62,677 nt of DNA from a virus: positions 1 to 62,677 of the IMG/VR virus record IMGVR_UViG_3300021339_000001; one strand, given 5' to 3'. Position numbers and translations under genes: made by a program. Shown here piece after piece: positions 1 to 62,677 of the stretch (positions are counted from its first letter, which is position 1; each line of letters begins with the position of its first letter). The notes below the pieces were generated by a model. It worked only from the letters and a program-made list of their open reading frames with translations. It had not been told where the DNA came from and searched no databases.

Positions 1-14
1 CCGGCTTCCCCCTG

Positions 15-44
15 TTGACGGTCCCCCACGAGGTCCCATAAACT
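15..44 (+). promoter_or_regulatory. Sigma-70/SigA-like promoter for the ncRNA locus (TTGACG-N18-TAAACT); second copy at 62565..62594
   Basis: -35 TTGACG at 15..20 and -10 TAAACT at 39..44. It lies in and after the loop of hairpin 62539..62583. No CDS follows until 461. Confidence 0.5.
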
Positions 45-64
45 TCCCGTCGTAGCACGGGAGG
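43..64 (+). other. 8-bp stem-loop at the predicted 5' end of the ncRNA transcript
   Basis: cttcccgt / acgggagg pair (one G-U) around the 6-nt loop cgtagc. Confidence 0.5.
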
Positions 65-113
65 AAAAAGGAGCACAAGTTGAATCTCAAGTCGGAAGCT
101 TAAACCTGGCGCC

Positions 114-183
114 GACGTTCAGTGCAGGTTCGAATCCTGCTCCCGCCACGCATGGCGGGGTAGCCCAAAGGTAGAGGCGCGTC
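114..183 (+). ncRNA. Circularly permuted tRNA-like domain 1 (YrlA/Y-RNA-like tRNA mimic)
   Basis: Element order is anticodon-stem 3' strand gacgt, variable loop tcagt, then T arm gcagg-TTCGAAT-cctgc. Next come acceptor 3' strand tcccgcc, capping loop acgcat and acceptor 5' strand ggcgggg. It ends with ta, a D arm gcc-aaaggtag-ggc containing GG, and anticodon-stem 5' strand gcgtc. The stem continues as 107..111/186..190 after a 2x2 internal loop. Confidence 0.7.
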
Positions 184-261
184 TACGTCACCGTCTAAGA
201 CTCTTGCTCCGAGGTTCAATCCCCATCCGTCGATATTAGGTCGAGTGGGCACGACAATGAA

Positions 262-331
262 TGCCGAGTCGTAGGTTCGAATCCTACTGAGGCCTCCACG
301 TGGCCTCATGGTGTAGCGGCAGCACGCGGCG
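262..331 (+). ncRNA. Circularly permuted tRNA-like domain 2 (YrlA/Y-RNA-like tRNA mimic)
   Basis: Element order is tgccg (pairs with cggcg at 327..331), variable loop agtc, then T arm gtagg-TTCGAAT-cctac. Next come acceptor 3' strand tgaggcc, loop tccacgt and acceptor 5' strand ggcctca (7/7 bp). It ends with tg, D arm gtgt-AGCGGCA-gcac, g, and cggcg. The flanks extend the helix (250..256 with 341..348). Confidence 0.7.
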
Positions 332-408
332 TCGTCAAGCTGATCGTGTTCTGAAGCGTACTAATGTCGAACTACCGGACGTGTCACCTGAACAGTGACC
401 AAAATGAA

Positions 409-450
409 GGCCCGGCGCGCTAGGGTAAGCGCGCCGGGCCGCTCCTTTTC
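409..450 (+). terminator. Rho-independent terminator closing the ncRNA locus
   Basis: Perfect 12-bp GC stem ggcccggcgcgc / gcgcgccgggcc with 8-nt loop, followed by gctcctttt. Confidence 0.8.
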
Positions 451-460
451 TGGAGAACCT

Positions 461-784
461 ATGCGCATCAACGGTCAACGGTTTAAGCTCGCTAAAGTCA
501 TCTTCGCCGTCGAGCTGGATAACGGTATGATCTACAGCATCGCCGGTCTGGCGACCGCTGAGATCGAGCATGTGGAGGAGTACCACCATGACTTTTATCC
601 ACGTGACAAGCTAACTCGAAAACTGCGAAACGAGACCATCGTGTCCGCAACGTTCTCGAGTATGTACGGAACTCGGATCTTTCGTCAGAACACGTCACCG
701 ACGTTTGACGACATCCCCGATCAGCCTGACGAATCGACGCCGCGATCACTGAGTCAAGTTCATGAGTTACCGTCAGGTTCCTGA
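461..784 (+). CDS. Hypothetical protein
   Basis: ORF 395..784 trimmed to ATG461, which has a ggaga RBS. ATG395 lies upstream of and runs through the terminator hairpin. Confidence 0.6.
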   Translation: MRINGQRFKLAKVIFAVELDNGMIYSIAGLATAEIEHVEEYHHDFYPRDKLTRKLRNETIVSATFSSMYGTRIFRQNTSPTFDDIPDQPDESTPRSLSQVHELPSGS

Positions 785-828
785 TAGTGTTGCATTGAAG
801 ACGAACGACTCCGACGAAAGGACGACTC

Positions 829-1221
829 GTGATACCCATCTTACGGATCATGGTCCCGGTGATGGCGTTGGCGCTGATCATCGTGGGTGTGGTGGTGGTA
901 CGCGCGCAGCACAACCGAACACTGGGCAGGCGAGCCAAGATGCGTGAGCTGGAACGACGCGCTGAGCACCTGCTGGAGAACCTGACCGCGTATCAGACGT
1001 GCGTCATCAACGTCCGAGGCGTTGTGGCGCCTGACGTGGACTGGGGCAGTCAGGAGCTGATGCGCGAGGCGGTTCACACGCATCTCACCAACCTCAGCGC
1101 GGAAGTGCGTGCGTTGATCAACAAGCGCAACGCCGACGAGTTCGAGGCCGACCACCCGACGAACTTCGACGAAATCTGGAGAGAGGCATCGCATGGCAAA
1201 CGACGACGCGATCGTCACTGA
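829..1221 (+). CDS. Membrane protein (single N-terminal TM helix)
   Basis: GTG start preceded by gaaagga. Hydrophobic stretch IMVPVMALALIIVGVVVV. Confidence 0.65.
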   Translation: MIPILRIMVPVMALALIIVGVVVVRAQHNRTLGRRAKMRELERRAEHLLENLTAYQTCVINVRGVVAPDVDWGSQELMREAVHTHLTNLSAEVRALINKRNADEFEADHPTNFDEIWREASHGKRRRDRH

Positions 1222-1534
1222 TCAGAAACCCATCGACGAACGATTCCCGATCGAACCACCGATCACTTCGGTTCTTCGATTCGAGCGTAAGTTGGGTGAA
1301 CGCACGTACACCTATGTGGCATTTCGCGCGACGAAGGACGTGTGGTACTACATCGGACGTCGTGCCTCCCCAACGCCCATGAATTGGTCCTCCGTTCGAT
1401 CAATGATCGAAGACGACGCCGTGTGCCAGATCGCCACGGACTGGTTCGACGTTCCGATGGTGTTCGACCCGCACGTCAACATGACCCCGGCCGAGTTCGT
1501 CGGCCAGGCTTATCCGAAGGGTGAACTACCGTGA
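1193..1534 (+). CDS. Hypothetical protein
   Basis: ORF with ggagag RBS upstream of ATG1193. Confidence 0.6.
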   Translation: MANDDAIVTDQKPIDERFPIEPPITSVLRFERKLGERTYTYVAFRATKDVWYYIGRRASPTPMNWSSVRSMIEDDAVCQIATDWFDVPMVFDPHVNMTPAEFVGQAYPKGELP

Positions 1535-2427
1535 ATCGAATTCGGCGCGTCGGTGCCGCGATCGTCGCCGTCGTCGCGATGCTGACGCTGGCAGCGTGCG
1601 GCACGCTGTCCAACCCATCGAGCGATCAGCTCGCGATCAACTACTCGGCGGGCAGCTACGAGGCGCAGAAGTTCCTCGACTGTCAGGACCCGTCGACGCG
1701 CGAACGCAAGGGCATCGGCGACCGCGTGTACTACTACCCCGCCGGTCAGCGCACGTTCAAGTTCTCGAACGACGAGGGCAGCGACAACGGCCCGCTCACG
1801 GTGTCGACGAAGAACGCCGAGTTGACCGTCTCTGGGACGGTCACGTTCACGTTGACCATTCCCTGCGACAAGTTCACGGACAAAGCCGGGAAGACGTGGG
1901 ATGGCGGCCTGCGACAGAAGTTCCACGAGACGATCGGTCGTAAGGACAGCGCGTTCACCGAGAAGTCGGACGAACAGCCCGGCAACGGCTGGGATACCAT
2001 GATCCGCACGTACGTCAAGGACGTCGTGGATCGTGCGGTCGACAACGAGGCGCTCGGTTACTCGTGGCAAGACCTCTACTCGAACCCGGAGAAGAAGACG
2101 GCGTGGGAGACGGCCGTCGTGGCCTCGATTCCGAGGCTGATCGAGACGCAGACGGGTGAGAAGTTCTTCACCGTCAACGCGATCTTGATTCAGAAGCCGA
2201 CGATCCCGGATGCGCTCAAGCGTGAGATCGAGAACGGGGAGGCCGCCACGCTGCGGGCGAACAACGCGGACATCGACAAGGGCGCGGCAGCGAACTGGCC
2301 CGGAGGTGTCGCCGCCTACATCGAGTACCAGCGACAGCTCGCGGTCAACAAGGCCATCGAGTCCGGGCAGGTCAAGGTGATCCCGATCCCGCAGGGATCG
2401 CCGATCCTGATTCAGGTTCCGCAGTGA
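1531..2427 (+). CDS. Putative lipoprotein, possibly SPFH/band-7-like
   Basis: GTGA start/stop overlap with the upstream gene. Signal peptide with lipobox LTLAAC. Confidence 0.7.
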   Translation: MNRIRRVGAAIVAVVAMLTLAACGTLSNPSSDQLAINYSAGSYEAQKFLDCQDPSTRERKGIGDRVYYYPAGQRTFKFSNDEGSDNGPLTVSTKNAELTVSGTVTFTLTIPCDKFTDKAGKTWDGGLRQKFHETIGRKDSAFTEKSDEQPGNGWDTMIRTYVKDVVDRAVDNEALGYSWQDLYSNPEKKTAWETAVVASIPRLIETQTGEKFFTVNAILIQKPTIPDALKREIENGEAATLRANNADIDKGAAANWPGGVAAYIEYQRQLAVNKAIESGQVKVIPIPQGSPILIQVPQ

Positions 2428-2591
2428 GTCGGCGGAGTCGCATACGATCCAACCGCGGTGAACACGTTGGAGTCGACGTTGGACTCGGATTCATCGTGTT
2501 CTGGATCTTCTGCTTTCTCTTCTCAGTTGGTTTTCTGGGCGTCATGGTTTGGGCGATCATCGAGCTCGTCCAGTGGGTCACGACGAAGTAG
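2424..2591 (+). CDS. Small membrane protein (55 aa, below the ORF-track cutoff)
   Basis: Hand translation: GTG2424 overlaps the stop of 1531..2427 (GTGA). Hydrophobic core GLGFIVFWIFCFLFSVGFLGVMVWAII. Confidence 0.45.
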   Translation: MSRRSRIRSNRGEHVGVDVGLGFIVFWIFCFLFSVGFLGVMVWAIIELVQWVTTK

Positions 2592-2715
2592 GGAGGTGAC
2601 TCCCATGCGACTCGGATTCGAGATCGGGTGAAGTACGGCACCCGGCGTCGCGGTAGCGGCGTCGGGTGTGTGCTGTGTCGACTACGATCGTCTCGTAACG
2701 CGAAAGGAGACGATC

Positions 2716-2934
2716 ATGCCAGCCGTTCGTGGAATGCTGAGGGTCACGACCGCTACCCAGCTTGCCGCCGTACTGCCGCTGACCGCCAAGCAGCGCGAGG
2801 CGACGCGCGAGCTGACCGAACGTTCGCAGCCGAAGCCAAACAAGGCGTTGACGCGCTCCAACGGGAGCGTTGGCGCTGCGATCGCCGGTCGGCGCGTCGC
2901 TGGCGGCGCGCGGGTGACGGGTGGCGCAAACTAA
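2716..2934 (+). CDS. Hypothetical protein; position compatible with a small terminase subunit
   Basis: ORF 2668..2934 trimmed to ATG2716 (aaaggaga RBS). Overlaps the terminase start. Confidence 0.5.
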   Translation: MPAVRGMLRVTTATQLAAVLPLTAKQREATRELTERSQPKPNKALTRSNGSVGAAIAGRRVAGGARVTGGAN

Positions 2935-4399
2935 GCGCTACGGCGTCGACCGCGAGGCGCTCTGGAAGAAGATCGGATACGTTCCACATCCCGGTCAACG
3001 CGACATCTTGGCGTCACGCGCGCGCTTCCAGGTCAGCGCCTGCGGTCGACGTTTCGGTAAGTCGAACATGGAAGGTCATCGGCTTACACCTGAGGCCTAC
3101 CGTGCGTACCCACTGCGACACCACCTCAAGGAGTCGGGGCAGCGCCATGAGTACTGGATCGTGGGGCCGGAGTACTCCGACGCGGAGAAAGAGTTCCGCG
3201 TGGTCTGGAATGACCTGGTTAAGCGAGGGTTCCCGTTCGACCGGCCAGGGTCTTACAACAATCCTCTCGGCGGGGACATGCATATCTCCCTCTTCGAGGG
3301 GACGTTCCAGATCAACGCGAAGTCGGCTCGCCACCCGGAGACGTTGGTAGGCGAGGGACTTCACGGAGTGATTCTCAGCGAGGCTGCTAAGCTCAAGCAG
3401 ATCGTCTGGGACAAGTATATTCGACCGACGCTGGCCGACTACAACGGCTGGGCGCGCATGACGTCGACGCCCGAAGGGCGGAACTGGTTCTACGACTGCT
3501 GGCGGATGGGTCAAAACCCAGCAGAGTGGGAGTGGGCGAGTTGGCGACGTCCGTCGTGGATGAACCCACACGTCTTCCCCATGGGCGCGACGCCAGCCGG
3601 TATCGACATGATCATGGAGGCGATCGACAAGCGCACGGCGCTGACGCCTGAGTTTCTCGATGACAGCGGGGTCGACCCCGAGATCGTCTCGTTCATTCGC
3701 AGCTTGACACCGGAGGCTTTCCAACAGGAGATCGCCGCTGAGTTCAACGAGTACGTCGGTCGTGTCTTTAAGGAGTGGGACGAAGAGTGGCACGTTCGTG
3801 ACCTGGAGTACAACCCAGCGTGGGAGACCTACGGCGCAGTCGACTACGGCTTCACTAATCCCAACGTATGGTTGCTTATTCAGGTCGGGCCGTTTGGCAC
3901 GGTTCACGTTCTAGATGAGGTGTACGAGCCGGGTCTAACGGCTCCTGAATTTGCCGCGCTGATTCGTCAACGCGGGTTGGCGCCAGCCTCTCTCCGAGGA
4001 TTCTACCCCGACCCAGCCAGTCCCGGCGACACCCGCATTCTCGAGCAGCGACTTCGGGTCAAGGGACGCGGTGGGACCGGTGGAGAGCGTAAACACCGGA
4101 TCGACGCCATTCGTCTCGCACTCAAGGATCGGAACGCGCACTTGCCATTCGGACACGTTGATCGCCAGCCACAGGTGCTGTTCGACAGACGGTGCGTGAA
4201 CACCATTCGAGACATGGGCGCGTACCGGTACCCGAAGAAGCGTGGTGAGATCGAGGCGAACACGCCGGAGGAACCGTTGAAGAAAGACGATCACGGACCC
4301 GAGGCCTTAGGTCGATTTTTCGGTGGACACTTCAACACGCCCCAGGCTGCAGCGTCGCGCACCGTTATCCGACGTAGTAACCTGGTTGGTCCACGCTAG
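2921..4399 (+). CDS. terL: Terminase large subunit
   Basis: 492 aa. Walker-A-like CGRRFGKS at the N-terminus, a nuclease-type C-terminal half (VDYGFTNPNVWLLIQV), and it sits immediately upstream of the portal gene. Confidence 0.9.
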   Translation: MAQTKRYGVDREALWKKIGYVPHPGQRDILASRARFQVSACGRRFGKSNMEGHRLTPEAYRAYPLRHHLKESGQRHEYWIVGPEYSDAEKEFRVVWNDLVKRGFPFDRPGSYNNPLGGDMHISLFEGTFQINAKSARHPETLVGEGLHGVILSEAAKLKQIVWDKYIRPTLADYNGWARMTSTPEGRNWFYDCWRMGQNPAEWEWASWRRPSWMNPHVFPMGATPAGIDMIMEAIDKRTALTPEFLDDSGVDPEIVSFIRSLTPEAFQQEIAAEFNEYVGRVFKEWDEEWHVRDLEYNPAWETYGAVDYGFTNPNVWLLIQVGPFGTVHVLDEVYEPGLTAPEFAALIRQRGLAPASLRGFYPDPASPGDTRILEQRLRVKGRGGTGGERKHRIDAIRLALKDRNAHLPFGHVDRQPQVLFDRRCVNTIRDMGAYRYPKKRGEIEANTPEEPLKKDDHGPEALGRFFGGHFNTPQAAASRTVIRRSNLVGPR

Positions 4400-4434
4400 T
4401 CTGACATCAACTCAACGCGTGAAAGGCGACGTCT

Positions 4435-5952
4435 GTGCTGGATACCTTCACGCAGTACACGACCACTCGGAAGTTCACAGGTCCGCTTCCGTCGTGGATG
4501 TCAGATGAAGACGGTGAACGCGTCCAGGCGTACTCGTTTTACGAGCAGATCTACCGCAACGTGCCGGAGGCGTTCAAGCTGACGCAGCGCGGTGCTGACT
4601 CCGATCCGGTATATCTGCCGAGCGCGCGTGGGATCGTCGAGTCGGTGAATCGATTCCTGGCCCGTGGTTGGAACTACGCCATCGACCCGGCGTTCGACAC
4701 ACCTGAGAATCAGGTGCTCGTTCGGCAGAAGTTGTCGGTGCTGTTCGCCCGTGAACGTATGCGCTCCAAGTTCAACATGCAGAAGCGGTGGGGCTTGATC
4801 CGCGGCGACTCGATCTGGCACGTCATCGCAGATCCGACGAGGCCTGAAAATCGACGCATCAGCATCTACGACGTCGATCCTGCCACGTATTTTCCCATTG
4901 AAGATCTGAACAACCCAGGTCGGCTACTGGGCGTGCACCTGGTGACGCAGACGGTTGACCCCAAGGATCCAACGAAGACCGTGATTCGCCGTCGAACGTA
5001 CCGAAAGCAGGACACCGGCGTGATCACGTCGGAGTTGTCGCTCTGGGAGATGGGCGGTTGGGACGACCGTGACGAGTCAACCGAGTTGAAGTTGGTTGCG
5101 GTGTTGGAGCCCGAGATCGCGCTTCCAGCGTTGATCACGACACTACCGGTCTATCATGTCACGAACTCACGCGCACCCGAGAGTCTCTTTGGCGTCAGTG
5201 AGCTCGCTGGCATCGAGAACGTTCTCGCCGCGGTTAACCAGACGATCAGTGACGAACACCTGACGCTGGTGATGCAAGGGCTCGGGATGTACGTCACAAA
5301 CGCGGGCCCGCCGGTTGACCCAACGACCGGCGAAGAACTGAACTGGGTTCTCGGACCGGGTCGCGTCGTCGAGATCGGCGACGAGAAGACGTTCGAGAAC
5401 GTCGCAGGCGTTCGCACCGTTTCACCTATGATCGAGCACATGAAGTTTATGCTCGAGCAGACGTACGAGGCGATCGGATTGCCTGACGTTGCACGCGGTC
5501 GCGTGGACGTCACAGCGGCTGAGTCGGGTATCGCGCTTCTGCTCCAACTGGGTCCGCTGCTGGCCGCGGCCGAGGAAAAAGAAGATGAGATGCTGGGTGT
5601 GTACGATCAGCTTCTCTATGACCTGGTGTATAAGTGGCTTCCCTCATATGAAGGACTGCCGATCACGGAGATCGTGATCGCGTCGACCGTCGACGACCCG
5701 CTCCCGGATAACCGCAAGCAGCGGATCGAAGAGATCATCATGCTGATGAGTTCGACACCGCCACTGATCTCGGCGGAGTACGCGCGTCAGGAGTTGACCA
5801 AGCTAGGCTACGACTTCCCGGCCGAGATGGGCGAGACGGTCGTGACCGAGCAGGCTGCGTATTCGTCAGCCGTAGGATTGGACCCATTCGCGAGTCGTGT
5901 TGCTGAAGATCTCGAGCGTGAAAGGGCGGCGACTGGTGGAACCGGAGCCTGA
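4435..5952 (+). CDS. Portal protein
   Basis: 505 aa directly after terminase. Size and synteny are typical. Confidence 0.85.
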   Translation: MLDTFTQYTTTRKFTGPLPSWMSDEDGERVQAYSFYEQIYRNVPEAFKLTQRGADSDPVYLPSARGIVESVNRFLARGWNYAIDPAFDTPENQVLVRQKLSVLFARERMRSKFNMQKRWGLIRGDSIWHVIADPTRPENRRISIYDVDPATYFPIEDLNNPGRLLGVHLVTQTVDPKDPTKTVIRRRTYRKQDTGVITSELSLWEMGGWDDRDESTELKLVAVLEPEIALPALITTLPVYHVTNSRAPESLFGVSELAGIENVLAAVNQTISDEHLTLVMQGLGMYVTNAGPPVDPTTGEELNWVLGPGRVVEIGDEKTFENVAGVRTVSPMIEHMKFMLEQTYEAIGLPDVARGRVDVTAAESGIALLLQLGPLLAAAEEKEDEMLGVYDQLLYDLVYKWLPSYEGLPITEIVIASTVDDPLPDNRKQRIEEIIMLMSSTPPLISAEYARQELTKLGYDFPAEMGETVVTEQAAYSSAVGLDPFASRVAEDLERERAATGGTGA

Positions 5953-6193
5953 GCAGGTCAACGTAGCGGACTGGATTCGACACCTTGATGTGCCGTTCAA
6001 TCCTGAGGATGGTGACATGATCACCGACGTCGTCATCTTAGGTCGAATCATGAACGCCAACCGCAACGAGTCGCAGTTCTACGTGGGCATGAATCCTACC
6101 ATTGACATCATCACTCGCATGGGTCTCATCGCGGCCGGTGGCATGTGGGAGGCTGGTCGTAAGTGGGAGAACGTCGACTCCGACGATGACTGA
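5897..6193 (+). CDS. Hypothetical protein (start uncertain: ATG5897 overlaps the portal gene by 56 nt; GTG5990 is an alternative)
   Basis: ORF track. No strong RBS at either start. Confidence 0.45.
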   Translation: MLLKISSVKGRRLVEPEPEQVNVADWIRHLDVPFNPEDGDMITDVVILGRIMNANRNESQFYVGMNPTIDIITRMGLIAAGGMWEAGRKWENVDSDDD

Positions 6194-6350
6194 GACATCG
6201 TGGTGGACGATTAGTGGCGCAGATTTCTTAGCTGCACTGCGAAGCGTTGAGACCGGTGTCAGTCCAGATATCGTGTATGCGGAGTACTACGCGAACAGCG
6301 ATGTTGTGCGCTATGACCAAGACGGTAGCGAGTTGAGTGATGGCGACTGA
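6186..6350 (+). CDS. Hypothetical protein
   Basis: ORF 6102..6350 trimmed to ATG6186, which overlaps the upstream stop (ATGACTGA). Confidence 0.5.
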   Translation: MTETSWWTISGADFLAALRSVETGVSPDIVYAEYYANSDVVRYDQDGSELSDGD

Positions 6351-7263
6351 AGATCGCAAGCCACTTATCTCCTATCTTAAACTTGAGAAGGAGTTTGAGC
6401 GCGATCTTCTGTTCACCTTGGATCGCGCCGCTAAGAAGGCCGAACGCGACGTGGCGCGACTGGTCGGGCGTTCCAACGTCGGTAGCGTCATCAGGGCGTC
6501 TCAGATGTCCATGGTGGCCCGCGCGCTGCGGTTTCGTGTGGCTGAACTGTGGATCGACGTAGGCTCGGAGGTTCGCGCCGGTCAGGTACGTGCTGGTGCT
6601 GAAGCTATGACCGTTATGGTGGAGGAATATGAAGCCGTTCTACTTCGCAGTGGGTTGAGCGCCGACAACATCTCCACGTTCACCAAGGCCGCCGTCGCAC
6701 AGGCTGAGCAGGGAGCGATCGCCGCCGCGACGCGAATGAGTCTTACTCAAGTGCCACTGTCGACGCGGGTTTATGAGTCGGCCATGTTGCAGTCAGGTCG
6801 CATAGATCGCATCGTGAACGAGGCTCTCGCGCGTGGCCTATCGGCGCGTGAACTGGCGTCCGAGGTCAGAGGGTTTATCAATCCTAAGACACCTGGTGGA
6901 GCGCGTTACGCGGCGATGCGACTGGCTCGCACTGAGATCAACAACGCGTTCCACGGTATTCAGGTGCAGGAGTCGATCGACTCACCGTTCATTGAGCGCG
7001 TCGAGTGGCATCTCTCAGGATCACATAAGGTACCCGACGCGTGTAACCGTTACGCAGAAGATGTGCATGAGCCTGGAGAAGAACCGGGAATCTGGCGTCC
7101 GACGCATGTTCCACGAAAACCGCATCCGCAATGTCTTTGCTTTACCACACCTGTCGTTATCGATGAAGAAGAGTTCTTTCAAGGAATGGCAGCAGGTCGT
7201 TTTGACGCACATCTTGAATCACGTGGTGTTAATCCGCACGATCAACCTGTGCCGCGAGCGTAA
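6337..7263 (+). CDS. MuF-like minor capsid / head morphogenesis protein
   Basis: Motif RLARTEINNAFH is typical of the phage Mu F / SPP1 gp7 family. Position after the portal gene fits. Confidence 0.8.
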   Translation: MMATEDRKPLISYLKLEKEFERDLLFTLDRAAKKAERDVARLVGRSNVGSVIRASQMSMVARALRFRVAELWIDVGSEVRAGQVRAGAEAMTVMVEEYEAVLLRSGLSADNISTFTKAAVAQAEQGAIAAATRMSLTQVPLSTRVYESAMLQSGRIDRIVNEALARGLSARELASEVRGFINPKTPGGARYAAMRLARTEINNAFHGIQVQESIDSPFIERVEWHLSGSHKVPDACNRYAEDVHEPGEEPGIWRPTHVPRKPHPQCLCFTTPVVIDEEEFFQGMAAGRFDAHLESRGVNPHDQPVPRA

Positions 7264-7353
7264 GACTCGTTGACCACGAGTAAGACTCGTTAGCAGCCTG
7301 CTAATCTGACATCGATGCGGCTCGAACCGAGCCGGCAGGATTCGGAGGTAGCG

Positions 7354-7989
7354 GTGCCCGCCACAACTCGGACAGACGTTGATGACGTTGACGATCTGGA
7401 CGACGTGGATGACGATGGCACCGGTACCGGCACCGATGACGGCGATGCTGGGAAGTCCAGCAAGGGAACCGACTCAACGTCCGATACGTCGGATGTGACC
7501 GCCGAGGTCAAGAGGCGTCGTCGTGAGGCACGTGAACTAAAGGCTGAGAACGCCACCCTGGCTGCGCGTCTCGAGGAGCTCGAAGGTAAGGACAAGAGCG
7601 AACTCGAGCAGGCGAACACCAAGGTGGTCAAGCTCGAACTTCAGGTCACGGAACTACAGGAGCGGCTCGAAGAGCAGCTCATCAAGAACACATTCCTCAC
7701 GGCGAACACGCATGAATGGCACAACACGAGTCGCGCGTGGCGCATGCTCGATCTGAGTGACGTGACGATCAACGATGACGGATCCGTTGACGGTCTCGAG
7801 GAGGCGATCGCGGCGCTCGCCGCCAGTGATCCCTACCTCATCAAGGTCACGAAGACCGATGACGACGATGACACGGAACGTGAAGCCAAGAATGCGGGCG
7901 CTACCGGTACACCTACCGACGGTCGCCGCCGTCGTACCCCGAGCAAGGGTGCTGACGAGGCGGCTCTTCGGGTGAAGTATCGGATCTGA
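7354..7989 (+). CDS. Scaffolding protein
   Basis: Acidic, coiled-coil-rich (ATLAARLEELEGKDKSELEQANTKVVKLELQVTELQERLEEQ) and located before the capsid gene. GTG7354 has a ggagg RBS; ATG7315 is an alternative start. Confidence 0.7.
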   Translation: MPATTRTDVDDVDDLDDVDDDGTGTGTDDGDAGKSSKGTDSTSDTSDVTAEVKRRRREARELKAENATLAARLEELEGKDKSELEQANTKVVKLELQVTELQERLEEQLIKNTFLTANTHEWHNTSRAWRMLDLSDVTINDDGSVDGLEEAIAALAASDPYLIKVTKTDDDDDTEREAKNAGATGTPTDGRRRRTPSKGADEAALRVKYRI

Positions 7990-8102
7990 CCTCGGAGGGC
8001 GGAATCATCGCCAGGTACGACAAGTACGACCCATATTCGGGCGGATTCCGCGCACCGCTCGAGAACGCCATCGTTCTCGCGAATGCCTTCGTTGCATACG
8101 CG

Positions 8103-8363
8103 GTGGGTCTCAACGGTAGTGGCCGAGTCGTTCTCGGCGCCGGTACGACCGGCATCAAGGGCATTCTCATCGCGCACAACGCTCGCGAGGTGGGCGAGAT
8201 CGTCGACGTCATGACCGGCGGTGAGATCGTCGAATTCGCGCTCGCCGCGGGCACGCCGTACTACGGTGTCGCCGCTGACGGGACGATCACGGCCACCGTG
8301 GGCTCCAACAAGGCACTCGGCTTCACGGTCGAAGCCTCGCGCATGATCGTGAGGGTCGTCTGA
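8103..8363 (+). CDS. Head decoration-like protein (DUF2190-like); true 5' end probably upstream
   Basis: GTG8103 is the first canonical start, but the frame is open and protein-like from 7989 onward. See findings. Confidence 0.6.
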   Translation: MGLNGSGRVVLGAGTTGIKGILIAHNAREVGEIVDVMTGGEIVEFALAAGTPYYGVAADGTITATVGSNKALGFTVEASRMIVRVV

Positions 8364-9484
8364 TGGGCAAGGGCTTCAACGTCGCAGCGGATATCGTCAA
8401 TAGGACCGCTGACGGGCGTGACATCAACGACATGTGGGCTGAATTTCAAGCCACCGTTGCGCTGCGCAACTCGCGTCGGCAGCCGTTGATCGACCTGCTG
8501 ACGTTCCCGGTTACCAACGTGATCGAGGATGTTCCACAGATCGGTCAGGAGGACTTCGAGGAGGCATCGGAGTTCGGTGTGCCGAAGGGGATTCGGCCGC
8601 AGCTCACCTACTTCTCGCTGGCATACACCTTCAAGTGGTACGACCTGGCGAAGCGGAACACGTGGCGATTCCTCGCCGACGCGACCGCCGCGCAGGTCGA
8701 AGCCAACCACCAGGTGGCGTTGGACGCGGACAATCGTCTCGTCTTCAAGACGGTCATGCACACGCTGTTCCGCAACACCAACCGATCGGCCACGATCAAC
8801 GGCCAGTCCTACAACGTGTACGCTCTCTACAACAACGATGGCACCGTGCCGCCGGAGTACGCGGGCAACACGTTCGACGGCACGCACACCCACTACCTGG
8901 TGAGCGGCGCGGCCGGTATCGACTCGGGTGACTTCGAGGCGATGATCGAGCACCTTCGGCACCACGGGTACTCACCAGCCAACGGTATGCAGCTCGTTGC
9001 GCTCGTGAATCCGGCACAGTCGGTCGCGATCCGCACGTGGAGGGCGAACACCGCCAACGCGAACGGCGCCGTCGCTCTCTACGACTTCATCCCCGCGTCG
9101 AATCAGCCGAGCCTGATCGTCCCGAACTCGGATGGTCTGCTTGGCACCATTCCGCCGTCGTCCTTCCAGGGCTTCAGCGTGATCGGCAGCTACGGGAGTG
9201 TGCTGATCATCGAAGAGGACTACTGCCCCGCTGGCTACGTGGCGATGATCGCGACTGGCGGCGCGGCCAACCTCCGCAACCCGGTCGGTATTCGGATGCA
9301 CCCGAACGCGTCGCTTCAGGGTCTCCTGCTGCTCGGCGGTAACCAGACGGGCTACCCGTTGATCGAGTCTTTTTACACCCGCGGACTCGGCACCGGCATT
9401 CGTCAGCGCGGCGGCACGGTCATCATGCAGATCAAGGCCTCCGGCAACTACGACATTCCGGCGCTCTACGCGAACGTGCCGTGA
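8363..9484 (+). CDS. Major capsid protein
   Basis: 373 aa. ATG overlaps the upstream stop (TGATG). Position after scaffold and decoration genes fits. Confidence 0.85.
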   Translation: MGKGFNVAADIVNRTADGRDINDMWAEFQATVALRNSRRQPLIDLLTFPVTNVIEDVPQIGQEDFEEASEFGVPKGIRPQLTYFSLAYTFKWYDLAKRNTWRFLADATAAQVEANHQVALDADNRLVFKTVMHTLFRNTNRSATINGQSYNVYALYNNDGTVPPEYAGNTFDGTHTHYLVSGAAGIDSGDFEAMIEHLRHHGYSPANGMQLVALVNPAQSVAIRTWRANTANANGAVALYDFIPASNQPSLIVPNSDGLLGTIPPSSFQGFSVIGSYGSVLIIEEDYCPAGYVAMIATGGAANLRNPVGIRMHPNASLQGLLLLGGNQTGYPLIESFYTRGLGTGIRQRGGTVIMQIKASGNYDIPALYANVP

Positions 9485-9497
9485 TAGGAGCAGACAC

Positions 9498-9860
9498 GTG
9501 AGCAAGCAGATCGACATGAGTAAGAACTCATTCACCGACGACGAGGTTCAGTACATGCGTGAGCGCATGATGTCGGTTCCCGGTGAAGACCCTGAGCCCG
9601 AGCCGGAGCCCAACTTCGACACCGTCCGCGACGTGACGTCGCCCACGCCACCGATCATCGGCGTGGATGCGCCACCGCCTCCCTCTGCGCCGACGGAGCC
9701 AGAGAACGCGCCGGAGACCGAATCGGTGGACGAGGGCGACGAGTTCGAGCGTCTTCCAGCCGAGTCACTTCGACAGATGCTGCGTGATCGCGAGCAGCCG
9801 ACGTCGGGCACCAAGCCGGAGCTCATCGAGCGGTTGCGTTCGCTTCCGCCGAAGGAGTAA
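9498..9860 (+). CDS. Hypothetical protein with Pro/Glu-rich linker and C-terminal SAP/HeH-like motif
   Basis: C-terminal motif LRQMLRDREQPTSGTKPELIERLRSL. RBS aggag. Confidence 0.65.
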   Translation: MSKQIDMSKNSFTDDEVQYMRERMMSVPGEDPEPEPEPNFDTVRDVTSPTPPIIGVDAPPPPSAPTEPENAPETESVDEGDEFERLPAESLRQMLRDREQPTSGTKPELIERLRSLPPKE

Positions 9861-9879
9861 CTAGTGGGAGGGGAACTCG

Positions 9880-10197
9880 GTGGCGACCGCGGCAGACATT
9901 GATCAACTGAGGTTGTTGATCGACGACCGCAACGCCGCCGAGTTCTCTGACGACTACCTCGCTGAACTGCTGGACGCGGGCTCTACGATGAACGCGACGG
10001 CCGCGACGTTGTGGCGCGTGAAGGCAGCGCGTTACGTCAAGCTCGTACACGTCAAGGAAGGTTCTAGCACCCGGAACCTGGGCGACATGCACGCGCACGC
10101 GTTGGCCATGGCCAAGGTGTACGGCGATGATCCGGGTGGCGATGAAGAAACGCCGATCACCGGGCGAGCTGGGACGCGGGAGATCACACGTGCCTGA
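9880..10197 (+). CDS. Head-to-tail adaptor
   Basis: Size, position and N-terminal ADIDQLRLLIDD...YLAELLD pattern. Confidence 0.6.
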   Translation: MATAADIDQLRLLIDDRNAAEFSDDYLAELLDAGSTMNATAATLWRVKAARYVKLVHVKEGSSTRNLGDMHAHALAMAKVYGDDPGGDEETPITGRAGTREITRA

Positions 10198-10576
10198 TCA
10201 GGATGTCGAGTTCGAACACGACGTGCAGCGTGAGCTGACGCGTTGGTTCATCGACACCGATCCGATCGAGATCGCACTCGTTCCATATGAGCGTATACGT
10301 GTCTCCAACGGTGGATTTCAGCTCGTGGCGCAGACGCCTCGAGCGATCCAACGTCTCCGGCTTTGCGAGGTTGACTCGGTATTCGCTGGCGAGCTGCGAC
10401 GGACCGACGACGGCATCCAACGCGATCTTACCTTGACGTTACTTGGCATGTGGGATGCGATCATTCAGCCCTACGATCGATTCACACATGATGATGCGCA
10501 GTGGGAAGTACTCTCTGACCTGCGCTACAACAACTGGGAACGACGCGCAACGGTGGTGCGACGTGGCACGCCGTAG
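10190..10576 (+). CDS. Head-tail connector protein
   Basis: ORF 10127..10576 trimmed to GTG10190, which overlaps the upstream stop. Confidence 0.55.
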   Translation: MPDQDVEFEHDVQRELTRWFIDTDPIEIALVPYERIRVSNGGFQLVAQTPRAIQRLRLCEVDSVFAGELRRTDDGIQRDLTLTLLGMWDAIIQPYDRFTHDDAQWEVLSDLRYNNWERRATVVRRGTP

Positions 10577-10934
10577 CATTAACTGGGACGACAAGGAACT
10601 TGCCCAGCGCATTGAGAAGATGCCCAACGAGGTTGATCGTGTTCTGTCGGGCGTCGTTCGCTACCACGCGCCGAAGTTCCAACGGCGCGCGCGCATCGAC
10701 GCTTCGTGGACGGATCGAACCGGCAACGCGCGCAACGGTCTATTCGCCAAGGCGGTCATCGAAAAGCAGCACAGCTACGCGATCGTGCTCCATCACACCA
10801 TGCCATATGGCTTCTGGCTTGAGGTCAGATTCGCCGGCCGGTACGCCGTGATCCTGCCGACGCTGGATGCGAGTGGGCCCGAGGTTATGCGCGACGTCGC
10901 GCGACTGTTCGTGGTGTTGAGCGGGAGTACGTGA
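10563..10934 (+). CDS. HK97 gp10-like neck protein
   Basis: ORF 10443..10934 trimmed to GTG10563. Contains the WTDRTGNARNGLFA motif. Confidence 0.6.
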   Translation: MARRSINWDDKELAQRIEKMPNEVDRVLSGVVRYHAPKFQRRARIDASWTDRTGNARNGLFAKAVIEKQHSYAIVLHHTMPYGFWLEVRFAGRYAVILPTLDASGPEVMRDVARLFVVLSGST

Positions 10935-11332
10935 TGAGTCGCGCGGCGGTGTACGGACTTATCAGTGCTGATCTTGATCTTCAACTACTGGGATTGGATC
11001 CCAACGCGACGTTCAGCGCGAACGCGACAGACTCCCCGACTTATCGGCCGTTTGTGATCATTCGGTGGGAAGATCACACGGCGACGTTCGCCGATCGCGG
11101 GCCGCAGAACCTCACGATCTGGGTTCACGATGATGGTCAGGATTACGCTCGAGTCAACGACATGCTCCAGCGTATTCGTGAGGTAATGGCGGACGCCGTC
11201 CATGTGGTAGGCAACGACGGTGACACGTTGACCGAGAGTAGGTGGCTTGGTTCCAGTTCTGATCTCTATGATGACGGTTATCGCACCATAACTCGAAATG
11301 CGACGTTTCGAGTCGTATCACGGAGGAGTTAG
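10931..11332 (+). CDS. Tail terminator-like protein
   Basis: Synteny between the neck genes and the major tail protein. Confidence 0.55.
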   Translation: MMSRAAVYGLISADLDLQLLGLDPNATFSANATDSPTYRPFVIIRWEDHTATFADRGPQNLTIWVHDDGQDYARVNDMLQRIREVMADAVHVVGNDGDTLTESRWLGSSSDLYDDGYRTITRNATFRVVSRRS

Positions 11333-11560
11333 ATGGCAGAGAAGGTAGTCGAATCTCCGAAGGTGGCGCGGTACATCGGAACCGCCGACGTTCGCGAGAT
11401 CGACAAGTCGAGTTGGGATAACGCGGGCGTCACCGATCAAACCAAGGTGACGTGGAACAAGCGCAACAAGTGGCAGGTTCCTCTCACCGAGCTGAGCGAC
11501 TCAGCGGTGGCGTATCTCGAAAATGATCCAGGATTCGTCGTGGCGGACTATCAGCCGTGA
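11333..11560 (+). CDS. Hypothetical protein
   Basis: ggaggag RBS upstream of ATG. Confidence 0.6.
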   Translation: MAEKVVESPKVARYIGTADVREIDKSSWDNAGVTDQTKVTWNKRNKWQVPLTELSDSAVAYLENDPGFVVADYQP

Positions 11561-11775
11561 CCGATCTGCGATGCGCGAGTAAGTTGCATGGAACTCTCGA
11601 TGATGGTGTTATCGAGATCAAGTGCAACTCGCGTTTTTGCGGTGCAGGTTCGGAGGTAGTCGTGCTTCATAAATTTAACGCGGTCACCGGCGAGTTGATC
11701 GAGACCGCACGGTTCAAGTCACCAGGAGGAACACGTGGCACTGACCACCGTGCCGCTGCCGTACGGACTGCGTGA
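11557..11775 (+). CDS. Hypothetical protein
   Basis: GTGA overlap with the upstream stop. Confidence 0.5.
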   Translation: MTDLRCASKLHGTLDDGVIEIKCNSRFCGAGSEVVVLHKFNAVTGELIETARFKSPGGTRGTDHRAAAVRTA

Positions 11776-12292
11776 ACTGTACGTCACCGGCTACACGACT
11801 GACGCGGCCACGGTGCTGGATACTCCCAGCGTCAAGTTGCCGTATGGGCGGACGCTGAGTTTCTCGGCTGCCGAGGAATTCCAGGAACTGCGCGGTGACG
11901 ACCGTGTTGTGACCACTCGTGGTCAGGGCGAAGGCGTCGAGTGGGATCTCGAGGCGGGCGGTCTGTCTTACGAGTCGACCCGCAAGATGTTCGGCGGATC
12001 GATCACCGAGACCGGCACGACTCCGAATCAGAAGAAGGTCTACTTGAAGAAGGTCACCGAGGCACGACCTTTCTTCCAGCTTCGCGGTCGTGCGATCTCC
12101 GACAGCGGCGGCGACGTCGTGTGCACGTTGTTCCGATGCCGCTCGACCGGCGAACTCGAAGGCGAGATGTCCGACGGCGAGTTCTGGTTGACGTCGGCAT
12201 CAGGTGTCGCGTTGCCGTGCTTGGTCGCGGGCACCACCCTTGACGGTCTCTACCAGTTCGAGCAGAACGAGACCGCGGCTGTCTTGACGTAA
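11735..12292 (+). CDS. Major tail protein
   Basis: aggagga RBS with GTG start. 185 aa, directly upstream of the chaperone and tape measure genes. Confidence 0.75.
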   Translation: MALTTVPLPYGLRELYVTGYTTDAATVLDTPSVKLPYGRTLSFSAAEEFQELRGDDRVVTTRGQGEGVEWDLEAGGLSYESTRKMFGGSITETGTTPNQKKVYLKKVTEARPFFQLRGRAISDSGGDVVCTLFRCRSTGELEGEMSDGEFWLTSASGVALPCLVAGTTLDGLYQFEQNETAAVLT

Positions 12293-12320
12293 TCCATCAA
12301 CTGGGAATAGGAGCACTAGG

Positions 12321-12971
12321 ATGCCACCCACGGACGAGGAACGACGCGAAAAGCGTCGGAAGAATCGCGAACGTCGTCGCGATCAGAGGGCACGTACGCG
12401 CGTAGACGAGTCGCAAACGTGGAATCCAACGACCACGACGACTACCAGGTCCAACGATGATCTCGCGGCTCGCTACGCGCCAACCGCGTGGTCTGGTAAC
12501 AGTGGCCAAGGCGAGTTCACCGAGCTAACCTGCCCTTCCGGCCAGATGTGTCTCGTTCGACGCCCGGGTGTTCGTGGATTGATGAAGGCAGGTGTTCTTC
12601 ACAGCGTGGACGCCCTGTCGGTCGCGATCGACAACGGCATTCGAAAAGGTACCGGTCAGCGACCACAGGACGAAGCGATCACCCTCAAGGCCATCACCGA
12701 GAATCCGTCGATGCTTGAGGATGCACTTCACATGAGCCATCGCATTCTCTGTTACGTCGTCGTGGCTCCCGTGCTGGAGATGCCACGCGACGATCCGACG
12801 AATCGCAAGCCGGGTGTGCTGTACGCGGATGACGTCGACGAGATGGACATGATGTTCATCATCAACTTCGTGATGGGGGGAAGTAAGGAGCTGGAGACGT
12901 TTCGTGAAAGATTCGAAGAAAATCTTCGAAGCCTGGACGCTCAGTCAGCGAATGGGAGTACGTCCGAGTGA
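12321..12971 (+). CDS. Tail assembly chaperone (short product)
   Basis: Position before the tape measure gene; basic N-terminus. Confidence 0.8.
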   Translation: MPPTDEERREKRRKNRERRRDQRARTRVDESQTWNPTTTTTTRSNDDLAARYAPTAWSGNSGQGEFTELTCPSGQMCLVRRPGVRGLMKAGVLHSVDALSVAIDNGIRKGTGQRPQDEAITLKAITENPSMLEDALHMSHRILCYVVVAPVLEMPRDDPTNRKPGVLYADDVDEMDMMFIINFVMGGSKELETFRERFEENLRSLDAQSANGSTSE

Positions 12972-13182
12972 GACGTATTTCATCGATGACGAACTCACCG
13001 CGTGGTGCTTCGACCGTGCTGTAGTCACGTGGGGAACGGCGCTCGAGAACAACCTTGAGAAAGAACTGAAGAAGGCAAAGACGGACGCGGCTGCGCAACG
13101 AATTCACGCACGTGTCATGGCACGGTGGCTCGATGACGGCGACACACACGGACGATTCCGTGACCCAGGTAAGACAAGCTAG
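12321..13182 (+). CDS. Tail assembly chaperone, frameshifted long product (shift into the +1 frame near 12875..12881)
   Basis: The +1 frame is open from 12874 to 13182. The slippery run is atGGGGGGAag. The -1 frame stops at 12884. Confidence 0.6.
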
Positions 13183-13197
13183 GCGGGAGGTGGGCTA

Positions 13198-16092
13198 GTG
13201 CCGAATTACGATCTTGGCACAGCCCGTGGCGTCGTCGAGATTCAGTACAAGTCGGATGGACCTGACAAGGCTCGTAAGGACCTAGACAGTCTTAGCAGCA
13301 CGGCTGACTCAACCGGTGCGGCGATGGATCGTACGTCGCGTACCATGGGTATCGCGGGATTGGCGATCGCGGCCGGTCTCGGTGTCGCCGCTAAGTCGGC
13401 GATCGACTTCGAGAAGCAACTCAGCGGTATTAAGGCTGTCTCGGGTGCCACCGCTGACGAGATGGAGAAGATTCGAGCCAAGGCTCTCCAGATCGGCAAG
13501 GATACCAAGTTCAGCGCATCTGAAGCTGCGTTGGCTATGGAAGAACTTGTCAAAGCAGGCTTGTCGACGACAGATGTCTTAAACGGTGCAGCGGACGCGA
13601 CGATCGCGCTCGCCGCCGCAGGCGGAGTGGACTTGCCGGTCGCGGCGGAGATCGCCGCAAACGCCATGAACCAATTCGGTCTCACGGCGAAAGAGATGCC
13701 ACGAATCGCCGACTTGATCGCGGGCGCGGCCAACGCATCGGCGATCGACGTCAACGACTTTGGGTTCTCGCTGAGTCAAGCTGGCGCGGTCGCCAACCTA
13801 GCCGGTCTGTCGTTCGACGACCTGGCCACCAGCATCGCCTTGATGGGCCAGGCGGGCATCAAGGGTAGTGACGCTGGTACGTCGCTTAAGACATTCTTGA
13901 GCAACCTGCAGCCCACCACGGTCAAGCAGACCGCCTTGTTCAAGGAACTTGGTCTTATGACCAAGGACGGGACAAACGCGTTCTACGATCAAGCCGGGTC
14001 GCTCAAGTCGATGGCGGAAGTCGCACAGCTCTTGAACACCGCGACCGCGCAGATGACGGACCAGCAGAAGCAGCTCACTCTCGAGACCTTGTTCGGCAGC
14101 GACGCCATTCGTGCCGCAGCCGTGATCACCGAGGGCGGCGCGGCTGGTTTCAATGAGATGGCCGCTGCCATGGGTAAGGTCAAGGCGGCTGACGTCGCGG
14201 CCGTTCGCATGGACAACCTGGCCGGCAAGATGGAGGAGCTTAAGGGCTCGGTTGAGACGGTGTCCATTCAAGTTGGAACCGTCTTGATCCCATTCTTGAC
14301 CACGCTGGTGAATCACGTCGCGTCCCTAGTTGGCTGGTTCAGCAGCCTCGATCAGGGAACGCAGAAGGTCATCATCGGCATCATAGGGATCTCAGGCGGG
14401 ACACTTCTCGCGATCGCTGGTATCCTCAAGCTGGTGACCACAGTGCAAACCATGGTCGCGACCATGCGCATTCTCATCCCGGCGCTGAAGGCCGCGGCGA
14501 TCGCCACTAAGGCGTTCAGCATCGCGCTGTTGACCAACCCGATCTTCTTGATCATCGCGGCGATCGTCCTACTCGTCGCCGGTCTGGTATGGCTCTACAA
14601 GAACAACGAGACCGCACGCCGCATCATGGACGCCGTGTGGAAGGCGATCAAGGTCGCGATCGCCGCGACCGTAGACTGGATCGTGAACGTTGCGTGGCCG
14701 TTCATAGTGAAAGCATGGGACGCGATCAGCGCCGGTGCGGTGTGGTTGTGGAACATCATGAAGACCGTGTGGAACGGCATTATGACAGCCGTTCGCGCGA
14801 CCGTTGACTTCATTCAAGGCGCGTGGAACCTGCTGACGCGCATCTGGGATCGAATCGCGAGTGACATCGCATTCTTGTGGGGCATCTTCAAGACCGTCTT
14901 CAACGCGATCAACTCGGTGATCGAGTCCGTTGTGTCTGCGATCGCCAGTGTGATCACGACAGCGGTGTCGATCTGGCTTGCCGTGTTCAAGGGATTCCTG
15001 GGTGTACTGGACGCGATCTGGAACGCGTTCTGGGGTGTGTTTGGTGGCTTGATCAAGGCTGTGTTCGGTCTGATCGTCGCGATCATTCAGCTCGGAATGG
15101 CGATCATCAAGCTGGCGATCACCGCCGCACTCACCGTGATCATGGCGATCTGGAACACGGTCTGGGGCGCGATCAAGGCCACAATCGGCGCGATCATCGA
15201 CTTCGTGTCAGCCTACATCAGCACGGGCTTCAACATCATGATGTCGGTTATCACGACGGTGATGAATGCGATCTGGGCCGTAGTGACGTCGATCTGGGAT
15301 GCCATCAAGGCGATATTCACCGCGGTCAACGACTTCATCGTGTCGGTGATCACCACGGCGTGGAATGCCATCAAGGGCCCAGTGCAGGCGACGATGGACT
15401 TCATCTGGTCCATCGTGAGTAGCGTCTTCAACAACGTAAAGAGCTTTATCACAAACGCCGTCAACGCCATCGTCAGCGTTATGTCCACCGCGTGGAACAC
15501 CGCTAAGAACGCTGTGTCAGGTCCGTTCAACGAGATCAAGAACATCGTCATGAACGCGATCAACGCACTCATCGACGTCGTCGGCGGCATCGGTGGTCGG
15601 ATTCTCAACACGTTGGGCGACTTTGGGCGATTGCTCTTCAACAAGGGTCGTGATCTCGTACAGGGCTTGATCGACGGTATCACGTCGATGATCAACGGCC
15701 TCACAAATAAGTTGAAGGCGTTGACCGATATGATCCCTGGTTCACCGGTCAAGGAAGGTCCGCTACGCGTGTTGAACCGCGCTGACACGCTGCTCAAGCC
15801 TCACGGCACAAAGGTCATCCAAGGTTTCTCTAACGCGATCGCCGACGAGATCCCACAACTTGACACGTTACTTGGAACGTTGGTGCGGAACAACCTCATG
15901 CGCAACATGGCGGCGACGACCGCTATGGCCGCGTCAGTGAACGCAGCGGCGCCTCATGCCACCAACAACAGCGCGACGTACGCCACAACGTTCAACCTCA
16001 ACGGCGTGTCTTCTGACACCGCAGACTCGGTGTCAGCCAAGGTCAATCGGAGATTCGGTCGTATGTTGGTTGATCGGGGGGTGCCCGCGTGA
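13198..16092 (+). CDS. Tape measure protein
   Basis: 964 aa, Ala/Gly/Ile-rich repetitive helical and TM-like segments, canonical position. Confidence 0.95.
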   Translation: MPNYDLGTARGVVEIQYKSDGPDKARKDLDSLSSTADSTGAAMDRTSRTMGIAGLAIAAGLGVAAKSAIDFEKQLSGIKAVSGATADEMEKIRAKALQIGKDTKFSASEAALAMEELVKAGLSTTDVLNGAADATIALAAAGGVDLPVAAEIAANAMNQFGLTAKEMPRIADLIAGAANASAIDVNDFGFSLSQAGAVANLAGLSFDDLATSIALMGQAGIKGSDAGTSLKTFLSNLQPTTVKQTALFKELGLMTKDGTNAFYDQAGSLKSMAEVAQLLNTATAQMTDQQKQLTLETLFGSDAIRAAAVITEGGAAGFNEMAAAMGKVKAADVAAVRMDNLAGKMEELKGSVETVSIQVGTVLIPFLTTLVNHVASLVGWFSSLDQGTQKVIIGIIGISGGTLLAIAGILKLVTTVQTMVATMRILIPALKAAAIATKAFSIALLTNPIFLIIAAIVLLVAGLVWLYKNNETARRIMDAVWKAIKVAIAATVDWIVNVAWPFIVKAWDAISAGAVWLWNIMKTVWNGIMTAVRATVDFIQGAWNLLTRIWDRIASDIAFLWGIFKTVFNAINSVIESVVSAIASVITTAVSIWLAVFKGFLGVLDAIWNAFWGVFGGLIKAVFGLIVAIIQLGMAIIKLAITAALTVIMAIWNTVWGAIKATIGAIIDFVSAYISTGFNIMMSVITTVMNAIWAVVTSIWDAIKAIFTAVNDFIVSVITTAWNAIKGPVQATMDFIWSIVSSVFNNVKSFITNAVNAIVSVMSTAWNTAKNAVSGPFNEIKNIVMNAINALIDVVGGIGGRILNTLGDFGRLLFNKGRDLVQGLIDGITSMINGLTNKLKALTDMIPGSPVKEGPLRVLNRADTLLKPHGTKVIQGFSNAIADEIPQLDTLLGTLVRNNLMRNMAATTAMAASVNAAAPHATNNSATYATTFNLNGVSSDTADSVSAKVNRRFGRMLVDRGVPA

Positions 16093-17003
16093 TCACCACC
16101 ACGCTCGATATCACGTGGATGTTGGACACCGTGGTGTTCAACACACCTTCACCTGGTGGTTGGACGCACGTCATCGACGAGCAGCGCGTAGAAGGTTGGC
16201 ACAGTTCAGCCGGTGTACGCTCAAATCGTGTTGATCGACTGCAGGACAACGGCTCGCTTCGTGGACCTAACTACCGATCCACCAAGATCATAGTGCTGAG
16301 CGGATGGACCGAAGGTCTTGATCGATTTGCCGTACAAGACGCACTAACCGAACTCGCTGCGTTATGCAGTGATCCCACTCAACTCTATCGACTCGAACGA
16401 AGTGACGCACGAAGTGACGCGAACTTCTACCTGATGGTCGAGTTGGACGACTCGATCGAGATTCGGTACAAGCAATCACGTGATCAAGATGGTGGCTACC
16501 TCGAGTGGGATATTCAACTTGCAGCACCTGACCCAACCAAGTACTGGATTCAGGATCTCGTCGATACCATGCTCGAGGTGGGTGCACCAGTTGCGCCGGT
16601 CGGCGGACTGAACTTCACCGGTGGACTGAACTTCACCGGTGGGTTGAACTTTGGTGTTTCAGGATCAAACGCAGTGTTCACGATCAACAATCCAGGGACA
16701 GCACCCTTGTTCTTGAACTTTGACGTCTACGGGCCGACCGACGGTTTTGAGATTCGACGTCTCGACAACGGTCGTAAGCTTCAGGTGAACCGCGAACTTT
16801 TCTCAGGTGATGTGTTTTTCCTCAACACCAAGAACAAGACAGCTCGACTAGGTGATCAGAACTACCGCGGTGAGATGGGCGAAGCGAGTTGGAGTAGCTT
16901 TGTCGTCTCACCTGGCGGATCGATTACCGCATACTTTGCGCCGTACACGAGTACACCCGGGCAAACCCGGCTGGTGGTTTCGTGGAACGTCGGAAACTAC
17001 TAG
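16089..17003 (+). CDS. Minor tail protein (distal-tail-like)
   Basis: Overlaps the tape measure stop. Contains a GGLNFT x3 repeat. Confidence 0.75.
   Translation: MITTTLDITWMLDTVVFNTPSPGGWTHVIDEQRVEGWHSSAGVRSNRVDRLQDNGSLRGPNYRSTKIIVLSGWTEGLDRFAVQDALTELAALCSDPTQLYRLERSDARSDANFYLMVELDDSIEIRYKQSRDQDGGYLEWDIQLAAPDPTKYWIQDLVDTMLEVGAPVAPVGGLNFTGGLNFTGGLNFGVSGSNAVFTINNPGTAPLFLNFDVYGPTDGFEIRRLDNGRKLQVNRELFSGDVFFLNTKNKTARLGDQNYRGEMGEASWSSFVVSPGGSITAYFAPYTSTPGQTRLVVSWNVGNY
16603..16656 (+). repeat. Three tandem 18-bp repeats encoding GGLNFT-GGLNFT-GGLNFG
   Basis: Sequence ggcggactgaacttcacc / ggtggactgaacttcacc / ggtgggttgaactttggt. Confidence 0.85.
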
Positions 17004-17015
17004 GAGGGAGCTGAC

Positions 17016-18149
17016 GTGCCTACCACGGTTGAAGGCGCCAAGCCTTGGGCGATCGACGACGCAATCGGGACGTTGGATGCCCGACTTTTCGCCGCATCCA
17101 TGCTCATGCCGATCTCGGTTGCATATCTGTCGACACCAAGCAACAAGGCGCGATCTGGTGTCTTGCCGGTTGGGACGGACGCGGGCGGTGTGCCGCTTGG
17201 CGGTAAGGTGCGCGCGAAGTCGTCGCCGAACATGCAGACCGAGATCGTAGCTGCGACGTATGTCATGGCTGTTACCGGTCAGGGTGTGTGGGTATGCCCG
17301 TTCGACGCGTTGGTGACCTTGGATCATCCCGCAGCCGATCCGGTGTTCAACCGATACGACCTCGTCGGCGTACGGATCTACGACGTGGACGCGGGCATTG
17401 GCGCGTCGCGCAAGGCGCAACTGGAGATCTTGCCGGGAACACCCTCGGGTAGTCCGGCTGAACCCTCGTTCAGCACCGACTTCATGCCGCTAGCGCGTGT
17501 CACCGTGAACGCCAGTCCTGACACGACGATCGTGACAGGTGACATCGTCGACCGCCGCGTGTTCACCAACACCCGAGGTGGCGTTATTCCGCATCAGCCT
17601 TTCTCGGCAGAGACAACTGGTGCGTACCCAGGTGTGCAAAAGTACGTCCACGGTGACGCGTACCCGTGGAAGGGCTGGGACGGCCTGCAGTGGCTTGACG
17701 TGGGCAGCGACTCGGCGGCCATCGCGGCCATCAACGCGTTGGACACTGTGAATGGTGTTCAGAGTACGCTCGGTACGAGCGGATCTACGGTATACACCGC
17801 GACGCTGGCCAGCGGGACCACCGCGTCGGTGGCGTTCACCGCACCGCCGTCCGGTAAGGTGATCGTACACAACATGTGCGCGTCGTTCACCAGCACCACC
17901 GCGTTCATCCACATGGCATTCGAAGTTCGCACCGGTGCGTCCATCGGCAGCGGTTCGGTGTTCTTGGCGGCCGATGATTCGTTCAGCGCGCGACACCAGA
18001 CGAACGTGCAGACGTTTTCAGTGCAACGCAGTAAGCTGGTAACCGGTCTTACGCCCGGCTCGTCCTATCACGTTCGGCAGATGTTCAAGGTGAGCACTGG
18101 ATCGGGCTCGTGGTACGACAAGGAGATCATCGTGGAGCCGCAGTTGTGA
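17016..18149 (+). CDS. Minor tail protein
   Basis: Synteny; gggag RBS with GTG start. Confidence 0.7.
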   Translation: MPTTVEGAKPWAIDDAIGTLDARLFAASMLMPISVAYLSTPSNKARSGVLPVGTDAGGVPLGGKVRAKSSPNMQTEIVAATYVMAVTGQGVWVCPFDALVTLDHPAADPVFNRYDLVGVRIYDVDAGIGASRKAQLEILPGTPSGSPAEPSFSTDFMPLARVTVNASPDTTIVTGDIVDRRVFTNTRGGVIPHQPFSAETTGAYPGVQKYVHGDAYPWKGWDGLQWLDVGSDSAAIAAINALDTVNGVQSTLGTSGSTVYTATLASGTTASVAFTAPPSGKVIVHNMCASFTSTTAFIHMAFEVRTGASIGSGSVFLAADDSFSARHQTNVQTFSVQRSKLVTGLTPGSSYHVRQMFKVSTGSGSWYDKEIIVEPQL

Positions 18150-19297
18150 CGACGCCGCTGTTCTTTTCGGCACCACCAGATGACTTTCAGCCGACCACGT
18201 ACACGGTCTTGGTGGGTGAGGTTCGTTCGGGTAAGGTTTACACCGAGTTGCCGATATTTGACGGTGGCGCCAGTATGCAACTCAATCGCGGTGGCGACAT
18301 ATCGGTCCGCGTCAAGTGGGATGCTGATCTCGGCATTTCACTGCAAGATCTCAAATCCCGGTCGACGCCGGGTCGTATGTTCTTAGCTCTCGTGAACGAC
18401 TTTCACATCGTCGAAGCTGGCCCAATTTGGCGTAGGACGTGCACATCCGACGGCGTCCTGACGATTGGAGCGAATGGCTTATGGAGCCTGTTCTACCGCC
18501 GTGGAATGTGGAACACCGGCATCTTCAACCTGCAAGAAGCGGCCGCCGACGTCGACATGACGGGACTGTCCGATCACGGGATCATCAACGAGATGGTGTA
18601 CACCGCCTACAGTCACGGCGCGTTCCCGTACTCGTTCACGATCGCGGCCGCTGGTTCGTCCACCGAGGTGTATCCCGGATGGGAGTTGGCGTCGGTCGGC
18701 GAACGACTGGAGCAGTTCACGGCTCGTGGTCCTGACACGCTGATCACAGCGCAGTTCACCGACACGTCACGAGAGCAGATCAAGTGGGTCGTGAACGTAG
18801 GTGATCCGTACCTGGAGCAGGTCGGTATCGATCACGTGTGGGACATTCCAGGCCCAGATGTTCTCGATGTGTCGATCGAGGAAGAGGGAACGAACCTGGC
18901 GTCAACCGTGTTCGTCAAGGGTGACGGTCAGGAACGCGGAACAATCATTGGGCGCGCGACCAACACGAGTTTGACCGACAACGGATATCCAGTTCTCCAT
19001 AAGGTCATCAGCGATCACATGTCCGTTCGTGACCCAAACACGGCCACAGAGTACGCACAGGCGTACGTGAACGACTACGCGTACGGTAAGGCGAATGAGC
19101 TGTGGACCGTACGCGTTCGCGCCAACGGTGAGGTTCCCCTGTACTCGATTCGGCCAGGTAACCGGGTGCGATTCGCCGTGGGTCCGAATCACTGGATCTC
19201 GGAAGGTGAGTACGTTCGTCGGATTACCGGTTACACACTTCAATGCCGTGACGATACGTTGGACCTCGACATCGCACCGCATTGGAGTGAGCAATGA
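18146..19297 (+). CDS. Minor tail protein
   Basis: ORF 18110..19297 trimmed to GTG18146 (GTGA overlap). Confidence 0.7.
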   Translation: MTTPLFFSAPPDDFQPTTYTVLVGEVRSGKVYTELPIFDGGASMQLNRGGDISVRVKWDADLGISLQDLKSRSTPGRMFLALVNDFHIVEAGPIWRRTCTSDGVLTIGANGLWSLFYRRGMWNTGIFNLQEAAADVDMTGLSDHGIINEMVYTAYSHGAFPYSFTIAAAGSSTEVYPGWELASVGERLEQFTARGPDTLITAQFTDTSREQIKWVVNVGDPYLEQVGIDHVWDIPGPDVLDVSIEEEGTNLASTVFVKGDGQERGTIIGRATNTSLTDNGYPVLHKVISDHMSVRDPNTATEYAQAYVNDYAYGKANELWTVRVRANGEVPLYSIRPGNRVRFAVGPNHWISEGEYVRRITGYTLQCRDDTLDLDIAPHWSEQ

Positions 19298-20055
19298 AAT
19301 ACCCAGGAACCGCTGGCGAGGTGGTCGAGCTTATCGGATCGTTGGCCGGTCGGATCGCAGAGAGTGCGCGTAAGACTCTCTACTCCGCGATCATCGGTCG
19401 TGGTGGACTGGAGATCCGCGAGAATGGGTTCTTTCAGCTCGTCACCCCATCGGGCACGCGGGTGTTCTACGTGGGACCATATGGTCCCAACCGGCCGGAC
19501 GGTCAACCACAACAGTCGGTCGTGGTTCGTCGTGATGATGGAACGTTGGCGTTCGACATCCTGGACGGTGATCCGTTCGGCGGAAGTCCGCCCTACGCGC
19601 AATATTGGGCGTTCTACGACCGCACCGGTAACATCATCTTCGGCGACGATCGCGACTCGGGAGTAGGTCTCGCTCGTCCTTATCTGAGCACGCCGCTGTT
19701 TGCGTCAAGTTACACTCGGATGCCCGGTGCGACCGGCATCGTAGGTGACAACTTGATCTGTGACACTGGTTTCCAGTTCAAGCAACATCCGACGAACACA
19801 GTGTGGCTTCGTTGGATCACGAGCGACGTCGGAACCACCGGTAGCATCAGCATCTATCTCCACGAACCCGCCGTGGGAGGCGCTACGCTGATCGCGACAC
19901 GTTCAGCCGCGTACGCGTACGTGGACGAGTACTTCACGTTCAGTCTGGCCGGTCCGCATATGTCACAATACAAGATCTACGTCGAAGGCACTCGAACCGC
20001 AGGAACGGGTGCGATCTGCGCGACCGGATTTGTCGCGATGAAACAGAGTTTCTAG
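19294..20055 (+). CDS. Minor tail protein
   Basis: ATGA overlap with the upstream gene. Confidence 0.65.
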   Translation: MKYPGTAGEVVELIGSLAGRIAESARKTLYSAIIGRGGLEIRENGFFQLVTPSGTRVFYVGPYGPNRPDGQPQQSVVVRRDDGTLAFDILDGDPFGGSPPYAQYWAFYDRTGNIIFGDDRDSGVGLARPYLSTPLFASSYTRMPGATGIVGDNLICDTGFQFKQHPTNTVWLRWITSDVGTTGSISIYLHEPAVGGATLIATRSAAYAYVDEYFTFSLAGPHMSQYKIYVEGTRTAGTGAICATGFVAMKQSF

Positions 20056-20063
20056 GAGGCGCT

Positions 20064-20222
20064 ATGGCCCCGGATCCACCACCTATTCCGGCGCCGACGT
20101 TGCCCTATCCGGCATTTCCATGTCGGGGTGAGTCAGTTGACGAAGACGGACAGATCGTGATTCGAGAGCAACAGCCGTACCCAGTCGTCCATCCGACGAG
20201 TGAGGTGACACGTGGCCTATAA
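20064..20222 (+). CDS. Small Pro-rich hypothetical protein (52 aa)
   Basis: Hand translation MAPDPPPIPAPTLPYPAF.... Strong aggagg RBS 5 nt upstream. Confidence 0.45.
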   Translation: MAPDPPPIPAPTLPYPAFPCRGESVDEDGQIVIREQQPYPVVHPTSEVTRGL

Positions 20223-21135
20223 GTCGGATCCTCGTGGTGCAGCTCCGGTGCGACTGATCGCCGTCCACACGGGCGAAGGCGCACGCACCGCGGTCAATCT
20301 TGCCGCATTCTTTTCACGTGATGACGCTGAGGGCTCAGCGCACGCGGGAATCGACTACGCGACGACCCTTCTCATGGTCCCCTACAATCGTGCGTCGTGG
20401 ACACTACGCAGAGGCAACGCGATCTCGGACAACGTGGAGTTGTGTGCGTTCGCTGAGATGACACGGGCGCAGTGGTTGTCGGAAGAATCTGTCACGTGGC
20501 GTCATAGTACTCTCAAGCGAAATGTCACGGTTGATCGTCCACGTGATATGCTGCGTCGCACCTCGGCGTGGATAGCTGGACGGTGCTTAGCGCGAAACAT
20601 ACCGATCCGTAAGCTGACTCCAGCGCAGGTGAGCGCGGGTTGGGCTGGTGTTATCGGTCATGTCGACTGGACCGAAGGCATGAATGATGGGACCCACTGG
20701 GATCCGGGCCCAAACTTCCCCTGGGACATCGTACTTGCGGATGCTCGATCGATCGCACAAGGAGACGACATGCCGTTAACCAAGGAAGATCTTAGTGCCA
20801 TCGCTGGTGCGGTCTGGGGGATGCAACTTGGTAACGGTCATGCCCAGGCAAATATGACCGTGACCAACTCGAACACATGGGAGATCAAGGGTCAACTTTC
20901 GACTCTCAACGTCAAGATGGAATCGCTGGCCGGCAAGTTGGACGATCGCGAGGCGAAGTTCATCGTCGCTGTCCGTGAGATCGTCGCCGCCGACGCCGAC
21001 GATGACGTTGTCGTAGGCCCTGAGCATATCGCTGCGCTCGTCGACGCTATGACCGCTGCGCTGCCTGAGCATCTCCGACCGATCGTCGTCGCGGGTGTCG
21101 CAGAGGTCTTACGTCGAGGTGTCGACGAGGAGTGA
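20212..21135 (+). CDS. Endolysin, N-acetylmuramoyl-L-alanine amidase (Amidase_2/PGRP-like)
   Basis: Motifs IAVHTGEG, HAGID, GHVDWTEG and THWDPGPNFPWD. Confidence 0.85.
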   Translation: MAYKSDPRGAAPVRLIAVHTGEGARTAVNLAAFFSRDDAEGSAHAGIDYATTLLMVPYNRASWTLRRGNAISDNVELCAFAEMTRAQWLSEESVTWRHSTLKRNVTVDRPRDMLRRTSAWIAGRCLARNIPIRKLTPAQVSAGWAGVIGHVDWTEGMNDGTHWDPGPNFPWDIVLADARSIAQGDDMPLTKEDLSAIAGAVWGMQLGNGHAQANMTVTNSNTWEIKGQLSTLNVKMESLAGKLDDREAKFIVAVREIVAADADDDVVVGPEHIAALVDAMTAALPEHLRPIVVAGVAEVLRRGVDEE

Positions 21136-21425
21136 TCAATCTTCTCGTGGTCATGACATACGCACAAGAGTCGTCGTCCGCGCTACTGCCCTCCACCGAG
21201 CTAATCGGGACAGGCGGTTCGGTCGCACTCTTGGGCGCCGTTGTCATGATGATCTTTACCGGTCGACTAGTTCCACGAAGCGCGCTACTGGACGCGCAAG
21301 CGGAACGTGACAAGTGGGCCGAAGTGGCGCGAGCTGCCATAGCACAGAACAACCAGTTGCTAACCGCGACTCGGGTGACAAGTGACGTGCTACGGGCGTT
21401 GCCAGATTTGAATGAGACATCATGA
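21132..21425 (+). CDS. Membrane protein, holin candidate
   Basis: TM segment GGSVALLGAVVMMIFTG, then a helical tail. Adjacent to the endolysin. Confidence 0.6.
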   Translation: MINLLVVMTYAQESSSALLPSTELIGTGGSVALLGAVVMMIFTGRLVPRSALLDAQAERDKWAEVARAAIAQNNQLLTATRVTSDVLRALPDLNETS

Positions 21426-21610
21426 AATGGCCGTGGAGTCGTAACGACGGCGGTTGCAGTGAAACCGACGAAGCCGACGCGCACTTGGCTCGGATTCACA
21501 ATCAACAAAATGAGGTGAATAAGCTCACATCTGACCTAGAAGGTGCACAACGTCGCAATCACTTCTCTGAGATGGTCGAGATCGCGTTCATACGGAAGAG
21601 GGAAGTGTGA
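21422..21610 (+). CDS. Hypothetical protein
   Basis: ATGA overlap with the upstream gene. Confidence 0.5.
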   Translation: MKWPWSRNDGGCSETDEADAHLARIHNQQNEVNKLTSDLEGAQRRNHFSEMVEIAFIRKREV

Positions 21611-22062
21611 TGCAAGCCATTAGTAACCTGTTGCTCTATTGGGCAGCCCTGGTAGGCATTGCGTCTGCGATATTCCATATGACGGGTCCGTGGTGGACTT
21701 CGCCGATGGGTCGACATCTCGCGGCATATATGTGGGCACTCGCACTGGTATTGTGTCTGGTGGGGATCCGAAACCTTCTAGGTCCTTTTCCTGGTTATCA
21801 GGTGATGCGGATCGTGGTCTTTGCCGCAATACCCATTGTTATGACGAGACAGTTGTGGCTCCAGATCAAGTTTCGTTACTTGAATGTTCGGATCATTCAT
21901 GAAAGGATCGCATCAATGACGAACCCGGCCGACGACGCTGCGAGTGCGACCACGCATGCGCACGAAGGATTCGGCGAAGAGAGCGACGACGCCGACGTGC
22001 GCGAGGTCGTAGAAGCCAACACCAAGGAGGGCTCCGATGGAGACCTTGGTCACGATCGATGA
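21607..22062 (+). CDS. Multi-pass membrane protein
   Basis: About four hydrophobic segments and an acidic C-terminus. Confidence 0.65.
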   Translation: MMQAISNLLLYWAALVGIASAIFHMTGPWWTSPMGRHLAAYMWALALVLCLVGIRNLLGPFPGYQVMRIVVFAAIPIVMTRQLWLQIKFRYLNVRIIHERIASMTNPADDAASATTHAHEGFGEESDDADVREVVEANTKEGSDGDLGHDR

Positions 22063-22384
22063 GTTGTGGTTGACGTTCTTGGTCGCCACCGTGTTACCCA
22101 TGATCACCGCGTTGTTCAAGCAGCAGTTCGCGGCGAGCTGGTGGGGATCGTTGATCCTCCTCGCGTTGTCCGTCGTCAGCGGCTGGCTGACGTCGCTCTA
22201 TGCAACGGGCGGCGTGTTCGAACTACGCGCGACGCTGATCGCCGTGATGATCTCATTCATCACGGCTGTAGGTTTCCACTTCGGGCTGCTCAAGCCCGCC
22301 GGTCTGACCGGCGACAGCGGCGTGATCCAACGCGCTGTGCCCGTAGGCTTAGGATCTAACCAGCGAGGGCCAGACCCAGCATAA
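22037..22384 (+). CDS. Membrane protein (holin-like)
   Basis: aaggaggg RBS; three hydrophobic segments. Last gene of the plus-strand arm. Confidence 0.65.
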   Translation: METLVTIDELWLTFLVATVLPMITALFKQQFAASWWGSLILLALSVVSGWLTSLYATGGVFELRATLIAVMISFITAVGFHFGLLKPAGLTGDSGVIQRAVPVGLGSNQRGPDPA

Positions 22385-22580
22385 ACCCACACAACAGACA
22401 CACGATGATGATTGTCACGATCGCGCAGACGACACGAAATCCAAGTGAGATCTCGTGATCCAACTCGTCGTAGGTGTCACGGATAGGTACCGCAGCGGCG
22501 CGTTCCTCCACCGTGAATCGACGTCGTGCGTTAGGACGCGATGGGTTGTCGTCGGTGCGCCCAGCGGACTCACCCAGCAT
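22356..22580 (-). CDS. Small membrane protein (74 aa)
   Basis: ORF 22356..22700 trimmed to ATG22580, coupled to the upstream stop (TGATG). C-terminal TM VVCAIVTIIIVCLLCGFMLGLALAG. Confidence 0.5.
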   Translation of the reverse strand: MLGESAGRTDDNPSRPNARRRFTVEERAAAVPIRDTYDELDHEISLGFRVVCAIVTIIIVCLLCGFMLGLALAG

Positions 22581-22867
22581 CAGCCAACACCAGCGACAAC
22601 GCCGAGACTGGCGAGCCACGCGGTGACGAGAGCTAGCACGATCCGCGCCTTGCGCTCCAGACCGGCGCGTACAGACGGGTTCGCTAGCGCCGCTGAGCAC
22701 CCAACGGCGCCTCCACTGGCCCGCCGACGCGCTGGCGGGTCAGTGGGTACTGCCATAGCGTTGACGAGGAACCAGATGACCACCACGTTGGCGAACGAAC
22801 GCGCGTGATCGCGCCAACGCGGGTCATCAACGTGACGTGAACGATGTGTGTAGTTTCTCATGATCAT
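22580..22867 (-). CDS. Hypothetical membrane protein
   Basis: ORF 22580..22939 trimmed to the MIMRNY start after the gaaagga RBS. Confidence 0.5.
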   Translation of the reverse strand: MIMRNYTHRSRHVDDPRWRDHARSFANVVVIWFLVNAMAVPTDPPARRRASGGAVGCSAALANPSVRAGLERKARIVLALVTAWLASLGVVAGVG

Positions 22868-22885
22868 CCTTTCGTTACGTGACAC

Positions 22886-22920
22886 GAAAACGACGCGGGT
22901 GCCGGTGGCGCCCGCGTCGT
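22886..22920 (-). terminator. Intrinsic terminator downstream of 22936..23649
   Basis: 10-bp stem acgacgcggg / cccgcgtcgt, followed on the minus strand by tttt. Confidence 0.65.
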
Positions 22921-22935
22921 TGGTTTTCGAATTGA

Positions 22936-23649
22936 TCATCGCACCGCCGCGCGAGTCGTGCTGCCAGCGCGCGGTGCGTTGACGTCGGCGTTACGGCCAG
23001 CCGCCTTGCCCTGCGCCACCGCGTCCGCGGCCATGCGCTGCGCCTTGCTCAGCTTGGTGCGCATATTCTCGCGCACCCACTGCTCGGCCAACTTCTTGCG
23101 GTCGAACAGGACCAACGCCGCACCCGGCGTGTCGTCCACGACGGTCTGACGCTGGATGCGAATGCGCTCCGCAGCGCCGACGCCGAAGGCGTTGATGAAC
23201 GAACGACGGGCGACGAACTTGTCCATCGCCGTGAGACCCGTCTTGTCGTAGGCCTTCCACCACGCCGACATCGCGTTGTCGCACTGGACCCGCAGCGAGT
23301 CGATGAGCTGTTTGGCGTCCAGCGCGTCGGTCTCGAACCCGACGATCGCGAGGCCCCATGAGGTCTTGCTGCCCATGTTCAACCGGATGCCGACGAGGTC
23401 GAACGCACCTGCGACGTAGGCGCCCATTCCAGCCCAGGACTCGGAGTAGATCGTGGTGAAGTGGACGTCGACACGAACGACGTTCTCGCCACTTGGTGCA
23501 GCGTCGTCGATCATCGCGCGGCTGATCGAGTGCTTGATCATCAGCTCCTGGGCGCGCTCGGTGTACGCCAGTCGCTCGACCTCGCTCGTGTTGGGGTGCT
23601 CGGCCTGCGCGAGCAGTCCGGCGATCCGCTGCCTCAGCTTGTCGTCCAT
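22936..23649 (-). CDS. DUF2786-like hypothetical protein
   Basis: N-terminal RIAGLLAQAEHPNTSEVERLAYTERAQELMIKH pattern. Confidence 0.7.
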   Translation of the reverse strand: MDDKLRQRIAGLLAQAEHPNTSEVERLAYTERAQELMIKHSISRAMIDDAAPSGENVVRVDVHFTTIYSESWAGMGAYVAGAFDLVGIRLNMGSKTSWGLAIVGFETDALDAKQLIDSLRVQCDNAMSAWWKAYDKTGLTAMDKFVARRSFINAFGVGAAERIRIQRQTVVDDTPGAALVLFDRKKLAEQWVRENMRTKLSKAQRMAADAVAQGKAAGRNADVNAPRAGSTTRAAVR

Positions 23650-23689
23650 CTTCGGTCCCTTCGTCGCTGCGTCGTTCGTTGCCAGGACG

Positions 23690-23718
23690 ACGTTAGCCTA
23701 GCTGCACGATCGTGTCAA
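23690..23718 (-). promoter_or_regulatory. Early promoter P1 (TTGACA-N17-TAACGT)
   Basis: Plus strand reads acgtta...tgtcaa. A 33-bp block is identical to the promoter at 28395..28423. Confidence 0.75.
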
Positions 23719-23951
23719 ATCGCCTCACGGGGAAACGTGACGTGTCGATCATCACCGTCGAACTCGCCCCAGACGTCGAGGTCGCACGCGAGGTTGGTGC
23801 ACGTCAGGTGGGGTCGCCGACGCATCGGTGTCTTGAGCTGCACGCCCGCCAGCGACCACGTGCCGAGCGGTGACGCCCACCAGTCGATCGTGACGACTAG
23901 TGATCCCGGCGGTGCGTGACATTTGGGACATGAGATATCGTGCGGTTTCAC
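23715..23951 (-). CDS. Hypothetical protein (Cys-rich, Zn-ribbon-like)
   Basis: CPKCH...C...C pattern. Confidence 0.6.
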   Translation of the reverse strand: MKPHDISCPKCHAPPGSLVVTIDWWASPLGTWSLAGVQLKTPMRRRPHLTCTNLACDLDVWGEFDGDDRHVTFPREAI

Positions 23952-24037
23952 CTGTCCCTTGACCGCACCATCGCGACGAACATGATCGTTGCGCAGATGG
24001 CGAACACGATGGCGAACGTCGCCTCAGGCCAACTCAT
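23948..24037 (-). CDS. Small membrane peptide (29 aa)
   Basis: ORF 23948..24133 trimmed to ATG24037, ATGA-coupled to the upstream stop. Confidence 0.4.
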   Translation of the reverse strand: MSWPEATFAIVFAICATIMFVAMVRSRDR

Positions 24038-24351
24038 GACCACTCCCGTTCGATCGTGTAGCCCGTGAGAAACGCGGTCCGAAACGTCAATCGCACGTCG
24101 CGACCGAGATTGCGGTAGTCGGTTGTCAGCCACTCGTGCTGTGCGAGCATGGCGAGGAAGTTCGCCTCGATCTCCTCCACCGTGTTACCCGGTACGACGA
24201 CCGGTATGCGATCTTCGCCCGCCGCACTGACGCGCAGCACGTAGCGAGGCCGTCGGATGTGTCCTGGTCGATCGCCGGATCGTGATCCGTTTCGACGCCT
24301 GGGCTTGAACATCATCTCGAAGAATGATGGACGTGGGTCAGAGATGTCCAC
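24034..24351 (-). CDS. Hypothetical protein
   Basis: aaggag RBS with GTG start. Confidence 0.6.
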   Translation of the reverse strand: MDISDPRPSFFEMMFKPRRRNGSRSGDRPGHIRRPRYVLRVSAAGEDRIPVVVPGNTVEEIEANFLAMLAQHEWLTTDYRNLGRDVRLTFRTAFLTGYTIEREWS

Positions 24352-24360
24352 GATAGCTCC

Positions 24361-24483
24361 TTAGGTCACGGTGATGAACACGAGAAGCAGACCGACGAAC
24401 GTTGACACGCGGGGGTACGCCGTTAGGGCAAGCCACGTAACGGTTACGAGAGATGCGGCCCAGTCGGTCGCGACGGTGTACAC
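24361..24483 (-). CDS. Small membrane protein (40 aa)
   Basis: Hand translation VYTVATDWAASLVTVTWLALTAYPRVSTFVGLLLVFITVT. Confidence 0.35.
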   Translation of the reverse strand: MYTVATDWAASLVTVTWLALTAYPRVSTFVGLLLVFITVT

Positions 24484-24527
24484 GGTGACTCCACTTTGTC
24501 GGTTCGTCGGTGAACGCGTTCAGCCTA

Positions 24528-24800
24528 TCAGGAAACGTCAGCTTCGTCGGCGAATTTCCCACGTGAATCACGACGACGACGCGTACCCGTCGGCCAGCCG
24601 CCGCGCGATGGTCGATACCGCGCACGCCAGTCCGTCAACGCCTCTGAGTCCCACACCAGTCCACGCGTCGGTTGCTTGTCGTCGCTGCCCTTCGGCTGGC
24701 CGTCGGGGAAGCCGTTGCGTGCTCTACGGGCGTGCCAAGTATGTACCTGTTGAACGGTGACACCGAGCAGTTCAGCAGCTTGTGTTAGGTTCACGCGCAT
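24528..24800 (-). CDS. Helix-turn-helix DNA-binding protein (excisionase/MerR-like)
   Basis: N-terminal LTQAAELLGVTVQQVHTWHAR; gaggaga RBS. Confidence 0.7.
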   Translation of the reverse strand: MRVNLTQAAELLGVTVQQVHTWHARRARNGFPDGQPKGSDDKQPTRGLVWDSEALTDWRARYRPSRGGWPTGTRRRRDSRGKFADEADVS

Positions 24801-24820
24801 GTCGTTCTCCTCTCAACGCC

Positions 24821-24855
24821 AAAACGCCCCGCCCCCTGGGAGCGAGGGCGGGACG
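24821..24855 (-). terminator. Intrinsic terminator downstream of the DUF932 gene
   Basis: Stem cccgccc / gggcggg plus flanking pairs, followed on the minus strand by ttttgg. Confidence 0.65.
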
Positions 24856-24873
24856 TTCGGTCGACGTCGACGA

Positions 24874-25791
24874 TCACGCGGCGAGTAGGTGACGGGTCGC
24901 GCGATCGCGGATCCGCATCATCTCACCGTCGAAAAGGTTGATCAGCATGGTCTGCTGCGAGCGGGTCTCGCGACCGTGCTGGTAGTACTCGGTGAGCGCG
25001 TTCAGCGCGCCCCACGCGGTGCCGTTGAAGCCGACGGTCGGGGACTCGCGGTAGATGGTCTCGATCTGCTCGATCACGGTGTCCGTCGTCGGCTTGACGG
25101 GGACAACCGACGTGAGGAGTCGGTGGACGCCCTCGTCGGAGATCGGCGTGGCCATGAGTTGCGCCACCTCGGCGTCGAACGCCGCCGCGTAGTTCTGCGA
25201 CAAACGCAGCGTCTCCGCAGCCTCCATGAGACGGGTCCGGGCGTGAAGGGTGTGCGCGATGTTCCACTTGAGCTGCGCGGTCCGAGCGACGAGCGGCATG
25301 GCGTTCGTGCAGGCGATGCGGACCGGTGTCACGTAGGCGCCGATCGACTTCGCACCGTTGTGCCCGGCACGGAGCAGGAGGTACATGTCGTGCTGGTCCG
25401 CGCCGCCGACGTTGACCGTCTCCGGGAACTTCATGACCGCGAACACGATCTTGCCGTCGTTGTACGACCCGGCGTCGACGAACTTCGCGGAGCCGTCGGC
25501 CACCAGGCTGTCGGCGAACGCGAACACCTCGCGGTTCTGGAACGGCTCGTACCTGCCGCCGACGGTCCCGAACACGGTGTCGGTGTCGACGCGGACGACG
25601 GCCTTGCGGTCGCTGATCTTGATCTTGGTCTTGCCCGAGTCCTTCGTGGTGTACAGGTTGCGGAGCTCGACGTTCCAGTCGAGGTCGGCCATCTGGATCG
25701 CCTGCTCGGCGGTGACCGCCTCGTTGACGCTGGAACCCAGGCCCGCCCAGGGGAGCTTCCGGTTGGCGTTGATGTCGGTGATCGTGCTCAT
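24874..25791 (-). CDS. DUF932 (phage/plasmid-like) protein
   Basis: ORF trimmed to MSTITDINAN after the gaaggag RBS. Contains family-typical motifs (GGRYEPFQNREVF, DGKIVFAV). Confidence 0.75.
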   Translation of the reverse strand: MSTITDINANRKLPWAGLGSSVNEAVTAEQAIQMADLDWNVELRNLYTTKDSGKTKIKISDRKAVVRVDTDTVFGTVGGRYEPFQNREVFAFADSLVADGSAKFVDAGSYNDGKIVFAVMKFPETVNVGGADQHDMYLLLRAGHNGAKSIGAYVTPVRIACTNAMPLVARTAQLKWNIAHTLHARTRLMEAAETLRLSQNYAAAFDAEVAQLMATPISDEGVHRLLTSVVPVKPTTDTVIEQIETIYRESPTVGFNGTAWGALNALTEYYQHGRETRSQQTMLINLFDGEMMRIRDRATRHLLAA

Positions 25792-25829
25792 GATGTCTCC
25801 TTCGTCGGTTCGTCTGCGGTACGAGTAGA

Positions 25830-25858
25830 ACACTAGCCTAGCTAGTGAATCCTGTCAA
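25830..25858 (-). promoter_or_regulatory. Early promoter P2 (TTGACA-N17-TAGTGT)
   Basis: Plus strand reads acacta-N17-tgtcaa. Near-identical to P3. Confidence 0.75.
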
Positions 25859-25859
25859 A

Positions 25860-26030
25860 TCAGAAACGCGCGGCGAGCCAGTCGCTGCCGAAGTCGTCGC
25901 TGCCCTGGGCCAGCAGCGCAAGCCACTGGGCGTTCGACTCCCGGGCGGAGTCGGACAGTCCCTGGCTCAACTGCGCGTCGCGCAGGGCGGCGAGGTTGTC
26001 GGCGTTCTGGGCGGCGTCGCTGGCGTTCAT
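25860..26030 (-). CDS. Hypothetical protein (56 aa)
   Basis: ORF 25860..26072 trimmed to MNASDAA after the acggaga RBS. The longer start would lie upstream of the predicted TSS. Confidence 0.55.
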   Translation of the reverse strand: MNASDAAQNADNLAALRDAQLSQGLSDSARESNAQWLALLAQGSDDFGSDWLAARF

Positions 26031-26068
26031 CTGAGTCTCCGTCGGTTCGTCGTTGTGGTACGAGACAG

Positions 26069-26097
26069 ACACTAGCCTAGCTAGTGAATCCTGTCAA
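26069..26097 (-). promoter_or_regulatory. Early promoter P3 (TTGACA-N17-TAGTGT)
   Basis: Same 34-bp block as P2. Confidence 0.75.
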
Positions 26098-26098
26098 A

Positions 26099-26296
26099 TC
26101 AGTTGAAAGTAACGGCCGTCTTGGTCGCCTGATCGATCACGTGCTGGGCCATCCACTCGGAGTTGCGACCGTCGCTGCGAACCGACAGCGTGTACTCGGT
26201 GCCGTCGGTGATCAGCATCGCGACGCGCTCGATGGCGATGTTGGCGCGAGTGGTGAACGAGAGCTTGTTGCCAGTGGTGATCTCATAAGCGAACAT
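26099..26296 (-). CDS. Hypothetical protein
   Basis: gaggagc RBS upstream of ATG. Confidence 0.6.
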   Translation of the reverse strand: MFAYEITTGNKLSFTTRANIAIERVAMLITDGTEYTLSVRSDGRNSEWMAQHVIDQATKTAVTFN

Positions 26297-26338
26297 TTCG
26301 GGCTCCTCGCGTCGGTTCGTCGTCGTGCTGTAGCGCAG

Positions 26339-26367
26339 ACTCTAGCCTGCTTCGTGAACGGTGTCAA
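26339..26367 (-). promoter_or_regulatory. Early promoter P4 (TTGACA-N17-TAGAGT)
   Basis: Plus strand reads actcta-N17-tgtcaa. Confidence 0.7.
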
Positions 26368-26594
26368 ATCGCTCGCTTCGGGATCGCGACGACGCGGTCT
26401 CGGTGGACGGCTAGCAGCCGTTCGCGTCCGTAGTAGCCACCCCACACCTCGAGCCACTCAGCGCCCGTCACGGTGTTCGTCGCGCTGCATCGAAACTCGT
26501 AGACGGCGCGACGAGATCGGACACGTCGCGCCCAGTCGGCGCGAACGACGATCACGGAATCTCCGTGCGTGATCGTCTGGCCGGCGGGCGTCAC
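26364..26594 (-). CDS. Hypothetical protein
   Basis: ORF track; GTG start. Confidence 0.5.
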   Translation of the reverse strand: MTPAGQTITHGDSVIVVRADWARRVRSRRAVYEFRCSATNTVTGAEWLEVWGGYYGRERLLAVHRDRVVAIPKRAI

Positions 26595-26649
26595 GTAGGT
26601 GCCAGATCGAACGATATGGTGTCCAACGCGTCCGTTCAGCCGAACGTCA

Positions 26650-26681
26650 AAGGACGCCGCTGTGGACTCAGCGGCGTCCTT
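26650..26681 (-). terminator. 13-bp hairpin 18 nt downstream of 26699..27295 (weak U-tract)
   Basis: Stem aaggacgccgctg / cagcggcgtcctt. Confidence 0.5.
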
Positions 26682-26698
26682 GGTGTCACGACGTTCGG

Positions 26699-27295
26699 CT
26701 AGCTGGGGTCCGACGCGTCCGGCGTCGGCGCGGGCACTGGCGTCGCCGCGATCAGTTCGCGAAGAGCGACGTTGTAGGCCTCGCGCTCTTCGTCGGTCGT
26801 TCGCTTGCCGCCACGTTCGATTCGATACACCTTCGACGTGGTACTGCCCATCGCGGTCGCCAGCGCGGCGCGTGAGATGTTGGCGTTGGTGCGCGTTCGC
26901 TCCAGGTCGCTCAGCTCGTCGGGCGCCTCGGTCGTGGCGTTCTGATTCCTTGCCATGGTTGATCCTTCCGGTTGATTTGGGTCAACGCTATCAGGACCCG
27001 GGATATTGTCGTTGTGAATCCAAACACGAGCCTGCTCGCCAGTTCGCTCGCTTGTGACGAACGTCGGTGTCCACTTGTAGCTCGTAACCGGTAGTGAAAG
27101 ACCAGCTTGGGTACACAATGTGACGGTGTCGTACGCGTGACCATTCAGTGGTCCACCCTGGAAGAAGTTCAGCATCGGGTATGCTCCTTGGAACCAGTCA
27201 TGCGTCGGACGGAGACAGACGCTACACACCCACCACTCATGTTCACTCGTACCAACGTTTCGGAAGCCTTGGCGTTGACTGCATGTGCAATACAT
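26699..27295 (-). CDS. Protein with Cys-rich N-terminal half and C-terminal XRE-type HTH
   Basis: HTH segment ISRAALATAMGSTTSKVYRIERG. Start MYCTCS follows the upstream stop by 2 nt (TGAtcATG). An internal RBS plus ATG (MARNQN) could also yield a short HTH-only product. Confidence 0.65.
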   Translation of the reverse strand: MYCTCSQRQGFRNVGTSEHEWWVCSVCLRPTHDWFQGAYPMLNFFQGGPLNGHAYDTVTLCTQAGLSLPVTSYKWTPTFVTSERTGEQARVWIHNDNIPGPDSVDPNQPEGSTMARNQNATTEAPDELSDLERTRTNANISRAALATAMGSTTSKVYRIERGGKRTTDEEREAYNVALRELIAATPVPAPTPDASDPS

Positions 27296-27297
27296 GA

Positions 27298-27507
27298 TCA
27301 CACCTTCAACTTCCGAAGATGCATCGCTGCCATCCATCGATCAAGTGTGTCCTTTCCGGTGCGATATGCCTTCTGATAGTCGTTCATGCACGACTTGCAC
27401 CAGGCCTGATATCCAGCGCCGCGTCGGTAAAACGATGCACGAGGTTTATCTTCGCAGCACAAGTTACACTTCTTGACGCTCGCGACGAGCGGAATTCCGT
27501 CCATCAC
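27298..27507 (-). CDS. Hypothetical Cys-rich protein
   Basis: CNLCC...CKSC pattern. Confidence 0.55.
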   Translation of the reverse strand: MMDGIPLVASVKKCNLCCEDKPRASFYRRGAGYQAWCKSCMNDYQKAYRTGKDTLDRWMAAMHLRKLKV

Positions 27508-27515
27508 ATCACTCC

Positions 27516-27737
27516 CTACAAGCTTCTGATGAGAATGCCCAGTCCGATCACGCCCAGCAGCATCACGACCAAACCTGCCGTGAGTCCGCCCATGTCGAAT
27601 GCGGTCTTGATCGTCTCCGGGTCGAATGGATTGATCGGCGGCCGTTGATCCGCGGGCACACGACTCTCGAGGACGATCATTCCGCCTCCGATCGTCGCGC
27701 TCAAGGTAAGCAGGAAAAATGCGAACTTGATCAGCAT
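27516..27737 (-). CDS. Membrane protein (two TM segments)
   Basis: Hydrophobic profile. Confidence 0.6.
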   Translation of the reverse strand: MLIKFAFFLLTLSATIGGGMIVLESRVPADQRPPINPFDPETIKTAFDMGGLTAGLVVMLLGVIGLGILIRSL

Positions 27738-27762
27738 CGCGGTCCTTTCGTCGGTTGTGACA

Positions 27763-27792
27763 AATCTAGCCGAGGAATTTGTCGATTGTCAA
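27763..27792 (-). promoter_or_regulatory. Early promoter P5 (TTGACA-N18-TAGATT)
   Basis: Plus strand reads aatcta-N18-tgtcaa. Confidence 0.6.
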
Positions 27793-27793
27793 A

Positions 27794-27946
27794 TCAAACT
27801 TGCACTGTGATAAGCTCGTCCAGTGCGTATGATCTGCGCCATCCGCCGGAGTAGATCACGTACCACGACTCGCGACCGTGCGTTTCCTTTTCGGAGTAAC
27901 TGACCGCACGCCAACGACCGTCGAGCCACGCGGTGTGACCGCGCAT
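27794..27946 (-). CDS. Hypothetical protein (50 aa)
   Basis: ORF 27794..28111 trimmed to MRGHTAW. The upstream part overlaps gene 27976..28200. Confidence 0.4.
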   Translation of the reverse strand: MRGHTAWLDGRWRAVSYSEKETHGRESWYVIYSGGWRRSYALDELITVQV

Positions 27947-27975
27947 CACCAGATGCGCGGCCAGCCGTCGCGTGC

Positions 27976-28200
27976 TCACTGGTTTGTCCGTCGGCAGTAG
28001 TGCGCGACGATCGCGGAGATCGCCTGCGTCTGCGTCACACCACGAGCGACGACGTACACACCCGGGTTGGCCGTCGCGTCGTAGTTGCCCTGCCACTGAC
28101 GGTCGTACCACCCGATGGTCTCCTCGTCACGAACGACGAACGTGCGATCGTTGCGGTCGGTGAACGTGTACTTGGGCTGCTCGAGCTTGACGTCGTCCAT
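27976..28200 (-). CDS. Hypothetical protein
   Basis: ORF track; closely follows 28205..28354. Confidence 0.6.
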   Translation of the reverse strand: MDDVKLEQPKYTFTDRNDRTFVVRDEETIGWYDRQWQGNYDATANPGVYVVARGVTQTQAISAIVAHYCRRTNQ

Positions 28201-28204
28201 GATG

Positions 28205-28354
28205 TCAGATCTCGCACTCGTGCTCGGTGTCGCAGTCGATCACGTTCTGCCCGAATTCGCCACCGACGAGCACGTCGACGGCGAGACCGTCGCGGTAGAT
28301 CACGTCACCGCCGCAGTTGCCGCACCGGGTGTGTTCCTGGGTGATGATGTCCAT
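28205..28354 (-). CDS. Zn-ribbon-like small protein (49 aa)
   Basis: Hand translation MDIITQEHTRCGNCGGDVIYRDG...CDTEHECEI; ggagg RBS. Confidence 0.5.
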   Translation of the reverse strand: MDIITQEHTRCGNCGGDVIYRDGLAVDVLVGGEFGQNVIDCDTEHECEI

Positions 28355-28394
28355 GATGTCCTCCGCGTCGCTTCGTCGTCGCCTAACGAGACGA

Positions 28395-28423
28395 ACGTTA
28401 GCCTAGCTGCACGATCGTGTCAA
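28395..28423 (-). promoter_or_regulatory. Early promoter P6 (TTGACA-N17-TAACGT)
   Basis: Identical 33-bp block to P1. Embedded in the 3' end of the methyltransferase gene. Confidence 0.75.
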
Positions 28424-29772
28424 ATCGTCGTCCAGTGGTGCGTGACGTCGACTACGGTCTCGCGCTCAGCGTCTCCGTACTTGCGCGCTAGCAGTCGATC
28501 GGTCAACGCCAGCGACACGCCAACGTCGCCGTCTGGCGTCCCGTTCAGCGCCCGCAACGCCGCACCGGCGATCCAACGTCCAGCCTGGACGGGTACGCCC
28601 TTGCCCCAGCCTGGTCCGAGATCAGGCGCACTACGAACAGGCCAGATCTTCCACGCATCGGGAAAGCCTTGGATCCTGGCAACCTCACGATGTGTCAACG
28701 TTCGCGGCAACGTCGGGTGAACGATCAAGTGCACACCACCGCCGGTGACCACACGCGCTGGACGATCCCAGTGCCAACGGATCGGCTGATTGCCGGGTCG
28801 TCCCATCCAGAAGTCATTCTCAATGAGGCGCTTCCACTTCGGAATGCGCTCCACCGTTCCGTCGTCGCGTATCACCTTGGTGTCGTAGTCCCAACCGCGG
28901 GGAAACGTACCGGTTCGTGCGTACAGATCGCGCATAACCGAGTTGATCGTCTCACCTTCTGCCCACGGCGCGACGTTGAACACGTCACGAATACGTTCGA
29001 GCGTCGGCGAGTAGTAGATGTCGTGTCCGTCGACCGAACCAGTACCATCATGCGCTTCGCGTCGTGCCCATCGCGAGCTGTTGACGACCTCCACATGAGT
29101 GCAGTCGCAGGCCCGTGGCGGGCTGATCCGCGTTGAGCAAGCACATCGTGTTCCGACGTAGGGTTGCTCCACCATCGTCATACTGGCCGGTAACAGATCC
29201 CGCAGTGCATCCCCAAGAACTGGGATGTAATCCAGTGTCGGCGGGCTGGCCCCAAACGGAATACGTGATGCTACGAAAAAGTAACGTTTCCGCATCGAAC
29301 AGCCGCCGACCGACAGGTTGTTGTGCAACACGTGATAGAGGTGGTAGTCCAGTCCAGTTTCTTTTTCGAGATGACTACGGAGCGCGCGCATCAACGGAAG
29401 ACCTTGCCGGAACGCCTGTTGCACCGACTCAAAGATCACGATCTCAGGTGACACCAGGCTGGCGTATCTGATCACCTCCCACATACACTCGTTGATCGCG
29501 GCGTCCTGACCGCGAAAGTGCTTGGGAGACAGTGTGCTGAAACCGGAGCAGGGCGGGTTGCCGAACACGAGTTGCACATCGTCGATCGCGTGCCACTGCG
29601 TCGGATCGACCGCGATGCTATCCCAATCATCGCCTAGGAGTCGACGATTGGCCAGGCAGTTGTACACGCCGAATCCGAGTGAACGTGAGAACTTGGCGAC
29701 GAGCTCGAACCCAGCTTGCACCGCACCGAGAGTGAACCCGCCGCCGAAGCCGTGAACGTCAACTGCTCTCAT
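28420..29772 (-). CDS. DNA (cytosine-5)-methyltransferase
   Basis: Motif I FGGGFTLG, motif IV GNPPCSGFS, FESVQ (ENV-like) and the late QGFP motif. Confidence 0.85.
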   Translation of the reverse strand: MRAVDVHGFGGGFTLGAVQAGFELVAKFSRSLGFGVYNCLANRRLLGDDWDSIAVDPTQWHAIDDVQLVFGNPPCSGFSTLSPKHFRGQDAAINECMWEVIRYASLVSPEIVIFESVQQAFRQGLPLMRALRSHLEKETGLDYHLYHVLHNNLSVGGCSMRKRYFFVASRIPFGASPPTLDYIPVLGDALRDLLPASMTMVEQPYVGTRCACSTRISPPRACDCTHVEVVNSSRWARREAHDGTGSVDGHDIYYSPTLERIRDVFNVAPWAEGETINSVMRDLYARTGTFPRGWDYDTKVIRDDGTVERIPKWKRLIENDFWMGRPGNQPIRWHWDRPARVVTGGGVHLIVHPTLPRTLTHREVARIQGFPDAWKIWPVRSAPDLGPGWGKGVPVQAGRWIAGAALRALNGTPDGDVGVSLALTDRLLARKYGDAERETVVDVTHHWTTI

Positions 29773-30199
29773 CGTACTCGTCTCGAACGTTTCGCCAACC
29801 CCACGCGCGTAGGATGGCGGCGATCGCGGGAGGACGCCAGCCGGTCGGTTTCACGACGTCATGCGGTGAACTGCGCTTGGAGTCCGATCCGTCGCTGGAT
29901 GCACGCTGCTTGGTCATGTTGGCACGGTGGACCTCATCCCAGAGATGTTGCCAAGGCAATCCCATCAGGTGCGCCGTACCCATCGCGACGTACACGATGT
30001 CGATCAACGCGTCGGCCATCTTGACGGGATCGTTCTCGTCGCAACCTTCGATGAATTCCTTGAGTTCTTCCCTAAGAAACTCAATTCGAAACTCGACTAC
30101 GTCGTCGGACAATTCACGTGATCGTGGTCCGGGATACGATGATTCGGGTAAACCAAACTTAGTGTGGAATCGACCAACGTCGTCGAAGTTACTTGACAT
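29759..30199 (-). CDS. MazG-like (all-alpha) nucleoside triphosphate pyrophosphohydrolase
   Basis: EFRIEFLREELKEFIEG plus DALIDIVYVAMG acidic-helix motifs. Confidence 0.7.
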   Translation of the reverse strand: MSSNFDDVGRFHTKFGLPESSYPGPRSRELSDDVVEFRIEFLREELKEFIEGCDENDPVKMADALIDIVYVAMGTAHLMGLPWQHLWDEVHRANMTKQRASSDGSDSKRSSPHDVVKPTGWRPPAIAAILRAWGWRNVRDEYDESS

Positions 30200-31190
30200 T
30201 TTGAGTCACCTGATCATAGACCCACGCATACGTCTTGGCGAGACCATCCGTCAAGTTGGTATTGACCGGTTCGTAACCGTACGTCTCGGCGAACAACGTG
30301 TTGTCACTGGATCGACCGCGCACGCCTTCAGGACCGTGAACATGTTTGATCGTGAGGTGCCTCATGTCGGCAATGTCCATGATCAACGCTGCGAGCTGAT
30401 TCACCGTGATCAACTCCGACGATCCGATGTTGACCGGTCCGGGATAGTACGCACTGGTCATGACGCTGAGCGTCGCGTCGACGCAGTCATCCACGTACAA
30501 GAACGTTCGCGTCTGCTCGCCATCGCCCCAGATGTCGATCTCGGTATGACCGTGAATTTTTGCCTCGGCCACCTTTCTGCACAAGGCAGCAGGTGCCTTC
30601 TCGCGACCGCCTTGCCATGATCCGAAGGGCCCGTAGACGTTGTGGTAACGCGCGGCGCGAGCGTCGAGCGCACCTTTTTGTCGATAGGCCTCACAAAGAC
30701 GCTCGGTGTACAACTTCTCCCACCCATATCCATCCTCAGGATCGGCCGGATACGCCTCGTCTTCACGGAGCGCTGGCCCGTTTTCTGAGATCTGACGGTA
30801 AGACGGATATACGCACGCGCTGGATGAGAAGAAGAATCGCTCGACGTCGGCGAACTTTGCTGCCTCTAATGCGGTAACACTGAGTCGAACGTTTCGTAGG
30901 CAATCCAGGTCGTGGTCGGCGATAAACCCCATACCACCCATATCTGCGGCGAGGTCGAACACCATGTCCGTACCGTGCATCATGGACGCCAGGGTTCGTG
31001 ATGCGAACGCCGCACTGATGTCATACAGTGGCACGTTATGCGCGCTTGGTACCGTGTACCACCAGTCGGATTGACTCTTGACGTCGATCGCGATGACCTC
31101 ATCAAAGATACGAGCGAGTCGTTTTGTCAGGTGTCCGCCAATGAATCCGCCCGCACCGAGTACCATAGCTTTTGAGAAAACCTTGATCAC
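30189..31190 (-). CDS. NAD-dependent sugar-nucleotide epimerase, GDP-mannose 3,5-epimerase-like
   Basis: GAGGFIGGHL Rossmann motif. LAADMGGMGFI, SSACVYP, YGWEKL (YxxxK), GREKAPAALCRK and GPEGVRGRSSDN closely match the plant GME signature blocks as recalled from memory. Confidence 0.75.
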   Translation of the reverse strand: MIKVFSKAMVLGAGGFIGGHLTKRLARIFDEVIAIDVKSQSDWWYTVPSAHNVPLYDISAAFASRTLASMMHGTDMVFDLAADMGGMGFIADHDLDCLRNVRLSVTALEAAKFADVERFFFSSSACVYPSYRQISENGPALREDEAYPADPEDGYGWEKLYTERLCEAYRQKGALDARAARYHNVYGPFGSWQGGREKAPAALCRKVAEAKIHGHTEIDIWGDGEQTRTFLYVDDCVDATLSVMTSAYYPGPVNIGSSELITVNQLAALIMDIADMRHLTIKHVHGPEGVRGRSSDNTLFAETYGYEPVNTNLTDGLAKTYAWVYDQVTQNVK

Positions 31191-32215
31191 GTGATCATCA
31201 CCTCAAACCACCTCGGGAAGAATGCCGCCGTTACCTCAGGAATGAAATTGACGTGATCGAACAGTGCGCGAATTGTCTCGTAGTACAGGGAGTCGACGTC
31301 GCGTCGATCACTATGCTCGATATCGCGGAGGGCGCTCAAGAACCGACCGGTATGACGGTAGCCGTGCAGCTCGGCTTCGACGTCGTTCCAAGGATCGTGG
31401 TCGTTACGCTTTTGGTGCACCATGGCACCACCAAATTGGACGTACTGGTTCTCCATCTGAGCCAACACATGTTCGGCGACGTAGCCCGCCCAGATGTCGT
31501 CGTACCGTCCAATACCAGGCCAGACTCCCATCAGGATCGCGAGGTCGCCGCGATAGGCCGTCGACTGGCTGTTCAGTGGCGCGAAGATGTGCGGATCGAT
31601 GATCGCCTGACGCGCGTTGCAGACGTGTCGATCACCGCCGGTAACACGGGTGATCGCGTCGACATCGGGATCACCTGTCCACAGGGCTGCGACGACGGCG
31701 ATATCCGACGGCGTCGGAACGTCGAAATCGCGTGTTCCAAACGTGGAGTCGTACTGATCGTATGGCAATCCACGGGCACGTACCGCGGGAGCGCAGAGCA
31801 TGCCGGGGTTGAACAGTCCGCCTCCTCCGCCGATGGGATAGGTCACAGGAAATTGGTGCGGGCCCGACATCGCGTTCTTCACGTGTGTGAAGAAGTCAGC
31901 AGCGGGGACGTTGTCGTCGTCCACGGTGACAATGATACCGGGCCGTAACTCGTGGGCCGCTGCGATCGCGAGATTTCGACGTTGGATCGAGCGCCAACCG
32001 ATCGCCTCGCTGAGCTTGGGCCATCGGTCGTGTTGTTCCTCGGCGGTCAGAAAATCACCACCGAGAGCTTCGACGTACTCCTTAAGCTCGGGATTGGATT
32101 CCTGATCGGCGGCGACGATCAGGTGACCGTGTTGTGCCCACTCCGCGTACGCGGTTGGACGCTTGTTGATGGACGTACTGACGATTATCACATCTGGCCG
32201 TACGTTCTCATCCAC
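31187..32215 (-). CDS. RGP / GT75-like protein (UDP-arabinopyranose-mutase / reversibly glycosylated polypeptide family)
   Basis: DVIIVST...HLIVAADQESNP, IIVTVDDDNVP (DxD) and IGRYDDIWAGYV, compared with plant RGP DIVIPT, YHLIIVQDGDP, TIDDDCF and IGRYDDMWAGW. Confidence 0.65.
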   Translation of the reverse strand: MDENVRPDVIIVSTSINKRPTAYAEWAQHGHLIVAADQESNPELKEYVEALGGDFLTAEEQHDRWPKLSEAIGWRSIQRRNLAIAAAHELRPGIIVTVDDDNVPAADFFTHVKNAMSGPHQFPVTYPIGGGGGLFNPGMLCAPAVRARGLPYDQYDSTFGTRDFDVPTPSDIAVVAALWTGDPDVDAITRVTGGDRHVCNARQAIIDPHIFAPLNSQSTAYRGDLAILMGVWPGIGRYDDIWAGYVAEHVLAQMENQYVQFGGAMVHQKRNDHDPWNDVEAELHGYRHTGRFLSALRDIEHSDRRDVDSLYYETIRALFDHVNFIPEVTAAFFPRWFEVMIT

Positions 32216-33527
32216 TGCGGCCGATCCTTTCGTCGATCATGCGCAGGTGGCGCGCCTCAGCGACGGCCATGTCGTAGTGTGCGCGTTGCGCGCGAACGAG
32301 CCAGAGCCACGTGTCACGGTTCTGACTCAGGTAGTCGACGCGTGACCTGAGATCATCCGGCGACGTGACCCGCAGCCAGTCGCGTAGCTCGCTTGGCGCG
32401 TCGCCAAGAATGTGGTTCTGCGTGTCGTACAGCGGGTGAAAGAAGCAAACGGTTCCGACCGCAAACGCCTGCCAAGGCTTGGTGGTTGCCCATCCTGAGC
32501 CACTGCTCGGCGTGGTGAGCGTCGTCTTGACTGATCTGAGCTTGTCGTAGTACTCGTTCCACGGCGCCGACGTGATCGTCCGACCGATCGCGAGCTGCGA
32601 GCTGTCCGACCATCGACCGTGAATGAATGCGGGATCAAGTGGTAGGACGTATTCGGTCAGTGCTTGAAGACGCGAGACCGACGTCTTCTTGATGATGGTC
32701 CCAGCTTCGTTGATGAAGAGACCAAACGCGTCACGATCTTCCCAGTTCTCGAAGAACCACGGGTGAATGTGTTGAGGCATGATTCCACAGATCTCGAGAC
32801 GCGAGTACACGTACTTCTGTTCGTAGTACCACGTCTCAGTGTTCCACGTCGCAACGTCGCCGAAACCTCGATCTGCGGGATCACTGGGGTCCCCGTAACG
32901 CTCGCAGCGTTGACGTTTGGTCAAGTCGTACTGACCAAGGATCGGGTGACGTAACGGCCACTTCAGATCCCGTGTCTTGATCGTGTTGCGTGGATCTGTG
33001 ATCAACCAGATCTCTTCCCGGTTGATCGGGTCGGTCATCCTGAACCGATTGATACCTCGGATCACGTGCGCACCATACTTGACGCAGTTCACATACGGCT
33101 TGCTGTACGCGTCACGAGCGCGAACCTGCGGAATCGGATAGTGGCTCGTGCAGTGTTGACCGATCCACACGATCATGGCGTCCAGATCGGTGTAATGTGG
33201 CATCACGTGTTCGTCGAAGATCTCGACTGTTCGCACGAGCGCCTCATGCGTATAAGTCTCAGGACGAGCGCTGTAGAACTCCTTCTTGTACTTTGTCAGA
33301 GTAGGTGCGATCTGCGTCCACGGATTCTCGACGTTTGGTGGCAACCCCACCTCGCTGGGAACCTCGCCCTTGCTTGATCCGACGAGTACGAACGTGTCGT
33401 CAGGTCGACGTGTCGCGAGGTCGATAAGTGTGTTGGTCGGTTCGTCGTCGCCACCTGTCATAGCCCAGGTGCCATCGGTGAACCGGAACGCGCGACCAAG
33501 TCGCGCGTACCCGATCCTCTTTCCCAT
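32208..33527 (-). CDS. GT-B glycosyltransferase resembling phage T4 DNA beta-glucosyltransferase
   Basis: Remote, by-eye colinear matches to T4 BGT. KRIGYARLG matches KIAIINMG, and EIWLITDPRNT matches IYYLFTDIRLP. ATTKPWQAFAVGTVCFF matches ITLRVWETMASDAVMLI, and the C-terminal helix also aligns. Confidence 0.5.
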   Translation of the reverse strand: MGKRIGYARLGRAFRFTDGTWAMTGGDDEPTNTLIDLATRRPDDTFVLVGSSKGEVPSEVGLPPNVENPWTQIAPTLTKYKKEFYSARPETYTHEALVRTVEIFDEHVMPHYTDLDAMIVWIGQHCTSHYPIPQVRARDAYSKPYVNCVKYGAHVIRGINRFRMTDPINREEIWLITDPRNTIKTRDLKWPLRHPILGQYDLTKRQRCERYGDPSDPADRGFGDVATWNTETWYYEQKYVYSRLEICGIMPQHIHPWFFENWEDRDAFGLFINEAGTIIKKTSVSRLQALTEYVLPLDPAFIHGRWSDSSQLAIGRTITSAPWNEYYDKLRSVKTTLTTPSSGSGWATTKPWQAFAVGTVCFFHPLYDTQNHILGDAPSELRDWLRVTSPDDLRSRVDYLSQNRDTWLWLVRAQRAHYDMAVAEARHLRMIDERIGRSG

Positions 33528-33539
33528 GTGTTTCCTGAC

Positions 33540-34472
33540 TCAGAATGGAACAGGCGGTGGCGGCGGGATGTTCGCCAGCGGTGGCGTTGCTGGTGCGGCA
33601 GGCTGCTCAGGTGCCGCGTAGACCGGCGCAGCGGCGGGAGCCTGAGCGGGAGCTGGAGCCTCAGGCTGCGGAGTTGGCTGGACGTACGCGGGTTGCGCCG
33701 GTGCGGGCGGAGGCGGTGGAACTGGCGGCGCAGCGGGTGGTGCTGGCGGCTGCGGCTGCGGCGCCGGTGCTGGCTGTTGCGGCGCTGGTGCGGGCGGCGG
33801 AGGCGGTGGCGTTGGCATGGCCGCCGGTGTCGGCACGTTGTACTGCGGCGCCGGTGCTGGCTGTTGCGGCGCTGGTGCGGGCGGCGGAGGCGGTGGCGTT
33901 GGCATGGCCGCCGGTGTCGGCACGTTGTACTGCGCCTGAACGTGGGCAGCCGCAGCGTCGCCAACCTGCGCGACCGGTGGCGCTGGCGGCGCTGGTGGCG
34001 GAGGCGGTGCGACGGGCGGCGGACCCGTCGGCGGCGCGATCGGAGGCGGTGACATTCCTGGTACGCCTGGGACGGTGTTCGACTGAATTGCGGTCACATT
34101 CTCGCGATTCTCACCGGCCCACACACGGTGATCCACCGTCACACTGACGCGACGACCGAACATGAGTCCCGCGACCGACGCAGGATCCGGGCCAGCTTTG
34201 AAGTACTCCTCGGTGAAACCGAGTGCCTTCATGTTCTTGAAGAACATGCGCAGCGCGTTTGGGTTTTCCGCGCTGATCACGAACTGAGTGTAAACGTGTC
34301 GGCCCATGTGCGGACCCTCGTCCACAGACAGCTTGATCTTGTACATGGGCTTACCCGTACCCGACGTCGTGTACTCGGCCGATGCGACCGTCATGTTGTA
34401 CACGCCCTTGGGGATCGGCGTGAGAGTGCCGCCTGCGGCGTTCAGCAGATCGGCGAAACTGAAGTTGGTCAC
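33540..34472 (-). CDS. DUF669-like phage ssDNA-binding protein with long Pro/Ala-rich tail ending VPF
   Basis: ORF trimmed to GTG34472 (GTGA overlap with the Sak4-like gene). N-terminal TNFSFADLLN...GVYNMTVASAEYTTSGTGKPMYKIKLSV. Confidence 0.65.
   Translation of the reverse strand: MTNFSFADLLNAAGGTLTPIPKGVYNMTVASAEYTTSGTGKPMYKIKLSVDEGPHMGRHVYTQFVISAENPNALRMFFKNMKALGFTEEYFKAGPDPASVAGLMFGRRVSVTVDHRVWAGENRENVTAIQSNTVPGVPGMSPPPIAPPTGPPPVAPPPPPAPPAPPVAQVGDAAAAHVQAQYNVPTPAAMPTPPPPPPAPAPQQPAPAPQYNVPTPAAMPTPPPPPPAPAPQQPAPAPQPQPPAPPAAPPVPPPPPAPAQPAYVQPTPQPEAPAPAQAPAAAPVYAAPEQPAAPATPPLANIPPPPPVPF
33760..33933. repeat. Perfect 87-bp tandem duplication (2 copies) inside the Pro-rich tail
   Basis: 33760..33846 equals 33847..33933. 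It encodes 29 aa twice (YNVPTPAAMPTPPPPPPAPAPQQPAPAPQ). Confidence 0.9.
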
Positions 34473-35233
34473 GCGATTCCTTCCGTTGGTGGTGCGGGAA
34501 GAGGACCGAACACGTCGTCGAGCATCTGTGTCACGGTCGGATGATAGATCATGGCAGGCAGCCGACCTTGAACTCGTTCTCCTGCCTCGTATTGCTGACT
34601 CGGAACGACTGCCATCTGTCGGACCGCATAGTGCGGTTGTGTTGGATCTTCCTGCGCGTAACTCACGACGTGAAGATAACCGATCACGTCCATAAAGTAA
34701 GGCATCTTCACCGAGAGTTGACCTTGAACGTAGGGTCGCCACTTACCGTCGCGCATCTGCGTCATGGCGGTGATCACCACCGCTTCGAGTGGTTTCGTCG
34801 GGTGTTCGGTCAGGTCACGGAACCGACGGCAGGTGCGCTCCATGTGTGTGAGAAGATCACCCCACAATCGTTGATCCATTCGACCGTCTGCGCTGAGATC
34901 ATCCTTGCATCGAGTCTGCACCTCGGTGATCGAGTCGATCGACACCGAACGGAACGGATGATAGCCCGAATCGAGCCACTCCATAACACGTGTCAACGTG
35001 CTGTACTCGCGGATCAAGACCACGCACGTTTCCCACGTGCCGTTATACTCCGGCGGCGAGTCGCGCATCGGATCCCAGAACACCTTGGTGCCAGGTAAGA
35101 ATCGATACGCCATCTCGGCGTCGATCAACAGACGTGGCGCAGGAGTCGAGTTCGCGAACGTCGACTTTCCTGCCTTGGAGTCGGCGTGAACGAGCACCGA
35201 GATAGCACGGCCACGAATGACCGGATGTGTCAC
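34469..35233 (-). CDS. RecA-like AAA ATPase (Sak4-type recombination protein)
   Basis: Walker A HADSKAGKST. Size and pairing with a DUF669 gene fit. Confidence 0.7.
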   Translation of the reverse strand: MTHPVIRGRAISVLVHADSKAGKSTFANSTPAPRLLIDAEMAYRFLPGTKVFWDPMRDSPPEYNGTWETCVVLIREYSTLTRVMEWLDSGYHPFRSVSIDSITEVQTRCKDDLSADGRMDQRLWGDLLTHMERTCRRFRDLTEHPTKPLEAVVITAMTQMRDGKWRPYVQGQLSVKMPYFMDVIGYLHVVSYAQEDPTQPHYAVRQMAVVPSQQYEAGERVQGRLPAMIYHPTVTQMLDDVFGPLPAPPTEGIA

Positions 35234-35427
35234 GTCTTATTCGCCTCCACCTCAGCGTCGTACAGGTCGCAGCACTCGTCGCACGCGACACCATCTTCGA
35301 CGTACCCGGCTTCGTCGCCGTCGAGAACGGAATCGCCGCAGACGGTACACGTGCCGTTGAACGCCGCCACAAACCGATTTGACAACGTCTGGTGTGTCGG
35401 AGTCGTCTCATCGACCGGCTCGGCCAT
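35230..35427 (-). CDS. Zn-ribbon-like hypothetical protein
   Basis: ORF trimmed to ATG35427 (gggag RBS). CTVCGD...CDEC pattern. Confidence 0.5.
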   Translation of the reverse strand: MAEPVDETTPTHQTLSNRFVAAFNGTCTVCGDSVLDGDEAGYVEDGVACDECCDLYDAEVEANKT

Positions 35428-35428
35428 C

Positions 35429-36400
35429 TTAGCTCCCAACGTAGTTTCTGTTCACGGTATCATCGTCTTGATACCGAGCCTGCGGATCAACGTGCACATA
35501 GTATTCGTTAAGCAGCCCCTGCGAGTTCGATCCATCATCCATCATAGGACAGACCGGCAGGAAGTCGCATGACCACGTGCAATCACGCGATGGTCGAGGA
35601 GGACAGACGTAGTGGTGATCACCACCTGCGTCGAGTTCGTTACGCGTCTGAACGATCTCGGCGATCACACGATGAACGCGTTGCCACATCGATCGCAACT
35701 CGTGTGAATTGTGTCCGACCTCAAGTTGCATGTAGAACGGCGGGTTGGCCTTCGCCGTTCGACGAACCTTACGGAGCATAGTGTAGAGACCACCAGTCGT
35801 GCGCCACGCGGGTCCTCCGCCGGTCTGACCTAACGAGTCCAAGTACTCGAGCAGGTGATAGAACTTCATCTGTTCGTCGAGTGGCAGCATGGTCGGCGGC
35901 GTGGACAGATCGCCGACGGTCTTGAAGTCACGGAAGAGACGCGCGCCGTCGCGTTCACGTTCCCAGCGTTGATCCAGTCGACCTCTGAGTGTCACGTTGG
36001 GTACACCGGACGGTACCTCCAACGTCGTTTCAGCGGCGACCAGATGCAGCCCTTCGTCGATGCCTTCGTCGGATCGCCACGCCATGTAACCTTCGAGCAT
36101 GGCGGACGCCAGTTCTGACTCAGCTCGAATCTTCCGAACCAACTCGGCGTCGTGCGTGTGCTCGGTCTCTGTCTCGCGGTACAACTCACGCACCACCGTG
36201 ACGGGATTGGCACCTTCGACGTACAGGGCGTGGAGTGCGACGTGCACACGTGTTCCGAGTTGTCGCGCGCCGATCGGTGATTCCTTTTGACGATTGAGAC
36301 CAAGTTCGCGGTAGTACGCCAGATACCACTTCCGACGACAGGACTTGAACGTCTGAATCTCAGAGTTGGTGACGGTCAGGGGAAGCAGCGTCTTAGTCAT
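35429..36400 (-). CDS. Cas4/RecB-family PD-(D/E)XK exonuclease
   Basis: N-terminal FKSCRRKWYLAYY and a C-terminal Cys cluster CPPRPSRDCTWSCDFLPVC. Confidence 0.7.
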   Translation of the reverse strand: MTKTLLPLTVTNSEIQTFKSCRRKWYLAYYRELGLNRQKESPIGARQLGTRVHVALHALYVEGANPVTVVRELYRETETEHTHDAELVRKIRAESELASAMLEGYMAWRSDEGIDEGLHLVAAETTLEVPSGVPNVTLRGRLDQRWERERDGARLFRDFKTVGDLSTPPTMLPLDEQMKFYHLLEYLDSLGQTGGGPAWRTTGGLYTMLRKVRRTAKANPPFYMQLEVGHNSHELRSMWQRVHRVIAEIVQTRNELDAGGDHHYVCPPRPSRDCTWSCDFLPVCPMMDDGSNSQGLLNEYYVHVDPQARYQDDDTVNRNYVGS

Positions 36401-38283
36401 ACGTCCTCTTCGTACGGCGTCAATACGTCGATGTCGATAGGTGTTACGGTCAGATCGACGCTATGGTGTTGCGTGTAGAACTCGTGGATATCCTCTCCAG
36501 ACAGTAGCTTAGCAAGCGTATCCTTGTCTCGCATTATCTCCTGAAGACGATCAGCTTTCTGTCCTAAGACAACTCGTTGACCTTCTTCGATCGTGCCGGA
36601 AGAGATCAAGTCAATGATCGTCACCGAATCGTGGATCTCGCTGCCAATTCGATGAATGCGATCTTCAGCCTGCGCGTTCTGAACAGCCGACCACGAACGC
36701 TGTAAGAACACCAACGCCGACGCGCGAGTCAAGGTGACGCCTTCGCCGCCAGCCGAGATGGTGCACAACATAATGGGAAGCTGACCGGCTTGAAATCGCT
36801 CGATCATATTCTCACGCTCGTATGGCTTCTGACCGCCTACGATGAGACCGTATGGAATCTTAGCCGCAGCTAACCGCTTCTCGGCTAAGGCGATCAACTG
36901 ACGTGCTTGCGCGAACACGACCAGAGATCGAGTTCCGATCTCCTCGATGATCTCCATCAAGGCGTCGATCTTATTCGACGGGTCGGCGAGAATGGTTCGA
37001 CCGGTTACGGGATCAACCGTCGCGCTCGAGCTGGCAAACTGCGTCATACGCGTTGCCTGTACGAGTGGATTGGCCGCCATGACGACGCCCTGTCCGCCGC
37101 CGGATGTGTCGACGATCGCGAGCAAACCTTTCTTCATCTGCGCGTAGGCGGTAGCTTGCTTAGCGTGCATCTCGACGTATCGAGTGTCGTAGACCTTAGG
37201 CGGCAAGAACGGTAGCACAGCCTCCTTAGGCATGCGCCGCATTCGTGGGTCAAGGATCTTGAAGAACTCATCTTTCGTCAACGGATTTAGGCTGACGATC
37301 TCAGCCGTTCCAAACAGATTGTATGAGGCAATGCAGTAACGGCCAACGTAGTCGCCGCGTGACGGCCACTCGTCTCGAGAGATGAGATGCATGGCTGGCC
37401 ACATGTCGCTTGGCGCATCAGCGACCGAGGTACCGGTCGCGCCGTAGACGTAGCGAGTTTGTGCGCGACGCAACGACCAAACGGCGCGGGTTTGCTTAGC
37501 CTTGGGATCTTTCATACGATGCGCCTCGTCTGCGATTACCGTTACCCAAGGGATCTGGTTGAGCTCCTTGTCGCACCACTCGCATCGTGATTGCGCGTTC
37601 TCCCTTGACTCCGGTAGTTGCGGGTCACACACGTGACATCGACGTAACCGAATACTCCCGTACGGTGCCAACCTCGAGTGCGCACGTACGCCCTCCCAGT
37701 TGACGACGTACACGTGATGTGGTGCAGCGATGATCGCGCGTCGTTTGGCCGCACTACCTGTGATGATCCCGATGCTTAATCCGGGAAACCACTTCTCAAA
37801 CTCTTTGCCCCACTTGATGATCATGTTGTTTGGGGCGACGACGATCGCGGGGAAGGGATTCTCACCTTGTCGAACAAGTTCGACCAGTGTGCGAATGATC
37901 TGGACGGTCTTACCCGTACCCATGTCGTCGCAGAGAATGGCACGTTGCGCGATCGATAAGAACTTGACTCCCGCACGTTGATACGGGTAGAGATCAGGAT
38001 CACCGGGCGCGTCCCACGCCTGACGTAGTTGAAGACCAGGCACGATGCGATTTTCATGCTCAGCGATCGACCAGTCAGCCAGGCTAGGTCCTACGTCCAG
38101 TCGGTCGCCAAACACACCGCGAAGCTGTTGACATGCGGCCCACGTCAGCGGCATGAACCACCGGTGGAGACTCGAGTCGTACGTCGAACCGGGCAGCGTT
38201 CGGAGCAACTCCTTATCACGAAAAGGCTCGGAGCTGACGACGAGCAACCGCTCGTCGTCAAAGACGTCAACCGCAACCGTCAC
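36397..38283 (-). CDS. SNF2-family helicase
   Basis: Motifs DDMGTGKT and DEAHRMK, plus C-terminal helicase motifs (QAEDRIHRIGS). Confidence 0.85.
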   Translation of the reverse strand: MTVAVDVFDDERLLVVSSEPFRDKELLRTLPGSTYDSSLHRWFMPLTWAACQQLRGVFGDRLDVGPSLADWSIAEHENRIVPGLQLRQAWDAPGDPDLYPYQRAGVKFLSIAQRAILCDDMGTGKTVQIIRTLVELVRQGENPFPAIVVAPNNMIIKWGKEFEKWFPGLSIGIITGSAAKRRAIIAAPHHVYVVNWEGVRAHSRLAPYGSIRLRRCHVCDPQLPESRENAQSRCEWCDKELNQIPWVTVIADEAHRMKDPKAKQTRAVWSLRRAQTRYVYGATGTSVADAPSDMWPAMHLISRDEWPSRGDYVGRYCIASYNLFGTAEIVSLNPLTKDEFFKILDPRMRRMPKEAVLPFLPPKVYDTRYVEMHAKQATAYAQMKKGLLAIVDTSGGGQGVVMAANPLVQATRMTQFASSSATVDPVTGRTILADPSNKIDALMEIIEEIGTRSLVVFAQARQLIALAEKRLAAAKIPYGLIVGGQKPYERENMIERFQAGQLPIMLCTISAGGEGVTLTRASALVFLQRSWSAVQNAQAEDRIHRIGSEIHDSVTIIDLISSGTIEEGQRVVLGQKADRLQEIMRDKDTLAKLLSGEDIHEFYTQHHSVDLTVTPIDIDVLTPYEEDV

Positions 38284-38332
38284 GTGTGTTTGTCCCTTCG
38301 ACGCGTCGTGTTAGCGATCGTATATCGATGGA

Positions 38333-38806
38333 TTACGTGAGTGCGAGTTCCATCATCGTCTCGACGTCAAGCCAGCCTCGACGCGCCATACCTGAGAGCA
38401 AGTGTCGCGCCGCGTCGTTCGCGTGCACCTTACCGCGCTTGTGCCAACCAAGCAACTTCAGTCGATCGTCGGTGCCAAGCAACTTACCCTCAGCTTGAGC
38501 CTGCATATGCAGTTCCGAGTTCGAATACACCGACGCGAAGTAGCGCAACACGCCGATCATCTCGAGCGACCACGGTGCCTGTGTGTTCTTAGCTGTGTTC
38601 ACCGTAATGATGAATCGCTCGGCGATCCACATGACACCAGAACCAGCACCGCAGATGCTGTGACACTTGGCGTAGGCGTCAGAGTAGTCACCTTGATCCG
38701 AGTCAAACTCGTTCGTGCTGACGTTCCACGTTGCCCAGCCGGTCGTCAAACCAGGGTCCCACGCGGTGACCAACAGAATGTGTGCAGGAACGTTTGACAC
38801 TCTCAT
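38333..38806 (-). CDS. RuvC-like Holliday junction resolvase
   Basis: N-terminal LLVTAWDPGLTTGWA. Size and position next to the polymerase fit. Confidence 0.6.
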   Translation of the reverse strand: MRVSNVPAHILLVTAWDPGLTTGWATWNVSTNEFDSDQGDYSDAYAKCHSICGAGSGVMWIAERFIITVNTAKNTQAPWSLEMIGVLRYFASVYSNSELHMQAQAEGKLLGTDDRLKLLGWHKRGKVHANDAARHLLSGMARRGWLDVETMMELALT

Positions 38807-38821
38807 GCGTCTGTCCTTTCG

Positions 38822-40660
38822 TCAGCGGTACTTGTCACCCCAGTTGTTCGTCAAGACGTCAGCCGACCACGTGATAGGCACCGCGTAGTTATCACGATCC
38901 GTGCACGTTTCAACGATCAATCGTGCGACCTCTTCGGCGTCTTCGATCGGAACGTCAGCCACGATCTCATCGTGCACCGGCAAGATCATGATACCCGGAC
39001 CAAGAACGGAATCACAGGCGATCAAGTTTTGCTTCAAGATCTCAGCGGCGTGCGACTGAATCTTGTAGTTGACGAGCGTATAGGGCTTGCCGGGCTCACA
39101 CGGCATGTACCGACCAAGAGGTGTGTAGATGAACGGCGGCAAGTTGTGTCGAGCCCCGTTCATGATGCCCTCAGATTCGATGTCGCGCTGCATCTGAAGA
39201 ATGCCGGGGTACGTCGCGTCGAACGCGTCGACGACCATCTTCATGATCTCAAAGCCCACACCCGCGGTGGTCGCCATCTTGCCGACACCAGCACCGAACA
39301 GCTTACCGTAGGTAGCGTTCTTCATAAGCTGCCGACGCGCATCCTTCTTGTCGATCGGAGTCTGGAACGCCTGAGCCGCGAGTCCACAGAAGAAGTCACC
39401 GCCCTGCTCGTCCGCATGTCGGAACGTACGGATCATGCCTTCATCACGTGAGAAGTGCGTCGCGAGGCGTGCTTCGATCTGATCTGCGTCGCACGTAACG
39501 AGCGCGTGATTCTCGCTTGGGATGAAACCGGTGCGGACCGTTGGGTCCTTACGCGGCAACGTTTGGAGAGCAGGATCGGTCATCGACATACGAGATGTTC
39601 GTGTTCCGCACGTCCAGATCGACGGATGGAGCCTGTGGTTGGCGTCCATCATCTCGAGGAAGTTGTCGAAGTAGGGACCGACCGTTTTCTCGAACTTACG
39701 AATCTTCAACAACACGCGACCGATATCGTGGTCGATCGACCCGAGAACTTCCTTGTCGAGTGATCGCGCGCCACCTTGCGTGTATTTTTCTTGATAGGGG
39801 ATCTCATGCGCGTTCAGAACCGCGATGACCTGCTGACTGCTGTTCGCGTTCTGGATTCCGTACGCGTCACGAAGCCACATCTTGGCGTCGCCGACCCACG
39901 CGTTAAGTTCACTACGCTTTCGAACGCAGTACGCGGGATCGATGCGCGCGCCGCGTCGTTCCATGTTGAAGACGGCCTGAAGCGCACCCATCTCGAGCTG
40001 ATAAGTAGCGGCGAACGAGTTCAGAACTGGTGCGTGAAATCGTTCGTAGAGGTGACACGTCAACACCGGATCAAGTGCCGCGTAGATCCAGTAGGCGGGG
40101 ACGTCGATCGGTACGGTGTCGAACGTCCAACGGTTGGTCTTCATGGCGTCGTCGAGCAGACGTTGCGCGGCCGACGCCTTGGGGTCGATCAGCATCGACG
40201 ACAGCGGCTTGAGACCCTTGAGTCGCTGCGGGTCGAGTAGATGTGCCATGGTCATAGTGTCGTGACTGCGGTCCCACGGCCACTTGAACCCAGTGAAGTG
40301 GTTGGTGATGAATCGTGCGTCGAACTTCAAGTTGTGTAACACGATCTCACCACGATACTTGGTGAGAACCTCGCGGGCCAGTCCGCCCCAACCGTCCCAC
40401 GGTAACGCCCAGCCGGTCGACAGGTCACCGAATTGGATCATACGAAGTCGATGCTGCTCAGGTCTAAGTCCTCCGGTCTCGGTGTCAACACCGAGAACAC
40501 GACGGTGCTCGCCGAGCCAGCGCATGAACTCGTTCGCGTCGTCTAGTGTCGTGATGAGATGAAGCTGAACGTCGGCGAGTGGACTCGTGGCAGGTGCTCG
40601 ATCGCCTGCCTTGACAAGTTCGGTCACCAGGCGTCGATGATCCAGAGAAAGATCGTCCAA
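38822..40660 (-). CDS. DNA polymerase I (family A) with 3'-5' exonuclease domain
   Basis: Exo motif VDTETGGL, motif B RRQLMKNATYGKLFG, motif C LPVHDEIV. Confidence 0.9.
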   Translation of the reverse strand: MDDLSLDHRRLVTELVKAGDRAPATSPLADVQLHLITTLDDANEFMRWLGEHRRVLGVDTETGGLRPEQHRLRMIQFGDLSTGWALPWDGWGGLAREVLTKYRGEIVLHNLKFDARFITNHFTGFKWPWDRSHDTMTMAHLLDPQRLKGLKPLSSMLIDPKASAAQRLLDDAMKTNRWTFDTVPIDVPAYWIYAALDPVLTCHLYERFHAPVLNSFAATYQLEMGALQAVFNMERRGARIDPAYCVRKRSELNAWVGDAKMWLRDAYGIQNANSSQQVIAVLNAHEIPYQEKYTQGGARSLDKEVLGSIDHDIGRVLLKIRKFEKTVGPYFDNFLEMMDANHRLHPSIWTCGTRTSRMSMTDPALQTLPRKDPTVRTGFIPSENHALVTCDADQIEARLATHFSRDEGMIRTFRHADEQGGDFFCGLAAQAFQTPIDKKDARRQLMKNATYGKLFGAGVGKMATTAGVGFEIMKMVVDAFDATYPGILQMQRDIESEGIMNGARHNLPPFIYTPLGRYMPCEPGKPYTLVNYKIQSHAAEILKQNLIACDSVLGPGIMILPVHDEIVADVPIEDAEEVARLIVETCTDRDNYAVPITWSADVLTNNWGDKYR

Positions 40661-40713
40661 AAGCCTGCGGCGATCAACATCATGAACATAACCACGAGTC
40701 CAATGCCGATCAC
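40624..40713 (-). CDS. Possible 29-aa membrane peptide overlapping the polymerase start
   Basis: Hand translation VIGIGLVVMFMMLIAAGFWTIFLWIIDAW. Speculative. Confidence 0.25.
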   Translation of the reverse strand: MIGIGLVVMFMMLIAAGFWTIFLWIIDAW

Positions 40714-40730
40714 CTTACCGATCGCGTCAG

Positions 40731-41315
40731 CTACTTGGTCTCGCTTACGGAGTTCAGGTTGTCCGGCGGATTCATCGTGTTGAATCGGTTCCACCTATAC
40801 TCCTCATAGTGATAGCGGGGCCACGACCCATCGTAGTCATTCATAGCATGGGCAACGGTAACACGCACACCGCTGTCGTTGAGGATCGTCCGACCTTCTT
40901 CAGGTCGAAGATGCGTCTCGTTCGGCGAGATCAACATCACAACGCGTGCGACACCAGAGTTCGCGGCTAGCTTAGCGCAGGTCAGACAGCACGACGTCGT
41001 GGTGTACAGCGTGCCGCCGACGTAGTCTCGTCGATCGGCGAATAGCATGGCGTTGGCCTCGGCGTGGATCGCGACGCAGTTATCGTGATCAGCCCTCAGC
41101 TCCTGCGTACGCCCGCGTTGGCAGAACGACGCGCAACCGGGCAACAACACCGAGACAGATGCGACCAGACCGGCCGGCGGGCCGTTGTAGCCCGTCGCTA
41201 CCGGTCGTTGACTGGCGTCGACGATCACGGCGCCTACCTGTCGGTTGGTGCAGCGCGAACGCAGCGCGATCGACGACGCGATGCTCAGCCAGGTGTCATC
41301 CCACGAAGGTCTCAT
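40731..41315 (-). CDS. dCMP deaminase
   Basis: Zinc motifs HAEANA and CCLTCAKL. Confidence 0.85.
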   Translation of the reverse strand: MRPSWDDTWLSIASSIALRSRCTNRQVGAVIVDASQRPVATGYNGPPAGLVASVSVLLPGCASFCQRGRTQELRADHDNCVAIHAEANAMLFADRRDYVGGTLYTTTSCCLTCAKLAANSGVARVVMLISPNETHLRPEEGRTILNDSGVRVTVAHAMNDYDGSWPRYHYEEYRWNRFNTMNPPDNLNSVSETK

Positions 41316-41464
41316 CCGAGTAACTCGTCGTTCATGATCTCGTCCACCAACTCCTGTTGCTCCGCTTTGGTTAAATACTTAGGCCAGATACATGGGTTCT
41401 GACAACTGTGCGGATACGTCACGCACTCTTTATGACACCCACATTCATCGCGTTTATCTTTCAC
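41312..41464 (-). CDS. Cys-rich small protein (50 aa)
   Basis: Hand translation VKDKRDECGCHKECVTYPHSCQNPCIWPKY.... GTGA overlap with the hydroxymethylase-like stop and ATGA overlap with the deaminase start. Confidence 0.5.
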   Translation of the reverse strand: MKDKRDECGCHKECVTYPHSCQNPCIWPKYLTKAEQQELVDEIMNDELLG

Positions 41465-42327
41465 GGATTAACCCACTCGCTGAGAAGTCCGTCGAAGTCG
41501 GGGACGACGACTTTCATAAGCTTTGGATTGTACGTAAGCTCGTGCGCACGATTCATGATCATGGTCCACCGCATACGCGGTGGAGTAGTTAACTGTCTAC
41601 GTATATCCGCACCAAGTCCGTTATTTGGCACGATCGGATAGTCGATTCGCGTCACGAAATCAGAGTTGACTCGCATAGCTGCTTCGACATCCTTGTCGTA
41701 CAGATGCAACGAGTCGACGACGTGCGTGTACTCACCCTGTTCGACGTTGAGCGCGTTTGCCATGCTGGCGTGCAACGTGGTGAACTGAAACGAGTCATAC
41801 GGCCAACCCATGTGTAGGTCGTTGCTCCGCATATGTGTCGTCATGTGGAGATGATAACGACGAAGATGCCACGACAGGTACACCGTGCACGGGTAGTCGT
41901 TTGCGTCGTCGTGAAACAGGTCCCACGACGGATCCCAGATCGTCGCGACGGCACGTCGTGTCTGGGGCGATTCGTCGAGACGAGTGATCACACGTGGGAT
42001 CTGCGCGCGAAGTCGTGGACCATACGCACCGTGGAACGTGCCGCCGTCCATGTAGGGACGTGTTGCTGGCGACAACGACTGCATTCGCGTCGGATCACTG
42101 AAGCCGCCTACGAGTTGAAGTGCCTCGATCGCGGCAAGCTTGACGTTCAACGACCGGCCTACGCCGACCATAAGCGAGTGCTGTGGATCGCTCAAGATGG
42201 TAGTGACGTTGCGCAGTTCGTACGTGCTCATACCGCGAGGCGAAACCTTCTCACCCTGCGTCAGAAGAAGCGACCGAAGTTTCTCGTACGCGTCGGCGGC
42301 TGTCGTCGCTTCGACCAGGTGTGCCAT
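41461..42327 (-). CDS. ThyA-fold deoxynucleotide C5-modifying enzyme with dCMP-hydroxymethylase signature
   Basis: ORF trimmed to MAHLVEA (gagagga RBS). Motifs SPRG, QTRRAVATIWDP, catalytic YPCT, and MRSNDLHMGWPYD with Asp at the ThyA-Asn177 / T4 gp42-Asp179 position. Confidence 0.7.
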   Translation of the reverse strand: MAHLVEATTAADAYEKLRSLLLTQGEKVSPRGMSTYELRNVTTILSDPQHSLMVGVGRSLNVKLAAIEALQLVGGFSDPTRMQSLSPATRPYMDGGTFHGAYGPRLRAQIPRVITRLDESPQTRRAVATIWDPSWDLFHDDANDYPCTVYLSWHLRRYHLHMTTHMRSNDLHMGWPYDSFQFTTLHASMANALNVEQGEYTHVVDSLHLYDKDVEAAMRVNSDFVTRIDYPIVPNNGLGADIRRQLTTPPRMRWTMIMNRAHELTYNPKLMKVVVPDFDGLLSEWVNP

Positions 42328-43207
42328 ATGCGATCCTCTCGGCGTACTCAATGCCCCTGTGGTGGGCAAATCGCCGAACCCACTGCGGGTGCGGTACGTG
42401 GTGATAAGGAATGTGGTTATCTCGTACGACACGCAGCGCCGACTGCCCCATGGCAACGACACGTGGTTTCCCTAACGCTCTCCACAGAGCACGGAGGTTG
42501 ATCTCCTCCAACGCGTTCGCGAGTCCGTAGTTGGTCGCCTGGATCGCCTCCAGACGATCCAGTAAGAACTCGCCGCTGGTGCCCCCGAAGGGCACGAACG
42601 CACTGGGGAAGTTCGCGTTGTTACGCCGTTCACCGAGCAACAGCAACTCAGGTTGTGTCGGACCGACGTACGTGGGCCACTCAGCGCTCAGATCTTTGAC
42701 CGCGTCGGCGCGACGTCGGGCGGCGTTGATCATCTTAGGGACGGTCTCAGACGTGACGGTGTCCACGAACGAGTAGCGTTCCGCGGCGCAGTGGAACCGG
42801 TAAAACCGCCACACCTGTTCGACGTGTGTTGGGTGAAGAAGGTCGTCACCGCGATCCCAGAGTCGCTTGCGGACGATGTGCAACGGCGTGTCCATAACGA
42901 CGCGTAACGCACCACGCGATCGAAGAAAGAGTTCCACGTGTCGATTCATCGCGGGAGTGAGTTTACTGAGTCCGCGGTAGAGTGGGCCGTACACAAGTTC
43001 GCCGACGTGCCAGCGATCGCAGATGATGTGGTGTCCGTTGTCTGGGTGATAACTGAGAAGTCGTGCCTCATATTCGACCAACGGATGATCGACCAGTGGA
43101 CCACTCGAGATGACCTGCACCGATCCCTGGCCGGTTAGCGCGTCGACGAGGGCGCGGATAAGTGTTGACTTACCCGCGCCGTCGATACCCTCAACGACGA
43201 TCAGCAT
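42251..43207 (-). CDS. Thymidylate-kinase-like P-loop dNMP kinase fused to a UDG-superfamily-like domain
   Basis: N-terminal VVEGIDGAGKST and ICDRWHVGELVY. C-terminal LLLGERRNN...FVPFGGTSGEFL and VPHPQW resemble the UDG family-4 GExPG...HPS motifs, with substitutions. Confidence 0.6.
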   Translation of the reverse strand: MLIVVEGIDGAGKSTLIRALVDALTGQGSVQVISSGPLVDHPLVEYEARLLSYHPDNGHHIICDRWHVGELVYGPLYRGLSKLTPAMNRHVELFLRSRGALRVVMDTPLHIVRKRLWDRGDDLLHPTHVEQVWRFYRFHCAAERYSFVDTVTSETVPKMINAARRRADAVKDLSAEWPTYVGPTQPELLLLGERRNNANFPSAFVPFGGTSGEFLLDRLEAIQATNYGLANALEEINLRALWRALGKPRVVAMGQSALRVVRDNHIPYHHVPHPQWVRRFAHHRGIEYAERIAYGTPGRSDDSRRRVRETSVASSDAG

Positions 43208-43658
43208 CGTTGTGATCTTCGATCTGCACCTCGAGAAGGAGTTCGCCGAACGCGGTGTGCCGAACGCGCGTCTGGTGGAACCCGTGCGCCACGATCGTCG
43301 ATTGAACGAGGTTGCTCCACCACTGATATGCGGTGGTCAACATGATCGCGGGTGTCGGACTGAACGCCGCGATCTGCGTCCACTGATGTTCCATCTCGAC
43401 GGTCTTGGTTTCGTCCCAGTATGCGCCCGCGGATGGCGCGGCGTGGTCGTAGAACATGGCACCATCGAGAATGCGATCGTGTCCCATCTCGAGTTCACAG
43501 AAGTGTGTAAGCGGGTTCTCTGGGTCGGCTGACATACACCGATTACCGCGCTCACCTGTTTCATGAATGTAAGGTGGTACCCGTGCGGCGTCGAGTTCGT
43601 CACTGAACTCGTCGGGCTGCGTTGTCTCCATCGTCATTTCGTCACCTTCTTGGATCAT
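43191..43658 (-). CDS. Hypothetical protein
   Basis: ATGA coupling to the upstream stop. Confidence 0.6.
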   Translation of the reverse strand: MIQEGDEMTMETTQPDEFSDELDAARVPPYIHETGERGNRCMSADPENPLTHFCELEMGHDRILDGAMFYDHAAPSAGAYWDETKTVEMEHQWTQIAAFSPTPAIMLTTAYQWWSNLVQSTIVAHGFHQTRVRHTAFGELLLEVQIEDHNDADRR

Positions 43659-44260
43659 TCGTCGTCGGCGTCGGGTCCTGGAATGTGAACGATCTGCGCC
43701 TGCTCGGCACCGGCGACCGTGGTGATCAACATGGGAATGAAGTAGGCGAGATCCGTGGGATCTGTGATGCTGTCGATGAACGCGTCGTACGTGGCGTCAC
43801 ACTCAGCGTGTTCGTGGTTCAACGCGTGCGTCACGCACTTCATCGCAGTGTCACGGATGTGATCGGGTACAGCGGCGTTGGCGTCGTAGTTGGCCAGAAC
43901 GAGGAGGGTGTCGGGTGCCATGTTTCCTCGTTCGATCATCATGTTGCCGATCATACAGCATCGGCTGAACCCGGCGCATACGAACGCGGTGTACCGTTCG
44001 GAGATCTCGTCGATGCCGAGTTCCTGTCCGCCTTTGGAGACGTAGGCGTCGAACGTATGCTGTGCCAACGGTGCGATGTTCTGCTGAACGCCGATGATGC
44101 ACATGTGCATCGCAGTGGTGGCCTCCTGCGAAAGTGCGGTCAGACGTTGCCGTTCGTCGGGAGTGAGATGCGCGAACGGCTCCGGCAGTTCGAGTGCTTG
44201 GCCATCGTCGCCGATCTTCTGGTCGATCGAGTGGAGGAGACGACTCAGTTCGTCGTCCAT
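43655..44260 (-). CDS. Hypothetical protein
   Basis: ORF trimmed to MDDELSRLL, TGATG-coupled to the stop of 44260..44556. Confidence 0.6.
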   Translation of the reverse strand: MDDELSRLLHSIDQKIGDDGQALELPEPFAHLTPDERQRLTALSQEATTAMHMCIIGVQQNIAPLAQHTFDAYVSKGGQELGIDEISERYTAFVCAGFSRCCMIGNMMIERGNMAPDTLLVLANYDANAAVPDHIRDTAMKCVTHALNHEHAECDATYDAFIDSITDPTDLAYFIPMLITTVAGAEQAQIVHIPGPDADDE

Positions 44261-44556
44261 CACACGTTGTCCGTCTGACTGGGCGCGTCCAGCGTCAACG
44301 TGACGCCGGGGTAGCGCGTCACCAACGCGTTGTGCGCGGCGTTCTGCGCCTGACTCAGCGCTCGCAGGATCGCCTCCAGGATCGTCGAGTCGTCGGCGTC
44401 GTCGGACAACGGTGTCGACTCGGTGACGTTCGTACCCCAGTGCTGATTCCACCCCCTGTCGGTGGAGATCGAGATGTTCACGTAGGCGTTGGCGTCGACT
44501 CGTTCACGCGTGGGTGCGGGTGGTTGCGGTTGCGCCATGTTCGTCTCGCCACTCAT
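44260..44556 (-). CDS. Hypothetical protein
   Basis: ORF track. Confidence 0.55.
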   Translation of the reverse strand: MSGETNMAQPQPPAPTRERVDANAYVNISISTDRGWNQHWGTNVTESTPLSDDADDSTILEAILRALSQAQNAAHNALVTRYPGVTLTLDAPSQTDNV

Positions 44557-44577
44557 GTTGTGCGTCCTTTCGTCAGT

Positions 44578-45084
44578 TCAGTTCACGTATTCGACCTGCG
44601 CCGCGGTGCGCAGGTCGACATCTTGCTGGATGGCCGTCGCGAGTGCGTCACGTGCCACCTTGATGAGGTACCGCGTGCCGTTCTCGTCGCGCCGGTACAA
44701 CGTGGCGATGGCACCGGACGCGGTGTCGGCGATGTGCGTCGAGTGGATGTCACGCTCCAAGCGAATGATACCGGATTCGCCTAGATCGGTCAGTGCGACG
44801 TCGGCGTCAGGCCAGCATAGGGGGCAGCCGACCAACTCGGCGTGCCGCGGGTCGCGCATTGCCTCGCTGATCGCGGTTTCGGCTCCACGAGTGCACGGTC
44901 CGTCGACGCGATGGAACACCACCGATCGACCGATCTTGGTCGTGAGATACGTGCCGGACTCGGTGCGGTAGATCGCGACCTCCGTCCAACGCAGCGCGTC
45001 GCCGTCGTCGCTTGTCGCTCGTCCGAGCTCCACGCCTATGAATTGGATCCTGCGATCACCGTCGATCAACTCGTGTTCAGGCAT
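44578..45084 (-). CDS. Hypothetical protein
   Basis: ORF trimmed to MPEHEL (ggag RBS). Confidence 0.55.
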   Translation of the reverse strand: MPEHELIDGDRRIQFIGVELGRATSDDGDALRWTEVAIYRTESGTYLTTKIGRSVVFHRVDGPCTRGAETAISEAMRDPRHAELVGCPLCWPDADVALTDLGESGIIRLERDIHSTHIADTASGAIATLYRRDENGTRYLIKVARDALATAIQQDVDLRTAAQVEYVN

Positions 45085-45121
45085 GGTCGCTCCGTCTCTG
45101 GTCGTTCGATCGATCACCAGT

Positions 45122-45955
45122 CTAGTTGACGACGCGAGGAAACTGCTCGCTTTCCTTGAGCACGAGAGTCTGGATCTCGCGATCAGAGACGTACGCGTTC
45201 CACGCCTTGATGATCAACCCGAGCTGGTGAAGACGGGCGTTGCTACGACGTCGGTTCTGGCCGAGGCCGATGCGAAGAACGTGTCGCCGAGGGTCGTGGA
45301 TGCTGAGACCGGCGCCACTCTCGACGCCACTCCAGAAGTCCATCCAGCGCTGACTACCGCGCGTGAGGTAGATCGCCGCGCAGACGACCGACTGGGCTAG
45401 CTGGCACTGCTTGCCGACGCGCATCGCCTGCGCGACGTAGTCACCAAGGTCGGGACGCTTCTCCAGCTCGTGAAGGACGGTGAGGTTCGTCATGCCGCCG
45501 CGAACGGCACGTGCCGTCTTGCCCGCGATTCGGTCTTCATACTGCACGATCATGCGAACGGCGGCGGTGATCGCGATGCTGTTCTCGCCGCCCGTCATGG
45601 TTAGGTAGTCGTTGATCGACCTGGGTCGTCCGGCGTCGATTGTCGGCACCATGTCCAACGGGACGTTGTATGCCACGGTGAACTCGATCGTGCAGCCCGA
45701 TGCGATCACCGCGTACAGGCGATGCTGTCCGTCGACGAGCTTGCCGTCGGGCGACATCTTGATGGTCTCGCCGTTGTTGACCCACCCGCCGGACAGCATG
45801 TCTTCGGTGTACGCCGTGACGCGCGCCTTGTTCACCCGACGATTCGCGATCATGTTCTCGAGCATGTACGTCGCGAGCTGCGGGTCGATCTTCTCGTTCC
45901 TAGTTTCCACCTCAGGCAGCAACTCCACCTTGGGTGACTTGGCTCTCGTTACCAT
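45122..45955 (-). CDS. ParB-like nuclease-domain protein
   Basis: KLVDGQHRLYAV motif. Trimmed to MVTRAK because the longer start lies upstream of the predicted TSS. Confidence 0.65.
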   Translation of the reverse strand: MVTRAKSPKVELLPEVETRNEKIDPQLATYMLENMIANRRVNKARVTAYTEDMLSGGWVNNGETIKMSPDGKLVDGQHRLYAVIASGCTIEFTVAYNVPLDMVPTIDAGRPRSINDYLTMTGGENSIAITAAVRMIVQYEDRIAGKTARAVRGGMTNLTVLHELEKRPDLGDYVAQAMRVGKQCQLAQSVVCAAIYLTRGSQRWMDFWSGVESGAGLSIHDPRRHVLRIGLGQNRRRSNARLHQLGLIIKAWNAYVSDREIQTLVLKESEQFPRVVN

Positions 45956-45998
45956 GTCATGTCCGTTCGTCGTAGTCAGTAGGCAGTTATGTCGATCG

Positions 45999-46029
45999 GG
46001 GTGCGGTGGCGTCGGTCGCGCCACCGCAC
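45999..46029. other. Perfect 12-bp GC hairpin in the leader of the ParB-like gene
   Basis: Stem ggtgcggtggcg / cgccaccgcacc with a 7-nt loop. Confidence 0.7.
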
Positions 46030-46043
46030 CTCGATCAACTGAC

Positions 46044-46073
46044 ACGCTAATCGTCGATGCCGACGATTGTCAA
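46044..46073 (-). promoter_or_regulatory. Early promoter P7 (TTGACA-N18-TAGCGT) with an 8-bp-arm palindrome in the spacer
   Basis: Plus strand reads acgcta...tgtcaa. Palindrome aatcgtcg-atgc-cgacgatt spans 46049..46068. Confidence 0.65.
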
Positions 46074-46082
46074 CAGCAGTTC

Positions 46083-46847
46083 TCAGGCCTGCGGATTGGT
46101 GACCTTGAGGGTCACCACCGCGTCGTCCCGCGAGTTGAACCGCCAGTCCGAATCGAGACCGACGTCGCTGAGGTACATCATCGAGTTGTTGAGCGTGTTC
46201 AGCAGGTCGGCGCCGCGGAGATCCTTGAGCCGACTCCGCCGGGCCGTCACTCCCCGGACCGTCCGGGTGACGGTCATCGTCAGGTCGAACGTGCCCTCGC
46301 CGTTCAGCTCGGCCACGGCCTCCCGCGGTCCGTTGATCATGGCGACGGCCTCGTCGACCACGGAGCAGTAGCCGTGCGCGTTCTTGAGCCCCATGGCGAT
46401 CAGGTCGACCTTGTGGGCGTAGTCGGTGGCGTTGCGCGCCACGAGCACGACGTCGCCGACGGGTACGGTGGTGACCTCACCGAGCGAGTCGACGATGGTG
46501 ATCGACTCGTTCGCCGGGTCGTCGTCCGGGACGATGGCGATGATCGTCTTCAGGCCGTCGTCGTGTCGGACGATCGCGGTGATCGGAAACCGCTCGGCCA
46601 GTTCGATGGGTTCCGCGGCGATCACCCGCGCGTCGGCGCTGTTGTCGATGTCGAGCATGGTGTTGTTGTCCCTTCGTCTGATGGTGTCACGTTCACGTAG
46701 GTAGTCCATCTCTTCTTCGGCAGAACGCCGTCGAGAGATGGCTTCTTGCTCGTGGCGATGGTTGGAGACGGCTCGCGTAACCGTGATCACGGCGATCACC
46801 CCGATCGCCCCGATCAAGATTATGATCGGTACGACGTAGTCGACCAT
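46083..46847 (-). CDS. Hypothetical protein with N-terminal TM helix
   Basis: ORF track; VVPIIILIGAIGVIAVITV. Confidence 0.55.
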   Translation of the reverse strand: MVDYVVPIIILIGAIGVIAVITVTRAVSNHRHEQEAISRRRSAEEEMDYLRERDTIRRRDNNTMLDIDNSADARVIAAEPIELAERFPITAIVRHDDGLKTIIAIVPDDDPANESITIVDSLGEVTTVPVGDVVLVARNATDYAHKVDLIAMGLKNAHGYCSVVDEAVAMINGPREAVAELNGEGTFDLTMTVTRTVRGVTARRSRLKDLRGADLLNTLNNSMMYLSDVGLDSDWRFNSRDDAVVTLKVTNPQA

Positions 46848-46853
46848 GAACGA

Positions 46854-47198
46854 CTACTCCGTGTCGGTGGTGTCCGAGTCGGTGTCGGTGTCGCCGACGG
46901 TCGTGGTGGCCGCGTCGTCCGCCTCCGACTTGACCGCAGCGGTCGTCACGAAGTCGCGCAGCGCCTGCACGGCGATCTCCTCGTCCGCGTCCAGGACGGA
47001 CTCCTGGACCCAGTGGTTCCGGGTACCGAAGTTGTTGACGAACTGCGCGACCTGCTCGAGCTGCCACCTGTCGGCCTTGGTGAGCAGGACGGTCAGTCCC
47101 TGCAGGACGGCCTCGCGCTGCTCGTCGGACGTGACGAGAACCTGCTCGCCGTCGGTGTCGAAGCCGGGTGCGGTGGTGGGAGCGTCGTTCTCCAACAT
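46854..47198 (-). CDS. Acidic hypothetical protein
   Basis: ORF trimmed to MLENDAP (aaggaga RBS). Confidence 0.6.
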   Translation of the reverse strand: MLENDAPTTAPGFDTDGEQVLVTSDEQREAVLQGLTVLLTKADRWQLEQVAQFVNNFGTRNHWVQESVLDADEEIAVQALRDFVTTAAVKSEADDAATTTVGDTDTDSDTTDTE

Positions 47199-47291
47199 GT
47201 GTTCTCCTTGATCGGTCTGGTCATCTTCAGGACGGGTTACCACCCGCCGACGCCTACGTCTCACGACGAGCGCGTTTCGACCTGGACGTCG

Positions 47292-47495
47292 TCATCTACC
47301 TTCGTTCAACTCACCGCGTATGTGATCACTGACGATCAACTTGCTGCCCGGAAATGTGACGATCTCGACCTCCTGACTTGTCTTGACACCACTGGGATAC
47401 GTCATGACCGTGATGTGGTACCCGGACTCACGCGAACCGTCGATCAAGACGACGTCGGCTTCGGGCCAGACGATCGACGCGTGGATGTCCGGCAT
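47292..47495 (-). CDS. Hypothetical protein
   Basis: ORF track; 1-nt overlap with the upstream stop. Confidence 0.55.
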   Translation of the reverse strand: MPDIHASIVWPEADVVLIDGSRESGYHITVMTYPSGVKTSQEVEIVTFPGSKLIVSDHIRGELNEGR

Positions 47496-47848
47496 CAGTC
47501 GGTCGGCCGATCGGTCGTGTCGAGCACGAGTCGGTACGCGGCGTCGAGTAGGACGCTCTTGGGGTCACTGGAGTCCAGGTTGGCGTCCAACATGTCAAAC
47601 GACGTGTGATTGTACGCGTACTCGATCGCCTCTTCGCCCGTCATACTGGGCCAACCTTCGCGAACGTCGGCGACCACCAGTTTCACCGCACGGTCGAACG
47701 GCATAAGGACGGTCGGCGCGGAGGACGACTCCTTGATCAGGGTGAGAAGATGTTCCCTGAACAGATCGCGAGCCATCTCCCACCAGACGCCGTCCGTCTG
47801 GTCGTCGGGCAGATTGGTGATCGCCCGGCGGAACTCCTTGAGGTCCAT
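47495..47848 (-). CDS. Hypothetical protein
   Basis: gaaggga RBS, with promoter P8 just upstream. Confidence 0.6.
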   Translation of the reverse strand: MDLKEFRRAITNLPDDQTDGVWWEMARDLFREHLLTLIKESSSAPTVLMPFDRAVKLVVADVREGWPSMTGEEAIEYAYNHTSFDMLDANLDSSDPKSVLLDAAYRLVLDTTDRPTD

Positions 47849-47883
47849 CGCGTCGCTGTCCCTTCGTCGTTCGTCCTAGTGAA

Positions 47884-47913
47884 ACGCTATCAGGTCATAT
47901 CAGGTTGGGTCAA
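47884..47913 (-). promoter_or_regulatory. Early promoter P8 (TTGACC-N18-TAGCGT, TG-extended)
   Basis: Plus strand reads acgcta-N18-ggtcaa. The motif cctgatagcgt is shared with the plus-strand promoter at 55737..55766. Confidence 0.6.
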
Positions 47914-48416
47914 ATCGCGTCACCAAGCAGTTCGCGGGCGACGTCCAGGTCGTGGGAGGTACACCCGCAGTCGCCCAGATAAGGCGTGACGACACTGCCC
48001 AGGAGGAAGCTCGCGCAGTCGGCGATGATCTCGCGGTCGAACTCGCGCGCTAAGCCAAGTGCGATCTGACGGCGGTGCGCGTACTCATGGTTCACCACGC
48101 TGGGTAGGACCTGACACGGGACCGACGTCGCGATCTCGACGGCGCCCGTTACGGTGTCGGTCGAGCCGAACCAGTTCGGCGGCAGATCGGACGACATCGT
48201 CCACATGGCGGGATCGTCGCCCAGTTCCACGACGCGTGCGTGCATCAGCGCCGACCGGTCGCAGCGCTCGGCCCAGTCGAACGCTGCGGCCTGCGCCTCG
48301 GGGTTGCTGGTATCCACCGGACAGTCCGCGCTGGTGGCCTGGAGAGGATTACAGAGCACGACGACGCCGATCGCGAGGGACGCCGCGACGCCAGCGAGGG
48401 AACGTTGAAGTAGCAT
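47910..48416 (-). CDS. Secreted HExxH metallopeptidase-like protein
   Basis: Signal peptide MLLQRSLAGVAASLAIGVVVLCNPLQATSA. Motif VNHEYAHRRQ. Confidence 0.6.
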   Translation of the reverse strand: MLLQRSLAGVAASLAIGVVVLCNPLQATSADCPVDTSNPEAQAAAFDWAERCDRSALMHARVVELGDDPAMWTMSSDLPPNWFGSTDTVTGAVEIATSVPCQVLPSVVNHEYAHRRQIALGLAREFDREIIADCASFLLGSVVTPYLGDCGCTSHDLDVARELLGDAI

Positions 48417-48429
48417 GACGTGTGTCCTA

Positions 48430-48534
48430 TCAGAGTATGAGACGAACGTAGTTGACGAGAACGATGGCCGAGAGGGTGATCGACAAGACCACGGTCATCC
48501 AGGGAAAGGGTTGACCGCGCGTCAACGGAGCCAT
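48430..48534 (-). CDS. Possible 34-aa membrane peptide
   Basis: Hand translation MAPLTRGQPFPWMTVVLSITLSAIVLVNYVRLIL. Confidence 0.3.
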   Translation of the reverse strand: MAPLTRGQPFPWMTVVLSITLSAIVLVNYVRLIL

Positions 48535-48923
48535 GAGAGGTACGATTCGGGGCAGCACTTGTCGCAGATGCAATCCCAACTACACCGCGCCTGGGTAGGT
48601 TCGTCCAGGTCGGCTCGCGCTGGCACGATTTCCACGTGTCCGTTCTGGTCGAGCAACACGTTCGCGCGTTGAATGGCTTCGGTCGTCCGCGAACGCCAAC
48701 CGTGACTGCTGGGTCGATAGTCGTCGGATAACTTGCTGTACTCGATCGCCACCGCCTTCGCCAACCTGAGCGTCCTGGTGATGCAGCCGATGTCCGAGAC
48801 CATGTTGATCGGCAACATTCGAATCACCAAGTGCCACTGACGGCCATCATGGAAGATCACGTAACTACGGGTGTCATCCTGCGTGGTGTAGTTGCCGACA
48901 TCCTTGTTGCGGGTGAACTTCAC
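48522..48923 (-). CDS. Hypothetical protein (C-terminal Cys cluster)
   Basis: ORF track; CSWDCICDKCC. Confidence 0.55.
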   Translation of the reverse strand: MKFTRNKDVGNYTTQDDTRSYVIFHDGRQWHLVIRMLPINMVSDIGCITRTLRLAKAVAIEYSKLSDDYRPSSHGWRSRTTEAIQRANVLLDQNGHVEIVPARADLDEPTQARCSWDCICDKCCPESYLSWLR

Positions 48924-48950
48924 GTCGATCTCCGTCGATTCATCGTCAAA

Positions 48951-49124
48951 TCAGGTGGTGGCAACCGACTCGACCTCAGCGACGTGGAACGTGCGCTGAA
49001 CGCCCGCGCCGTCGAGACCGACGAAGAACCCGTCGCCGTCGGGCGAGGTGGTGGCGGTGCAGCCGATGTCGTCCATCGTGCTGAAGACCGACAGCGCTTC
49101 GATAGTGTTCTCGTCCTCGTACAT
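48951..49124 (-). CDS. Hypothetical protein (57 aa)
   Basis: Hand translation MYEDENTIEALSVFSTMDDIGC...; acggagga RBS. The two track ORFs in other frames are Arg-rich artefacts. Confidence 0.5.
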   Translation of the reverse strand: MYEDENTIEALSVFSTMDDIGCTATTSPDGDGFFVGLDGAGVQRTFHVAEVESVATT

Positions 49125-49305
49125 GGTGTCCTCCGTCGATTTCGTCGTCGTTCATCAAAGGGTTCAACCAACGGGGAGCCTCTTGGTCACCCGATCTTCC
49201 TGACGGGAAGGGATCGAGCCCGACCTGGTCGGTGAGCCCCCGTGGGGACGCCTACCAAGAGGTACCTCGCTGGTCGAACGTTGTTGCGTTTGCCTGACGA
49301 GACGA
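49125..49305 (-). ncRNA. Unusually long (~175 nt) structured 5' leader or embedded small RNA
   Basis: All sister promoters have 26-45 nt leaders. This one contains a 9-bp long-range helix cctcttggt / accaagagg enclosing at least three hairpins. Confidence 0.45.
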
Positions 49306-49334
49306 ACGTTAGCCTGAGTTGTGAAACATGTCAA
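49306..49334 (-). promoter_or_regulatory. Early promoter P9 (TTGACA-N17-TAACGT)
   Basis: Plus strand reads acgtta-N17-tgtcaa. Confidence 0.7.
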
Positions 49335-49534
49335 ACCCGCAGATACAGGCCCGTGACGAGACGATCTGCGCGCGTCGCGAGCAGTCCGACTGACGCCAAC
49401 GCGTCGGCGTAGCTGTCGGCTTCCACGGTGATCCGGTGGTGAGCGGTCTGCGCGCCGTACAAACGCAGCGCGACGATTCCTAACTTCAAGTCATCATGCG
49501 TCGAGACGGTCACGTCGAAGATGAAGACAGTCAT
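49331..49534 (-). CDS. Hypothetical protein (67 aa)
   Basis: ORF trimmed to MTVFIFDV, ATGA-coupled to the upstream stop. Confidence 0.55.
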   Translation of the reverse strand: MTVFIFDVTVSTHDDLKLGIVALRLYGAQTAHHRITVEADSYADALASVGLLATRADRLVTGLYLRV

Positions 49535-49785
49535 ACTACGCGAGCGACGTCGAACGCAAGCAGCGGGCACGTCACGTAGCACGCGTTGAGATGTGAGTTT
49601 AACGTGACGCACGTCGGGCAGTCCTCGACCAGTCCTTCTTCGACGGTCTGAGCGTCCGACAAATCCACTCCGCAGAAGGCGAACCGAAACTGCTCGTTGA
49701 CGCAACATGTCAGGTGACAGGCGTCGTCGTCGATCTCCTCGGATTGCGCGGCATGAGTTTCAGCGTCGGCGCTGACCTCGAGCAC
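49531..49785 (-). CDS. Acidic Cys-rich hypothetical protein; first gene of the minus-strand arm
   Basis: ORF track; GTG start. Confidence 0.5.
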   Translation of the reverse strand: MLEVSADAETHAAQSEEIDDDACHLTCCVNEQFRFAFCGVDLSDAQTVEEGLVEDCPTCVTLNSHLNACYVTCPLLAFDVARVV

Positions 49786-49933
49786 ATGATCACCGTCACT
49801 TCGTCGTCGTGGTCGAAACTACGCTGGTGGAACGGATCGACGGCTGCGATTCCGTCGATCCGCCGCTCCACCAACCCACCTAGGTCAACCAAGAACCGGA
49901 GGCCAACGCTGTGAACGAAAACTCCCCGGTCGA

Positions 49934-52276
49934 ATGAGCGACCACCAGGATAATATCAGGTTAGGCGACGCACTTCCTGACCCGGCGCATTTCCTATCTT
50001 ACGCGCTGTATCACGCGTCTCGCGATATCGCGGTCTTCCCACTGACGCGCAACGGCCGACAGCCTGCGATCCGTCGCTACTTCGAGCGCGCAACGTCGGA
50101 CGCGGACGCCATCCACGGGTGGTGGGGACCCAGTGGCTCGCACGTCGGCTGCAACGTCGGGATCGCGACCGGCGCGGAGATCGCGACCGGTCAACCGGTC
50201 TGGTGCCTGGACGTCGACAACAAACACGGGCACAACGGCGACGCGGCGCTGCGTCAACTCGAGGACGAACTCGGTGCGCCGCTGCCTGCGACGTACGCCG
50301 AAGATACGCCGAACGGTGGTCGTCACCTGCTGTTCCGCTGGCCGGCCGGTCGGGAGGTCAAGTCCTCCGGCGGTGAACTCGGCGACGGACTGGACGTCCG
50401 CGGTTATCGCGGCGTCGTGTTCGCCGCCGGTTCGGTCGTCGATGGCCGCGCGTACGTCGTCAGCGCGAACCTGCCGATCGCCGACGCGCCGGACGCGCTC
50501 GTCGACCTGGTGGAGCGACGGACCCGCGAGTACGCCGTGGACGGCGTCGTACGCGAGCTCGCGGATGGCGAACACCGTCGCGTCGTCGCGTACGGCGAGA
50601 ACGCGCGTCGCGCGGCCTGCGAGCGACTGGCGAACGCGCAGCCCGGCGAGCAGAACAACGAGCTCTTCAAGTTCGCCCGGCAGATGTCCGAACTAGGTCA
50701 GCACGGTCTGTTCACTCGGTACGAGATCTGGTGCGACGCCACGGAGGCGATGACCGAGAACGGCTACCTGCTGGATGATCCCGGTGGCTCGTTTGAGCGC
50801 ACGTTCAACTCCGGTTGGGATAACGCCGAACCGCGCGCGCCGTGGCCGCCGTGGCCGTCCGATGCTGCACGAATCGAATCAGGTGAGATCGAGGTGTGGC
50901 CCCCACCGCAACGTCCGGTGCTCGTCGCTCGTGAGTTGATCGCACGCTGGAGCGATGCGACCGACTGGCTGCTCAGACGTCGGTGGCGGCAGTGGTGGCT
51001 GCGCTACGACGAGGTCGCGCATCGCTGGATCAAGGAAGAGAACGATAAGATCATCTCTAACTCGGTGTGGACGTCACTCGAGCACGCCGTGTACGGGCCG
51101 GAGCGTCGTGACTGGAACCCGTCCATTAAGAACGTCGCCAACGTCGTCAGCGCGTTCGAGTCGTTCGCGTCGTTGTCGTGGCATCAAGAGTCGCATACGT
51201 GGATCGAGCAACCCGACGGCTACCCACCAGCCGAGTCGATGATCGTCGTCAAGAACGGGCAGTTGCACCTGCCGAGTCGCTCGATCTGGCCGCACGATCC
51301 GCGACTCTTCAACCACGTGTCACTGCCGTTCGACTACGACCCGCAGGCACCCGCGCCGAGTCGGTGGTTGCGGTTCTTGAACGAACTCTGGCCCGACGAT
51401 CCCGTGCAGCAACTGATGCTTCAGGAGATGTTCGGCTACATCATCTCGGGGCGAACCGACCTGCAGAAGATCATGTTGTTGATCGGTCGACCACGATCGG
51501 GTAAGGGAACGATCTCGTGGGTCCTGCGGCAACTGCTCGGCTCCGCGGTCGCCGCACCGAGCATGGGCTCGCTCCGCACGCAGTTCGGCCTCCAGGATCT
51601 ACTTGATAAGTCGCTGGCCATCATCGGTGACGCGCGTATCTCAGGTGACACACAACCGCTGATCGAGCGACTGCTGACCATCTCGGGTGAGGACATCGTC
51701 ACGGTCGATCGTAAGAATAGGTCGCCTCTCAGCGTCGTGCTGACCGCGCGCTTCTTGATCTTGACCAACGAGGAGCCGGTGCTCCGCGACGCGTCGGGCG
51801 CGATGGCCAGTCGGTTCGTGCCGCTGCGGCTGCGTCAGTCCTTCCTGGGGCACGAGGATCTACGACTGAAGGCGACGCTGCGACCGGAGCTGCCCGGCAT
51901 CTTGACGTGGGCGCTGGACGGCCTGGATCGACTGCTCGCGCAGGGGTCGTTCACGTTGTCAGAGACGTCGAACGAGTTGATCGCCGACATGACCGATTCA
52001 GGAAGTCCGATCGGCGCGTTCGTCCGCGAGTGCTGCGTGCTGGGCGGTCAGCATGAGGTACCGCGAGACAAGTTGTACGACGCCTGGCGGAACTGGGCGA
52101 TCCGCAACGACGTTCCGCCCAGCGACAACGCGCGATTTGGGCGGAACCTGCGTACGGTCGCCGACGTGCGAACCCTCCGTCGGGGACCGGCCGGTTCTCA
52201 GGTTTACCACCATGGTGGGATCGACCTGACCGACGAGTATCAGGCACCCACCTGGAACTTCACAGTTCCCGGCTAA
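49934..52276 (+). CDS. Bifunctional primase-polymerase / D5-P4-type helicase
   Basis: 780 aa. N-terminal prim-pol motifs (CLDVDNKHG, GGRHLLF) and C-terminal Walker A GRPRSGKGT. Confidence 0.85.
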   Translation: MSDHQDNIRLGDALPDPAHFLSYALYHASRDIAVFPLTRNGRQPAIRRYFERATSDADAIHGWWGPSGSHVGCNVGIATGAEIATGQPVWCLDVDNKHGHNGDAALRQLEDELGAPLPATYAEDTPNGGRHLLFRWPAGREVKSSGGELGDGLDVRGYRGVVFAAGSVVDGRAYVVSANLPIADAPDALVDLVERRTREYAVDGVVRELADGEHRRVVAYGENARRAACERLANAQPGEQNNELFKFARQMSELGQHGLFTRYEIWCDATEAMTENGYLLDDPGGSFERTFNSGWDNAEPRAPWPPWPSDAARIESGEIEVWPPPQRPVLVARELIARWSDATDWLLRRRWRQWWLRYDEVAHRWIKEENDKIISNSVWTSLEHAVYGPERRDWNPSIKNVANVVSAFESFASLSWHQESHTWIEQPDGYPPAESMIVVKNGQLHLPSRSIWPHDPRLFNHVSLPFDYDPQAPAPSRWLRFLNELWPDDPVQQLMLQEMFGYIISGRTDLQKIMLLIGRPRSGKGTISWVLRQLLGSAVAAPSMGSLRTQFGLQDLLDKSLAIIGDARISGDTQPLIERLLTISGEDIVTVDRKNRSPLSVVLTARFLILTNEEPVLRDASGAMASRFVPLRLRQSFLGHEDLRLKATLRPELPGILTWALDGLDRLLAQGSFTLSETSNELIADMTDSGSPIGAFVRECCVLGGQHEVPRDKLYDAWRNWAIRNDVPPSDNARFGRNLRTVADVRTLRRGPAGSQVYHHGGIDLTDEYQAPTWNFTVPG

Positions 52277-52329
52277 CCTAGCGATTCCGCAGTTTTGCCT
52301 AGCAACGCTTGGTTGGCTATGGAGAATCA

Positions 52330-52562
52330 GGTAGTTCACGTGTAGTTAGGCGTTGCTATGCGGTAGTTAATATGTCAAATCGTTCACAGAGTGCTCTGAC
52401 CAGCGATGTAGTTTGGATAGTTTAGATAGTTAAGTAGTTTCGTAACTAGCTGCTAGAAAACCATCAATTGAGAACGTCAGAACTTGTATCGAAGAACAGC
52501 AACTTGTATCGAACGTCGTCAGCTCCAGTAGAATTGTCGCAACCACTAGCGGCGATATAGTT
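52330..52562. repeat. Iteron-like array: 8 copies of (G/A)TAGTT plus CTAGC motifs in an AT-richer spacer
   Basis: TAGTT at 52332, 52343, 52364, 52409, 52418, 52427, 52435 and 52558. Confidence 0.7.
52481..52513. repeat. Two 13-bp direct repeats aacttgtatcgaa, 20 bp apart
   Basis: 52481..52493 and 52501..52513. Confidence 0.85.
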
Positions 52563-52604
52563 GACTATCCTAACTATCCGAGTAATCCTAGAACTAAGGA
52601 CGTT

Positions 52605-52817
52605 ATGCGCATCGCCTGTCACGTCGCTGAAGTCGACGTCGAGGACGTACCTGGGGTGGTGGCGACGTGCACGATCTATCGTCACGAAGTTGAGTCGTTC
52701 GGGCAGACCGGTGCCAGCGTTCGGCGGTGTCTGGCGGTCATGCGAGCCGAGTGCCCGCGAGGTCGGTCGAACCTCTACACGATCGCACGTGGATCCGATC
52801 TGGGTACGCGTGATTAG
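52605..52817 (+). CDS. Hypothetical protein
   Basis: aagga RBS upstream of ATG. Confidence 0.5.
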   Translation: MRIACHVAEVDVEDVPGVVATCTIYRHEVESFGQTGASVRRCLAVMRAECPRGRSNLYTIARGSDLGTRD

Positions 52818-52832
52818 GCGTAGACTGACATC

Positions 52833-53081
52833 ATGACCACGCCGATTCCCGAGCCGGTGCCGGAGCCGTTCGCACCCGTCGACCAACGTGCGTCCGAGTT
52901 CGGCGGACGGCCGGGGTTGTACCCGCGTACGAGCGACACCGGGGTCGACTACGGACCGCTCAGCGCGGATCAGGCGCTGGCGCTGCTGCATCGCGGTTGG
53001 CGTGGTGAGACGGTGGACGTACCCGAGGACGCGTACGAGCCATACACCGTGGAGGGCCTAGGAGCGCAGCGGGTCCAGTGA
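52833..53081 (+). CDS. Hypothetical protein
   Basis: ORF track. Confidence 0.55.
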   Translation: MTTPIPEPVPEPFAPVDQRASEFGGRPGLYPRTSDTGVDYGPLSADQALALLHRGWRGETVDVPEDAYEPYTVEGLGAQRVQ

Positions 53082-53272
53082 AGACGCCGTCACAGCTACG
53101 CGAGTTGCACCTACGCGCGCATCCGGGGTGCACGTACGGCGATCAGCCGCACTACGTTCCGCCCGGTGCGGGAACGATCGGGTTCTTCCTCTGCGACCCG
53201 CCGGATGACGTCGTGAACCATACGCGCTGCGTTGGACCGTACGATCACGAACATGTTGATCACAGGTCTTAA
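53078..53272 (+). CDS. Hypothetical protein
   Basis: GTGA overlap with the upstream gene. Confidence 0.5.
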   Translation: MKTPSQLRELHLRAHPGCTYGDQPHYVPPGAGTIGFFLCDPPDDVVNHTRCVGPYDHEHVDHRS

Positions 53273-53301
53273 TGAGGGCTCACCTTCGGTGAGATCGGTG
53301 A

Positions 53302-53339
53302 TGTTCGCTAGGCGAACAGGAGTGTTCGATAGTCGAACA
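53302..53339. promoter_or_regulatory. Two tandem 17-bp palindromes TGTTCG(C/A)-TAG-(G/T)CGAACA, centres 21 bp apart (operator-like)
   Basis: 53302..53318 and 53323..53339, 21 nt upstream of ATG53360. Confidence 0.6.
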
Positions 53340-53359
53340 TCTGACGAAGGGACGCACGG

Positions 53360-53542
53360 ATGAGCGGCAGTAAGTGGAAGATCACGTTCATCGACGGGAC
53401 CGTCGAGTTCTTGGAATATGGTGAACTCAAGGTGAGCGTGAACGGCGCGTTCTTGCATTACTCGCATTCAGGGAGTTACTGGTCCGACCATAAGGCCACA
53501 TACGTGATCGCCAACGTCCAGAAATGGGAACCTGTTTCTTAG
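53360..53542 (+). CDS. Hypothetical protein
   Basis: gaaggga RBS. Confidence 0.55.
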   Translation: MSGSKWKITFIDGTVEFLEYGELKVSVNGAFLHYSHSGSYWSDHKATYVIANVQKWEPVS

Positions 53543-53544
53543 TA

Positions 53545-53560
53545 GGCTAAACTAGGATCG
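53545..53560 (+). promoter_or_regulatory. Conserved motif GGCTAaACTAGGATCG (possible -10 TAGGAT), copy 1
   Basis: 15/16 identical to 53762..53777. Both end 20-23 nt before an ATG. Confidence 0.45.
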
Positions 53561-53580
53561 ACGGACGAAGGGACGATGCG

Positions 53581-53772
53581 ATGCAGATTGAGATCAAGCT
53601 CAGCGTGATGAACGACCGCGACGAGGACGATGCGAAGGCCATAGGTCTTACGACCGAAGCCTACGAACGTCTCGATGCGGCATTGAATCAAGCTGGATTC
53701 ACTGTCCTACGTGTAACGAAGTGCGTGCACTACGACGTCCTATCTAGGCAATGGGGTGACCGGCTAGACTAG
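53581..53772 (+). CDS. Hypothetical protein
   Basis: gaaggga RBS. Confidence 0.55.
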   Translation: MQIEIKLSVMNDRDEDDAKAIGLTTEAYERLDAALNQAGFTVLRVTKCVHYDVLSRQWGDRLD

Positions 53773-53777
53773 GATCG
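53762..53777 (+). promoter_or_regulatory. Conserved motif GGCTAgACTAGGATCG, copy 2
   Basis: See copy 1. Confidence 0.45.
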
Positions 53778-53800
53778 GAACGCGACGAAAGGACTGGGAC

Positions 53801-54163
53801 ATGACATCACTTGTGATCTGGCGCTACGTGATTCCGATCGAGGATCAAGTCGACGTCGAGCTGCCCTACGAGGCCGAGGTGTTGTGGGTCTCGACCGATC
53901 GATCGGGGACGACGGTCGGCGAGCCGGGCGATCCCGTGTTCATCGAGATGTGGTGCTTGGTCGATCCCAACGCGGTGAAGGTCAGCACGCGGTTCTACGT
54001 CCGCGGTACGGGTGACACGTTGGAGACGGATGCTGACTCCTGGTACATGCACCTGGGGACGGTCATGACCCACCGTGGTCGGCTGGTGTGGCATGTGTTC
54101 CAACGCATAGGACACGTTGGCGACGAACTCGAGAACGCACTCGAAGCGGGTGACGCCGAGTGA
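53801..54163 (+). CDS. Hypothetical protein
   Basis: gaaagga RBS. Confidence 0.6.
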   Translation: MTSLVIWRYVIPIEDQVDVELPYEAEVLWVSTDRSGTTVGEPGDPVFIEMWCLVDPNAVKVSTRFYVRGTGDTLETDADSWYMHLGTVMTHRGRLVWHVFQRIGHVGDELENALEAGDAE

Positions 54164-54510
54164 GCGGCGACGTGCGCATTCGGTACTGCAACTACCGCGG
54201 CGAGATCAGTGATCGCACGGTCATTCCGATCGAGTTGTGGTGCGGGCGCACCGAACATCACACGGACAAGCAGTGGTTCTTGGAGGCCGTCGACGTCGAG
54301 CGCGGAGTCACTCGCTCGTTCGTCTTGGACATGATCATGTCGATGTCCGCGCCCATTCAGGTGAGCATGCGTGACTTCACACGCGACTCGCTCGACGGGG
54401 AAAAGCGCGAGGAACGATGCGTCTGCACCGGCCGAAACGGTATGGCAGTACGCTGCACGCGAATCGCCACCGTCGGCGACATCTGCGAGGGCTGCAGGGA
54501 TCACCGGTAG
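54160..54510 (+). CDS. WYL-domain-like protein with C-terminal Cys cluster
   Basis: Pattern YCNYRGEISDRTVIPIELWCG...WFLEAVDVERGVTRSFVLDMI. Confidence 0.55.
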   Translation: MSGDVRIRYCNYRGEISDRTVIPIELWCGRTEHHTDKQWFLEAVDVERGVTRSFVLDMIMSMSAPIQVSMRDFTRDSLDGEKREERCVCTGRNGMAVRCTRIATVGDICEGCRDHR

Positions 54511-54695
54511 TGGACGCGCTCATCGGGTTGGCCGCCTACCTCGGTGCGTGCGCGTTTTTCTTCTGCCTGGGCTACGGAATGGGCACCAACGCGCACGGCG
54601 TTACCCCTGGATTTAGGTGCCCACATTCGGGTGATCCACGGTGCGAGCGCTACGGTTGTCCAGACGATCCCGGTTGGGCAGGTGATAGTCGGTGA
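54510..54695 (+). CDS. Small membrane protein
   Basis: ORF 54417..54695 trimmed to GTG54510 (TAGTG overlap). Confidence 0.45.
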   Translation: MDALIGLAAYLGACAFFFCLGYGMGTNAHGVTPGFRCPHSGDPRCERYGCPDDPGWAGDSR

Positions 54696-55015
54696 AGTTG
54701 CATCTCTATCGGATGTTCTGCCCGGCGTGTGGACACCTGGGTATGACGATCGTCAATCGGGTGCGACAGACCAGGCACATCGCGTGGTCAGCCCGCGTCG
54801 AAGACGGTCCCATCGAGTCGAATCCTGATCTCCAGGGTCGCACCTACGAACGTGTCACCATGATCGCGTGTGCGAACTGCGGTTTCTCGCTCGAATGCGA
54901 GATCGACGACGGCGAGGCCGTCGTCATGATCGAGGTCGTGATTGATCAACCTACGTATGGAACGCGGGCAGTCCTATTTATTAAAGACGGTTCCAGTGGA
55001 CCTATCCCATTCTGA
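54692..55015 (+). CDS. Zn-ribbon hypothetical protein
   Basis: CPACG...CANCG pattern. Confidence 0.55.
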   Translation: MKLHLYRMFCPACGHLGMTIVNRVRQTRHIAWSARVEDGPIESNPDLQGRTYERVTMIACANCGFSLECEIDDGEAVVMIEVVIDQPTYGTRAVLFIKDGSSGPIPF

Positions 55016-55529
55016 CGGCGATGACGCCGAATACACACCGTTTGGCTGGTACATAGGGCCGGACGGCGTTCCGTACGAGCGCACGTGGACGAATATCCGA
55101 GCCGGTAAGATCCCGCTGGACGACCTGGACGACGAAGAACTGTCTCGGTGCGAGCTACGCGACGAGCAGGGAGAGTTCGGTCAGTCACGACGGGTCATGA
55201 GACGCGTGCCGATCGACTACCGCAAGTACGTCGTCGCTCGGCTGCGTATGAGGCTCCAGGAGGAGTTCGAGGAGGCCGCGATACGCGCGAGCCAGGTCTT
55301 CGTCGACGTCATGGAGGGCGCGAACAACGCGACCGCGTCCGAACAGCTTCGTGCGGCGACGTACGTCACCGAGCGCGTGATCGGTAAGGTGCCTGACCGG
55401 CTCGAGGTGAGCGCGGACATGGCCCCGTGGCAGGCTGACATTGCCGAGATCTTGATCGAGATCCCGAACCAGCAGGCCGACGTTCTCGACGCTGAGATCG
55501 TGGATGTCCGACGTGCCTTGGAGGCGTGA
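54996..55529 (+). CDS. Hypothetical protein (helical; small-terminase-like or regulator-like C-terminal pattern)
   Basis: ORF 54942..55529 trimmed to GTG54996. Confidence 0.5.
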   Translation: MDLSHSDGDDAEYTPFGWYIGPDGVPYERTWTNIRAGKIPLDDLDDEELSRCELRDEQGEFGQSRRVMRRVPIDYRKYVVARLRMRLQEEFEEAAIRASQVFVDVMEGANNATASEQLRAATYVTERVIGKVPDRLEVSADMAPWQADIAEILIEIPNQQADVLDAEIVDVRRALEA

Positions 55530-55618
55530 TGAGTTTTGACGCGATCGTCATCACGATCATGGTTGTGCTCATCGTGATCTACATCGTGGGGCTGATGGTG
55601 TTCTGGGATGGGACATGA
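55529..55618 (+). CDS. 29-aa membrane peptide
   Basis: TGATG coupling; MSFDAIVITIMVVLIVIYIVGLMVFWDGT. Confidence 0.35.
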   Translation: MSFDAIVITIMVVLIVIYIVGLMVFWDGT

Positions 55619-55776
55619 TCATTCGTCACGACATTAGGGCCGTGGAGTTGAGTCCGGGCGACGTGATCTGGGAATGCCGCCGGTGCGGCTGGCGGTGGTG
55701 CATCACTATTGGGTTACAGTTACTCCTGAGTCGGCCTTGTCGAATTCAAGGCATTCCTGATAGCGTTAACGGGTAA
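55615..55776 (+). CDS. Possible 53-aa protein
   Basis: ATGA coupling. It overlaps the promoter at 55737..55766. Confidence 0.3.
   Translation: MIIRHDIRAVELSPGDVIWECRRCGWRWCITIGLQLLLSRPCRIQGIPDSVNG
55737..55766 (+). promoter_or_regulatory. Plus-strand promoter (TTGTCG-N18-TAGCGT, TG-extended)
   Basis: The cctgaTAGCGT block is identical to promoter P8. Confidence 0.5.
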
Positions 55777-55804
55777 CGGACGACATGACGAAGGGACCAC
55801 GACG

Positions 55805-56170
55805 ATGCTGAGTAGCGAGTGGGAACGCCCGCTCGAGCGTACCCAACCTGGGGGCATTGAGGTGTGCGGTGAGGTACTACCCTCAGGTCATACCGTGTTC
55901 ATCCGCAGAGTCGTAGGATCGGGCACAAGTGCCGTCCTGACTGTCACGGGTCCGGAGTGGGACGACTTCGTCACGGCGATCAAGGCCGGACAATTCGACC
56001 GCGCGTTGACCGATCTCGAGAAGTACGAGCAACTCAAGAACCGTATGCTGACGTTGTCCGTCGACCTGGGACGACAGGTTCGTGATCACGAAGACGCAGG
56101 CATGTCGGCTATGTCTAGTAAGATCCGTGTCATCGCTGACCGGATCCGCGATCTCGCTGAGATGGAGTGA
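55805..56170 (+). CDS. Hypothetical protein
   Basis: gaaggga RBS. Confidence 0.6.
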   Translation: MLSSEWERPLERTQPGGIEVCGEVLPSGHTVFIRRVVGSGTSAVLTVTGPEWDDFVTAIKAGQFDRALTDLEKYEQLKNRMLTLSVDLGRQVRDHEDAGMSAMSSKIRVIADRIRDLAEME

Positions 56171-56565
56171 CCATGACGAACTCGACTAATCCCCCCAATG
56201 GTGACGTCTGTCGTGACGTCCGTCGGACGAGAACCGTTCGAACGAAGGGCCGGAAGGTCAAGTACGGTGACACGTTGATCCCCCGTGAGTTGCAGATCCT
56301 GCGTCTGATGGCGGAGGGTTTGAGCGACGAACGGATCGGTAAGATCCTCATGATCGCCAAGGACACCGTGAAGACCTACAACCGCTGGATCTTCATCAAG
56401 CTGGGCGTGAACAACCGCACTCAAGCCGTATCACGCGCGTTCGCACCGTGGGGTTTCTCGATCACGCTGCTGGGTCGACTCGTGCCCAACTCACCGCCCT
56501 CCACGCTGGACACATTCGGCGCGCGTTCCACCAGTGCCATGCGTGAGCGGGGTGTGGTCAGGTGA
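56167..56565 (+). CDS. LuxR/GerE-family HTH transcriptional regulator
   Basis: Motif LIPRELQILRLMAEGLSDERIGKILMIAKDTVKTYNRWIFIKLGVNNRTQAV. Confidence 0.8.
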   Translation: MTMTNSTNPPNGDVCRDVRRTRTVRTKGRKVKYGDTLIPRELQILRLMAEGLSDERIGKILMIAKDTVKTYNRWIFIKLGVNNRTQAVSRAFAPWGFSITLLGRLVPNSPPSTLDTFGARSTSAMRERGVVR

Positions 56566-56894
56566 GCGCGGATACCGATCATAAGCTGGGTGTGCTCGAG
56601 GTCCAACGCGGTAAGCTGCGGCACGCCGTGCGCGCGCAGCGCACGGCTGGTTTTGGGTTCGTCGTTGGGATGATCATGGGGATCGGCGGTATCCTGCTCG
56701 CGACCTTCTGCTCCATGATCGGTTTTCCGCTCAGCGGTGAAGTGGCATTCGGACTGATCTGTCCCGGTCTGGTCATGGTGATCGTCAGCGCATTCGCCTG
56801 GGTGGAATTCACCCACCACGTCGACTTGGTGCGCATGGATGTGCTGAACGCCGACACGGCGTGGAGTCGCGCGGTCGAGGAAGAGCACTCGTAG
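56562..56894 (+). CDS. Membrane protein (two TM segments)
   Basis: GTGA overlap; hydrophobic profile. Confidence 0.6.
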   Translation: MSADTDHKLGVLEVQRGKLRHAVRAQRTAGFGFVVGMIMGIGGILLATFCSMIGFPLSGEVAFGLICPGLVMVIVSAFAWVEFTHHVDLVRMDVLNADTAWSRAVEEEHS

Positions 56895-57193
56895 TGGTCA
56901 CCGACGATGGGACTGCATCTATGACCCGAGGAAAACTCACTTGGGAAATGGTGAACCAGAGCGCGATGCACAAGTACTGCAACGCTGATCCGAGGGTCTA
57001 CGACAACGTGACACAGATCGTCCCCAACGACCAGATCCCAGACGAAGACTGGCACGTCGTCGAGCGAGAGAGTGATCTCGCCGACCTCGAGGAGCAGTAC
57101 CGAACCCTGAAGCGCTGGAGCGAGACGGGCGATGAGCCCATCCGCAACGTCAGGCTCTACCGGTCTGAGGAGCCGCAGTGGGTTGAGATCTAG
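56894..57193 (+). CDS. Hypothetical protein
   Basis: ORF 56861..57193 trimmed to GTG56894 (TAGTG overlap). ATG56921 is an alternative start. Confidence 0.5.
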   Translation: MVTDDGTASMTRGKLTWEMVNQSAMHKYCNADPRVYDNVTQIVPNDQIPDEDWHVVERESDLADLEEQYRTLKRWSETGDEPIRNVRLYRSEEPQWVEI

Positions 57194-57265
57194 GCCTCCG
57201 ATAGTCTGGTTACGTGCCCGTTCCCTACTGGCCGTTCGAGAATCTTGATCATAATGTGATCAACC

Positions 57266-57296
57266 AAAACCGCACGACGCTTGATCGTGCGGTTTT
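57266..57296 (+). terminator. Rho-independent (bidirectional-type) terminator
   Basis: 12-bp stem aaaaccgcacga / tcgtgcggtttt, 7-nt loop, T-tract. Confidence 0.8.
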
Positions 57297-57357
57297 GCGT
57301 TATGCGCCGCGACCGGTCTCGTGGTCAACTTGCTACGATCGCCGTGGAGGTGATCGC

Positions 57358-57714
57358 GTGCCGTTGTTGACCGAACTCGTCATACCACAAGGCGAGGATT
57401 GGTCCACGTGGTGGGTGATTCGCGATCCCGATACTCAGGAGACGGTCGACCTGACCGATCCGGGTTTTGTCGCGTTCGGTCAGATCCGCGACGATCTACC
57501 CGAGGGCACCACGCTGCTCCACGAGTGGAGCGCCGAAGAGGACAACGTGTTGCTCGGCGTGGACGGCAAGCTGACGATCTTCGTATCCGCCGACGTCAGC
57601 GCGGAGTGGGAGTGGCGCGTCGCACGCTTCAGCGTGGAGCTGACGTATCCGGTGGATAAGACGTTGCGGGTTGACCAGGGGCGCGTCACCTTATCACGCG
57701 AGATCACCCACTAG
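57358..57714 (+). CDS. Hypothetical (structural?) protein
   Basis: ORF 57214..57714 trimmed to GTG57358 (ggaggtg RBS), because the terminator lies inside the longer ORF. Confidence 0.6.
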   Translation: MPLLTELVIPQGEDWSTWWVIRDPDTQETVDLTDPGFVAFGQIRDDLPEGTTLLHEWSAEEDNVLLGVDGKLTIFVSADVSAEWEWRVARFSVELTYPVDKTLRVDQGRVTLSREITH

Positions 57715-57723
57715 GGAGCCGAG

Positions 57724-57930
57724 ATGTCGTGCAGTAAGGGCTGCTGCGAGTCGCAGGCCGCGCACTACCGGTCGCTGCACGTAGCGGGCCCCGATCGGGG
57801 GTCGATGACCAAGGTGACGACCGACAAACACGACACCCACCAGGTGGACGTGACCGAACACTGGCACGATCAGCAGGACGTGCTGATTCGGCCCGAGACA
57901 TTGAAGTTGAAGATCCGAACGGAACAGTAG
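57724..57930 (+). CDS. Hypothetical protein
   Basis: gggag RBS. Confidence 0.5.
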   Translation: MSCSKGCCESQAAHYRSLHVAGPDRGSMTKVTTDKHDTHQVDVTEHWHDQQDVLIRPETLKLKIRTEQ

Positions 57931-57938
57931 GAGTCCGT

Positions 57939-58433
57939 ATGGCCATCACCGTGCACGGGATCTACGTCGACACGTACGTCCGACAACTCAAGCAACAGAC
58001 GTGGACCGGTACGGGCGGCCTGGATCACACGCTTGCCACGTGGAAGTGGGCGCTCTACACCGACTCACTCACCCCGAACTTCTCTGCGACGTCTCCCTCC
58101 TACTCGGCCACCAACGAGGTCAGTGGCACCGGTTGGGCAGCCGGTGGAGTGCTGTTGTCGGTCGCCGCCGCAGGTGGGACATCCGTCGTTCCGCTGCTTG
58201 CGGAGGGCACGGCGGGTTCCATTCGCTACGACTGGACGAATGACATGGCGGTAGCCGGTACCACGCTGACGAACGCCAAGGGTGGCATTCTCTACGCGGA
58301 CCCGATCACGGCGCCGTACGCCGACCCCCTGGTCTACCTGTGTAACTTCGGCGCGAACTACTCCACCGTGAACGGTGTGTTCGGCATCTCGCCGTCGGCG
58401 ACTGGGTTCTTCGAGATCGACATCGTCGGGTAG
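57939..58433 (+). CDS. Hypothetical structural-type protein
   Basis: aggag RBS; Gly/Thr/Ala-rich beta-type composition. Confidence 0.6.
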   Translation: MAITVHGIYVDTYVRQLKQQTWTGTGGLDHTLATWKWALYTDSLTPNFSATSPSYSATNEVSGTGWAAGGVLLSVAAAGGTSVVPLLAEGTAGSIRYDWTNDMAVAGTTLTNAKGGILYADPITAPYADPLVYLCNFGANYSTVNGVFGISPSATGFFEIDIVG

Positions 58434-59249
58434 GTGGCCAGTTCGCAAAGCGTGCTGTTGCGCGGACAGCCGGAGCCCGAATCTGGGATCATCACCCACG
58501 GAATTCAGCTCACTCCAGCGAACACCGGTTACCCGACCGATACCACGTTCACCGTGTGGAGCGGTGGGACATCTGATCAGACGAACGACTGGGATTTCAC
58601 CAACATGCGGTTCCCTGACCTCGGGGACTACTACACGTTTGGTGGCGACGACGACACGTTTACGAACTGCCACTTCCAGGCAGGCACGTTGTTCGCACTT
58701 GCGGACAACCTGACGCTCGTCAACTGCCTATTTGACGGCGGCGTCGCGTGGTCGTCGTGCAACACGGTCAGCATGACCGGTTGTCGGGTGATCAACGGCA
58801 GCGATCTTATGCACATTACAGGTGATCAACCGGGTCGAACGCAGTGCAACGACATCACGATCGTCGAGACGCTGGTTCACCTACCGTTGGCGGTTCCGGG
58901 CCACACCGACGGGCTTCAGATTCGTGGTGTTAACGGTTTCACATTGCTTCGCAGCGCGTTGGACATGGGCGAGTGGTTTCAGGTCGGCGGTGAAGACGTT
59001 CTCAACGCCGCATTTTTCCCGGAAGGTGGCAACGGCGGCAACCAGAACATGTTGCTTGATTCGTGCTACTTCAACGGCGGTGGTTACACCGTTCGAGTTC
59101 GCGCCGCGACGGGGACCTACGAGATCAAGGATTGCATCTTTGGCCCTGACGCGCAGTTTGGTCAGGTGACGCGCGAGGACGGTGGCGAGTCACAGATCGT
59201 CACGCAATCCGGTAACACGCTCTGGAACGGCACTCCCGTTACCATCTAG
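58434..59249 (+). CDS. Right-handed beta-helix (pectate-lyase-like) protein, depolymerase/tailspike candidate
   Basis: Periodic NCHFQAG / NCLFDGG / GCRVINGS rungs. Confidence 0.55.
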   Translation: MASSQSVLLRGQPEPESGIITHGIQLTPANTGYPTDTTFTVWSGGTSDQTNDWDFTNMRFPDLGDYYTFGGDDDTFTNCHFQAGTLFALADNLTLVNCLFDGGVAWSSCNTVSMTGCRVINGSDLMHITGDQPGRTQCNDITIVETLVHLPLAVPGHTDGLQIRGVNGFTLLRSALDMGEWFQVGGEDVLNAAFFPEGGNGGNQNMLLDSCYFNGGGYTVRVRAATGTYEIKDCIFGPDAQFGQVTREDGGESQIVTQSGNTLWNGTPVTI

Positions 59250-59258
59250 GAGGACGAC

Positions 59259-61079
59259 GTGGCAGCACCGACGTTCGTCGCCGAATATGGTGACGTGTGG
59301 AACAACGGAACGACACCTAAGACCGCGTCGGTGACGACCGCCGTAGGTGACGTTCTCGTTGTAGGTGCGGGTTCGGAGGCGTCCTCCGTCGTACTCGGTG
59401 CGCCGACCGGCGGAAGCGGGACGTACGTCCAACAAGAATCCCTCGGGCCCGCGAGTAACTGCCGTGGACTGGTGCACACCGCCGTTACGGGAGTCAGTGC
59501 GCAGACGTACACCCTGTCGCAGACGAGCGACAGTCCCGGTGTCTGGTGGGGCAACTCGTGCATTCGATTCAGCGGCTCGGATGGCGTCGGCGCCGCTGAG
59601 TCGGGTAGTGGCACGGGGGCTCCGTCGTTGAGTATCACGACGACGCAGGCGGACAGCGCGATCGTGGTGTACGTGTTCGACTGGAACGCGGTAGCGGGCG
59701 GTAGCCGCGCGTGGAGGGCTGTTAACGGGACGACGCCGACGTCGATCAACACGTTTGAGCGAACATACTTCACCGATGGCGCGCATTACACGTGTTACGC
59801 GGCCTACTACCCGAACGCGGGCGCGATCGGCGCTAAGACGGTCGGATTGACCGCGCCGACCGGCCAGACATACGTCATCTTCGCCGTTGAGGTCAAGGGC
59901 ACGTCCTCTGGCACGAGCGTGTCGATCACGCCGCCCGTGTTGAGCTGCGGTACGACGTTCTCGAGCGCGACGACGCGAGCGGGCATCACGATCTCGCCCA
60001 GTAAGCTGATGGGGAACACCACGTTTGGCAGTGCGGGCGTCATCATTGGGACGAACGCGACCGTGACGCCGAGCGTGTTCAACGCGAGTACCACCTTCAA
60101 CTCAACCACGCTCCAAGCTGGAAGTCGTGTCACTCCTGTGACGTTGACGACCATCACCAGCTTCAACTTGACCACGCCTCAGGCTGGAAGTCGCGTAAAT
60201 CCGACCACGCTCTCAGTGTCGACGAGCTTCAACTCAGCCACGACGCGAGCCGGATCTACCGTCACGCCCAGCACGCTGTCCACGTCGTCGACGTTTCCGA
60301 CGTTTGAGGCCACGGTCGGATCCACGATCGAACCCACCGTGTTTGCCAACGGCACGACGTTCAACTCCTCGACCGTCACCACCGGATCGAACGCCTCGAT
60401 CGCGCCCACGACGGGTAGTTTCGGCGCGACGTTCCACACCCCGAGTGGTCGTGCTGACCAACGGGTATCGCCGAGCACGTCGTCGACCGGTACGACCTTC
60501 TCGAGTGTCACGGTCTCAACCGGCTCAAGCGTGCAGATCGCGTCGACGACGCTGTCCACGGGTACGACGTTCGGCGGACTGACGTTCCGCGCTGACGCCC
60601 GACTCAGTGTCACGAAATTGGACGGTACGGCGGCGTTCTACGCACCGGGCATCACCAGTAGCTCGGGTATCGTGATCAACCCCACGACGTTGCACGTTGG
60701 CGTGCTGTTCACGGGTGCTTCGGTTCGAACCGGGTCAACGCTGGTGCCGCTGACGTTCACCGCTGGTACGTCGTTCAACCCCGTCACCTTGACGACCGGT
60801 ACGACGGTGGCACCGGTCGGTTTGGCGACCGGTACGACGTTCAGCGCGCCGACGATCACGACCGGCTCACACGTGTTGGTGCAACCGACGACGCACGCGG
60901 TCGGTATCTTGTTCGGATCGCCTACGTTGCGTACCGACGCGAGGGTGACGCCGCTCACCGCTGACTTCGGCGCGACGTTCTCACCAATCGTGCACGAATC
61001 AACGCCAACCGAGCCACCGATCGTCACGGGCCCATTCTCGCTTCGACGATTCGAGATCAGCGGTCCGTTTCACGAATGA
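59259..61079 (+). CDS. Fibre-like protein with about 16 tandem ~22-aa repeats
   Basis: Repeat consensus P-x-T-L-x-x-x-T-x-F-x-x-x-T-x-x-x-G-S-x-V-x from about aa 225 to 585. Confidence 0.7.
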   Translation: MAAPTFVAEYGDVWNNGTTPKTASVTTAVGDVLVVGAGSEASSVVLGAPTGGSGTYVQQESLGPASNCRGLVHTAVTGVSAQTYTLSQTSDSPGVWWGNSCIRFSGSDGVGAAESGSGTGAPSLSITTTQADSAIVVYVFDWNAVAGGSRAWRAVNGTTPTSINTFERTYFTDGAHYTCYAAYYPNAGAIGAKTVGLTAPTGQTYVIFAVEVKGTSSGTSVSITPPVLSCGTTFSSATTRAGITISPSKLMGNTTFGSAGVIIGTNATVTPSVFNASTTFNSTTLQAGSRVTPVTLTTITSFNLTTPQAGSRVNPTTLSVSTSFNSATTRAGSTVTPSTLSTSSTFPTFEATVGSTIEPTVFANGTTFNSSTVTTGSNASIAPTTGSFGATFHTPSGRADQRVSPSTSSTGTTFSSVTVSTGSSVQIASTTLSTGTTFGGLTFRADARLSVTKLDGTAAFYAPGITSSSGIVINPTTLHVGVLFTGASVRTGSTLVPLTFTAGTSFNPVTLTTGTTVAPVGLATGTTFSAPTITTGSHVLVQPTTHAVGILFGSPTLRTDARVTPLTADFGATFSPIVHESTPTEPPIVTGPFSLRRFEISGPFHE

Positions 61080-61099
61080 GTTGACTCTCGGGTTCCTAG

Positions 61100-61127
61100 T
61101 TGACAGCATGGACGAACCTGTTAACGT
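61100..61127 (+). promoter_or_regulatory. Plus-strand promoter upstream of the tRNA pair (TTGACA-N16-TAACGT)
   Basis: Consensus -35, and the same -10 hexamer as P1, P6 and P9. Confidence 0.55.
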
Positions 61128-61359
61128 TGTCATCGTCAGCCGAACGGAACTAACCAGCCGCTCAGCCTGAACGGTCCCTCCGAACGACTGGTAGATCGGA
61201 GCGCGAAATCTCATAAGCGATACGGTGAGACGGAGTCTTCACTGTCGAAACGTGTGAGGGGTTTTTCACCAGGTTTGACCTCATCCAAACCGGCGCCCCC
61301 GGGTGAATCGTCGTGGTAGCGATTTGCGTCGGGGGACCTAAACTTCCACCCGGGAGATA

Positions 61360-61395
61360 GGTGAACGGAGCAGCCGCGAGACTGCTCCGTTCACC
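61360..61395 (+). other. Perfect 14-bp hairpin 5 nt upstream of tRNA-Met
   Basis: Stem ggtgaacggagcag / ctgctccgttcacc, 8-nt loop, no T-tract. Confidence 0.8.
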
Positions 61396-61399
61396 GTAA

Positions 61400-61473
61400 C
61401 GCGGTGTAGGGCAGCTCGGCAGCCCGCCTGGCTCATAACCAGGAGGTCGTGGGTTCGAATCCCACCACCGCAA
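61400..61473 (+). tRNA. tRNA with CAU anticodon (Met, or Ile2 if lysidinylated); C1-A72 mismatch
   Basis: Manual cloverleaf: cgcggtg-ta-gggc..gccc-g-cctgg-CTCATAA-ccagg-aggtc-gtggg-TTCGAAT-cccac-caccgca-a. Confidence 0.85.
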
Positions 61474-61520
61474 CGGAACGGCGTGGGTTTCCATCGCTGG
61501 TCTACCACGTCGTTTCACCA

Positions 61521-61592
61521 CGGAATCGGGGAGGATGGTAATCCACTCGCTTTGGGAGCGAGTTACACCGGGTTCGATTCCCGGGGTTCCGA
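61521..61592 (+). tRNA. tRNA-Pro (UGG)
   Basis: Manual cloverleaf: acceptor cggaatc / ggttccg (one G-U), anticodon arm ctcgc-TTTGGGA-gcgag, T arm ccggg-TTCGATT-cccgg. It has G8 and a 3-bp D stem. Confidence 0.7.
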
Positions 61593-61744
61593 CGCCAGCT
61601 ATGGGATAGAAATCGTGCCTGAGATGTTGGGACAAGTTAGAAGACATCGCCGTAAGGTTCCCAAATGCTAATCCGCTGGCAGGCCGGGAGATAGTCTGCT
61701 GCTAAGCTGAAGCTGAACGACACGAGACGAAAGGACAGGGGATC

Positions 61745-62491
61745 GTGGGATCATTAGCTGCGGTCATTGCGGTACGCGATGACCTCAAGGCCAAGTCACT
61801 GCGTGAGTTCACCGACGTGCACCGACTGTCACAGCGGTCTGAGCCGATGACGGGCCTCATTCGGGTCTACACGCCGACCGACGACGACGGCGAGAAGCTG
61901 CCGCCTGAGTCGACCCGGGTGCAGACGAACTGCCACAACATCCTGGGGACGGTTCGCGACTCGCTCTCTCGTCTCATGGACGTGGAGCTGACGCAGGACG
62001 TGGCCAACACGTCGGCGAAGGCGGACGTGATCGTTCGCGACGTCACGTTGCTCCGCGACGTGCCGGTGACCTACCTGCTCTTCCTCGAGAAGAAGCTGGT
62101 GGACCTGCGGACGTTCGTCCTGAAGATGCTGGTTCTCGACCCGGCGTTCGAGTGGTCGTGGGATGCTGATCTCGGTGCGTACAAGACACCGGTCGTCGGC
62201 ACCACCCGTACGAAGAAGGTGCCGTTCGCGTTCGAGAAGGCGCCCGCCACCGATCGTCACCCAGCGCAGGTCGACGTCTACCAGACGGACGTGATCGTCG
62301 GCACCTGGTCGACCACTCGTCTCTCGGGCGCCATTCCCTCGAGCGATCGCGACGAGATCTTGTCGCGCATCGACATGCTGACCGTCGCCGTCAAGGAGGC
62401 GCGTTCGCGGGGCAACGCGATCGAGGCGACGCCTGTCACGGCGGCTGACACGCTGTTCGAGTTCCTCTGGGAGGGCTCACTGGTTGGATGA
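61745..62491 (+). CDS. Hypothetical protein (248 aa) lying between the tRNAs and the tRNA-mimic locus
   Basis: gaaagga RBS with GTG start. No family recognised by eye. Confidence 0.7.
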   Translation: MGSLAAVIAVRDDLKAKSLREFTDVHRLSQRSEPMTGLIRVYTPTDDDGEKLPPESTRVQTNCHNILGTVRDSLSRLMDVELTQDVANTSAKADVIVRDVTLLRDVPVTYLLFLEKKLVDLRTFVLKMLVLDPAFEWSWDADLGAYKTPVVGTTRTKKVPFAFEKAPATDRHPAQVDVYQTDVIVGTWSTTRLSGAIPSSDRDEILSRIDMLTVAVKEARSRGNAIEATPVTAADTLFEFLWEGSLVG

Positions 62492-62494
62492 CCC

Positions 62495-62534
62495 GTTCAG
62501 CGCTGGTGTTGCTAACGTTTTCCCGGCGCTGAAC
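62495..62534 (+). other. 12-bp stem-loop just after the 61745..62491 stop
   Basis: Stem gttcagcgctgg / ccggcgctgaac (one G-U), 16-nt loop, no T-tract. Confidence 0.6.
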
Positions 62535-62538
62535 GTAG

Positions 62539-62583
62539 CCTCGTGGGGGACCGGCTTCCCCCTGTTGACGGTCCCCCACGAGG
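62539..62583 (+). other. Perfect 12-bp stem-loop whose loop holds the -35 of the ncRNA promoter and the window junction
   Basis: Stem cctcgtggggga / tcccccacgagg, 21-nt loop. Confidence 0.7.
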
Positions 62584-62677
62584 TCCCATAAACTTCCCGT
62601 CGTAGCACGGGAGGAAAAAGGAGCACAAGTTGAATCTCAAGTCGGAAGCTTAAACCTGGCGCCGACGTTCAGTGCAG
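62551..62677. repeat. Right copy of the 127-bp terminal direct repeat
   Basis: Identical to 1..127. Confidence 0.97.

Follow-up and report, generated by a model that had tools for sequence, protein, structure and literature searches.

A twin tRNA-mimic RNA of the YrlA type linked to DUF7873 protein genes in phages and bacteria

The 62,677-nt viral contig analyzed here in full (IMG/VR record IMGVR_UViG_3300021339_000001; hereafter, the window) begins with a single structured non-coding RNA of about 400 nt (positions 43-450) that contains two circularly permuted tRNA-like heads, one at 112-191 (module 1) and the other at 259-338 (module 2). In each head, a T arm precedes a 7-bp acceptor stem closed by a loop, then come U8 and the D arm; the whole sits atop a rod of about 32-34 bp (Table 1). 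Near the opposite end of the window are two genuine tRNAs (61400-61474 and 61521-61593) and the gene of a DUF7873 protein, and the RNA locus adjoins all of these because the contig is circular, with its last segment repeating the first. The promoter-like site ahead of the RNA is a plausible promoter, judging from its match to the consensus. The CNTAAACTTCC motif that overlaps this site is found at one other place in the genome, 61337-61347, upstream of the tRNA-Met/Pro pair (the match at 37 reappears at 62587 within the terminal repeat).

Table 1. Features of the RNA locus and its surroundings in the window.
Feature	Position	Strand	Basis
Promoter-like site TTGACG-18-TAAACT	15-44	+	Consensus scan, 9/12 positions
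5' hairpin, 8 bp, conserved loop form GUYGNAGCRC	43-64	+	Minimum-energy fold
Module 1: rod 79-118/179-220 (32 bp, bulged) and head 1	79-220	+	Fold; R1, 56.2 bits; Rfam YrlA, 23.0 bits
T arm of module 1, GCAGG-TTCGAAT-CCTGC	124-140	+	Direct reading
Loop-closed 7-bp acceptor stem of module 1, TCCCGCC/ACGCAT/GGCGGGG	141-160	+	Direct reading
U8, A9 and D arm of module 1, GCCCAAAGGTAGAGGC	161-178	+	Direct reading
Module 2: rod 226-265/328-379 (34 bp, bulged) and head 2	226-379	+	Fold; R1, 71 bits; Rfam YrlA, 24.1 bits
GUCGAUAU, where the family consensus is GCCGAACG	229-236	+	Homologue comparison
T arm of module 2, GTAGG-TTCGAAT-CCTAC	271-287	+	Direct reading
Loop-closed 7-bp acceptor stem of module 2, TGAGGCC/TCCACGT/GGCCTCA	288-308	+	Direct reading
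U8, G9, D arm, G26 and anticodon-stem strand CGGCG of module 2	309-331	+	Direct reading, covariation
Small hairpin GTCAC...GTGAC	383-399	+	Minimum-energy fold only
Terminal hairpin, loop UAGGGUAA, U-rich tail; intrinsic terminator	409-450	+	Sequence reading
tRNA-Met(cat) and tRNA-Pro(tgg), directly ahead of the DUF7873 gene	61400-61593	+	ARAGORN, Rfam
DUF7873 protein gene, 248 aa, proposed partner of the RNA	61745-62491	+	ORF, Pfam
Repeat of 1-127 (assembly overlap, circular contig)	62551-62677	.	Direct comparison

In module 1, the anticodon-stem strand GACGT (114-118) and a variable region (119-123) precede the T arm, the 3' and 5' strands of the acceptor stem (141-147 and 154-160, around a loop at 148-153) pair at all seven positions with one G-U, U8 is at 161, the D arm (163-178) contains the GG dinucleotide, and the closing anticodon-stem strand is GCGTC (179-183). 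In module 2, the corresponding elements are TGCCG (262-266) and CGGCG (327-331) for the anticodon stem, TGAGGCC (288-294) and GGCCTCA (302-308) for the acceptor stem, again with seven of seven pairs, a loop at 295-301 that begins with UCCA, U8 at 309 and the D arm GTGT/GCAC (311-325). Folding of 45-450 to minimum energy recovers both heads and places them on the bulged rods; the energy of -177.5 kcal/mol (z = -6.5) is not reached by any of 100 shuffled sequences. The 5' hairpin has counterparts in the phages Phendrix and Racecar and in bacterial loci, with a different stem sequence and a similar loop. The terminator-like hairpin (409-440) consists of 13 bp, 12 of them G-C; covariation is detected at 11 of the 11 pairs compared among 68 homologues, and the loop GGRUA is kept in 60 of the 68. 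The segment 441-449 is also able to pair with 66-74 in the minimum-energy fold.

An earlier note on this DNA, made from the sequence, had proposed a permuted tRNA L-shape of the YrlA type, with a closed acceptor stem and an open anticodon stem that continues into a rod, equipped with its own promoter and a very strong terminator, located next to real tRNAs and lacking an accompanying Ro60/Rsr gene. The architecture and the terminator are borne out by the sequence and the fold, the site at 15-44 is a plausible candidate for the promoter, and the tRNAs indeed are neighbors, if only across the circular junction. As for Ro60, no TROVE domain was detected in the 10 largest ORFs of the window, nor did a six-frame search of the window with two actinophage Ro60 proteins yield a match (best E-value 0.23). 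The kinship with YrlA-type Y RNAs is likewise upheld. The Rfam YrlA model (RF02553) aligns over its full length (model positions 1-114) with both module 2 (248-353; 24.1 bits, E-value 0.009) and module 1 (89-200; 23.0 bits, E-value 0.019), well below the gathering score of 69 bits. Homologues of this RNA also align with the full length of the model, and the modules adjacent to Ro60 genes in actinophages, used as a control, score 32-38 bits, likewise below the threshold. The general tRNA model produced only partial matches of 15-18 bits across positions 1-600.

A covariance model that we built from DUF7873-linked homologues outside the window (R1) gives exactly two strong matches in the 62.7-kb window, which are the two heads, and scores the Ro60-adjacent actinophage modules at 30-49 bits; its third-ranked match in the window, with 17 bits, is a tRNA-tRNA junction. 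Such junctions in tandem tRNA arrays are a known source of false YrlA predictions, as Chen et al. cautioned (PMC4201824), and can reach about 34 bits with R1. It is nevertheless extremely unlikely that the modules are decayed tRNA genes or a junction of adjacent tRNAs that happens to score as YrlA: no 5' half of a tRNA lies ahead of either T arm, the scores range from 56 to 71 bits in the window and rise to 81 bits elsewhere, the modules hold a fixed position behind one protein gene, and within each module the acceptor strands are complementary at all seven positions across hundreds of divergent sequences. The covariation and synteny described below refute this explanation. Neither ARAGORN nor Rfam identifies a cloverleaf in the standard order with an anticodon loop at the RNA locus, tRNAs being called only within 61400-61593, and a functional permuted tRNA gene was ruled out for want of an anticodon loop.

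The helices of the heads are maintained by compensatory substitutions, so the covariation in homologous phages and bacteria that the earlier note had named as a check is strong, and the heads are not the decayed tRNAs that the same note had considered. Among 145 distinct homologues, the T-arm positions are paired in 99.6% of the cases and covary. Compensatory changes are seen across homologues in all seven pairs of the acceptor stem, and they occur in all four pairs of the D stem, which is 93.5% paired. U8 is invariant in both modules of all 68 homologues compared. In the alignments produced with the covariance model, the anticodon stem is only 47-56% paired because the length of the variable loop differs among the sequences, and this helix was assessed instead with an anchored test that compares a sequence's own pairings with cross-sequence controls. 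Helices of 5 bp or more that fit the geometry of a tRNA are present in 84% of own pairings versus 22% of the controls. The sequences were selected without regard to the D stem, and the support for this stem, like that for the anticodon-stem helix, does not depend on the selection. Overall, the covariation score is 0.61 compared with 0.20 for shuffled alignments, none of 500 shuffles equals the observed value, and sliding the partner columns reduces pairing from 87% to 41-51%. The flanking strands also pair more stably with their own partners than across sequences (-31.9 versus -26.2 and -38.1 versus -31.1 kcal/mol). A MAFFT alignment spanning the entire RNA, scanned for pairs all against all, contained too much noise in the rods; the helices retrieved were limited to the T, acceptor and D stems, the terminal hairpin and a single rod helix, 234-239/361-366 of module 2, with covariation at six of six pairs. 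The structure of the RNA and its conservation are thereby established.

The acceptor loops carry a further conserved feature. The first loop base, which resembles a discriminator, is A in module 1 of 63 of the 68 homologues and U or G in module 2 of 64; many loops open with ACCA or NCCA (ACCA in module 1 of 27 of the 68), and CCA is encoded only in a minority of the loops. Permuted tmRNA genes have the same order of T arm, acceptor 3' strand, NCCA, short spacer and acceptor 5' strand, and homologous loci show weak, partial matches to tmRNA models, so that one could imagine a split tRNA- or tmRNA-like molecule that is aminoacylated once its acceptor loop has been processed and then works at the ribosome, with DUF7873 in a role like that of SmpB. 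We consider this very unlikely, given that the anticodon loop is absent, the acceptor stems vary freely and contain no recognizable identity elements, and each head is followed by a base-paired rod rather than a conserved tag frame. A tmRNA proper was ruled out for lack of such a frame, and neither ARAGORN nor Rfam predicts one in the window. A type III toxin-antitoxin system was also considered and rejected, with nothing to support it.

The protein encoded next to the RNA matches the DUF7873 profile (Pfam PF25283) almost end to end (profile positions 2-242 of 244; E-value 2.8e-84, 283 bits against a cut-off of 27 bits) and is 46% identical to gp144 of Gordonia phage Phendrix, which is likewise followed by a two-module RNA of the same kind. 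The earlier note overlooked this gene, which is separated from the RNA by the contig junction. An AlphaFold2 model of the protein (mean pLDDT 91) shows a mixed alpha/beta fold with long beta hairpins, for which Foldseek found no significant match in PDB or BFVD; the best PDB match has an E-value of 1.6e-3 and a TM-score of 0.14, and weak matches to Cas7 at this TM-score were dismissed as not meaningful. No Ro60 structure is among the 50 best PDB matches listed, and no TROVE match was found in the protein at E-value up to 1. Searches of the PDB sequences, PHROGs, PADLOC and NCBIfam returned nothing usable, and no known defense family was matched. The family has thousands of members and is not basic (pI 5.2 for the window protein and 6.3 on average for 51 members). 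No mention of DUF7873 was found in the literature searched, and an earlier description may exist outside it; the pairing of this family with the RNA is apparently new to the literature.

The linkage between the RNA and DUF7873 is obligatory and independent of Ro60 genes. All 11 phage loci that were fetched, from phages of Actinobacteria, Alpha-, Beta- and Gammaproteobacteria and Cyanobacteria, contain at least one module, and mostly two, beyond the DUF7873 gene. The same holds for all 83 bacterial loci, which come from several phyla: at least one module (E-value of 1e-8 or lower) is found within the 1.5-10 kb of flanking sequence fetched, 76 loci contain two, and seven have only one strong module. 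The pair is present in dozens of phages and in several hundred bacterial species or more. The bacterial copies reside in ordinary chromosomal contexts, and the other neighbors differ between loci; a Band-7/SPFH gene, considered as a conserved neighbor in the window and in phage NiceHouse, was discarded because the two proteins show no pairwise similarity (BLASTP E-value 6.7).

In most of the bacterial loci, the RNA starts about 20 nt or less past the DUF7873 stop codon, which suggests co-transcription in these cases. With no space for a promoter, and with 7-bp acceptor stems that, by analogy, make good RNase P substrates (PMC4201824), the RNA might act in cis at the 3' end of the DUF7873 mRNA, as a processing or stabilizing signal similar to mascRNA/MALAT1, rather than as a trans-acting molecule. 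This appears quite unlikely. The RNA is uncoupled from the gene in locus L094, where it is on the opposite strand, in Microcoleus phage L008, where it is found at a distance of 2 kb, beyond an inserted HEARO element, and in phage Keelan, where it is located behind a tRNA; in the window, the two are separated by a promoter-like site. Furthermore, two heads, long rods, junction motifs and a conserved terminal loop exceed the needs of a processing signal.

The tRNA-like heads are common to the DUF7873-linked RNAs and the Ro60-linked arrays, and the parts outside the heads differ. In module 1, the D-arm sequence GCCCAA..GGNAGAGGC hardly varies over all loci and occurs also in Ro60-linked modules, including one module each in the actinophage arrays L164 (3538-3615) and L177 (5250-5327). 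In a scan of viral contigs for this motif, 111 of the 120 matches were ordinary tRNAs or other sequence and three more were tandem-tRNA junctions; by chance, the scan also returned two Ro60-linked control loci. The GCCGAACG consensus between the modules conforms to the Rsr-site motif published as GNCGAAN0-1G (PMC4201824), so that a host Ro60 encoded elsewhere may be used, as far as this motif can tell. Combined with the finding that Ro60 of Thermus phage phiLo (phiRo60), together with the two Y-like RNAs Yrl1 and Yrl2, recruits the host PNPase (PMC12135203), these features could be taken to mean that the RNA is a classical Y RNA acting via the host Ro60/Rsr and PNPase, with DUF7873 an accessory or a mere neighbor. 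We regard this as unlikely. The exact motif is missing at 229-236 of the window, where GUCGAUAU is found instead, and the exact motif, GCCGAACG or a variant, is present at the equivalent place in 15 of the 68 homologues. The repeated non-tRNA motifs of the Ro60-linked arrays are absent from all 68 DUF7873-linked RNAs. Apart from the window, which lacks a TROVE gene, none was found within 8-10 kb of the five bacterial DUF7873 loci examined. Among Gordonia phages, the carriers of Ro60 and of DUF7873 are different phages, and Rhizobium phage TM30, which encodes Ro60 as well as DUF7873, has distinct module sets beside the two genes.

In nine of the 11 phage loci, as well as in the window, the RNA is inside or next to a tRNA gene cluster. 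This location, along with heads that retain the acceptor, T and D features and lack an anticodon loop, is compatible with a decoy or sponge that absorbs host factors targeting the acceptor ends of tRNAs, such as acceptor-end-modifying toxins or RNase P, and so shields the phage tRNAs; that one bacterial copy adjoins a Wadjet-like operon and a PIN toxin pair could be read in the same direction. Such a function seems improbable, given that DUF7873 matches no known defense family and that several hundred bacterial species or more keep the pair at ordinary places in their chromosomes. This wide conservation favors a cellular housekeeping or stress role over a phage-specific counter-defense. The hijacking of host Rsr and the anti-defense decoy, the two functions suggested in the earlier note, are therefore less likely as the primary role: DUF7873 is paired with the RNA in free-living bacteria too, which makes a dedicated, Ro60-independent ribonucleoprotein (RNP) the more likely outcome.

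Thus, the explanation that we consider probable, albeit with substantial room for doubt, is that the segment 43-450 encodes a YrlA-type tRNA-mimic RNA that forms a Ro60-independent RNP with DUF7873. The RNA would be dedicated to the neighboring protein instead of Ro60, and we infer that DUF7873 binds it physically, through the parts that are specific to this class and lie outside the tRNA mimicry: the two rods, the junction between the modules and those hairpin loops that are conserved. This would leave both generic tRNA-like heads available for recognition by tRNA-handling enzymes. By analogy with the YrlA RNA of Mycobacterium smegmatis, in which an RNA with a 7-bp acceptor stem is cut by RNase P and receives CCA (PMC4201824), the heads are probably processed in the same manner: RNase P would cut 5' of the acceptor 5' strand, CCA would be added at the 3' end and the pieces would stay base-paired. 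The resulting particle might work in RNA or tRNA metabolism along lines parallel to those of Ro60-Y RNA particles, for instance, as a tether or gate for an RNA-processing enzyme, and phages could carry the RNA and DUF7873 within their tRNA gene clusters as part of a translation-support set. Several observations speak against this reading: the protein is not basic and its predicted fold has no match, the linkage is one of proximity and not strictly operonic, seven bacterial loci have a single strong module, the GCCGAACG consensus resembles the Ro60-site motif, and CCA is encoded only in a minority of the loops.

A broader proposition, on which we are evenly divided, is that DUF7873 and the twin tRNA-mimic RNA constitute an unrecognized class of Ro60-independent RNPs, a second Y-RNA-like particle that is present in hundreds of species from at least six phyla and has been repeatedly acquired by tRNA-rich phages, with the heads serving as a portable module through which either Ro60 or DUF7873 plugs into the tRNA-handling machinery. 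The DUF7873 family gains its first functional lead, and unannotated gaps of 300-600 bp in dozens of deposited phage genomes are flagged as RNA genes, as are some small ORFs there that are probably spurious. Culturable Streptomyces and Micromonospora and the SEA-PHAGES Gordonia phages offer tractable test systems.

Among the known systems, a large structured RNA that is syntenic with one uncharacterized protein family across phyla is also seen in the OLE RNA and the DUF3800-associated motifs; to our knowledge, these RNAs have no tRNA-like domains. Bacterial Y-like RNAs, as far as we know, have so far been defined and sought only beside Ro60 genes. Two-piece tmRNA, together with SmpB, resembles the present system in the permuted gene order, the long helix that replaces the anticodon arm and the small protein partner encoded nearby, but the window RNA has neither an mRNA-like tag region nor pseudoknots, and it contains two heads, each with a full D arm. 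The phiRo60-Yrl1/Yrl2 particle (PMC12135203), a proposed recruiter of host RNA enzymes, likewise combines a phage protein with two adjacent Y-like RNAs; however, DUF7873 has no TROVE or vWA domain and has a different predicted fold, and the RNA is downstream of the DUF7873 gene whereas the phiRo60 RNAs are upstream of theirs. The closest likeness is to YrlA itself (RF02553; PMC4201824), with which the RNA shares the permuted order of T arm, loop-closed acceptor-like stem and D arm, the elbow nucleotides of tRNA (U8, GG in the D loop and the TTCRA T loop, TTCGAAT in the window), the open 'anticodon' stem extended by distal sequences, the 7-bp acceptor stem of the M. smegmatis RNA, and the tandem arrangement of modules in one locus, as in M. 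smegmatis YrlA/YrlB and, in particular, the phage arrays upstream of Ro60. Unlike YrlA, which is found within about 4 kb of a Ro60 gene, the window RNA is not near any such gene and adjoins DUF7873 instead; as a fixed pair of modules spanning about 400 nt, it has conserved junction motifs, a 5' hairpin and a terminal hairpin loop of its own, is devoid of the repeated motifs of the Ro60-linked arrays and falls under the Rfam threshold. The combination of the same tRNA-mimic module with a wholly different protein suggests that the head is the functional constant of these particles and the protein partner is interchangeable.

The window is a circular phage-like contig. Its last 127 bases (62551-62677) are identical to positions 1-127, so that the contig is circular or terminally redundant and features close to the ends need to be read across the junction; the terminase region is ~73% identical to its counterparts in Gordonia phages. 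All elements that the earlier note had listed for the two permuted tRNA-like heads, modules 1 and 2, were found in place on direct reading of the sequence, and, when the whole region is folded, the minimum-energy structure (z = -6.5) recovers both heads, carried by helices of 32 and 34 bp with bulges, in agreement with the long imperfect stems proposed there. The two real tRNAs said to lie near the locus are the only ordinary tRNAs in the window (61400-61593, detected by both ARAGORN and Rfam). The suggested YrlA kinship stood insofar as each module aligns end to end with the Rfam YrlA model; the scores, 24.1 and 23.0 bits, remain under the threshold of 69.

The very strong terminator claimed for the locus is present at its end. 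Upstream, the motif CNTAAACTTCC overlaps the promoter-like site and is confined to two places in the genome, one (37-47) directly upstream of the tRNA-mimic RNA and the other (61337-61347) directly upstream of the tRNA-Met/Pro pair. The site together with CNTAAACTTCC is suggestive of a putative promoter of the RNA, and CNTAAACTTCC could serve stable-RNA genes specifically, as a phage promoter or as a processing signal. At both places, the motif is followed by a CUUCC...GGGAG hairpin. The segment AAAAGGAGC (66-74) is perfectly complementary to GCUCCUUUU (441-449) in the terminator tail, a pairing that, in the predicted minimum-energy fold, closes the entire two-module RNA as a single domain. 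Small ORFs overlapping the RNA can be predicted in the window (100-309, minus strand; 395-784, plus strand) and are found in the phages Keelan (L003 4268-4513, gp126), Vibrio phage K479 (L009 3908-4063, CDS 0060) and Pseudanabaena phage PA-SR01 (L006 4270-4368); these annotated or predictable ORFs over structured RNA are probably non-genes, and the deposited phage annotations carry no entry for the structured RNA itself.

Features of the RNA locus in the window and of Ro60-linked module arrays in other phages
Feature	Position	Detail
Promoter-like site, window	15-44	9/12 consensus positions matched
Module 1 T arm	124-140	GCAGG-TTCGAAT-CCTGC; sequence reading
Module 1 acceptor stem	141-147 / 154-160	3' strand TCCCGCC, 6-nt loop, 5' strand GGCGGGG
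Module 1 U8	161
Module 1 D arm	163-178	with GG
Module 1 anticodon-stem pairing	179-183 / 114-118	GCGTC with GACGT
Module 2 T arm	271-287	GTAGG-TTCGAAT-CCTAC; sequence reading
Module 2 acceptor hairpin	288-308	TGAGGCC / TCCACGT / GGCCTCA
Module 2 U8	309
Module 2 D arm	311-325	GTGT...GCAC
Module 2 anticodon-stem pairing	327-331 / 262-266	CGGCG with TGCCG
Terminator of the RNA locus, window		hairpin, 13 bp, G+C-rich, U-rich tail
Actinophage contig L164, array then Ro60 gene	3538-3933, 4019-5638
Actinophage contig L177, array then Ro60 gene	4962-5495, 5639-7354
Rhizobium phage TM30 (L217), array then Ro60 gene	4662-5724, 5807-7375

With window 1-600 as the nucleotide query, we retrieved an unannotated gap within the tRNA array of the Gordonia phages Phendrix and GodonK, which likewise carries two tandem YrlA-like modules and lies directly 3' of gp144, annotated as a hypothetical protein. 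The window ORF 61745-62491 (248 aa) is 46% identical to gp144 (E 2e-73) and, because the contig is circular, ends ~105 nt upstream of the first hairpin of the RNA. The two proteins both belong, over their full length, to Pfam DUF7873, the constant partner of the RNA and a family without published function, which is not mentioned in the literature searched. The AlphaFold2 model of the protein (mean pLDDT 91) consists of long beta hairpins and three long helices, and the charge is mildly acidic to neutral; the predicted structure has no significant match in PDB or BFVD, and the sequence has none among solved structures, defence families, NCBIfam and PHROGs. The sole functional lead on DUF7873 is its adjoining RNA. 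Elsewhere in the window, the ORF 1531-2427 (298 aa) has a lipoprotein-like N terminus, and its SPFH/Band-7 match is borderline at 23.5 bits (cut-off 23.6); Band-7 was rejected as a common neighbour, the Band-7-like gene after the DUF7873 RNA of NiceHouse having no pairwise similarity to this ORF.

Homologues of DUF7873 are encoded in 75 phage records (hosts: Vibrio, Gordonia, Rhizobium, Klebsiella/Serratia, Arthrobacter, Pseudanabaena, Ralstonia, Rhodococcus and Microcoleus). A large protein collection contains more than 3,300 of them, and in a collection of one genome per species they are encoded in at least 576 stretches from Actinomycetota, Chloroflexota, Armatimonadota, Deinococcus, Myxococcota and Acidobacteriota. 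All fetched loci have an unannotated gap of 300-1000 bp 3' of the gene. A covariance model trained on 42 module-2 cores produces only two strong matches in the window, 259-338 (71 bits) and 112-191 (56 bits), with nothing above 17 bits in the rest of it; the same model matches modules in the post-gene gap of 11/11 phage loci and at least one module (E<=1e-8) in 83/83 bacterial loci, two being matched in 76 of the 83. The remaining neighbours of the bacterial genes differ between genomes and are unrelated.

The linkage tolerates rearrangement. In Ktedonobacter (L094), both modules (2372-2609, minus strand) lie just beyond the DUF7873 gene on the opposite strand, so that the RNA there needs its own promoter; in Microcoleus phage My-WqHQDG (L008), the modules (5584-5662 and 5827-5904) are separated from the gene by a HEARO RNA (129 bits, above threshold) and a ~425-aa ORF (3950-5461), apparently a mobile element that inserted between the gene and the RNA; in Keelan, a tRNA-Thr lies between the two. 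A protein with its partner RNA fits these arrangements better than a fixed operon, and it is quite unlikely that the RNA is a cis-acting 3' element.

Several loci have peculiarities of their own. The module-2 acceptor loop, 6-9 nt in bacteria, is enlarged by 30-39 inserted nt in four phage loci (L002 4055-4163, L003 4405-4516, L004 3966-4069, L011 3977-4080). In Actinomadura alba (L095 1701-9917), the DUF7873 gene is immediately 3' of a Wadjet-like operon of four genes (DUF2397, DUF2398, SbcC-like, DUF3323/DUF2399) and a PIN/TacA-like pair, the only defence-island-like setting among the bacterial loci viewed. A 137-kb phage-like Logan contig that carries P0011 encodes DUF7873 followed by a 435-bp gap, with a Thg1-like enzyme, a metallophosphatase and a Macro-domain protein, enzymes of tRNA/RNA end repair, within 5 kb.

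Covariation in related loci, named in the earlier note as a test, supports the permuted helices. Among 145 distinct model-aligned modules, 87% of the cells hold standard pairs (shuffles: 65%), the covariation score reaches 0.61 (shuffles: 0.20, with 0/500 as high), and sliding the 3' partners by 1-3 columns lowers pairing to 41-51%; changes on both sides of a pair occur in 7/7 acceptor and 4/5 T-stem pairs. The first sequence set was picked by a pattern requiring T-stem and acceptor pairing, which makes the pairing percentages of these two helices partly circular for that set. Independent of this selection are the D stem (93.5% paired, compensatory changes at 4/4 pairs), the modules recovered by the model-wide search without the pattern, and a comparison of own with cross-sequence pairings for the anticodon-stem helix, in which 5 bp or more in tRNA geometry form in 84% (module 2) and 56% (module 1) of own pairings but in ~21% of cross-sequence controls. 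U8 is invariant in both modules (68/68 sequences). The full-length alignment further reveals a 5' hairpin whose loop is conserved, two motifs (CUCGCUC and UUAAAC), the junction consensus GCCGAACG between the modules, and a terminal hairpin with a conserved GGRUA loop in which 11/11 pairs covary. The RNA is almost certainly not an artefact.

This RNA, conserved in architecture, linked to DUF7873 and independent of Ro60 genes, would be bound by DUF7873 at its class-specific rods and junction, and the particle would act in RNA or tRNA metabolism. The heads are probably substrates of RNase P as well as of the CCA-adding enzyme, by analogy with the YrlA of M. smegmatis, the sole YrlA among those studied to have an acceptor stem of 7 bp, the length also found here; RNase P cleaves that RNA both in vitro and in vivo, CCA is added to it, and its halves stay protein-bound after cleavage (Chen et al. 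2014, PMC4201824). The acceptor loops often start with ACCA, UCCA or GCCA, and their first base, A in 63/68 RNAs for module 1 and U or G in 64/68 for module 2, behaves like a discriminator. A decoy role for such tRNA-like heads is unlikely. So far as a tmRNA-like role is concerned, it appears highly improbable. In Pseudanabaena phage PA-SR01, the permuted tmRNA model has a sub-threshold full-length match (L006 5763-5942; 31.9 bits, threshold 47) ~1.2 kb downstream of the RNA linked to DUF7873, possibly a two-piece tmRNA encoded by the phage.

Ro60, the usual partner of Y RNAs, is encoded in 301 phage records. As the earlier note held, the window genome lacks a Ro60/TROVE gene, no TROVE ORF being present; nor is there a TROVE gene within 8-10 kb of DUF7873 in the five bacterial loci examined. 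The Gordonia phages with Ro60 (VanLee, Rabbitrun, Neville and Trax) are distinct from those with DUF7873, and Rhizobium phage TM30, which encodes both proteins, has one module set 3' of DUF7873 and a separate array directly upstream of TROVE. That the RNA uses the host Ro60 has a low probability.

By chance, the pattern scan of viral contigs uncovered two loci with 3-4 tandem modules upstream of a true Ro60 gene, encoding TROVE and vWA domains. In these two actinophage contigs, where the repeat period is ~150 nt, and in TM30, 3-5 tandem tRNA-like modules precede Ro60, and each array has a repeated flanking motif of its own (in L164, for example, GGUGCG[G/U]AG...UACUUC). The Ro60-linked modules score 32-38 bits with the Rfam YrlA model, compared with 21-38 bits for the DUF7873-linked ones, so that genuine Ro60-linked modules are themselves sub-threshold and such a score is no argument against kinship; with the DUF7873-derived model, they reach 30-49 bits. 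The RNA departs from published YrlA in three defining features: it is not close to Ro60, lacks the exact Ro60-site motif (in the window) and does not reach the Rfam threshold. Structurally, it belongs among the YrlA-type tRNA mimics, which means that the kind of RNA is not new; the chance that, together with DUF7873, it makes up a distinct, widespread ribonucleoprotein is substantial. The module-1 D-arm sequence is shared with one module in each of two Ro60-linked arrays, whereas the repeated non-tRNA motifs of these arrays occur in 0/68 DUF7873-linked RNAs, and the converse also holds. Thus, the tRNA-like head is common to the Ro60 and DUF7873 systems, and the protein-specific parts differ.

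What the first reader, a model, noticed from the sequence alone, without database searches (positions are those of the whole stretch)
30189..33527. Three-gene sugar cassette: GDP-mannose-3,5-epimerase-like SDR, RGP/GT75-like protein and T4-BGT-like glycosyltransferase
These are three consecutive, overlapping genes inside the replication/nucleotide module.

- The first matches the distinctive blocks of plant GDP-D-mannose 3,5-epimerase (LAADMGGMGFI, SSAC.YP, YG.EKL, GREKAPAA.CRK, GPEGVRGR.SDN). That enzyme makes GDP-L-galactose and GDP-L-gulose.
- The second matches reversibly glycosylated polypeptide / UDP-arabinopyranose mutase (DDD box and the near-identical IGRYDD(I/M)WAG block). That family is essentially known from plants.
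- The third aligns colinearly by eye with T4 DNA beta-glucosyltransferase.

The combination suggests that a hydroxymethylated base in phage DNA is decorated with an L-series or furanose sugar, possibly a disaccharide. I do not know of any described DNA hypermodification with this enzyme set.
Basis: partly seen in the sequence, partly recalled or inferred. Interest (0 to 1): 0.92.

Follow-up and report, generated by a model that had tools for sequence, protein, structure and literature searches.

The report
Phage DNA sugar-decoration gene cassette
An uncultured actinobacterial-type phage carries three linked genes that most likely make an unusual sugar donor (GDP-L-galactofuranose) and attach it to hydroxymethylcytosine in its own DNA, which would be a new sugar variant of the T4-style strategy for escaping host nucleases.

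Summary
Three overlapping minus-strand genes lie at 30189-33527.

- **ORF1** is a GDP-mannose 3,5-epimerase (E=6e-85 to plant GME; all four catalytic residues kept).
- **ORF2** is a GT75 NDP-pyranose mutase. It matches MtdL, the GDP-L-galactose mutase, at E=1e-24 (family profile 1e-57).
- **ORF3** is a GT-B glycosyltransferase. Its six best PDB fold matches are all T4 DNA beta-glucosyltransferase, and a family profile aligns to the BGT donor domain (87%, E=3.7e-6).

- a thymidylate-synthase homologue with the dCMP-hydroxymethylase signature;
- a thymidylate-kinase-like kinase;
- a dCMP deaminase;
- a MazG-type NTP pyrophosphatase.

Across 80 related viral contigs the GT keeps the same position in the replication module. 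All 41 neighbouring TS homologues carry the hydroxymethyl-dCMP signature. The slot after the GT holds interchangeable NDP-sugar cassettes.

Best reading: 5-hmC in phage DNA is glycosylated from a GDP-L-hexofuranose donor. The acceptor and the sugar are inferred, not shown. Two MtdL functional residues differ in ORF2, and nothing supports a disaccharide. This is a new variant of a known kind.

The parts
32208..33527 (-). ORF3: GT-B glycosyltransferase resembling T4 DNA beta-glucosyltransferase. It is the predicted DNA (5-hmC) glycosyltransferase.
   Evidence: The AF2 model has pLDDT 89.7 and pTM 0.90. In the Foldseek PDB search, ranks 1-6 are all T4 BGT (E 5e-10 to 5e-9, TMt 0.60-0.68), and the next GT-B is at 5.6e-7. 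In BFVD the top hits include one annotated 'DNA beta-glucosyltransferase' at 3e-20. hhalign of family profile A3 against T4 BGT gives 87.4% probability and E=3.7e-6 over ORF3 285-422 vs BGT 194-335. In that alignment BGT R195 pairs with invariant R286 and R269 with invariant K350. The only Pfam hit is weak (Glyco_trans_1_2, E=0.0037).
31187..32215 (-). ORF2: GT75-family enzyme, a predicted GDP-L-hexopyranose to furanose mutase (MtdL/Hyg20/RGP family).
   Evidence: phmmer against MtdL (7XPR/7YUA) gives E=1e-24. Family profile A5 gives E=1.1e-57 against MtdL residues 7-339 and 4e-9 against plant UDP-arabinopyranose mutase 8CID. Conserved: DDD, R159, D195, S228, Q229, R257, D260, R289 and H292, plus the GDP-type T13, I15 and S86. 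MtdL D87 is Ile and H287 is Gln (residue roles from PMC9937993).
30189..31190 (-). ORF1: GDP-mannose 3,5-epimerase (extended SDR). It would make GDP-L-galactose and/or GDP-L-gulose from GDP-mannose.
   Evidence: phmmer gives E=5.9e-85 and 4.8e-84 to GME structures 8SG0 and 2C59, against 1e-21 for the next SDR class. AtGME C145, Y174, K178 and K217 correspond to C126, Y155, K159 and K198, all conserved. Pfam Epimerase E=2e-41. PHROG nucleotide-sugar epimerase E=2e-65.
29759..30199 (-). MazG/PRA-PH-type all-alpha NTP pyrophosphatase. It is a candidate dCTPase/dUTPase that biases the dNTP pool.
   Evidence: Pfam PRA-PH E=4e-16. PHROG nucleotide pyrophosphohydrolase E=3e-29. The best PDB match is DR2231, a MazG-like NTP pyrophosphohydrolase. 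In relatives the same slot holds a dUTPase_2-family gene, the Pfam family that T4 gp56 dCTPase also hits. Its specificity was not tested.
28420..29772 (-). C5-cytosine DNA methyltransferase. It is conserved immediately downstream of the cassette, and its role in the system is unexplained.
   Evidence: Pfam DNA_methylase E=2e-19. It is present downstream of the GT in nearly all related loci.
41461..42327 (-). Thymidylate-synthase homologue with the dCMP 5-hydroxymethylase signature, the predicted 5-hm-dCMP synthase. The ORF is open to 42462, but the likely start is the ATG at 42327.
   Evidence: The best PDB match is MilA, a CMP 5-hydroxymethylase (E=5e-20). Alignment A2 with E. coli ThyA, T4 gp42 and SPO1 gp29 shows C146 kept, L143->D, D169 kept and N177->D, the same as T4 gp42. 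SPO1 dUMP hydroxymethylase keeps N177. The diagnostic positions come from PMC13326640.
42251..43207 (-). Thymidylate-kinase-like dNMP kinase fused to a conserved C-terminal domain of unknown function. It is the candidate hm-dCMP kinase.
   Evidence: PHROG thymidylate kinase E=1e-17. Pfam Thymidylate_kin E=3e-6. The AF2 model has pLDDT 92.9. Foldseek matches YorR and thymidylate kinases over the N-terminal ~180-210 columns only. It is a homologue of the 'thymidylate kinase' of phage DSL-LC01.
40731..41315 (-). dCMP deaminase, which supplies dUMP for dTMP synthesis as T4 cd does.
   Evidence: Pfam dCMP_cyt_deam_1 E=1e-18. It is syntenic with the TS homologue in related loci.

Best explanation
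The cassette is the sugar arm of a T4-like, pre-replicative cytosine hypermodification pathway.

Proposed steps:
1. The TS homologue (41461-42327) converts dCMP to 5-hydroxymethyl-dCMP.
2. The TMK-like kinase (42251-43207) and host NDP kinase raise it to the triphosphate.
3. The MazG-type pyrophosphatase (29759-30199) and the dCMP deaminase (40731-41315) shape the dNTP pool.
4. The phage PolA incorporates hm-dC into DNA.
5. [quoted passage not shown]
6. ORF2 (GT75) contracts the pyranose ring to give GDP-L-galactofuranose, as MtdL does in antibiotic A201A biosynthesis.
7. ORF3, a BGT-like GT-B enzyme, transfers that sugar to the hydroxymethyl group of 5-hmC in duplex phage DNA. This would shield the DNA from host nucleases.

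What is shown: the family assignments of ORF1-3, of the TS homologue and of the kinase; the active-site signatures; the conserved synteny; the co-occurrence.

What is inferred: that DNA 5-hmC is the acceptor, that GDP-L-Galf is the donor, the stereochemistry of the linkage, and the anti-restriction role.
For: 1. ORF1 is a bona fide GME. It scores E=6e-85 with all catalytic residues conserved.

2. ORF2 belongs to GT75 and is closest to the GDP-L-galactose mutase MtdL (E=1e-24; family profile 1e-57). It has the GDP-type selectivity residues T13 and S86 and 9 of 11 functional residues (PMC9937993).

3. ORF3's best structural relatives are T4 BGT, which takes ranks 1-6 in the PDB search. The profile also shows homology of the donor domain.

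4. The TS homologue has the dCMP-hydroxymethylase signature (L143D, D169, N177D), identical to T4 gp42 and unlike both the dUMP hydroxymethylase of SPO1 and the D169N 5-hydroxy-dCMP synthases.

5. In 80 IMG/VR loci the GT always sits in the order Sak4, DUF669, GT, variable slot, dUTPase_2, C5-MTase, with the kinase, TS homologue, dCMP deaminase and PolA upstream. All 41 TS homologues recovered next to GT relatives carry the D/D/D signature. That includes four lineages whose GT is only 24-30% identical and whose backbone differs.

6. The slot after the GT holds alternative NDP-sugar modules:
- GT75 mutase with GME;
- GT75 mutase with a 4-epimerase-like SDR;
- a UDP-type GT75 mutase alone;
- an APH-type kinase with a nucleotidyltransferase, sometimes with HAD or SIS genes;
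- an NDP-sugar dehydrogenase.
Cultured phage DSL-LC01 has a GT plus an FAD-type UDP-galactopyranose mutase at the same place. That is a non-orthologous replacement, and it argues that ORF2 acts as a furanose-forming mutase.

7. GDP-type mutases co-occur with an SDR. UDP-type mutases, which have Pro at T13 as in plant RGPs, never do.

8. No ORF3 relative was found in 185,579 bacterial and archaeal species genomes, so the family looks virus-specific.

9. Precedents exist. GT plus partner-epimerase clusters install sugars on 5hmC (10.1101/2023.12.21.572611), and a phage NDP-sugar mutase has been proposed in the DNA glycosylation cluster of RL38JI (PMC13326640).
Against: - There is no chemical evidence. 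The contig is a metagenome assembly, so no virion DNA is at hand.
- ORF3's N-terminal, acceptor-side domain shows no significant sequence similarity to BGT. The 'LITD178PR' vs BGT 'LFTD100IR' resemblance is not significant.
- ORF3 is near-neutral (pI 6.9), whereas BGT has pI 9.05.
- In ORF2 and its whole phage clade, MtdL D87 is Ile/Val or Thr (Ile in the window). D87N and D87S abolish MtdL activity. The Mn2+ ligand H287 is Gln. The substrate or the chemistry may therefore differ.
- An apparently intact C5-cytosine methyltransferase is conserved next to the cassette. That is odd if cytosine were fully replaced.
- No proven dCTPase is present.
- In cyanophages, GME and GT75 homologues sit in sugar islands that have been read as cell-envelope genes.
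- GT sequence tracks cassette type only slightly more than backbone genes do: identity difference 0.10 against 0.06-0.075.
Confidence: 0.65

Rival explanations
1. The acceptor is not DNA. The cassette makes GDP-L-galactofuranose, or a related donor, and the GT decorates a virion protein or a host envelope polymer. That would make it an auxiliary or superinfection-exclusion function, like the mycobacteriophage capsid glycosylation genes or the cyanophage sugar islands.
For: GME-like SDRs occur in 37 cultured cyanophages. In S-T4 the GT75 homologue and a GME-like SDR sit about 5.4 kb apart within a heptose and GT island next to hli genes, and such islands have been interpreted as cell-wall genes (PMC9602691). 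ORF3 is not basic. Its acceptor domain has no sequence match to BGT. A neighbouring C5-MTase implies that unmodified cytosines exist.
Against: The GT is embedded in the replication and recombination operon, far from the structural genes at 1-22 kb. Its best fold matches are DNA beta-glucosyltransferases rather than protein or lipid GTs. The family co-occurs with dCMP-hydroxymethylase-type TS homologues in 41 of 41 cases, including unrelated backbones. It is absent from cellular genomes.
Confidence: 0.15
2. DNA 5-hmC is glycosylated, but the sugar chemistry is not L-galactofuranose. ORF2 may not be a pyranose-furanose mutase. With D87I and H287Q it could act on a different GDP-sugar such as GDP-L-gulose, be a second GT-A-type transferase that adds a further sugar, or be regulatory. 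The donor for ORF3 would then be GDP-L-galactopyranose, GDP-L-gulose or another sugar.
For: MtdL D87 is Ile and H287 is Gln in the window protein, and H287 is Gln across the whole phage clade. D87N and D87S abolish MtdL activity, and H287 is a Mn2+ ligand (PMC9937993). GT75 proteins have a GT-A fold and plant members self-glycosylate. GME makes two products. ORF2 itself does not reach any Pfam RGP match at E<=0.01.
Against: The DDD motif, the catalytic Arg159, D195, S228, Q229, R257, D260, R289 and H292 are all conserved family-wide. A related phage has an FAD-type UDP-galactopyranose mutase in the same slot. The UDP-type GT75 variants occur alone with the GT, as expected for mutases acting on host UDP-sugars. 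GME followed by a GT75 mutase is the A201A route to GDP-L-Galf (MtdL from PMC9937993; the GME step is from my own knowledge of Zhu et al. 2017, which I could not read here).
Confidence: 0.15
3. The modified base is 5-hydroxymethyluracil rather than 5-hydroxymethylcytosine. This would be SPO1-like dUMP hydroxymethylation fed by the adjacent dCMP deaminase, with the sugar on hmU as in base J.
For: The TS homologue's tblastn neighbours include SPO1 gp29 (dUMP hydroxymethylase, 31% identity), and a dCMP deaminase is adjacent.
Against: The base-reading residue equivalent to ThyA N177 is Asp in the window enzyme and in all 41 relatives, as in T4 gp42 and MilA. SPO1 gp29 keeps Asn. T4 also encodes a dCMP deaminase alongside its dCMP hydroxymethylase (my own knowledge).
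Confidence: 0.03

Closest known systems
Phage T4 hydroxymethylcytosine glucosylation system (gp42 dCMP hydroxymethylase, gp1 dNMP kinase, gp56 dCTPase, cd dCMP deaminase, beta-glucosyltransferase)
   Same: The logic and the parts list match. There is a TS homologue with the same L143D, D169, N177D signature, a dNMP-kinase-like gene, a dCMP deaminase and an all-alpha NTP pyrophosphatase. The relatives carry the same Pfam dUTPase_2 family as gp56. The GT's nearest solved structures are T4 BGT. In T4, b-gt lies next to gene 42.
   Different: The donor is predicted to be a phage-made GDP-L-hexofuranose, not host UDP-glucose. ORF3 is about 90 residues longer than BGT, only about 11% identical to it, and near-neutral in charge. 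The kinase is TMK-like with an extra domain, not gp1-like. A C5-MTase is part of the module. The host range is actinobacterial-type, not enterobacterial.
[quoted passage not shown]
   Same: ORF2 is homologous over nearly its full length (family profile E=1e-57) and keeps the DDD motif, Arg159 and most sugar and phosphate ligands, plus the GDP-type T13 and S86 (PMC9937993). Pairing it with a GME gives the A201A-type route from GDP-Man to GDP-L-Gal to GDP-L-Galf.
   Different: D87 is Ile and H287 is Gln. The ORF2 family hits retrieved are nearly all unnamed metagenomic sequences, and those I could place lie on viral contigs. The product would go to DNA rather than to a nucleoside antibiotic. ORF2 itself falls below Pfam RGP thresholds.
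Phage 5hmC glyco-hypermodification gene clusters with a GT plus a partner sugar epimerase ('subclass II', Pyle et al., bioRxiv 10.1101/2023.12.21.572611)
   Same: An adjacent GT and SDR epimerase whose product the GT needs, sugar diversity across related contigs, and association of GT-B-like enzymes with thymidylate-synthase homologues.
   Different: The clusters tested there make 5hmC post-replicatively through C5-MT and TET. That paper does not mention GDP-sugars, mutases or furanoses. Here no TET-like gene was found in the window.
Rhizobium phage RL38JI / Pootjesviridae and Actinomycetia phage DSL-LC01 (GT plus FAD-type UDP-galactopyranose mutase)
   Same: A phage-encoded pyranose-to-furanose mutase sits next to DNA-type GTs and a TS homologue (PMC13326640). 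DSL-LC01 shares the window's module order and has a GT and UGM in the same slot.
   Different: The mutase there is the unrelated flavoenzyme acting on UDP-D-galactose. RL38JI uses 5-hydroxycytosine made by a D169N synthase, whereas the window enzyme keeps D169.
Cyanomyovirus sugar islands carrying GME-like and GT75-like genes (e.g. Synechococcus phage S-T4, S-SCSM1)
   Same: These are the only cultured phages with homologues of ORF1 (38-42% identity) and ORF2 (about 32%). S-T4 has both within about 6 kb.
   Different: In those phages the genes lie among heptose, GT and photosynthesis-related genes and are interpreted as cell-envelope functions (PMC9602691). No BGT-like ORF3 relative was found in any cyanophage record. 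I did not check those genomes for a dCMP hydroxymethylase.

Membership tests
GDP-mannose 3,5-epimerase (EC 5.1.3.18, extended SDR) | Full-length similarity to characterised GMEs, well separated from other NDP-sugar SDRs | tested here: met
   E=5.9e-85 and 4.8e-84 to 8SG0 and 2C59 over residues 7-330. The next class, GDP-fucose synthase, scores 1e-21.
GDP-mannose 3,5-epimerase (EC 5.1.3.18, extended SDR) | Catalytic Tyr174/Lys178 (SDR) plus the epimerisation acid/base pair Cys145/Lys217 (A. thaliana numbering; roles from my own knowledge, consistent with the mutant entries 2C54, 2C5A and 2C5E returned as separate sequences) | tested here: met
   C126, Y155, K159 and K198 align to C145, Y174, K178 and K217.
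GDP-mannose 3,5-epimerase (EC 5.1.3.18, extended SDR) | [quoted passage not shown] | not testable with these tools
   This needs an enzyme assay.
GT75 NDP-pyranose mutase (MtdL/Hyg20/plant RGP-UAM) | Sequence homology to characterised members | tested here: met
   ORF2 against MtdL gives E=1e-24. Family profile A5 gives 1.1e-57 against MtdL and 4e-9 against plant UAM 8CID. ORF2 alone gives no Pfam RGP hit at E<=0.01, but many homologues carry PF03214.
GT75 NDP-pyranose mutase (MtdL/Hyg20/plant RGP-UAM) | DXD (DDD) motif and the catalytic or autoglycosylated Arg159 | tested here: met
   DDD at 99-101 and Arg148 are invariant in the family.
GT75 NDP-pyranose mutase (MtdL/Hyg20/plant RGP-UAM) | Sugar and phosphate ligands D195, S228, Q229, R257, D260, R289 and H292 | tested here: met
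   All are conserved in ORF2, and nearly all across 33 phage homologues.
GT75 NDP-pyranose mutase (MtdL/Hyg20/plant RGP-UAM) | Asp87, which is essential in MtdL (D87N and D87S are inactive) | tested here: not met
   The position is Ile in ORF2 and Ile or Val in all GDP-type phage homologues.
GT75 NDP-pyranose mutase (MtdL/Hyg20/plant RGP-UAM) | Mn2+-coordinating His287 | tested here: not met
   The position aligns to Gln268, which is at least 90% conserved. ORF2 has a His one residue earlier, but that His is not conserved in the family.
GT75 NDP-pyranose mutase (MtdL/Hyg20/plant RGP-UAM) | GDP rather than UDP selectivity residues (Thr13 and Ser86 in MtdL; Pro and Asp in plant RGPs) | tested here: met
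   Invariant T14 aligns to T13, I16 to I15 and S to S86. N42 is Glu (PMC9937993).
T4 DNA beta-glucosyltransferase family (GT-B) | GT-B two-Rossmann fold with BGT as nearest structural neighbour | tested here: met
   Foldseek PDB ranks 1-6 are T4 BGT entries. BFVD includes a hit annotated 'DNA beta-glucosyltransferase' at 3e-20.
T4 DNA beta-glucosyltransferase family (GT-B) | Sequence-profile homology to BGT over both domains | tested here: inconclusive
   The C-terminal donor domain aligns at 87.4% probability, E=3.7e-6, with BGT R195 and R269 aligned to invariant R286 and K350. The N-terminal acceptor domain is not aligned. The narrower profile A1 gave only 18%.
T4 DNA beta-glucosyltransferase family (GT-B) | A catalytic residue equivalent to Asp100 | tested here: inconclusive
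   Invariant D178 in 'LITDPR' resembles BGT 'LFTD100IR' after a beta-strand. The local match is not better than shuffled sequence: 305 of 500 shuffles reach the observed score. No structural superposition was available.
T4 DNA beta-glucosyltransferase family (GT-B) | Transfers sugar to 5-hmC in duplex DNA | not testable with these tools
   There is contextual support only.
Pre-replicative 5-hydroxymethyl-dC pathway (T4 type) | TS homologue with catalytic Cys, L143D/E (hydroxymethyl), N177D (cytosine) and D169 retained (not a 5-hydroxy-dCMP synthase) | tested here: met
   Alignment A2. The same signature occurs in 41 of 41 neighbours of ORF3 relatives. The criteria come from PMC13326640.
Pre-replicative 5-hydroxymethyl-dC pathway (T4 type) | A dNMP kinase able to phosphorylate hm-dCMP | tested here: inconclusive
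   A TMK-like kinase is present and syntenic. Its substrate specificity is unknown.
Pre-replicative 5-hydroxymethyl-dC pathway (T4 type) | A dCTPase that excludes dC from DNA | tested here: inconclusive
   A MazG/PRA-PH-type NTP pyrophosphatase is present. T4 gp56 and the relatives' slot gene share Pfam dUTPase_2. There is no BLAST similarity to gp56, and specificity is unknown.

The most novel reading that the evidence does not exclude
This phage group carries L-galactofuranosyl-5-hydroxymethylcytosine in its DNA. That would be the first DNA hypermodification built from a GDP-activated sugar, the first with an L-hexose or hexofuranose made by a GT75 mutase, and the first DNA glycosyltransferase shown to use a GDP donor. 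The position after the GT would then be a hypervariable 'glyco-cassette' that diversifies the DNA sugar between related phages, much as O-antigen loci diversify cell surfaces, presumably under pressure from modification-dependent nucleases.
Probability: 0.4. Interest if true: 0.78.

Novelty: new variant of a known kind. Interest (0 to 1): 0.62.

Why it matters
Sugar-decorated cytosines are a main way phages escape restriction enzymes and CRISPR nucleases, and they are a source of tools for epigenetic sequencing. The known examples are built from UDP-activated D-sugars such as glucose, arabinose and galactose.

A GDP-L-galactofuranose route would extend the chemistry of natural DNA to L-series furanoses. 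It would also reveal a DNA glycosyltransferase with new donor specificity.

The finding would point to a large, uncultured clade of actinobacterial-type phages in which the DNA sugar is swapped by cassette exchange. The GT family has about 400 representative clusters in the deep search. That would make a natural system for studying the arms race with modification-dependent nucleases.

It also gives a concrete gene set (TS homologue, kinase and ORF1-3) that can be reconstituted in a heterologous host.

Tried and rejected
- **Megablast of 28400-36400 against 50,697 phage records:** no match. The phage has no close cultured relative.
- **Family libraries for ORF2 and ORF3:** Pfam, NCBIfam and PHROGs gave nothing for ORF2 and only a sub-threshold Glyco_trans_1_2 hit for ORF3. 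A PDB sequence search for ORF3 gave nothing.
- **hhalign of the narrow ORF3 profile A1 against T4 BGT:** only 18% probability. It became informative only after adding distant family members.
- **The 'LITDPR' vs BGT 'LFTD100IR' resemblance:** not significant by shuffle test, so rejected as evidence.
- **Co-evolution test of the GT with cassette type:** the GT does cluster by cassette, but backbone genes do so almost as much. This mostly reflects shared descent, and I do not use it as strong evidence.
- **The 5-hydroxycytosine alternative:** considered and rejected because D169 is retained.
- **The hydroxymethyluracil alternative:** considered and rejected because N177 is Asp.
- **TET/JBP-type post-replicative route:** no such gene turned up in the Pfam and PHROG scans of the larger ORFs. 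Not every small ORF was scanned.
- **Promoter and terminator scan of 26500-45500:** not above chance.
- **T4 gp56 against the MazG-like protein by BLAST:** no similarity.
- **C-terminal domain of the kinase:** no PDB sequence hit, and not picked up by Foldseek.
- **Scan of 185,579 species genomes for ORF3 relatives:** none found. The broader profile could not be used for this scan.
- **The A201A pathway paper (PMC5441726):** not held. The GME step of that pathway rests on my own knowledge.

Full report
**Observation.**
The window behaves as a complete phage-sized contig of 62,677 bp. The exact ORF2 protein is on record from a JGI contig of that same length. Structural genes lie on the plus strand up to about 22 kb, and a long minus-strand block runs from about 22.5 to 46 kb.

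They overlap by 8 and 4 nt. ORF1 overlaps a MazG-like gene by 11 nt, and that gene overlaps a C5-cytosine methyltransferase by 14 nt. This points to one translationally coupled unit. A promoter and terminator scan found nothing above chance inside it.

**ORF1.**
ORF1 matches solved plant GDP-mannose 3,5-epimerases at E=6e-85 and 5e-84 over essentially its whole length. The next-best SDR class, GDP-fucose synthase, scores 1e-21. The residues that align to A. thaliana Cys145, Tyr174, Lys178 and Lys217 are C126, Y155, K159 and K198, all conserved. Membership in the GME family is as secure as sequence can make it.

**ORF2.**
No Pfam, NCBIfam or PHROG model reports ORF2. It does match the chains of 7XPR, 7YUA and 8HL8 at E=1e-24. 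The paper behind those entries identifies them as MtdL, the GT75 GDP-L-galactopyranose to GDP-L-galactofuranose mutase of antibiotic A201A biosynthesis. It also lists the functional residues (PMC9937993).

A profile of 30 ORF2 relatives matches MtdL at E=1.1e-57 over residues 7-339, and matches a plant UDP-arabinopyranose mutase at 4e-9.

Conserved in ORF2:
- the DDD motif, Arg159, Asp195, Ser228, Gln229, Arg257, Asp260, Arg289 and His292;
- the positions the paper links to guanine rather than uracil selectivity (Thr13, Ile15, Ser86).

Two functional residues are not conserved. Asp87 is Ile, and the Mn2+ ligand His287 is Gln. The His287-to-Gln change holds across the whole phage clade, and Asp87 is Ile or Val in all the GDP-type members. 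ORF2 is therefore a GT75 member with a remodelled active site. Mutase activity is likely but not guaranteed.

**ORF3.**
The only sequence-library hit is a sub-threshold Glyco_trans_1_2 match. There are 675 homologues, nearly all from unnamed metagenomic contigs and the best at 53% identity.

An AlphaFold2 model built on 45 of them is confident (pLDDT 89.7, pTM 0.90). Against the PDB, ranks 1 to 6 are all T4 DNA beta-glucosyltransferase (E 5e-10 to 5e-9), ahead of generic GT-B enzymes from 5.6e-7. Against viral models, the best hits include a protein annotated as DNA beta-glucosyltransferase (3e-20).

A full HMMER scan of 1.84 billion representatives finds a bounded family: 407 representatives at E<=1e-3 and 113 at E<=1e-30. 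A profile that includes its distant members aligns to the whole donor-binding domain of T4 BGT at 87% probability (E=3.7e-6). In that alignment BGT Arg195 and Arg269 pair with the family-invariant R286 and K350.

The acceptor-side domain is not aligned by sequence. An apparent match around BGT Asp100 is not significant.

**What else is in the window.**
The same minus-strand block encodes the following:
- A thymidylate-synthase homologue at 41461-42327. Its best solved relative is MilA, a CMP 5-hydroxymethylase.
- A thymidylate-kinase-like protein at 42251-43207.
- A dCMP deaminase, and PolA.

A recent paper gives diagnostic positions for this enzyme family. In ThyA numbering, L143D/E indicates hydroxymethylation, N177D indicates a cytosine substrate, and D169N indicates 5-hydroxy-dCMP synthases (PMC13326640).

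I aligned the window enzyme with E. coli ThyA, T4 gp42 and SPO1 gp29. It has L143D and N177D and keeps D169, exactly like T4 dCMP hydroxymethylase. The SPO1 dUMP hydroxymethylase keeps Asn177. The predicted product is therefore 5-hydroxymethyl-dCMP, not 5-hm-dUMP and not 5-hydroxy-dCMP.

The MazG/PRA-PH-type pyrophosphatase next to ORF1 is closest to DR2231, a MazG-like NTP pyrophosphohydrolase. In relatives the same slot holds a dUTPase_2-family gene, the Pfam family that T4 dCTPase gp56 also hits. Its specificity is unknown.

**Comparative evidence.**
Two NCBI and JGI contigs encoding ORF3 relatives show the same gene order. I then fetched 80 IMG/VR loci.

The GT almost always sits in the order Sak4, DUF669, GT, variable slot, dUTPase_2, C5-MTase. 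Where the flank reaches far enough, the kinase, TS homologue, dCMP deaminase and PolA lie upstream.

Every one of the 41 TS homologues recovered next to a GT relative has the L143D, D169, N177D signature. That includes four loci whose GT is only 24-30% identical and whose other genes differ.

The slot after the GT is variable:
- GT75 mutase plus a GME-like SDR (the window's type, about 15% of loci);
- GT75 mutase plus a 4-epimerase-like SDR;
- GT75 mutase alone;
- an APH-type kinase plus a nucleotidyltransferase, sometimes with HAD or SIS genes;
- an extra UDP-glucose/GDP-mannose dehydrogenase in one locus;
- nothing.

The GT75 proteins fall into two types. The GDP-like type has Thr at MtdL position 13 and is often accompanied by an SDR. 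The UDP-like type has Pro there, as in plant RGPs, and never has an SDR partner.

The cultured freshwater Actinomycetia phage DSL-LC01 has the same module order. In the same slot it carries a GT followed by an FAD-type UDP-galactopyranose mutase and a MazG-like gene. An unrelated furanose-forming mutase at the same position is the best available argument that ORF2 works as a mutase.

No ORF3 relative was found in 185,579 bacterial and archaeal species genomes.

**Mechanism proposed.**
Pre-replicative branch:
1. dCMP is converted to 5-hm-dCMP by the TS homologue.
2. It is raised to the diphosphate and triphosphate by the TMK-like kinase and host NDK.
3. It is incorporated by PolA.
4. The deaminase and the NTP pyrophosphatase adjust the dNTP pools.

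Sugar branch:
1. Host GDP-mannose, which is abundant in actinobacteria (my own knowledge), is converted to GDP-L-galactose or GDP-L-gulose by ORF1.
2. ORF2 converts that to GDP-L-galactofuranose.
3. ORF3 transfers the sugar to the hydroxymethyl oxygen of 5-hmC in DNA.

The family assignments, signatures and synteny are shown. The acceptor, the donor and the biological role are inferred. I give the DNA-glycosylation reading about 0.65, and the specific L-galactofuranose chemistry about 0.4.

**Points against, and rivals.**
- There is no chemistry. The contig comes from a metagenome.
- ORF3 is near-neutral (pI 6.9, against 9.05 for BGT), and its acceptor domain has no sequence tie to BGT.
- ORF2 lacks Asp87 and His287.
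- An apparently intact C5-cytosine methyltransferase is conserved beside the cassette. That is hard to reconcile with full replacement of cytosine, and I could not explain it.
- Among cultured phages, GME-like genes occur only in cyanomyoviruses. In S-T4 the GT75 homologue sits in a heptose and GT island next to hli genes. Such genes have been read as cell-envelope functions (PMC9602691). A non-DNA acceptor therefore remains a live rival (0.15).
- A variant in which DNA is glycosylated but ORF2 does something other than ring contraction also gets 0.15.
- A hydroxymethyluracil acceptor is disfavoured by the Asp at position 177 (0.03).
- GT sequences cluster by cassette type, but backbone genes do so almost as strongly. 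I do not count this as evidence of donor co-evolution.

**Comparison with what is known, and novelty.**
The general design is established. T4 is the classic case. GT plus partner-epimerase clusters write diverse sugars on 5hmC (10.1101/2023.12.21.572611). Arabinofuranosyl and galactosyl/glucosyl 5-hydroxycytosines, with a phage UDP-galactopyranose mutase proposed for RL38JI, were described in 2026 (PMC13326640).

Neither paper mentions GDP-sugars, GME or GT75. Full-text searches for GT75 or GME together with phage DNA modification returned nothing relevant.

The finding is therefore a new variant of a known kind. The strategy is familiar. The new elements are the donor pathway, the probable sugar class, and a large uncultured clade with a swappable sugar slot. 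The category is not new and nothing chemical is shown, but the prediction is specific, well supported by context, and directly testable.

Noticed in passing
window 42251-43207 (-), especially the C-terminal half at about 42251-42670: The thymidylate-kinase-like gene upstream of the TS homologue is fused to a well-folded, conserved C-terminal alpha/beta domain of about 115 residues. Invariant residues include G182, G192, F204, P206, N231, G254, P274, Q275 and R279. This domain has no PDB sequence hit and was not matched by Foldseek. The fusion is conserved in 381 homologues and in phage DSL-LC01. The last ~20 residues are disordered and overlap the start of the TS-homologue gene.
   Followed up: partly
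window 28420-29772 (-): An apparently intact C5-cytosine DNA methyltransferase is translationally coupled to the cassette and conserved at that position in nearly all related loci. A similar GT, C5-MTase, MazG micro-synteny occurs in Pseudoalteromonas phage vB_Psh_XG4. If cytosine were fully replaced by glycosyl-hmC, this enzyme would have no substrate in phage DNA.
   Followed up: partly
loci L008-L087 (IMG/VR), the slot between the ORF3 homologue and the dUTPase_2 gene: The position after the GT is a hypervariable NDP-sugar cassette with at least five architectures: GT75 plus GME; GT75 plus a 4-epimerase-like SDR; UDP-type GT75 alone; APH kinase plus nucleotidyltransferase with or without HAD or SIS genes; and none. 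One locus adds an NDP-sugar dehydrogenase.
   Followed up: yes
window 33695-33934, inside the DUF669 gene 33540-34742 (-): An 87-bp tandem repeat (2.8 copies, 86% matches) encodes a duplicated proline-rich segment in the C-terminal tail of the DUF669 SSB-like protein.
   Followed up: no
window 45122-46045 (-): A 307-aa protein (phrog_5931, unknown function) at the head of the minus-strand block contains a 'DGQHR' motif. By eye this is reminiscent of ParB/DndB-like DNA-modification-associated proteins. It was not tested.
   Followed up: no
L005/L006 (Actinomycetia phage DSL-LC01, OQ999401.1, about 84.4-97 kb): This cultured freshwater actinophage has the same module: kinase, D-type TS homologue, dCMP deaminase, PolA and so on, then a GT, an FAD-type UDP-galactopyranose mutase and a MazG-like gene. 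It is an isolate in which glycosylated (galactofuranosyl?) hmC could be tested directly.
   Followed up: partly
window 41461-42462 (-): The TS-homologue ORF is open for 45 codons upstream of the first residue that aligns with homologues. The likely start is the ATG at 42327, which overlaps the kinase gene's 3' end by about 77 nt.
   Followed up: partly
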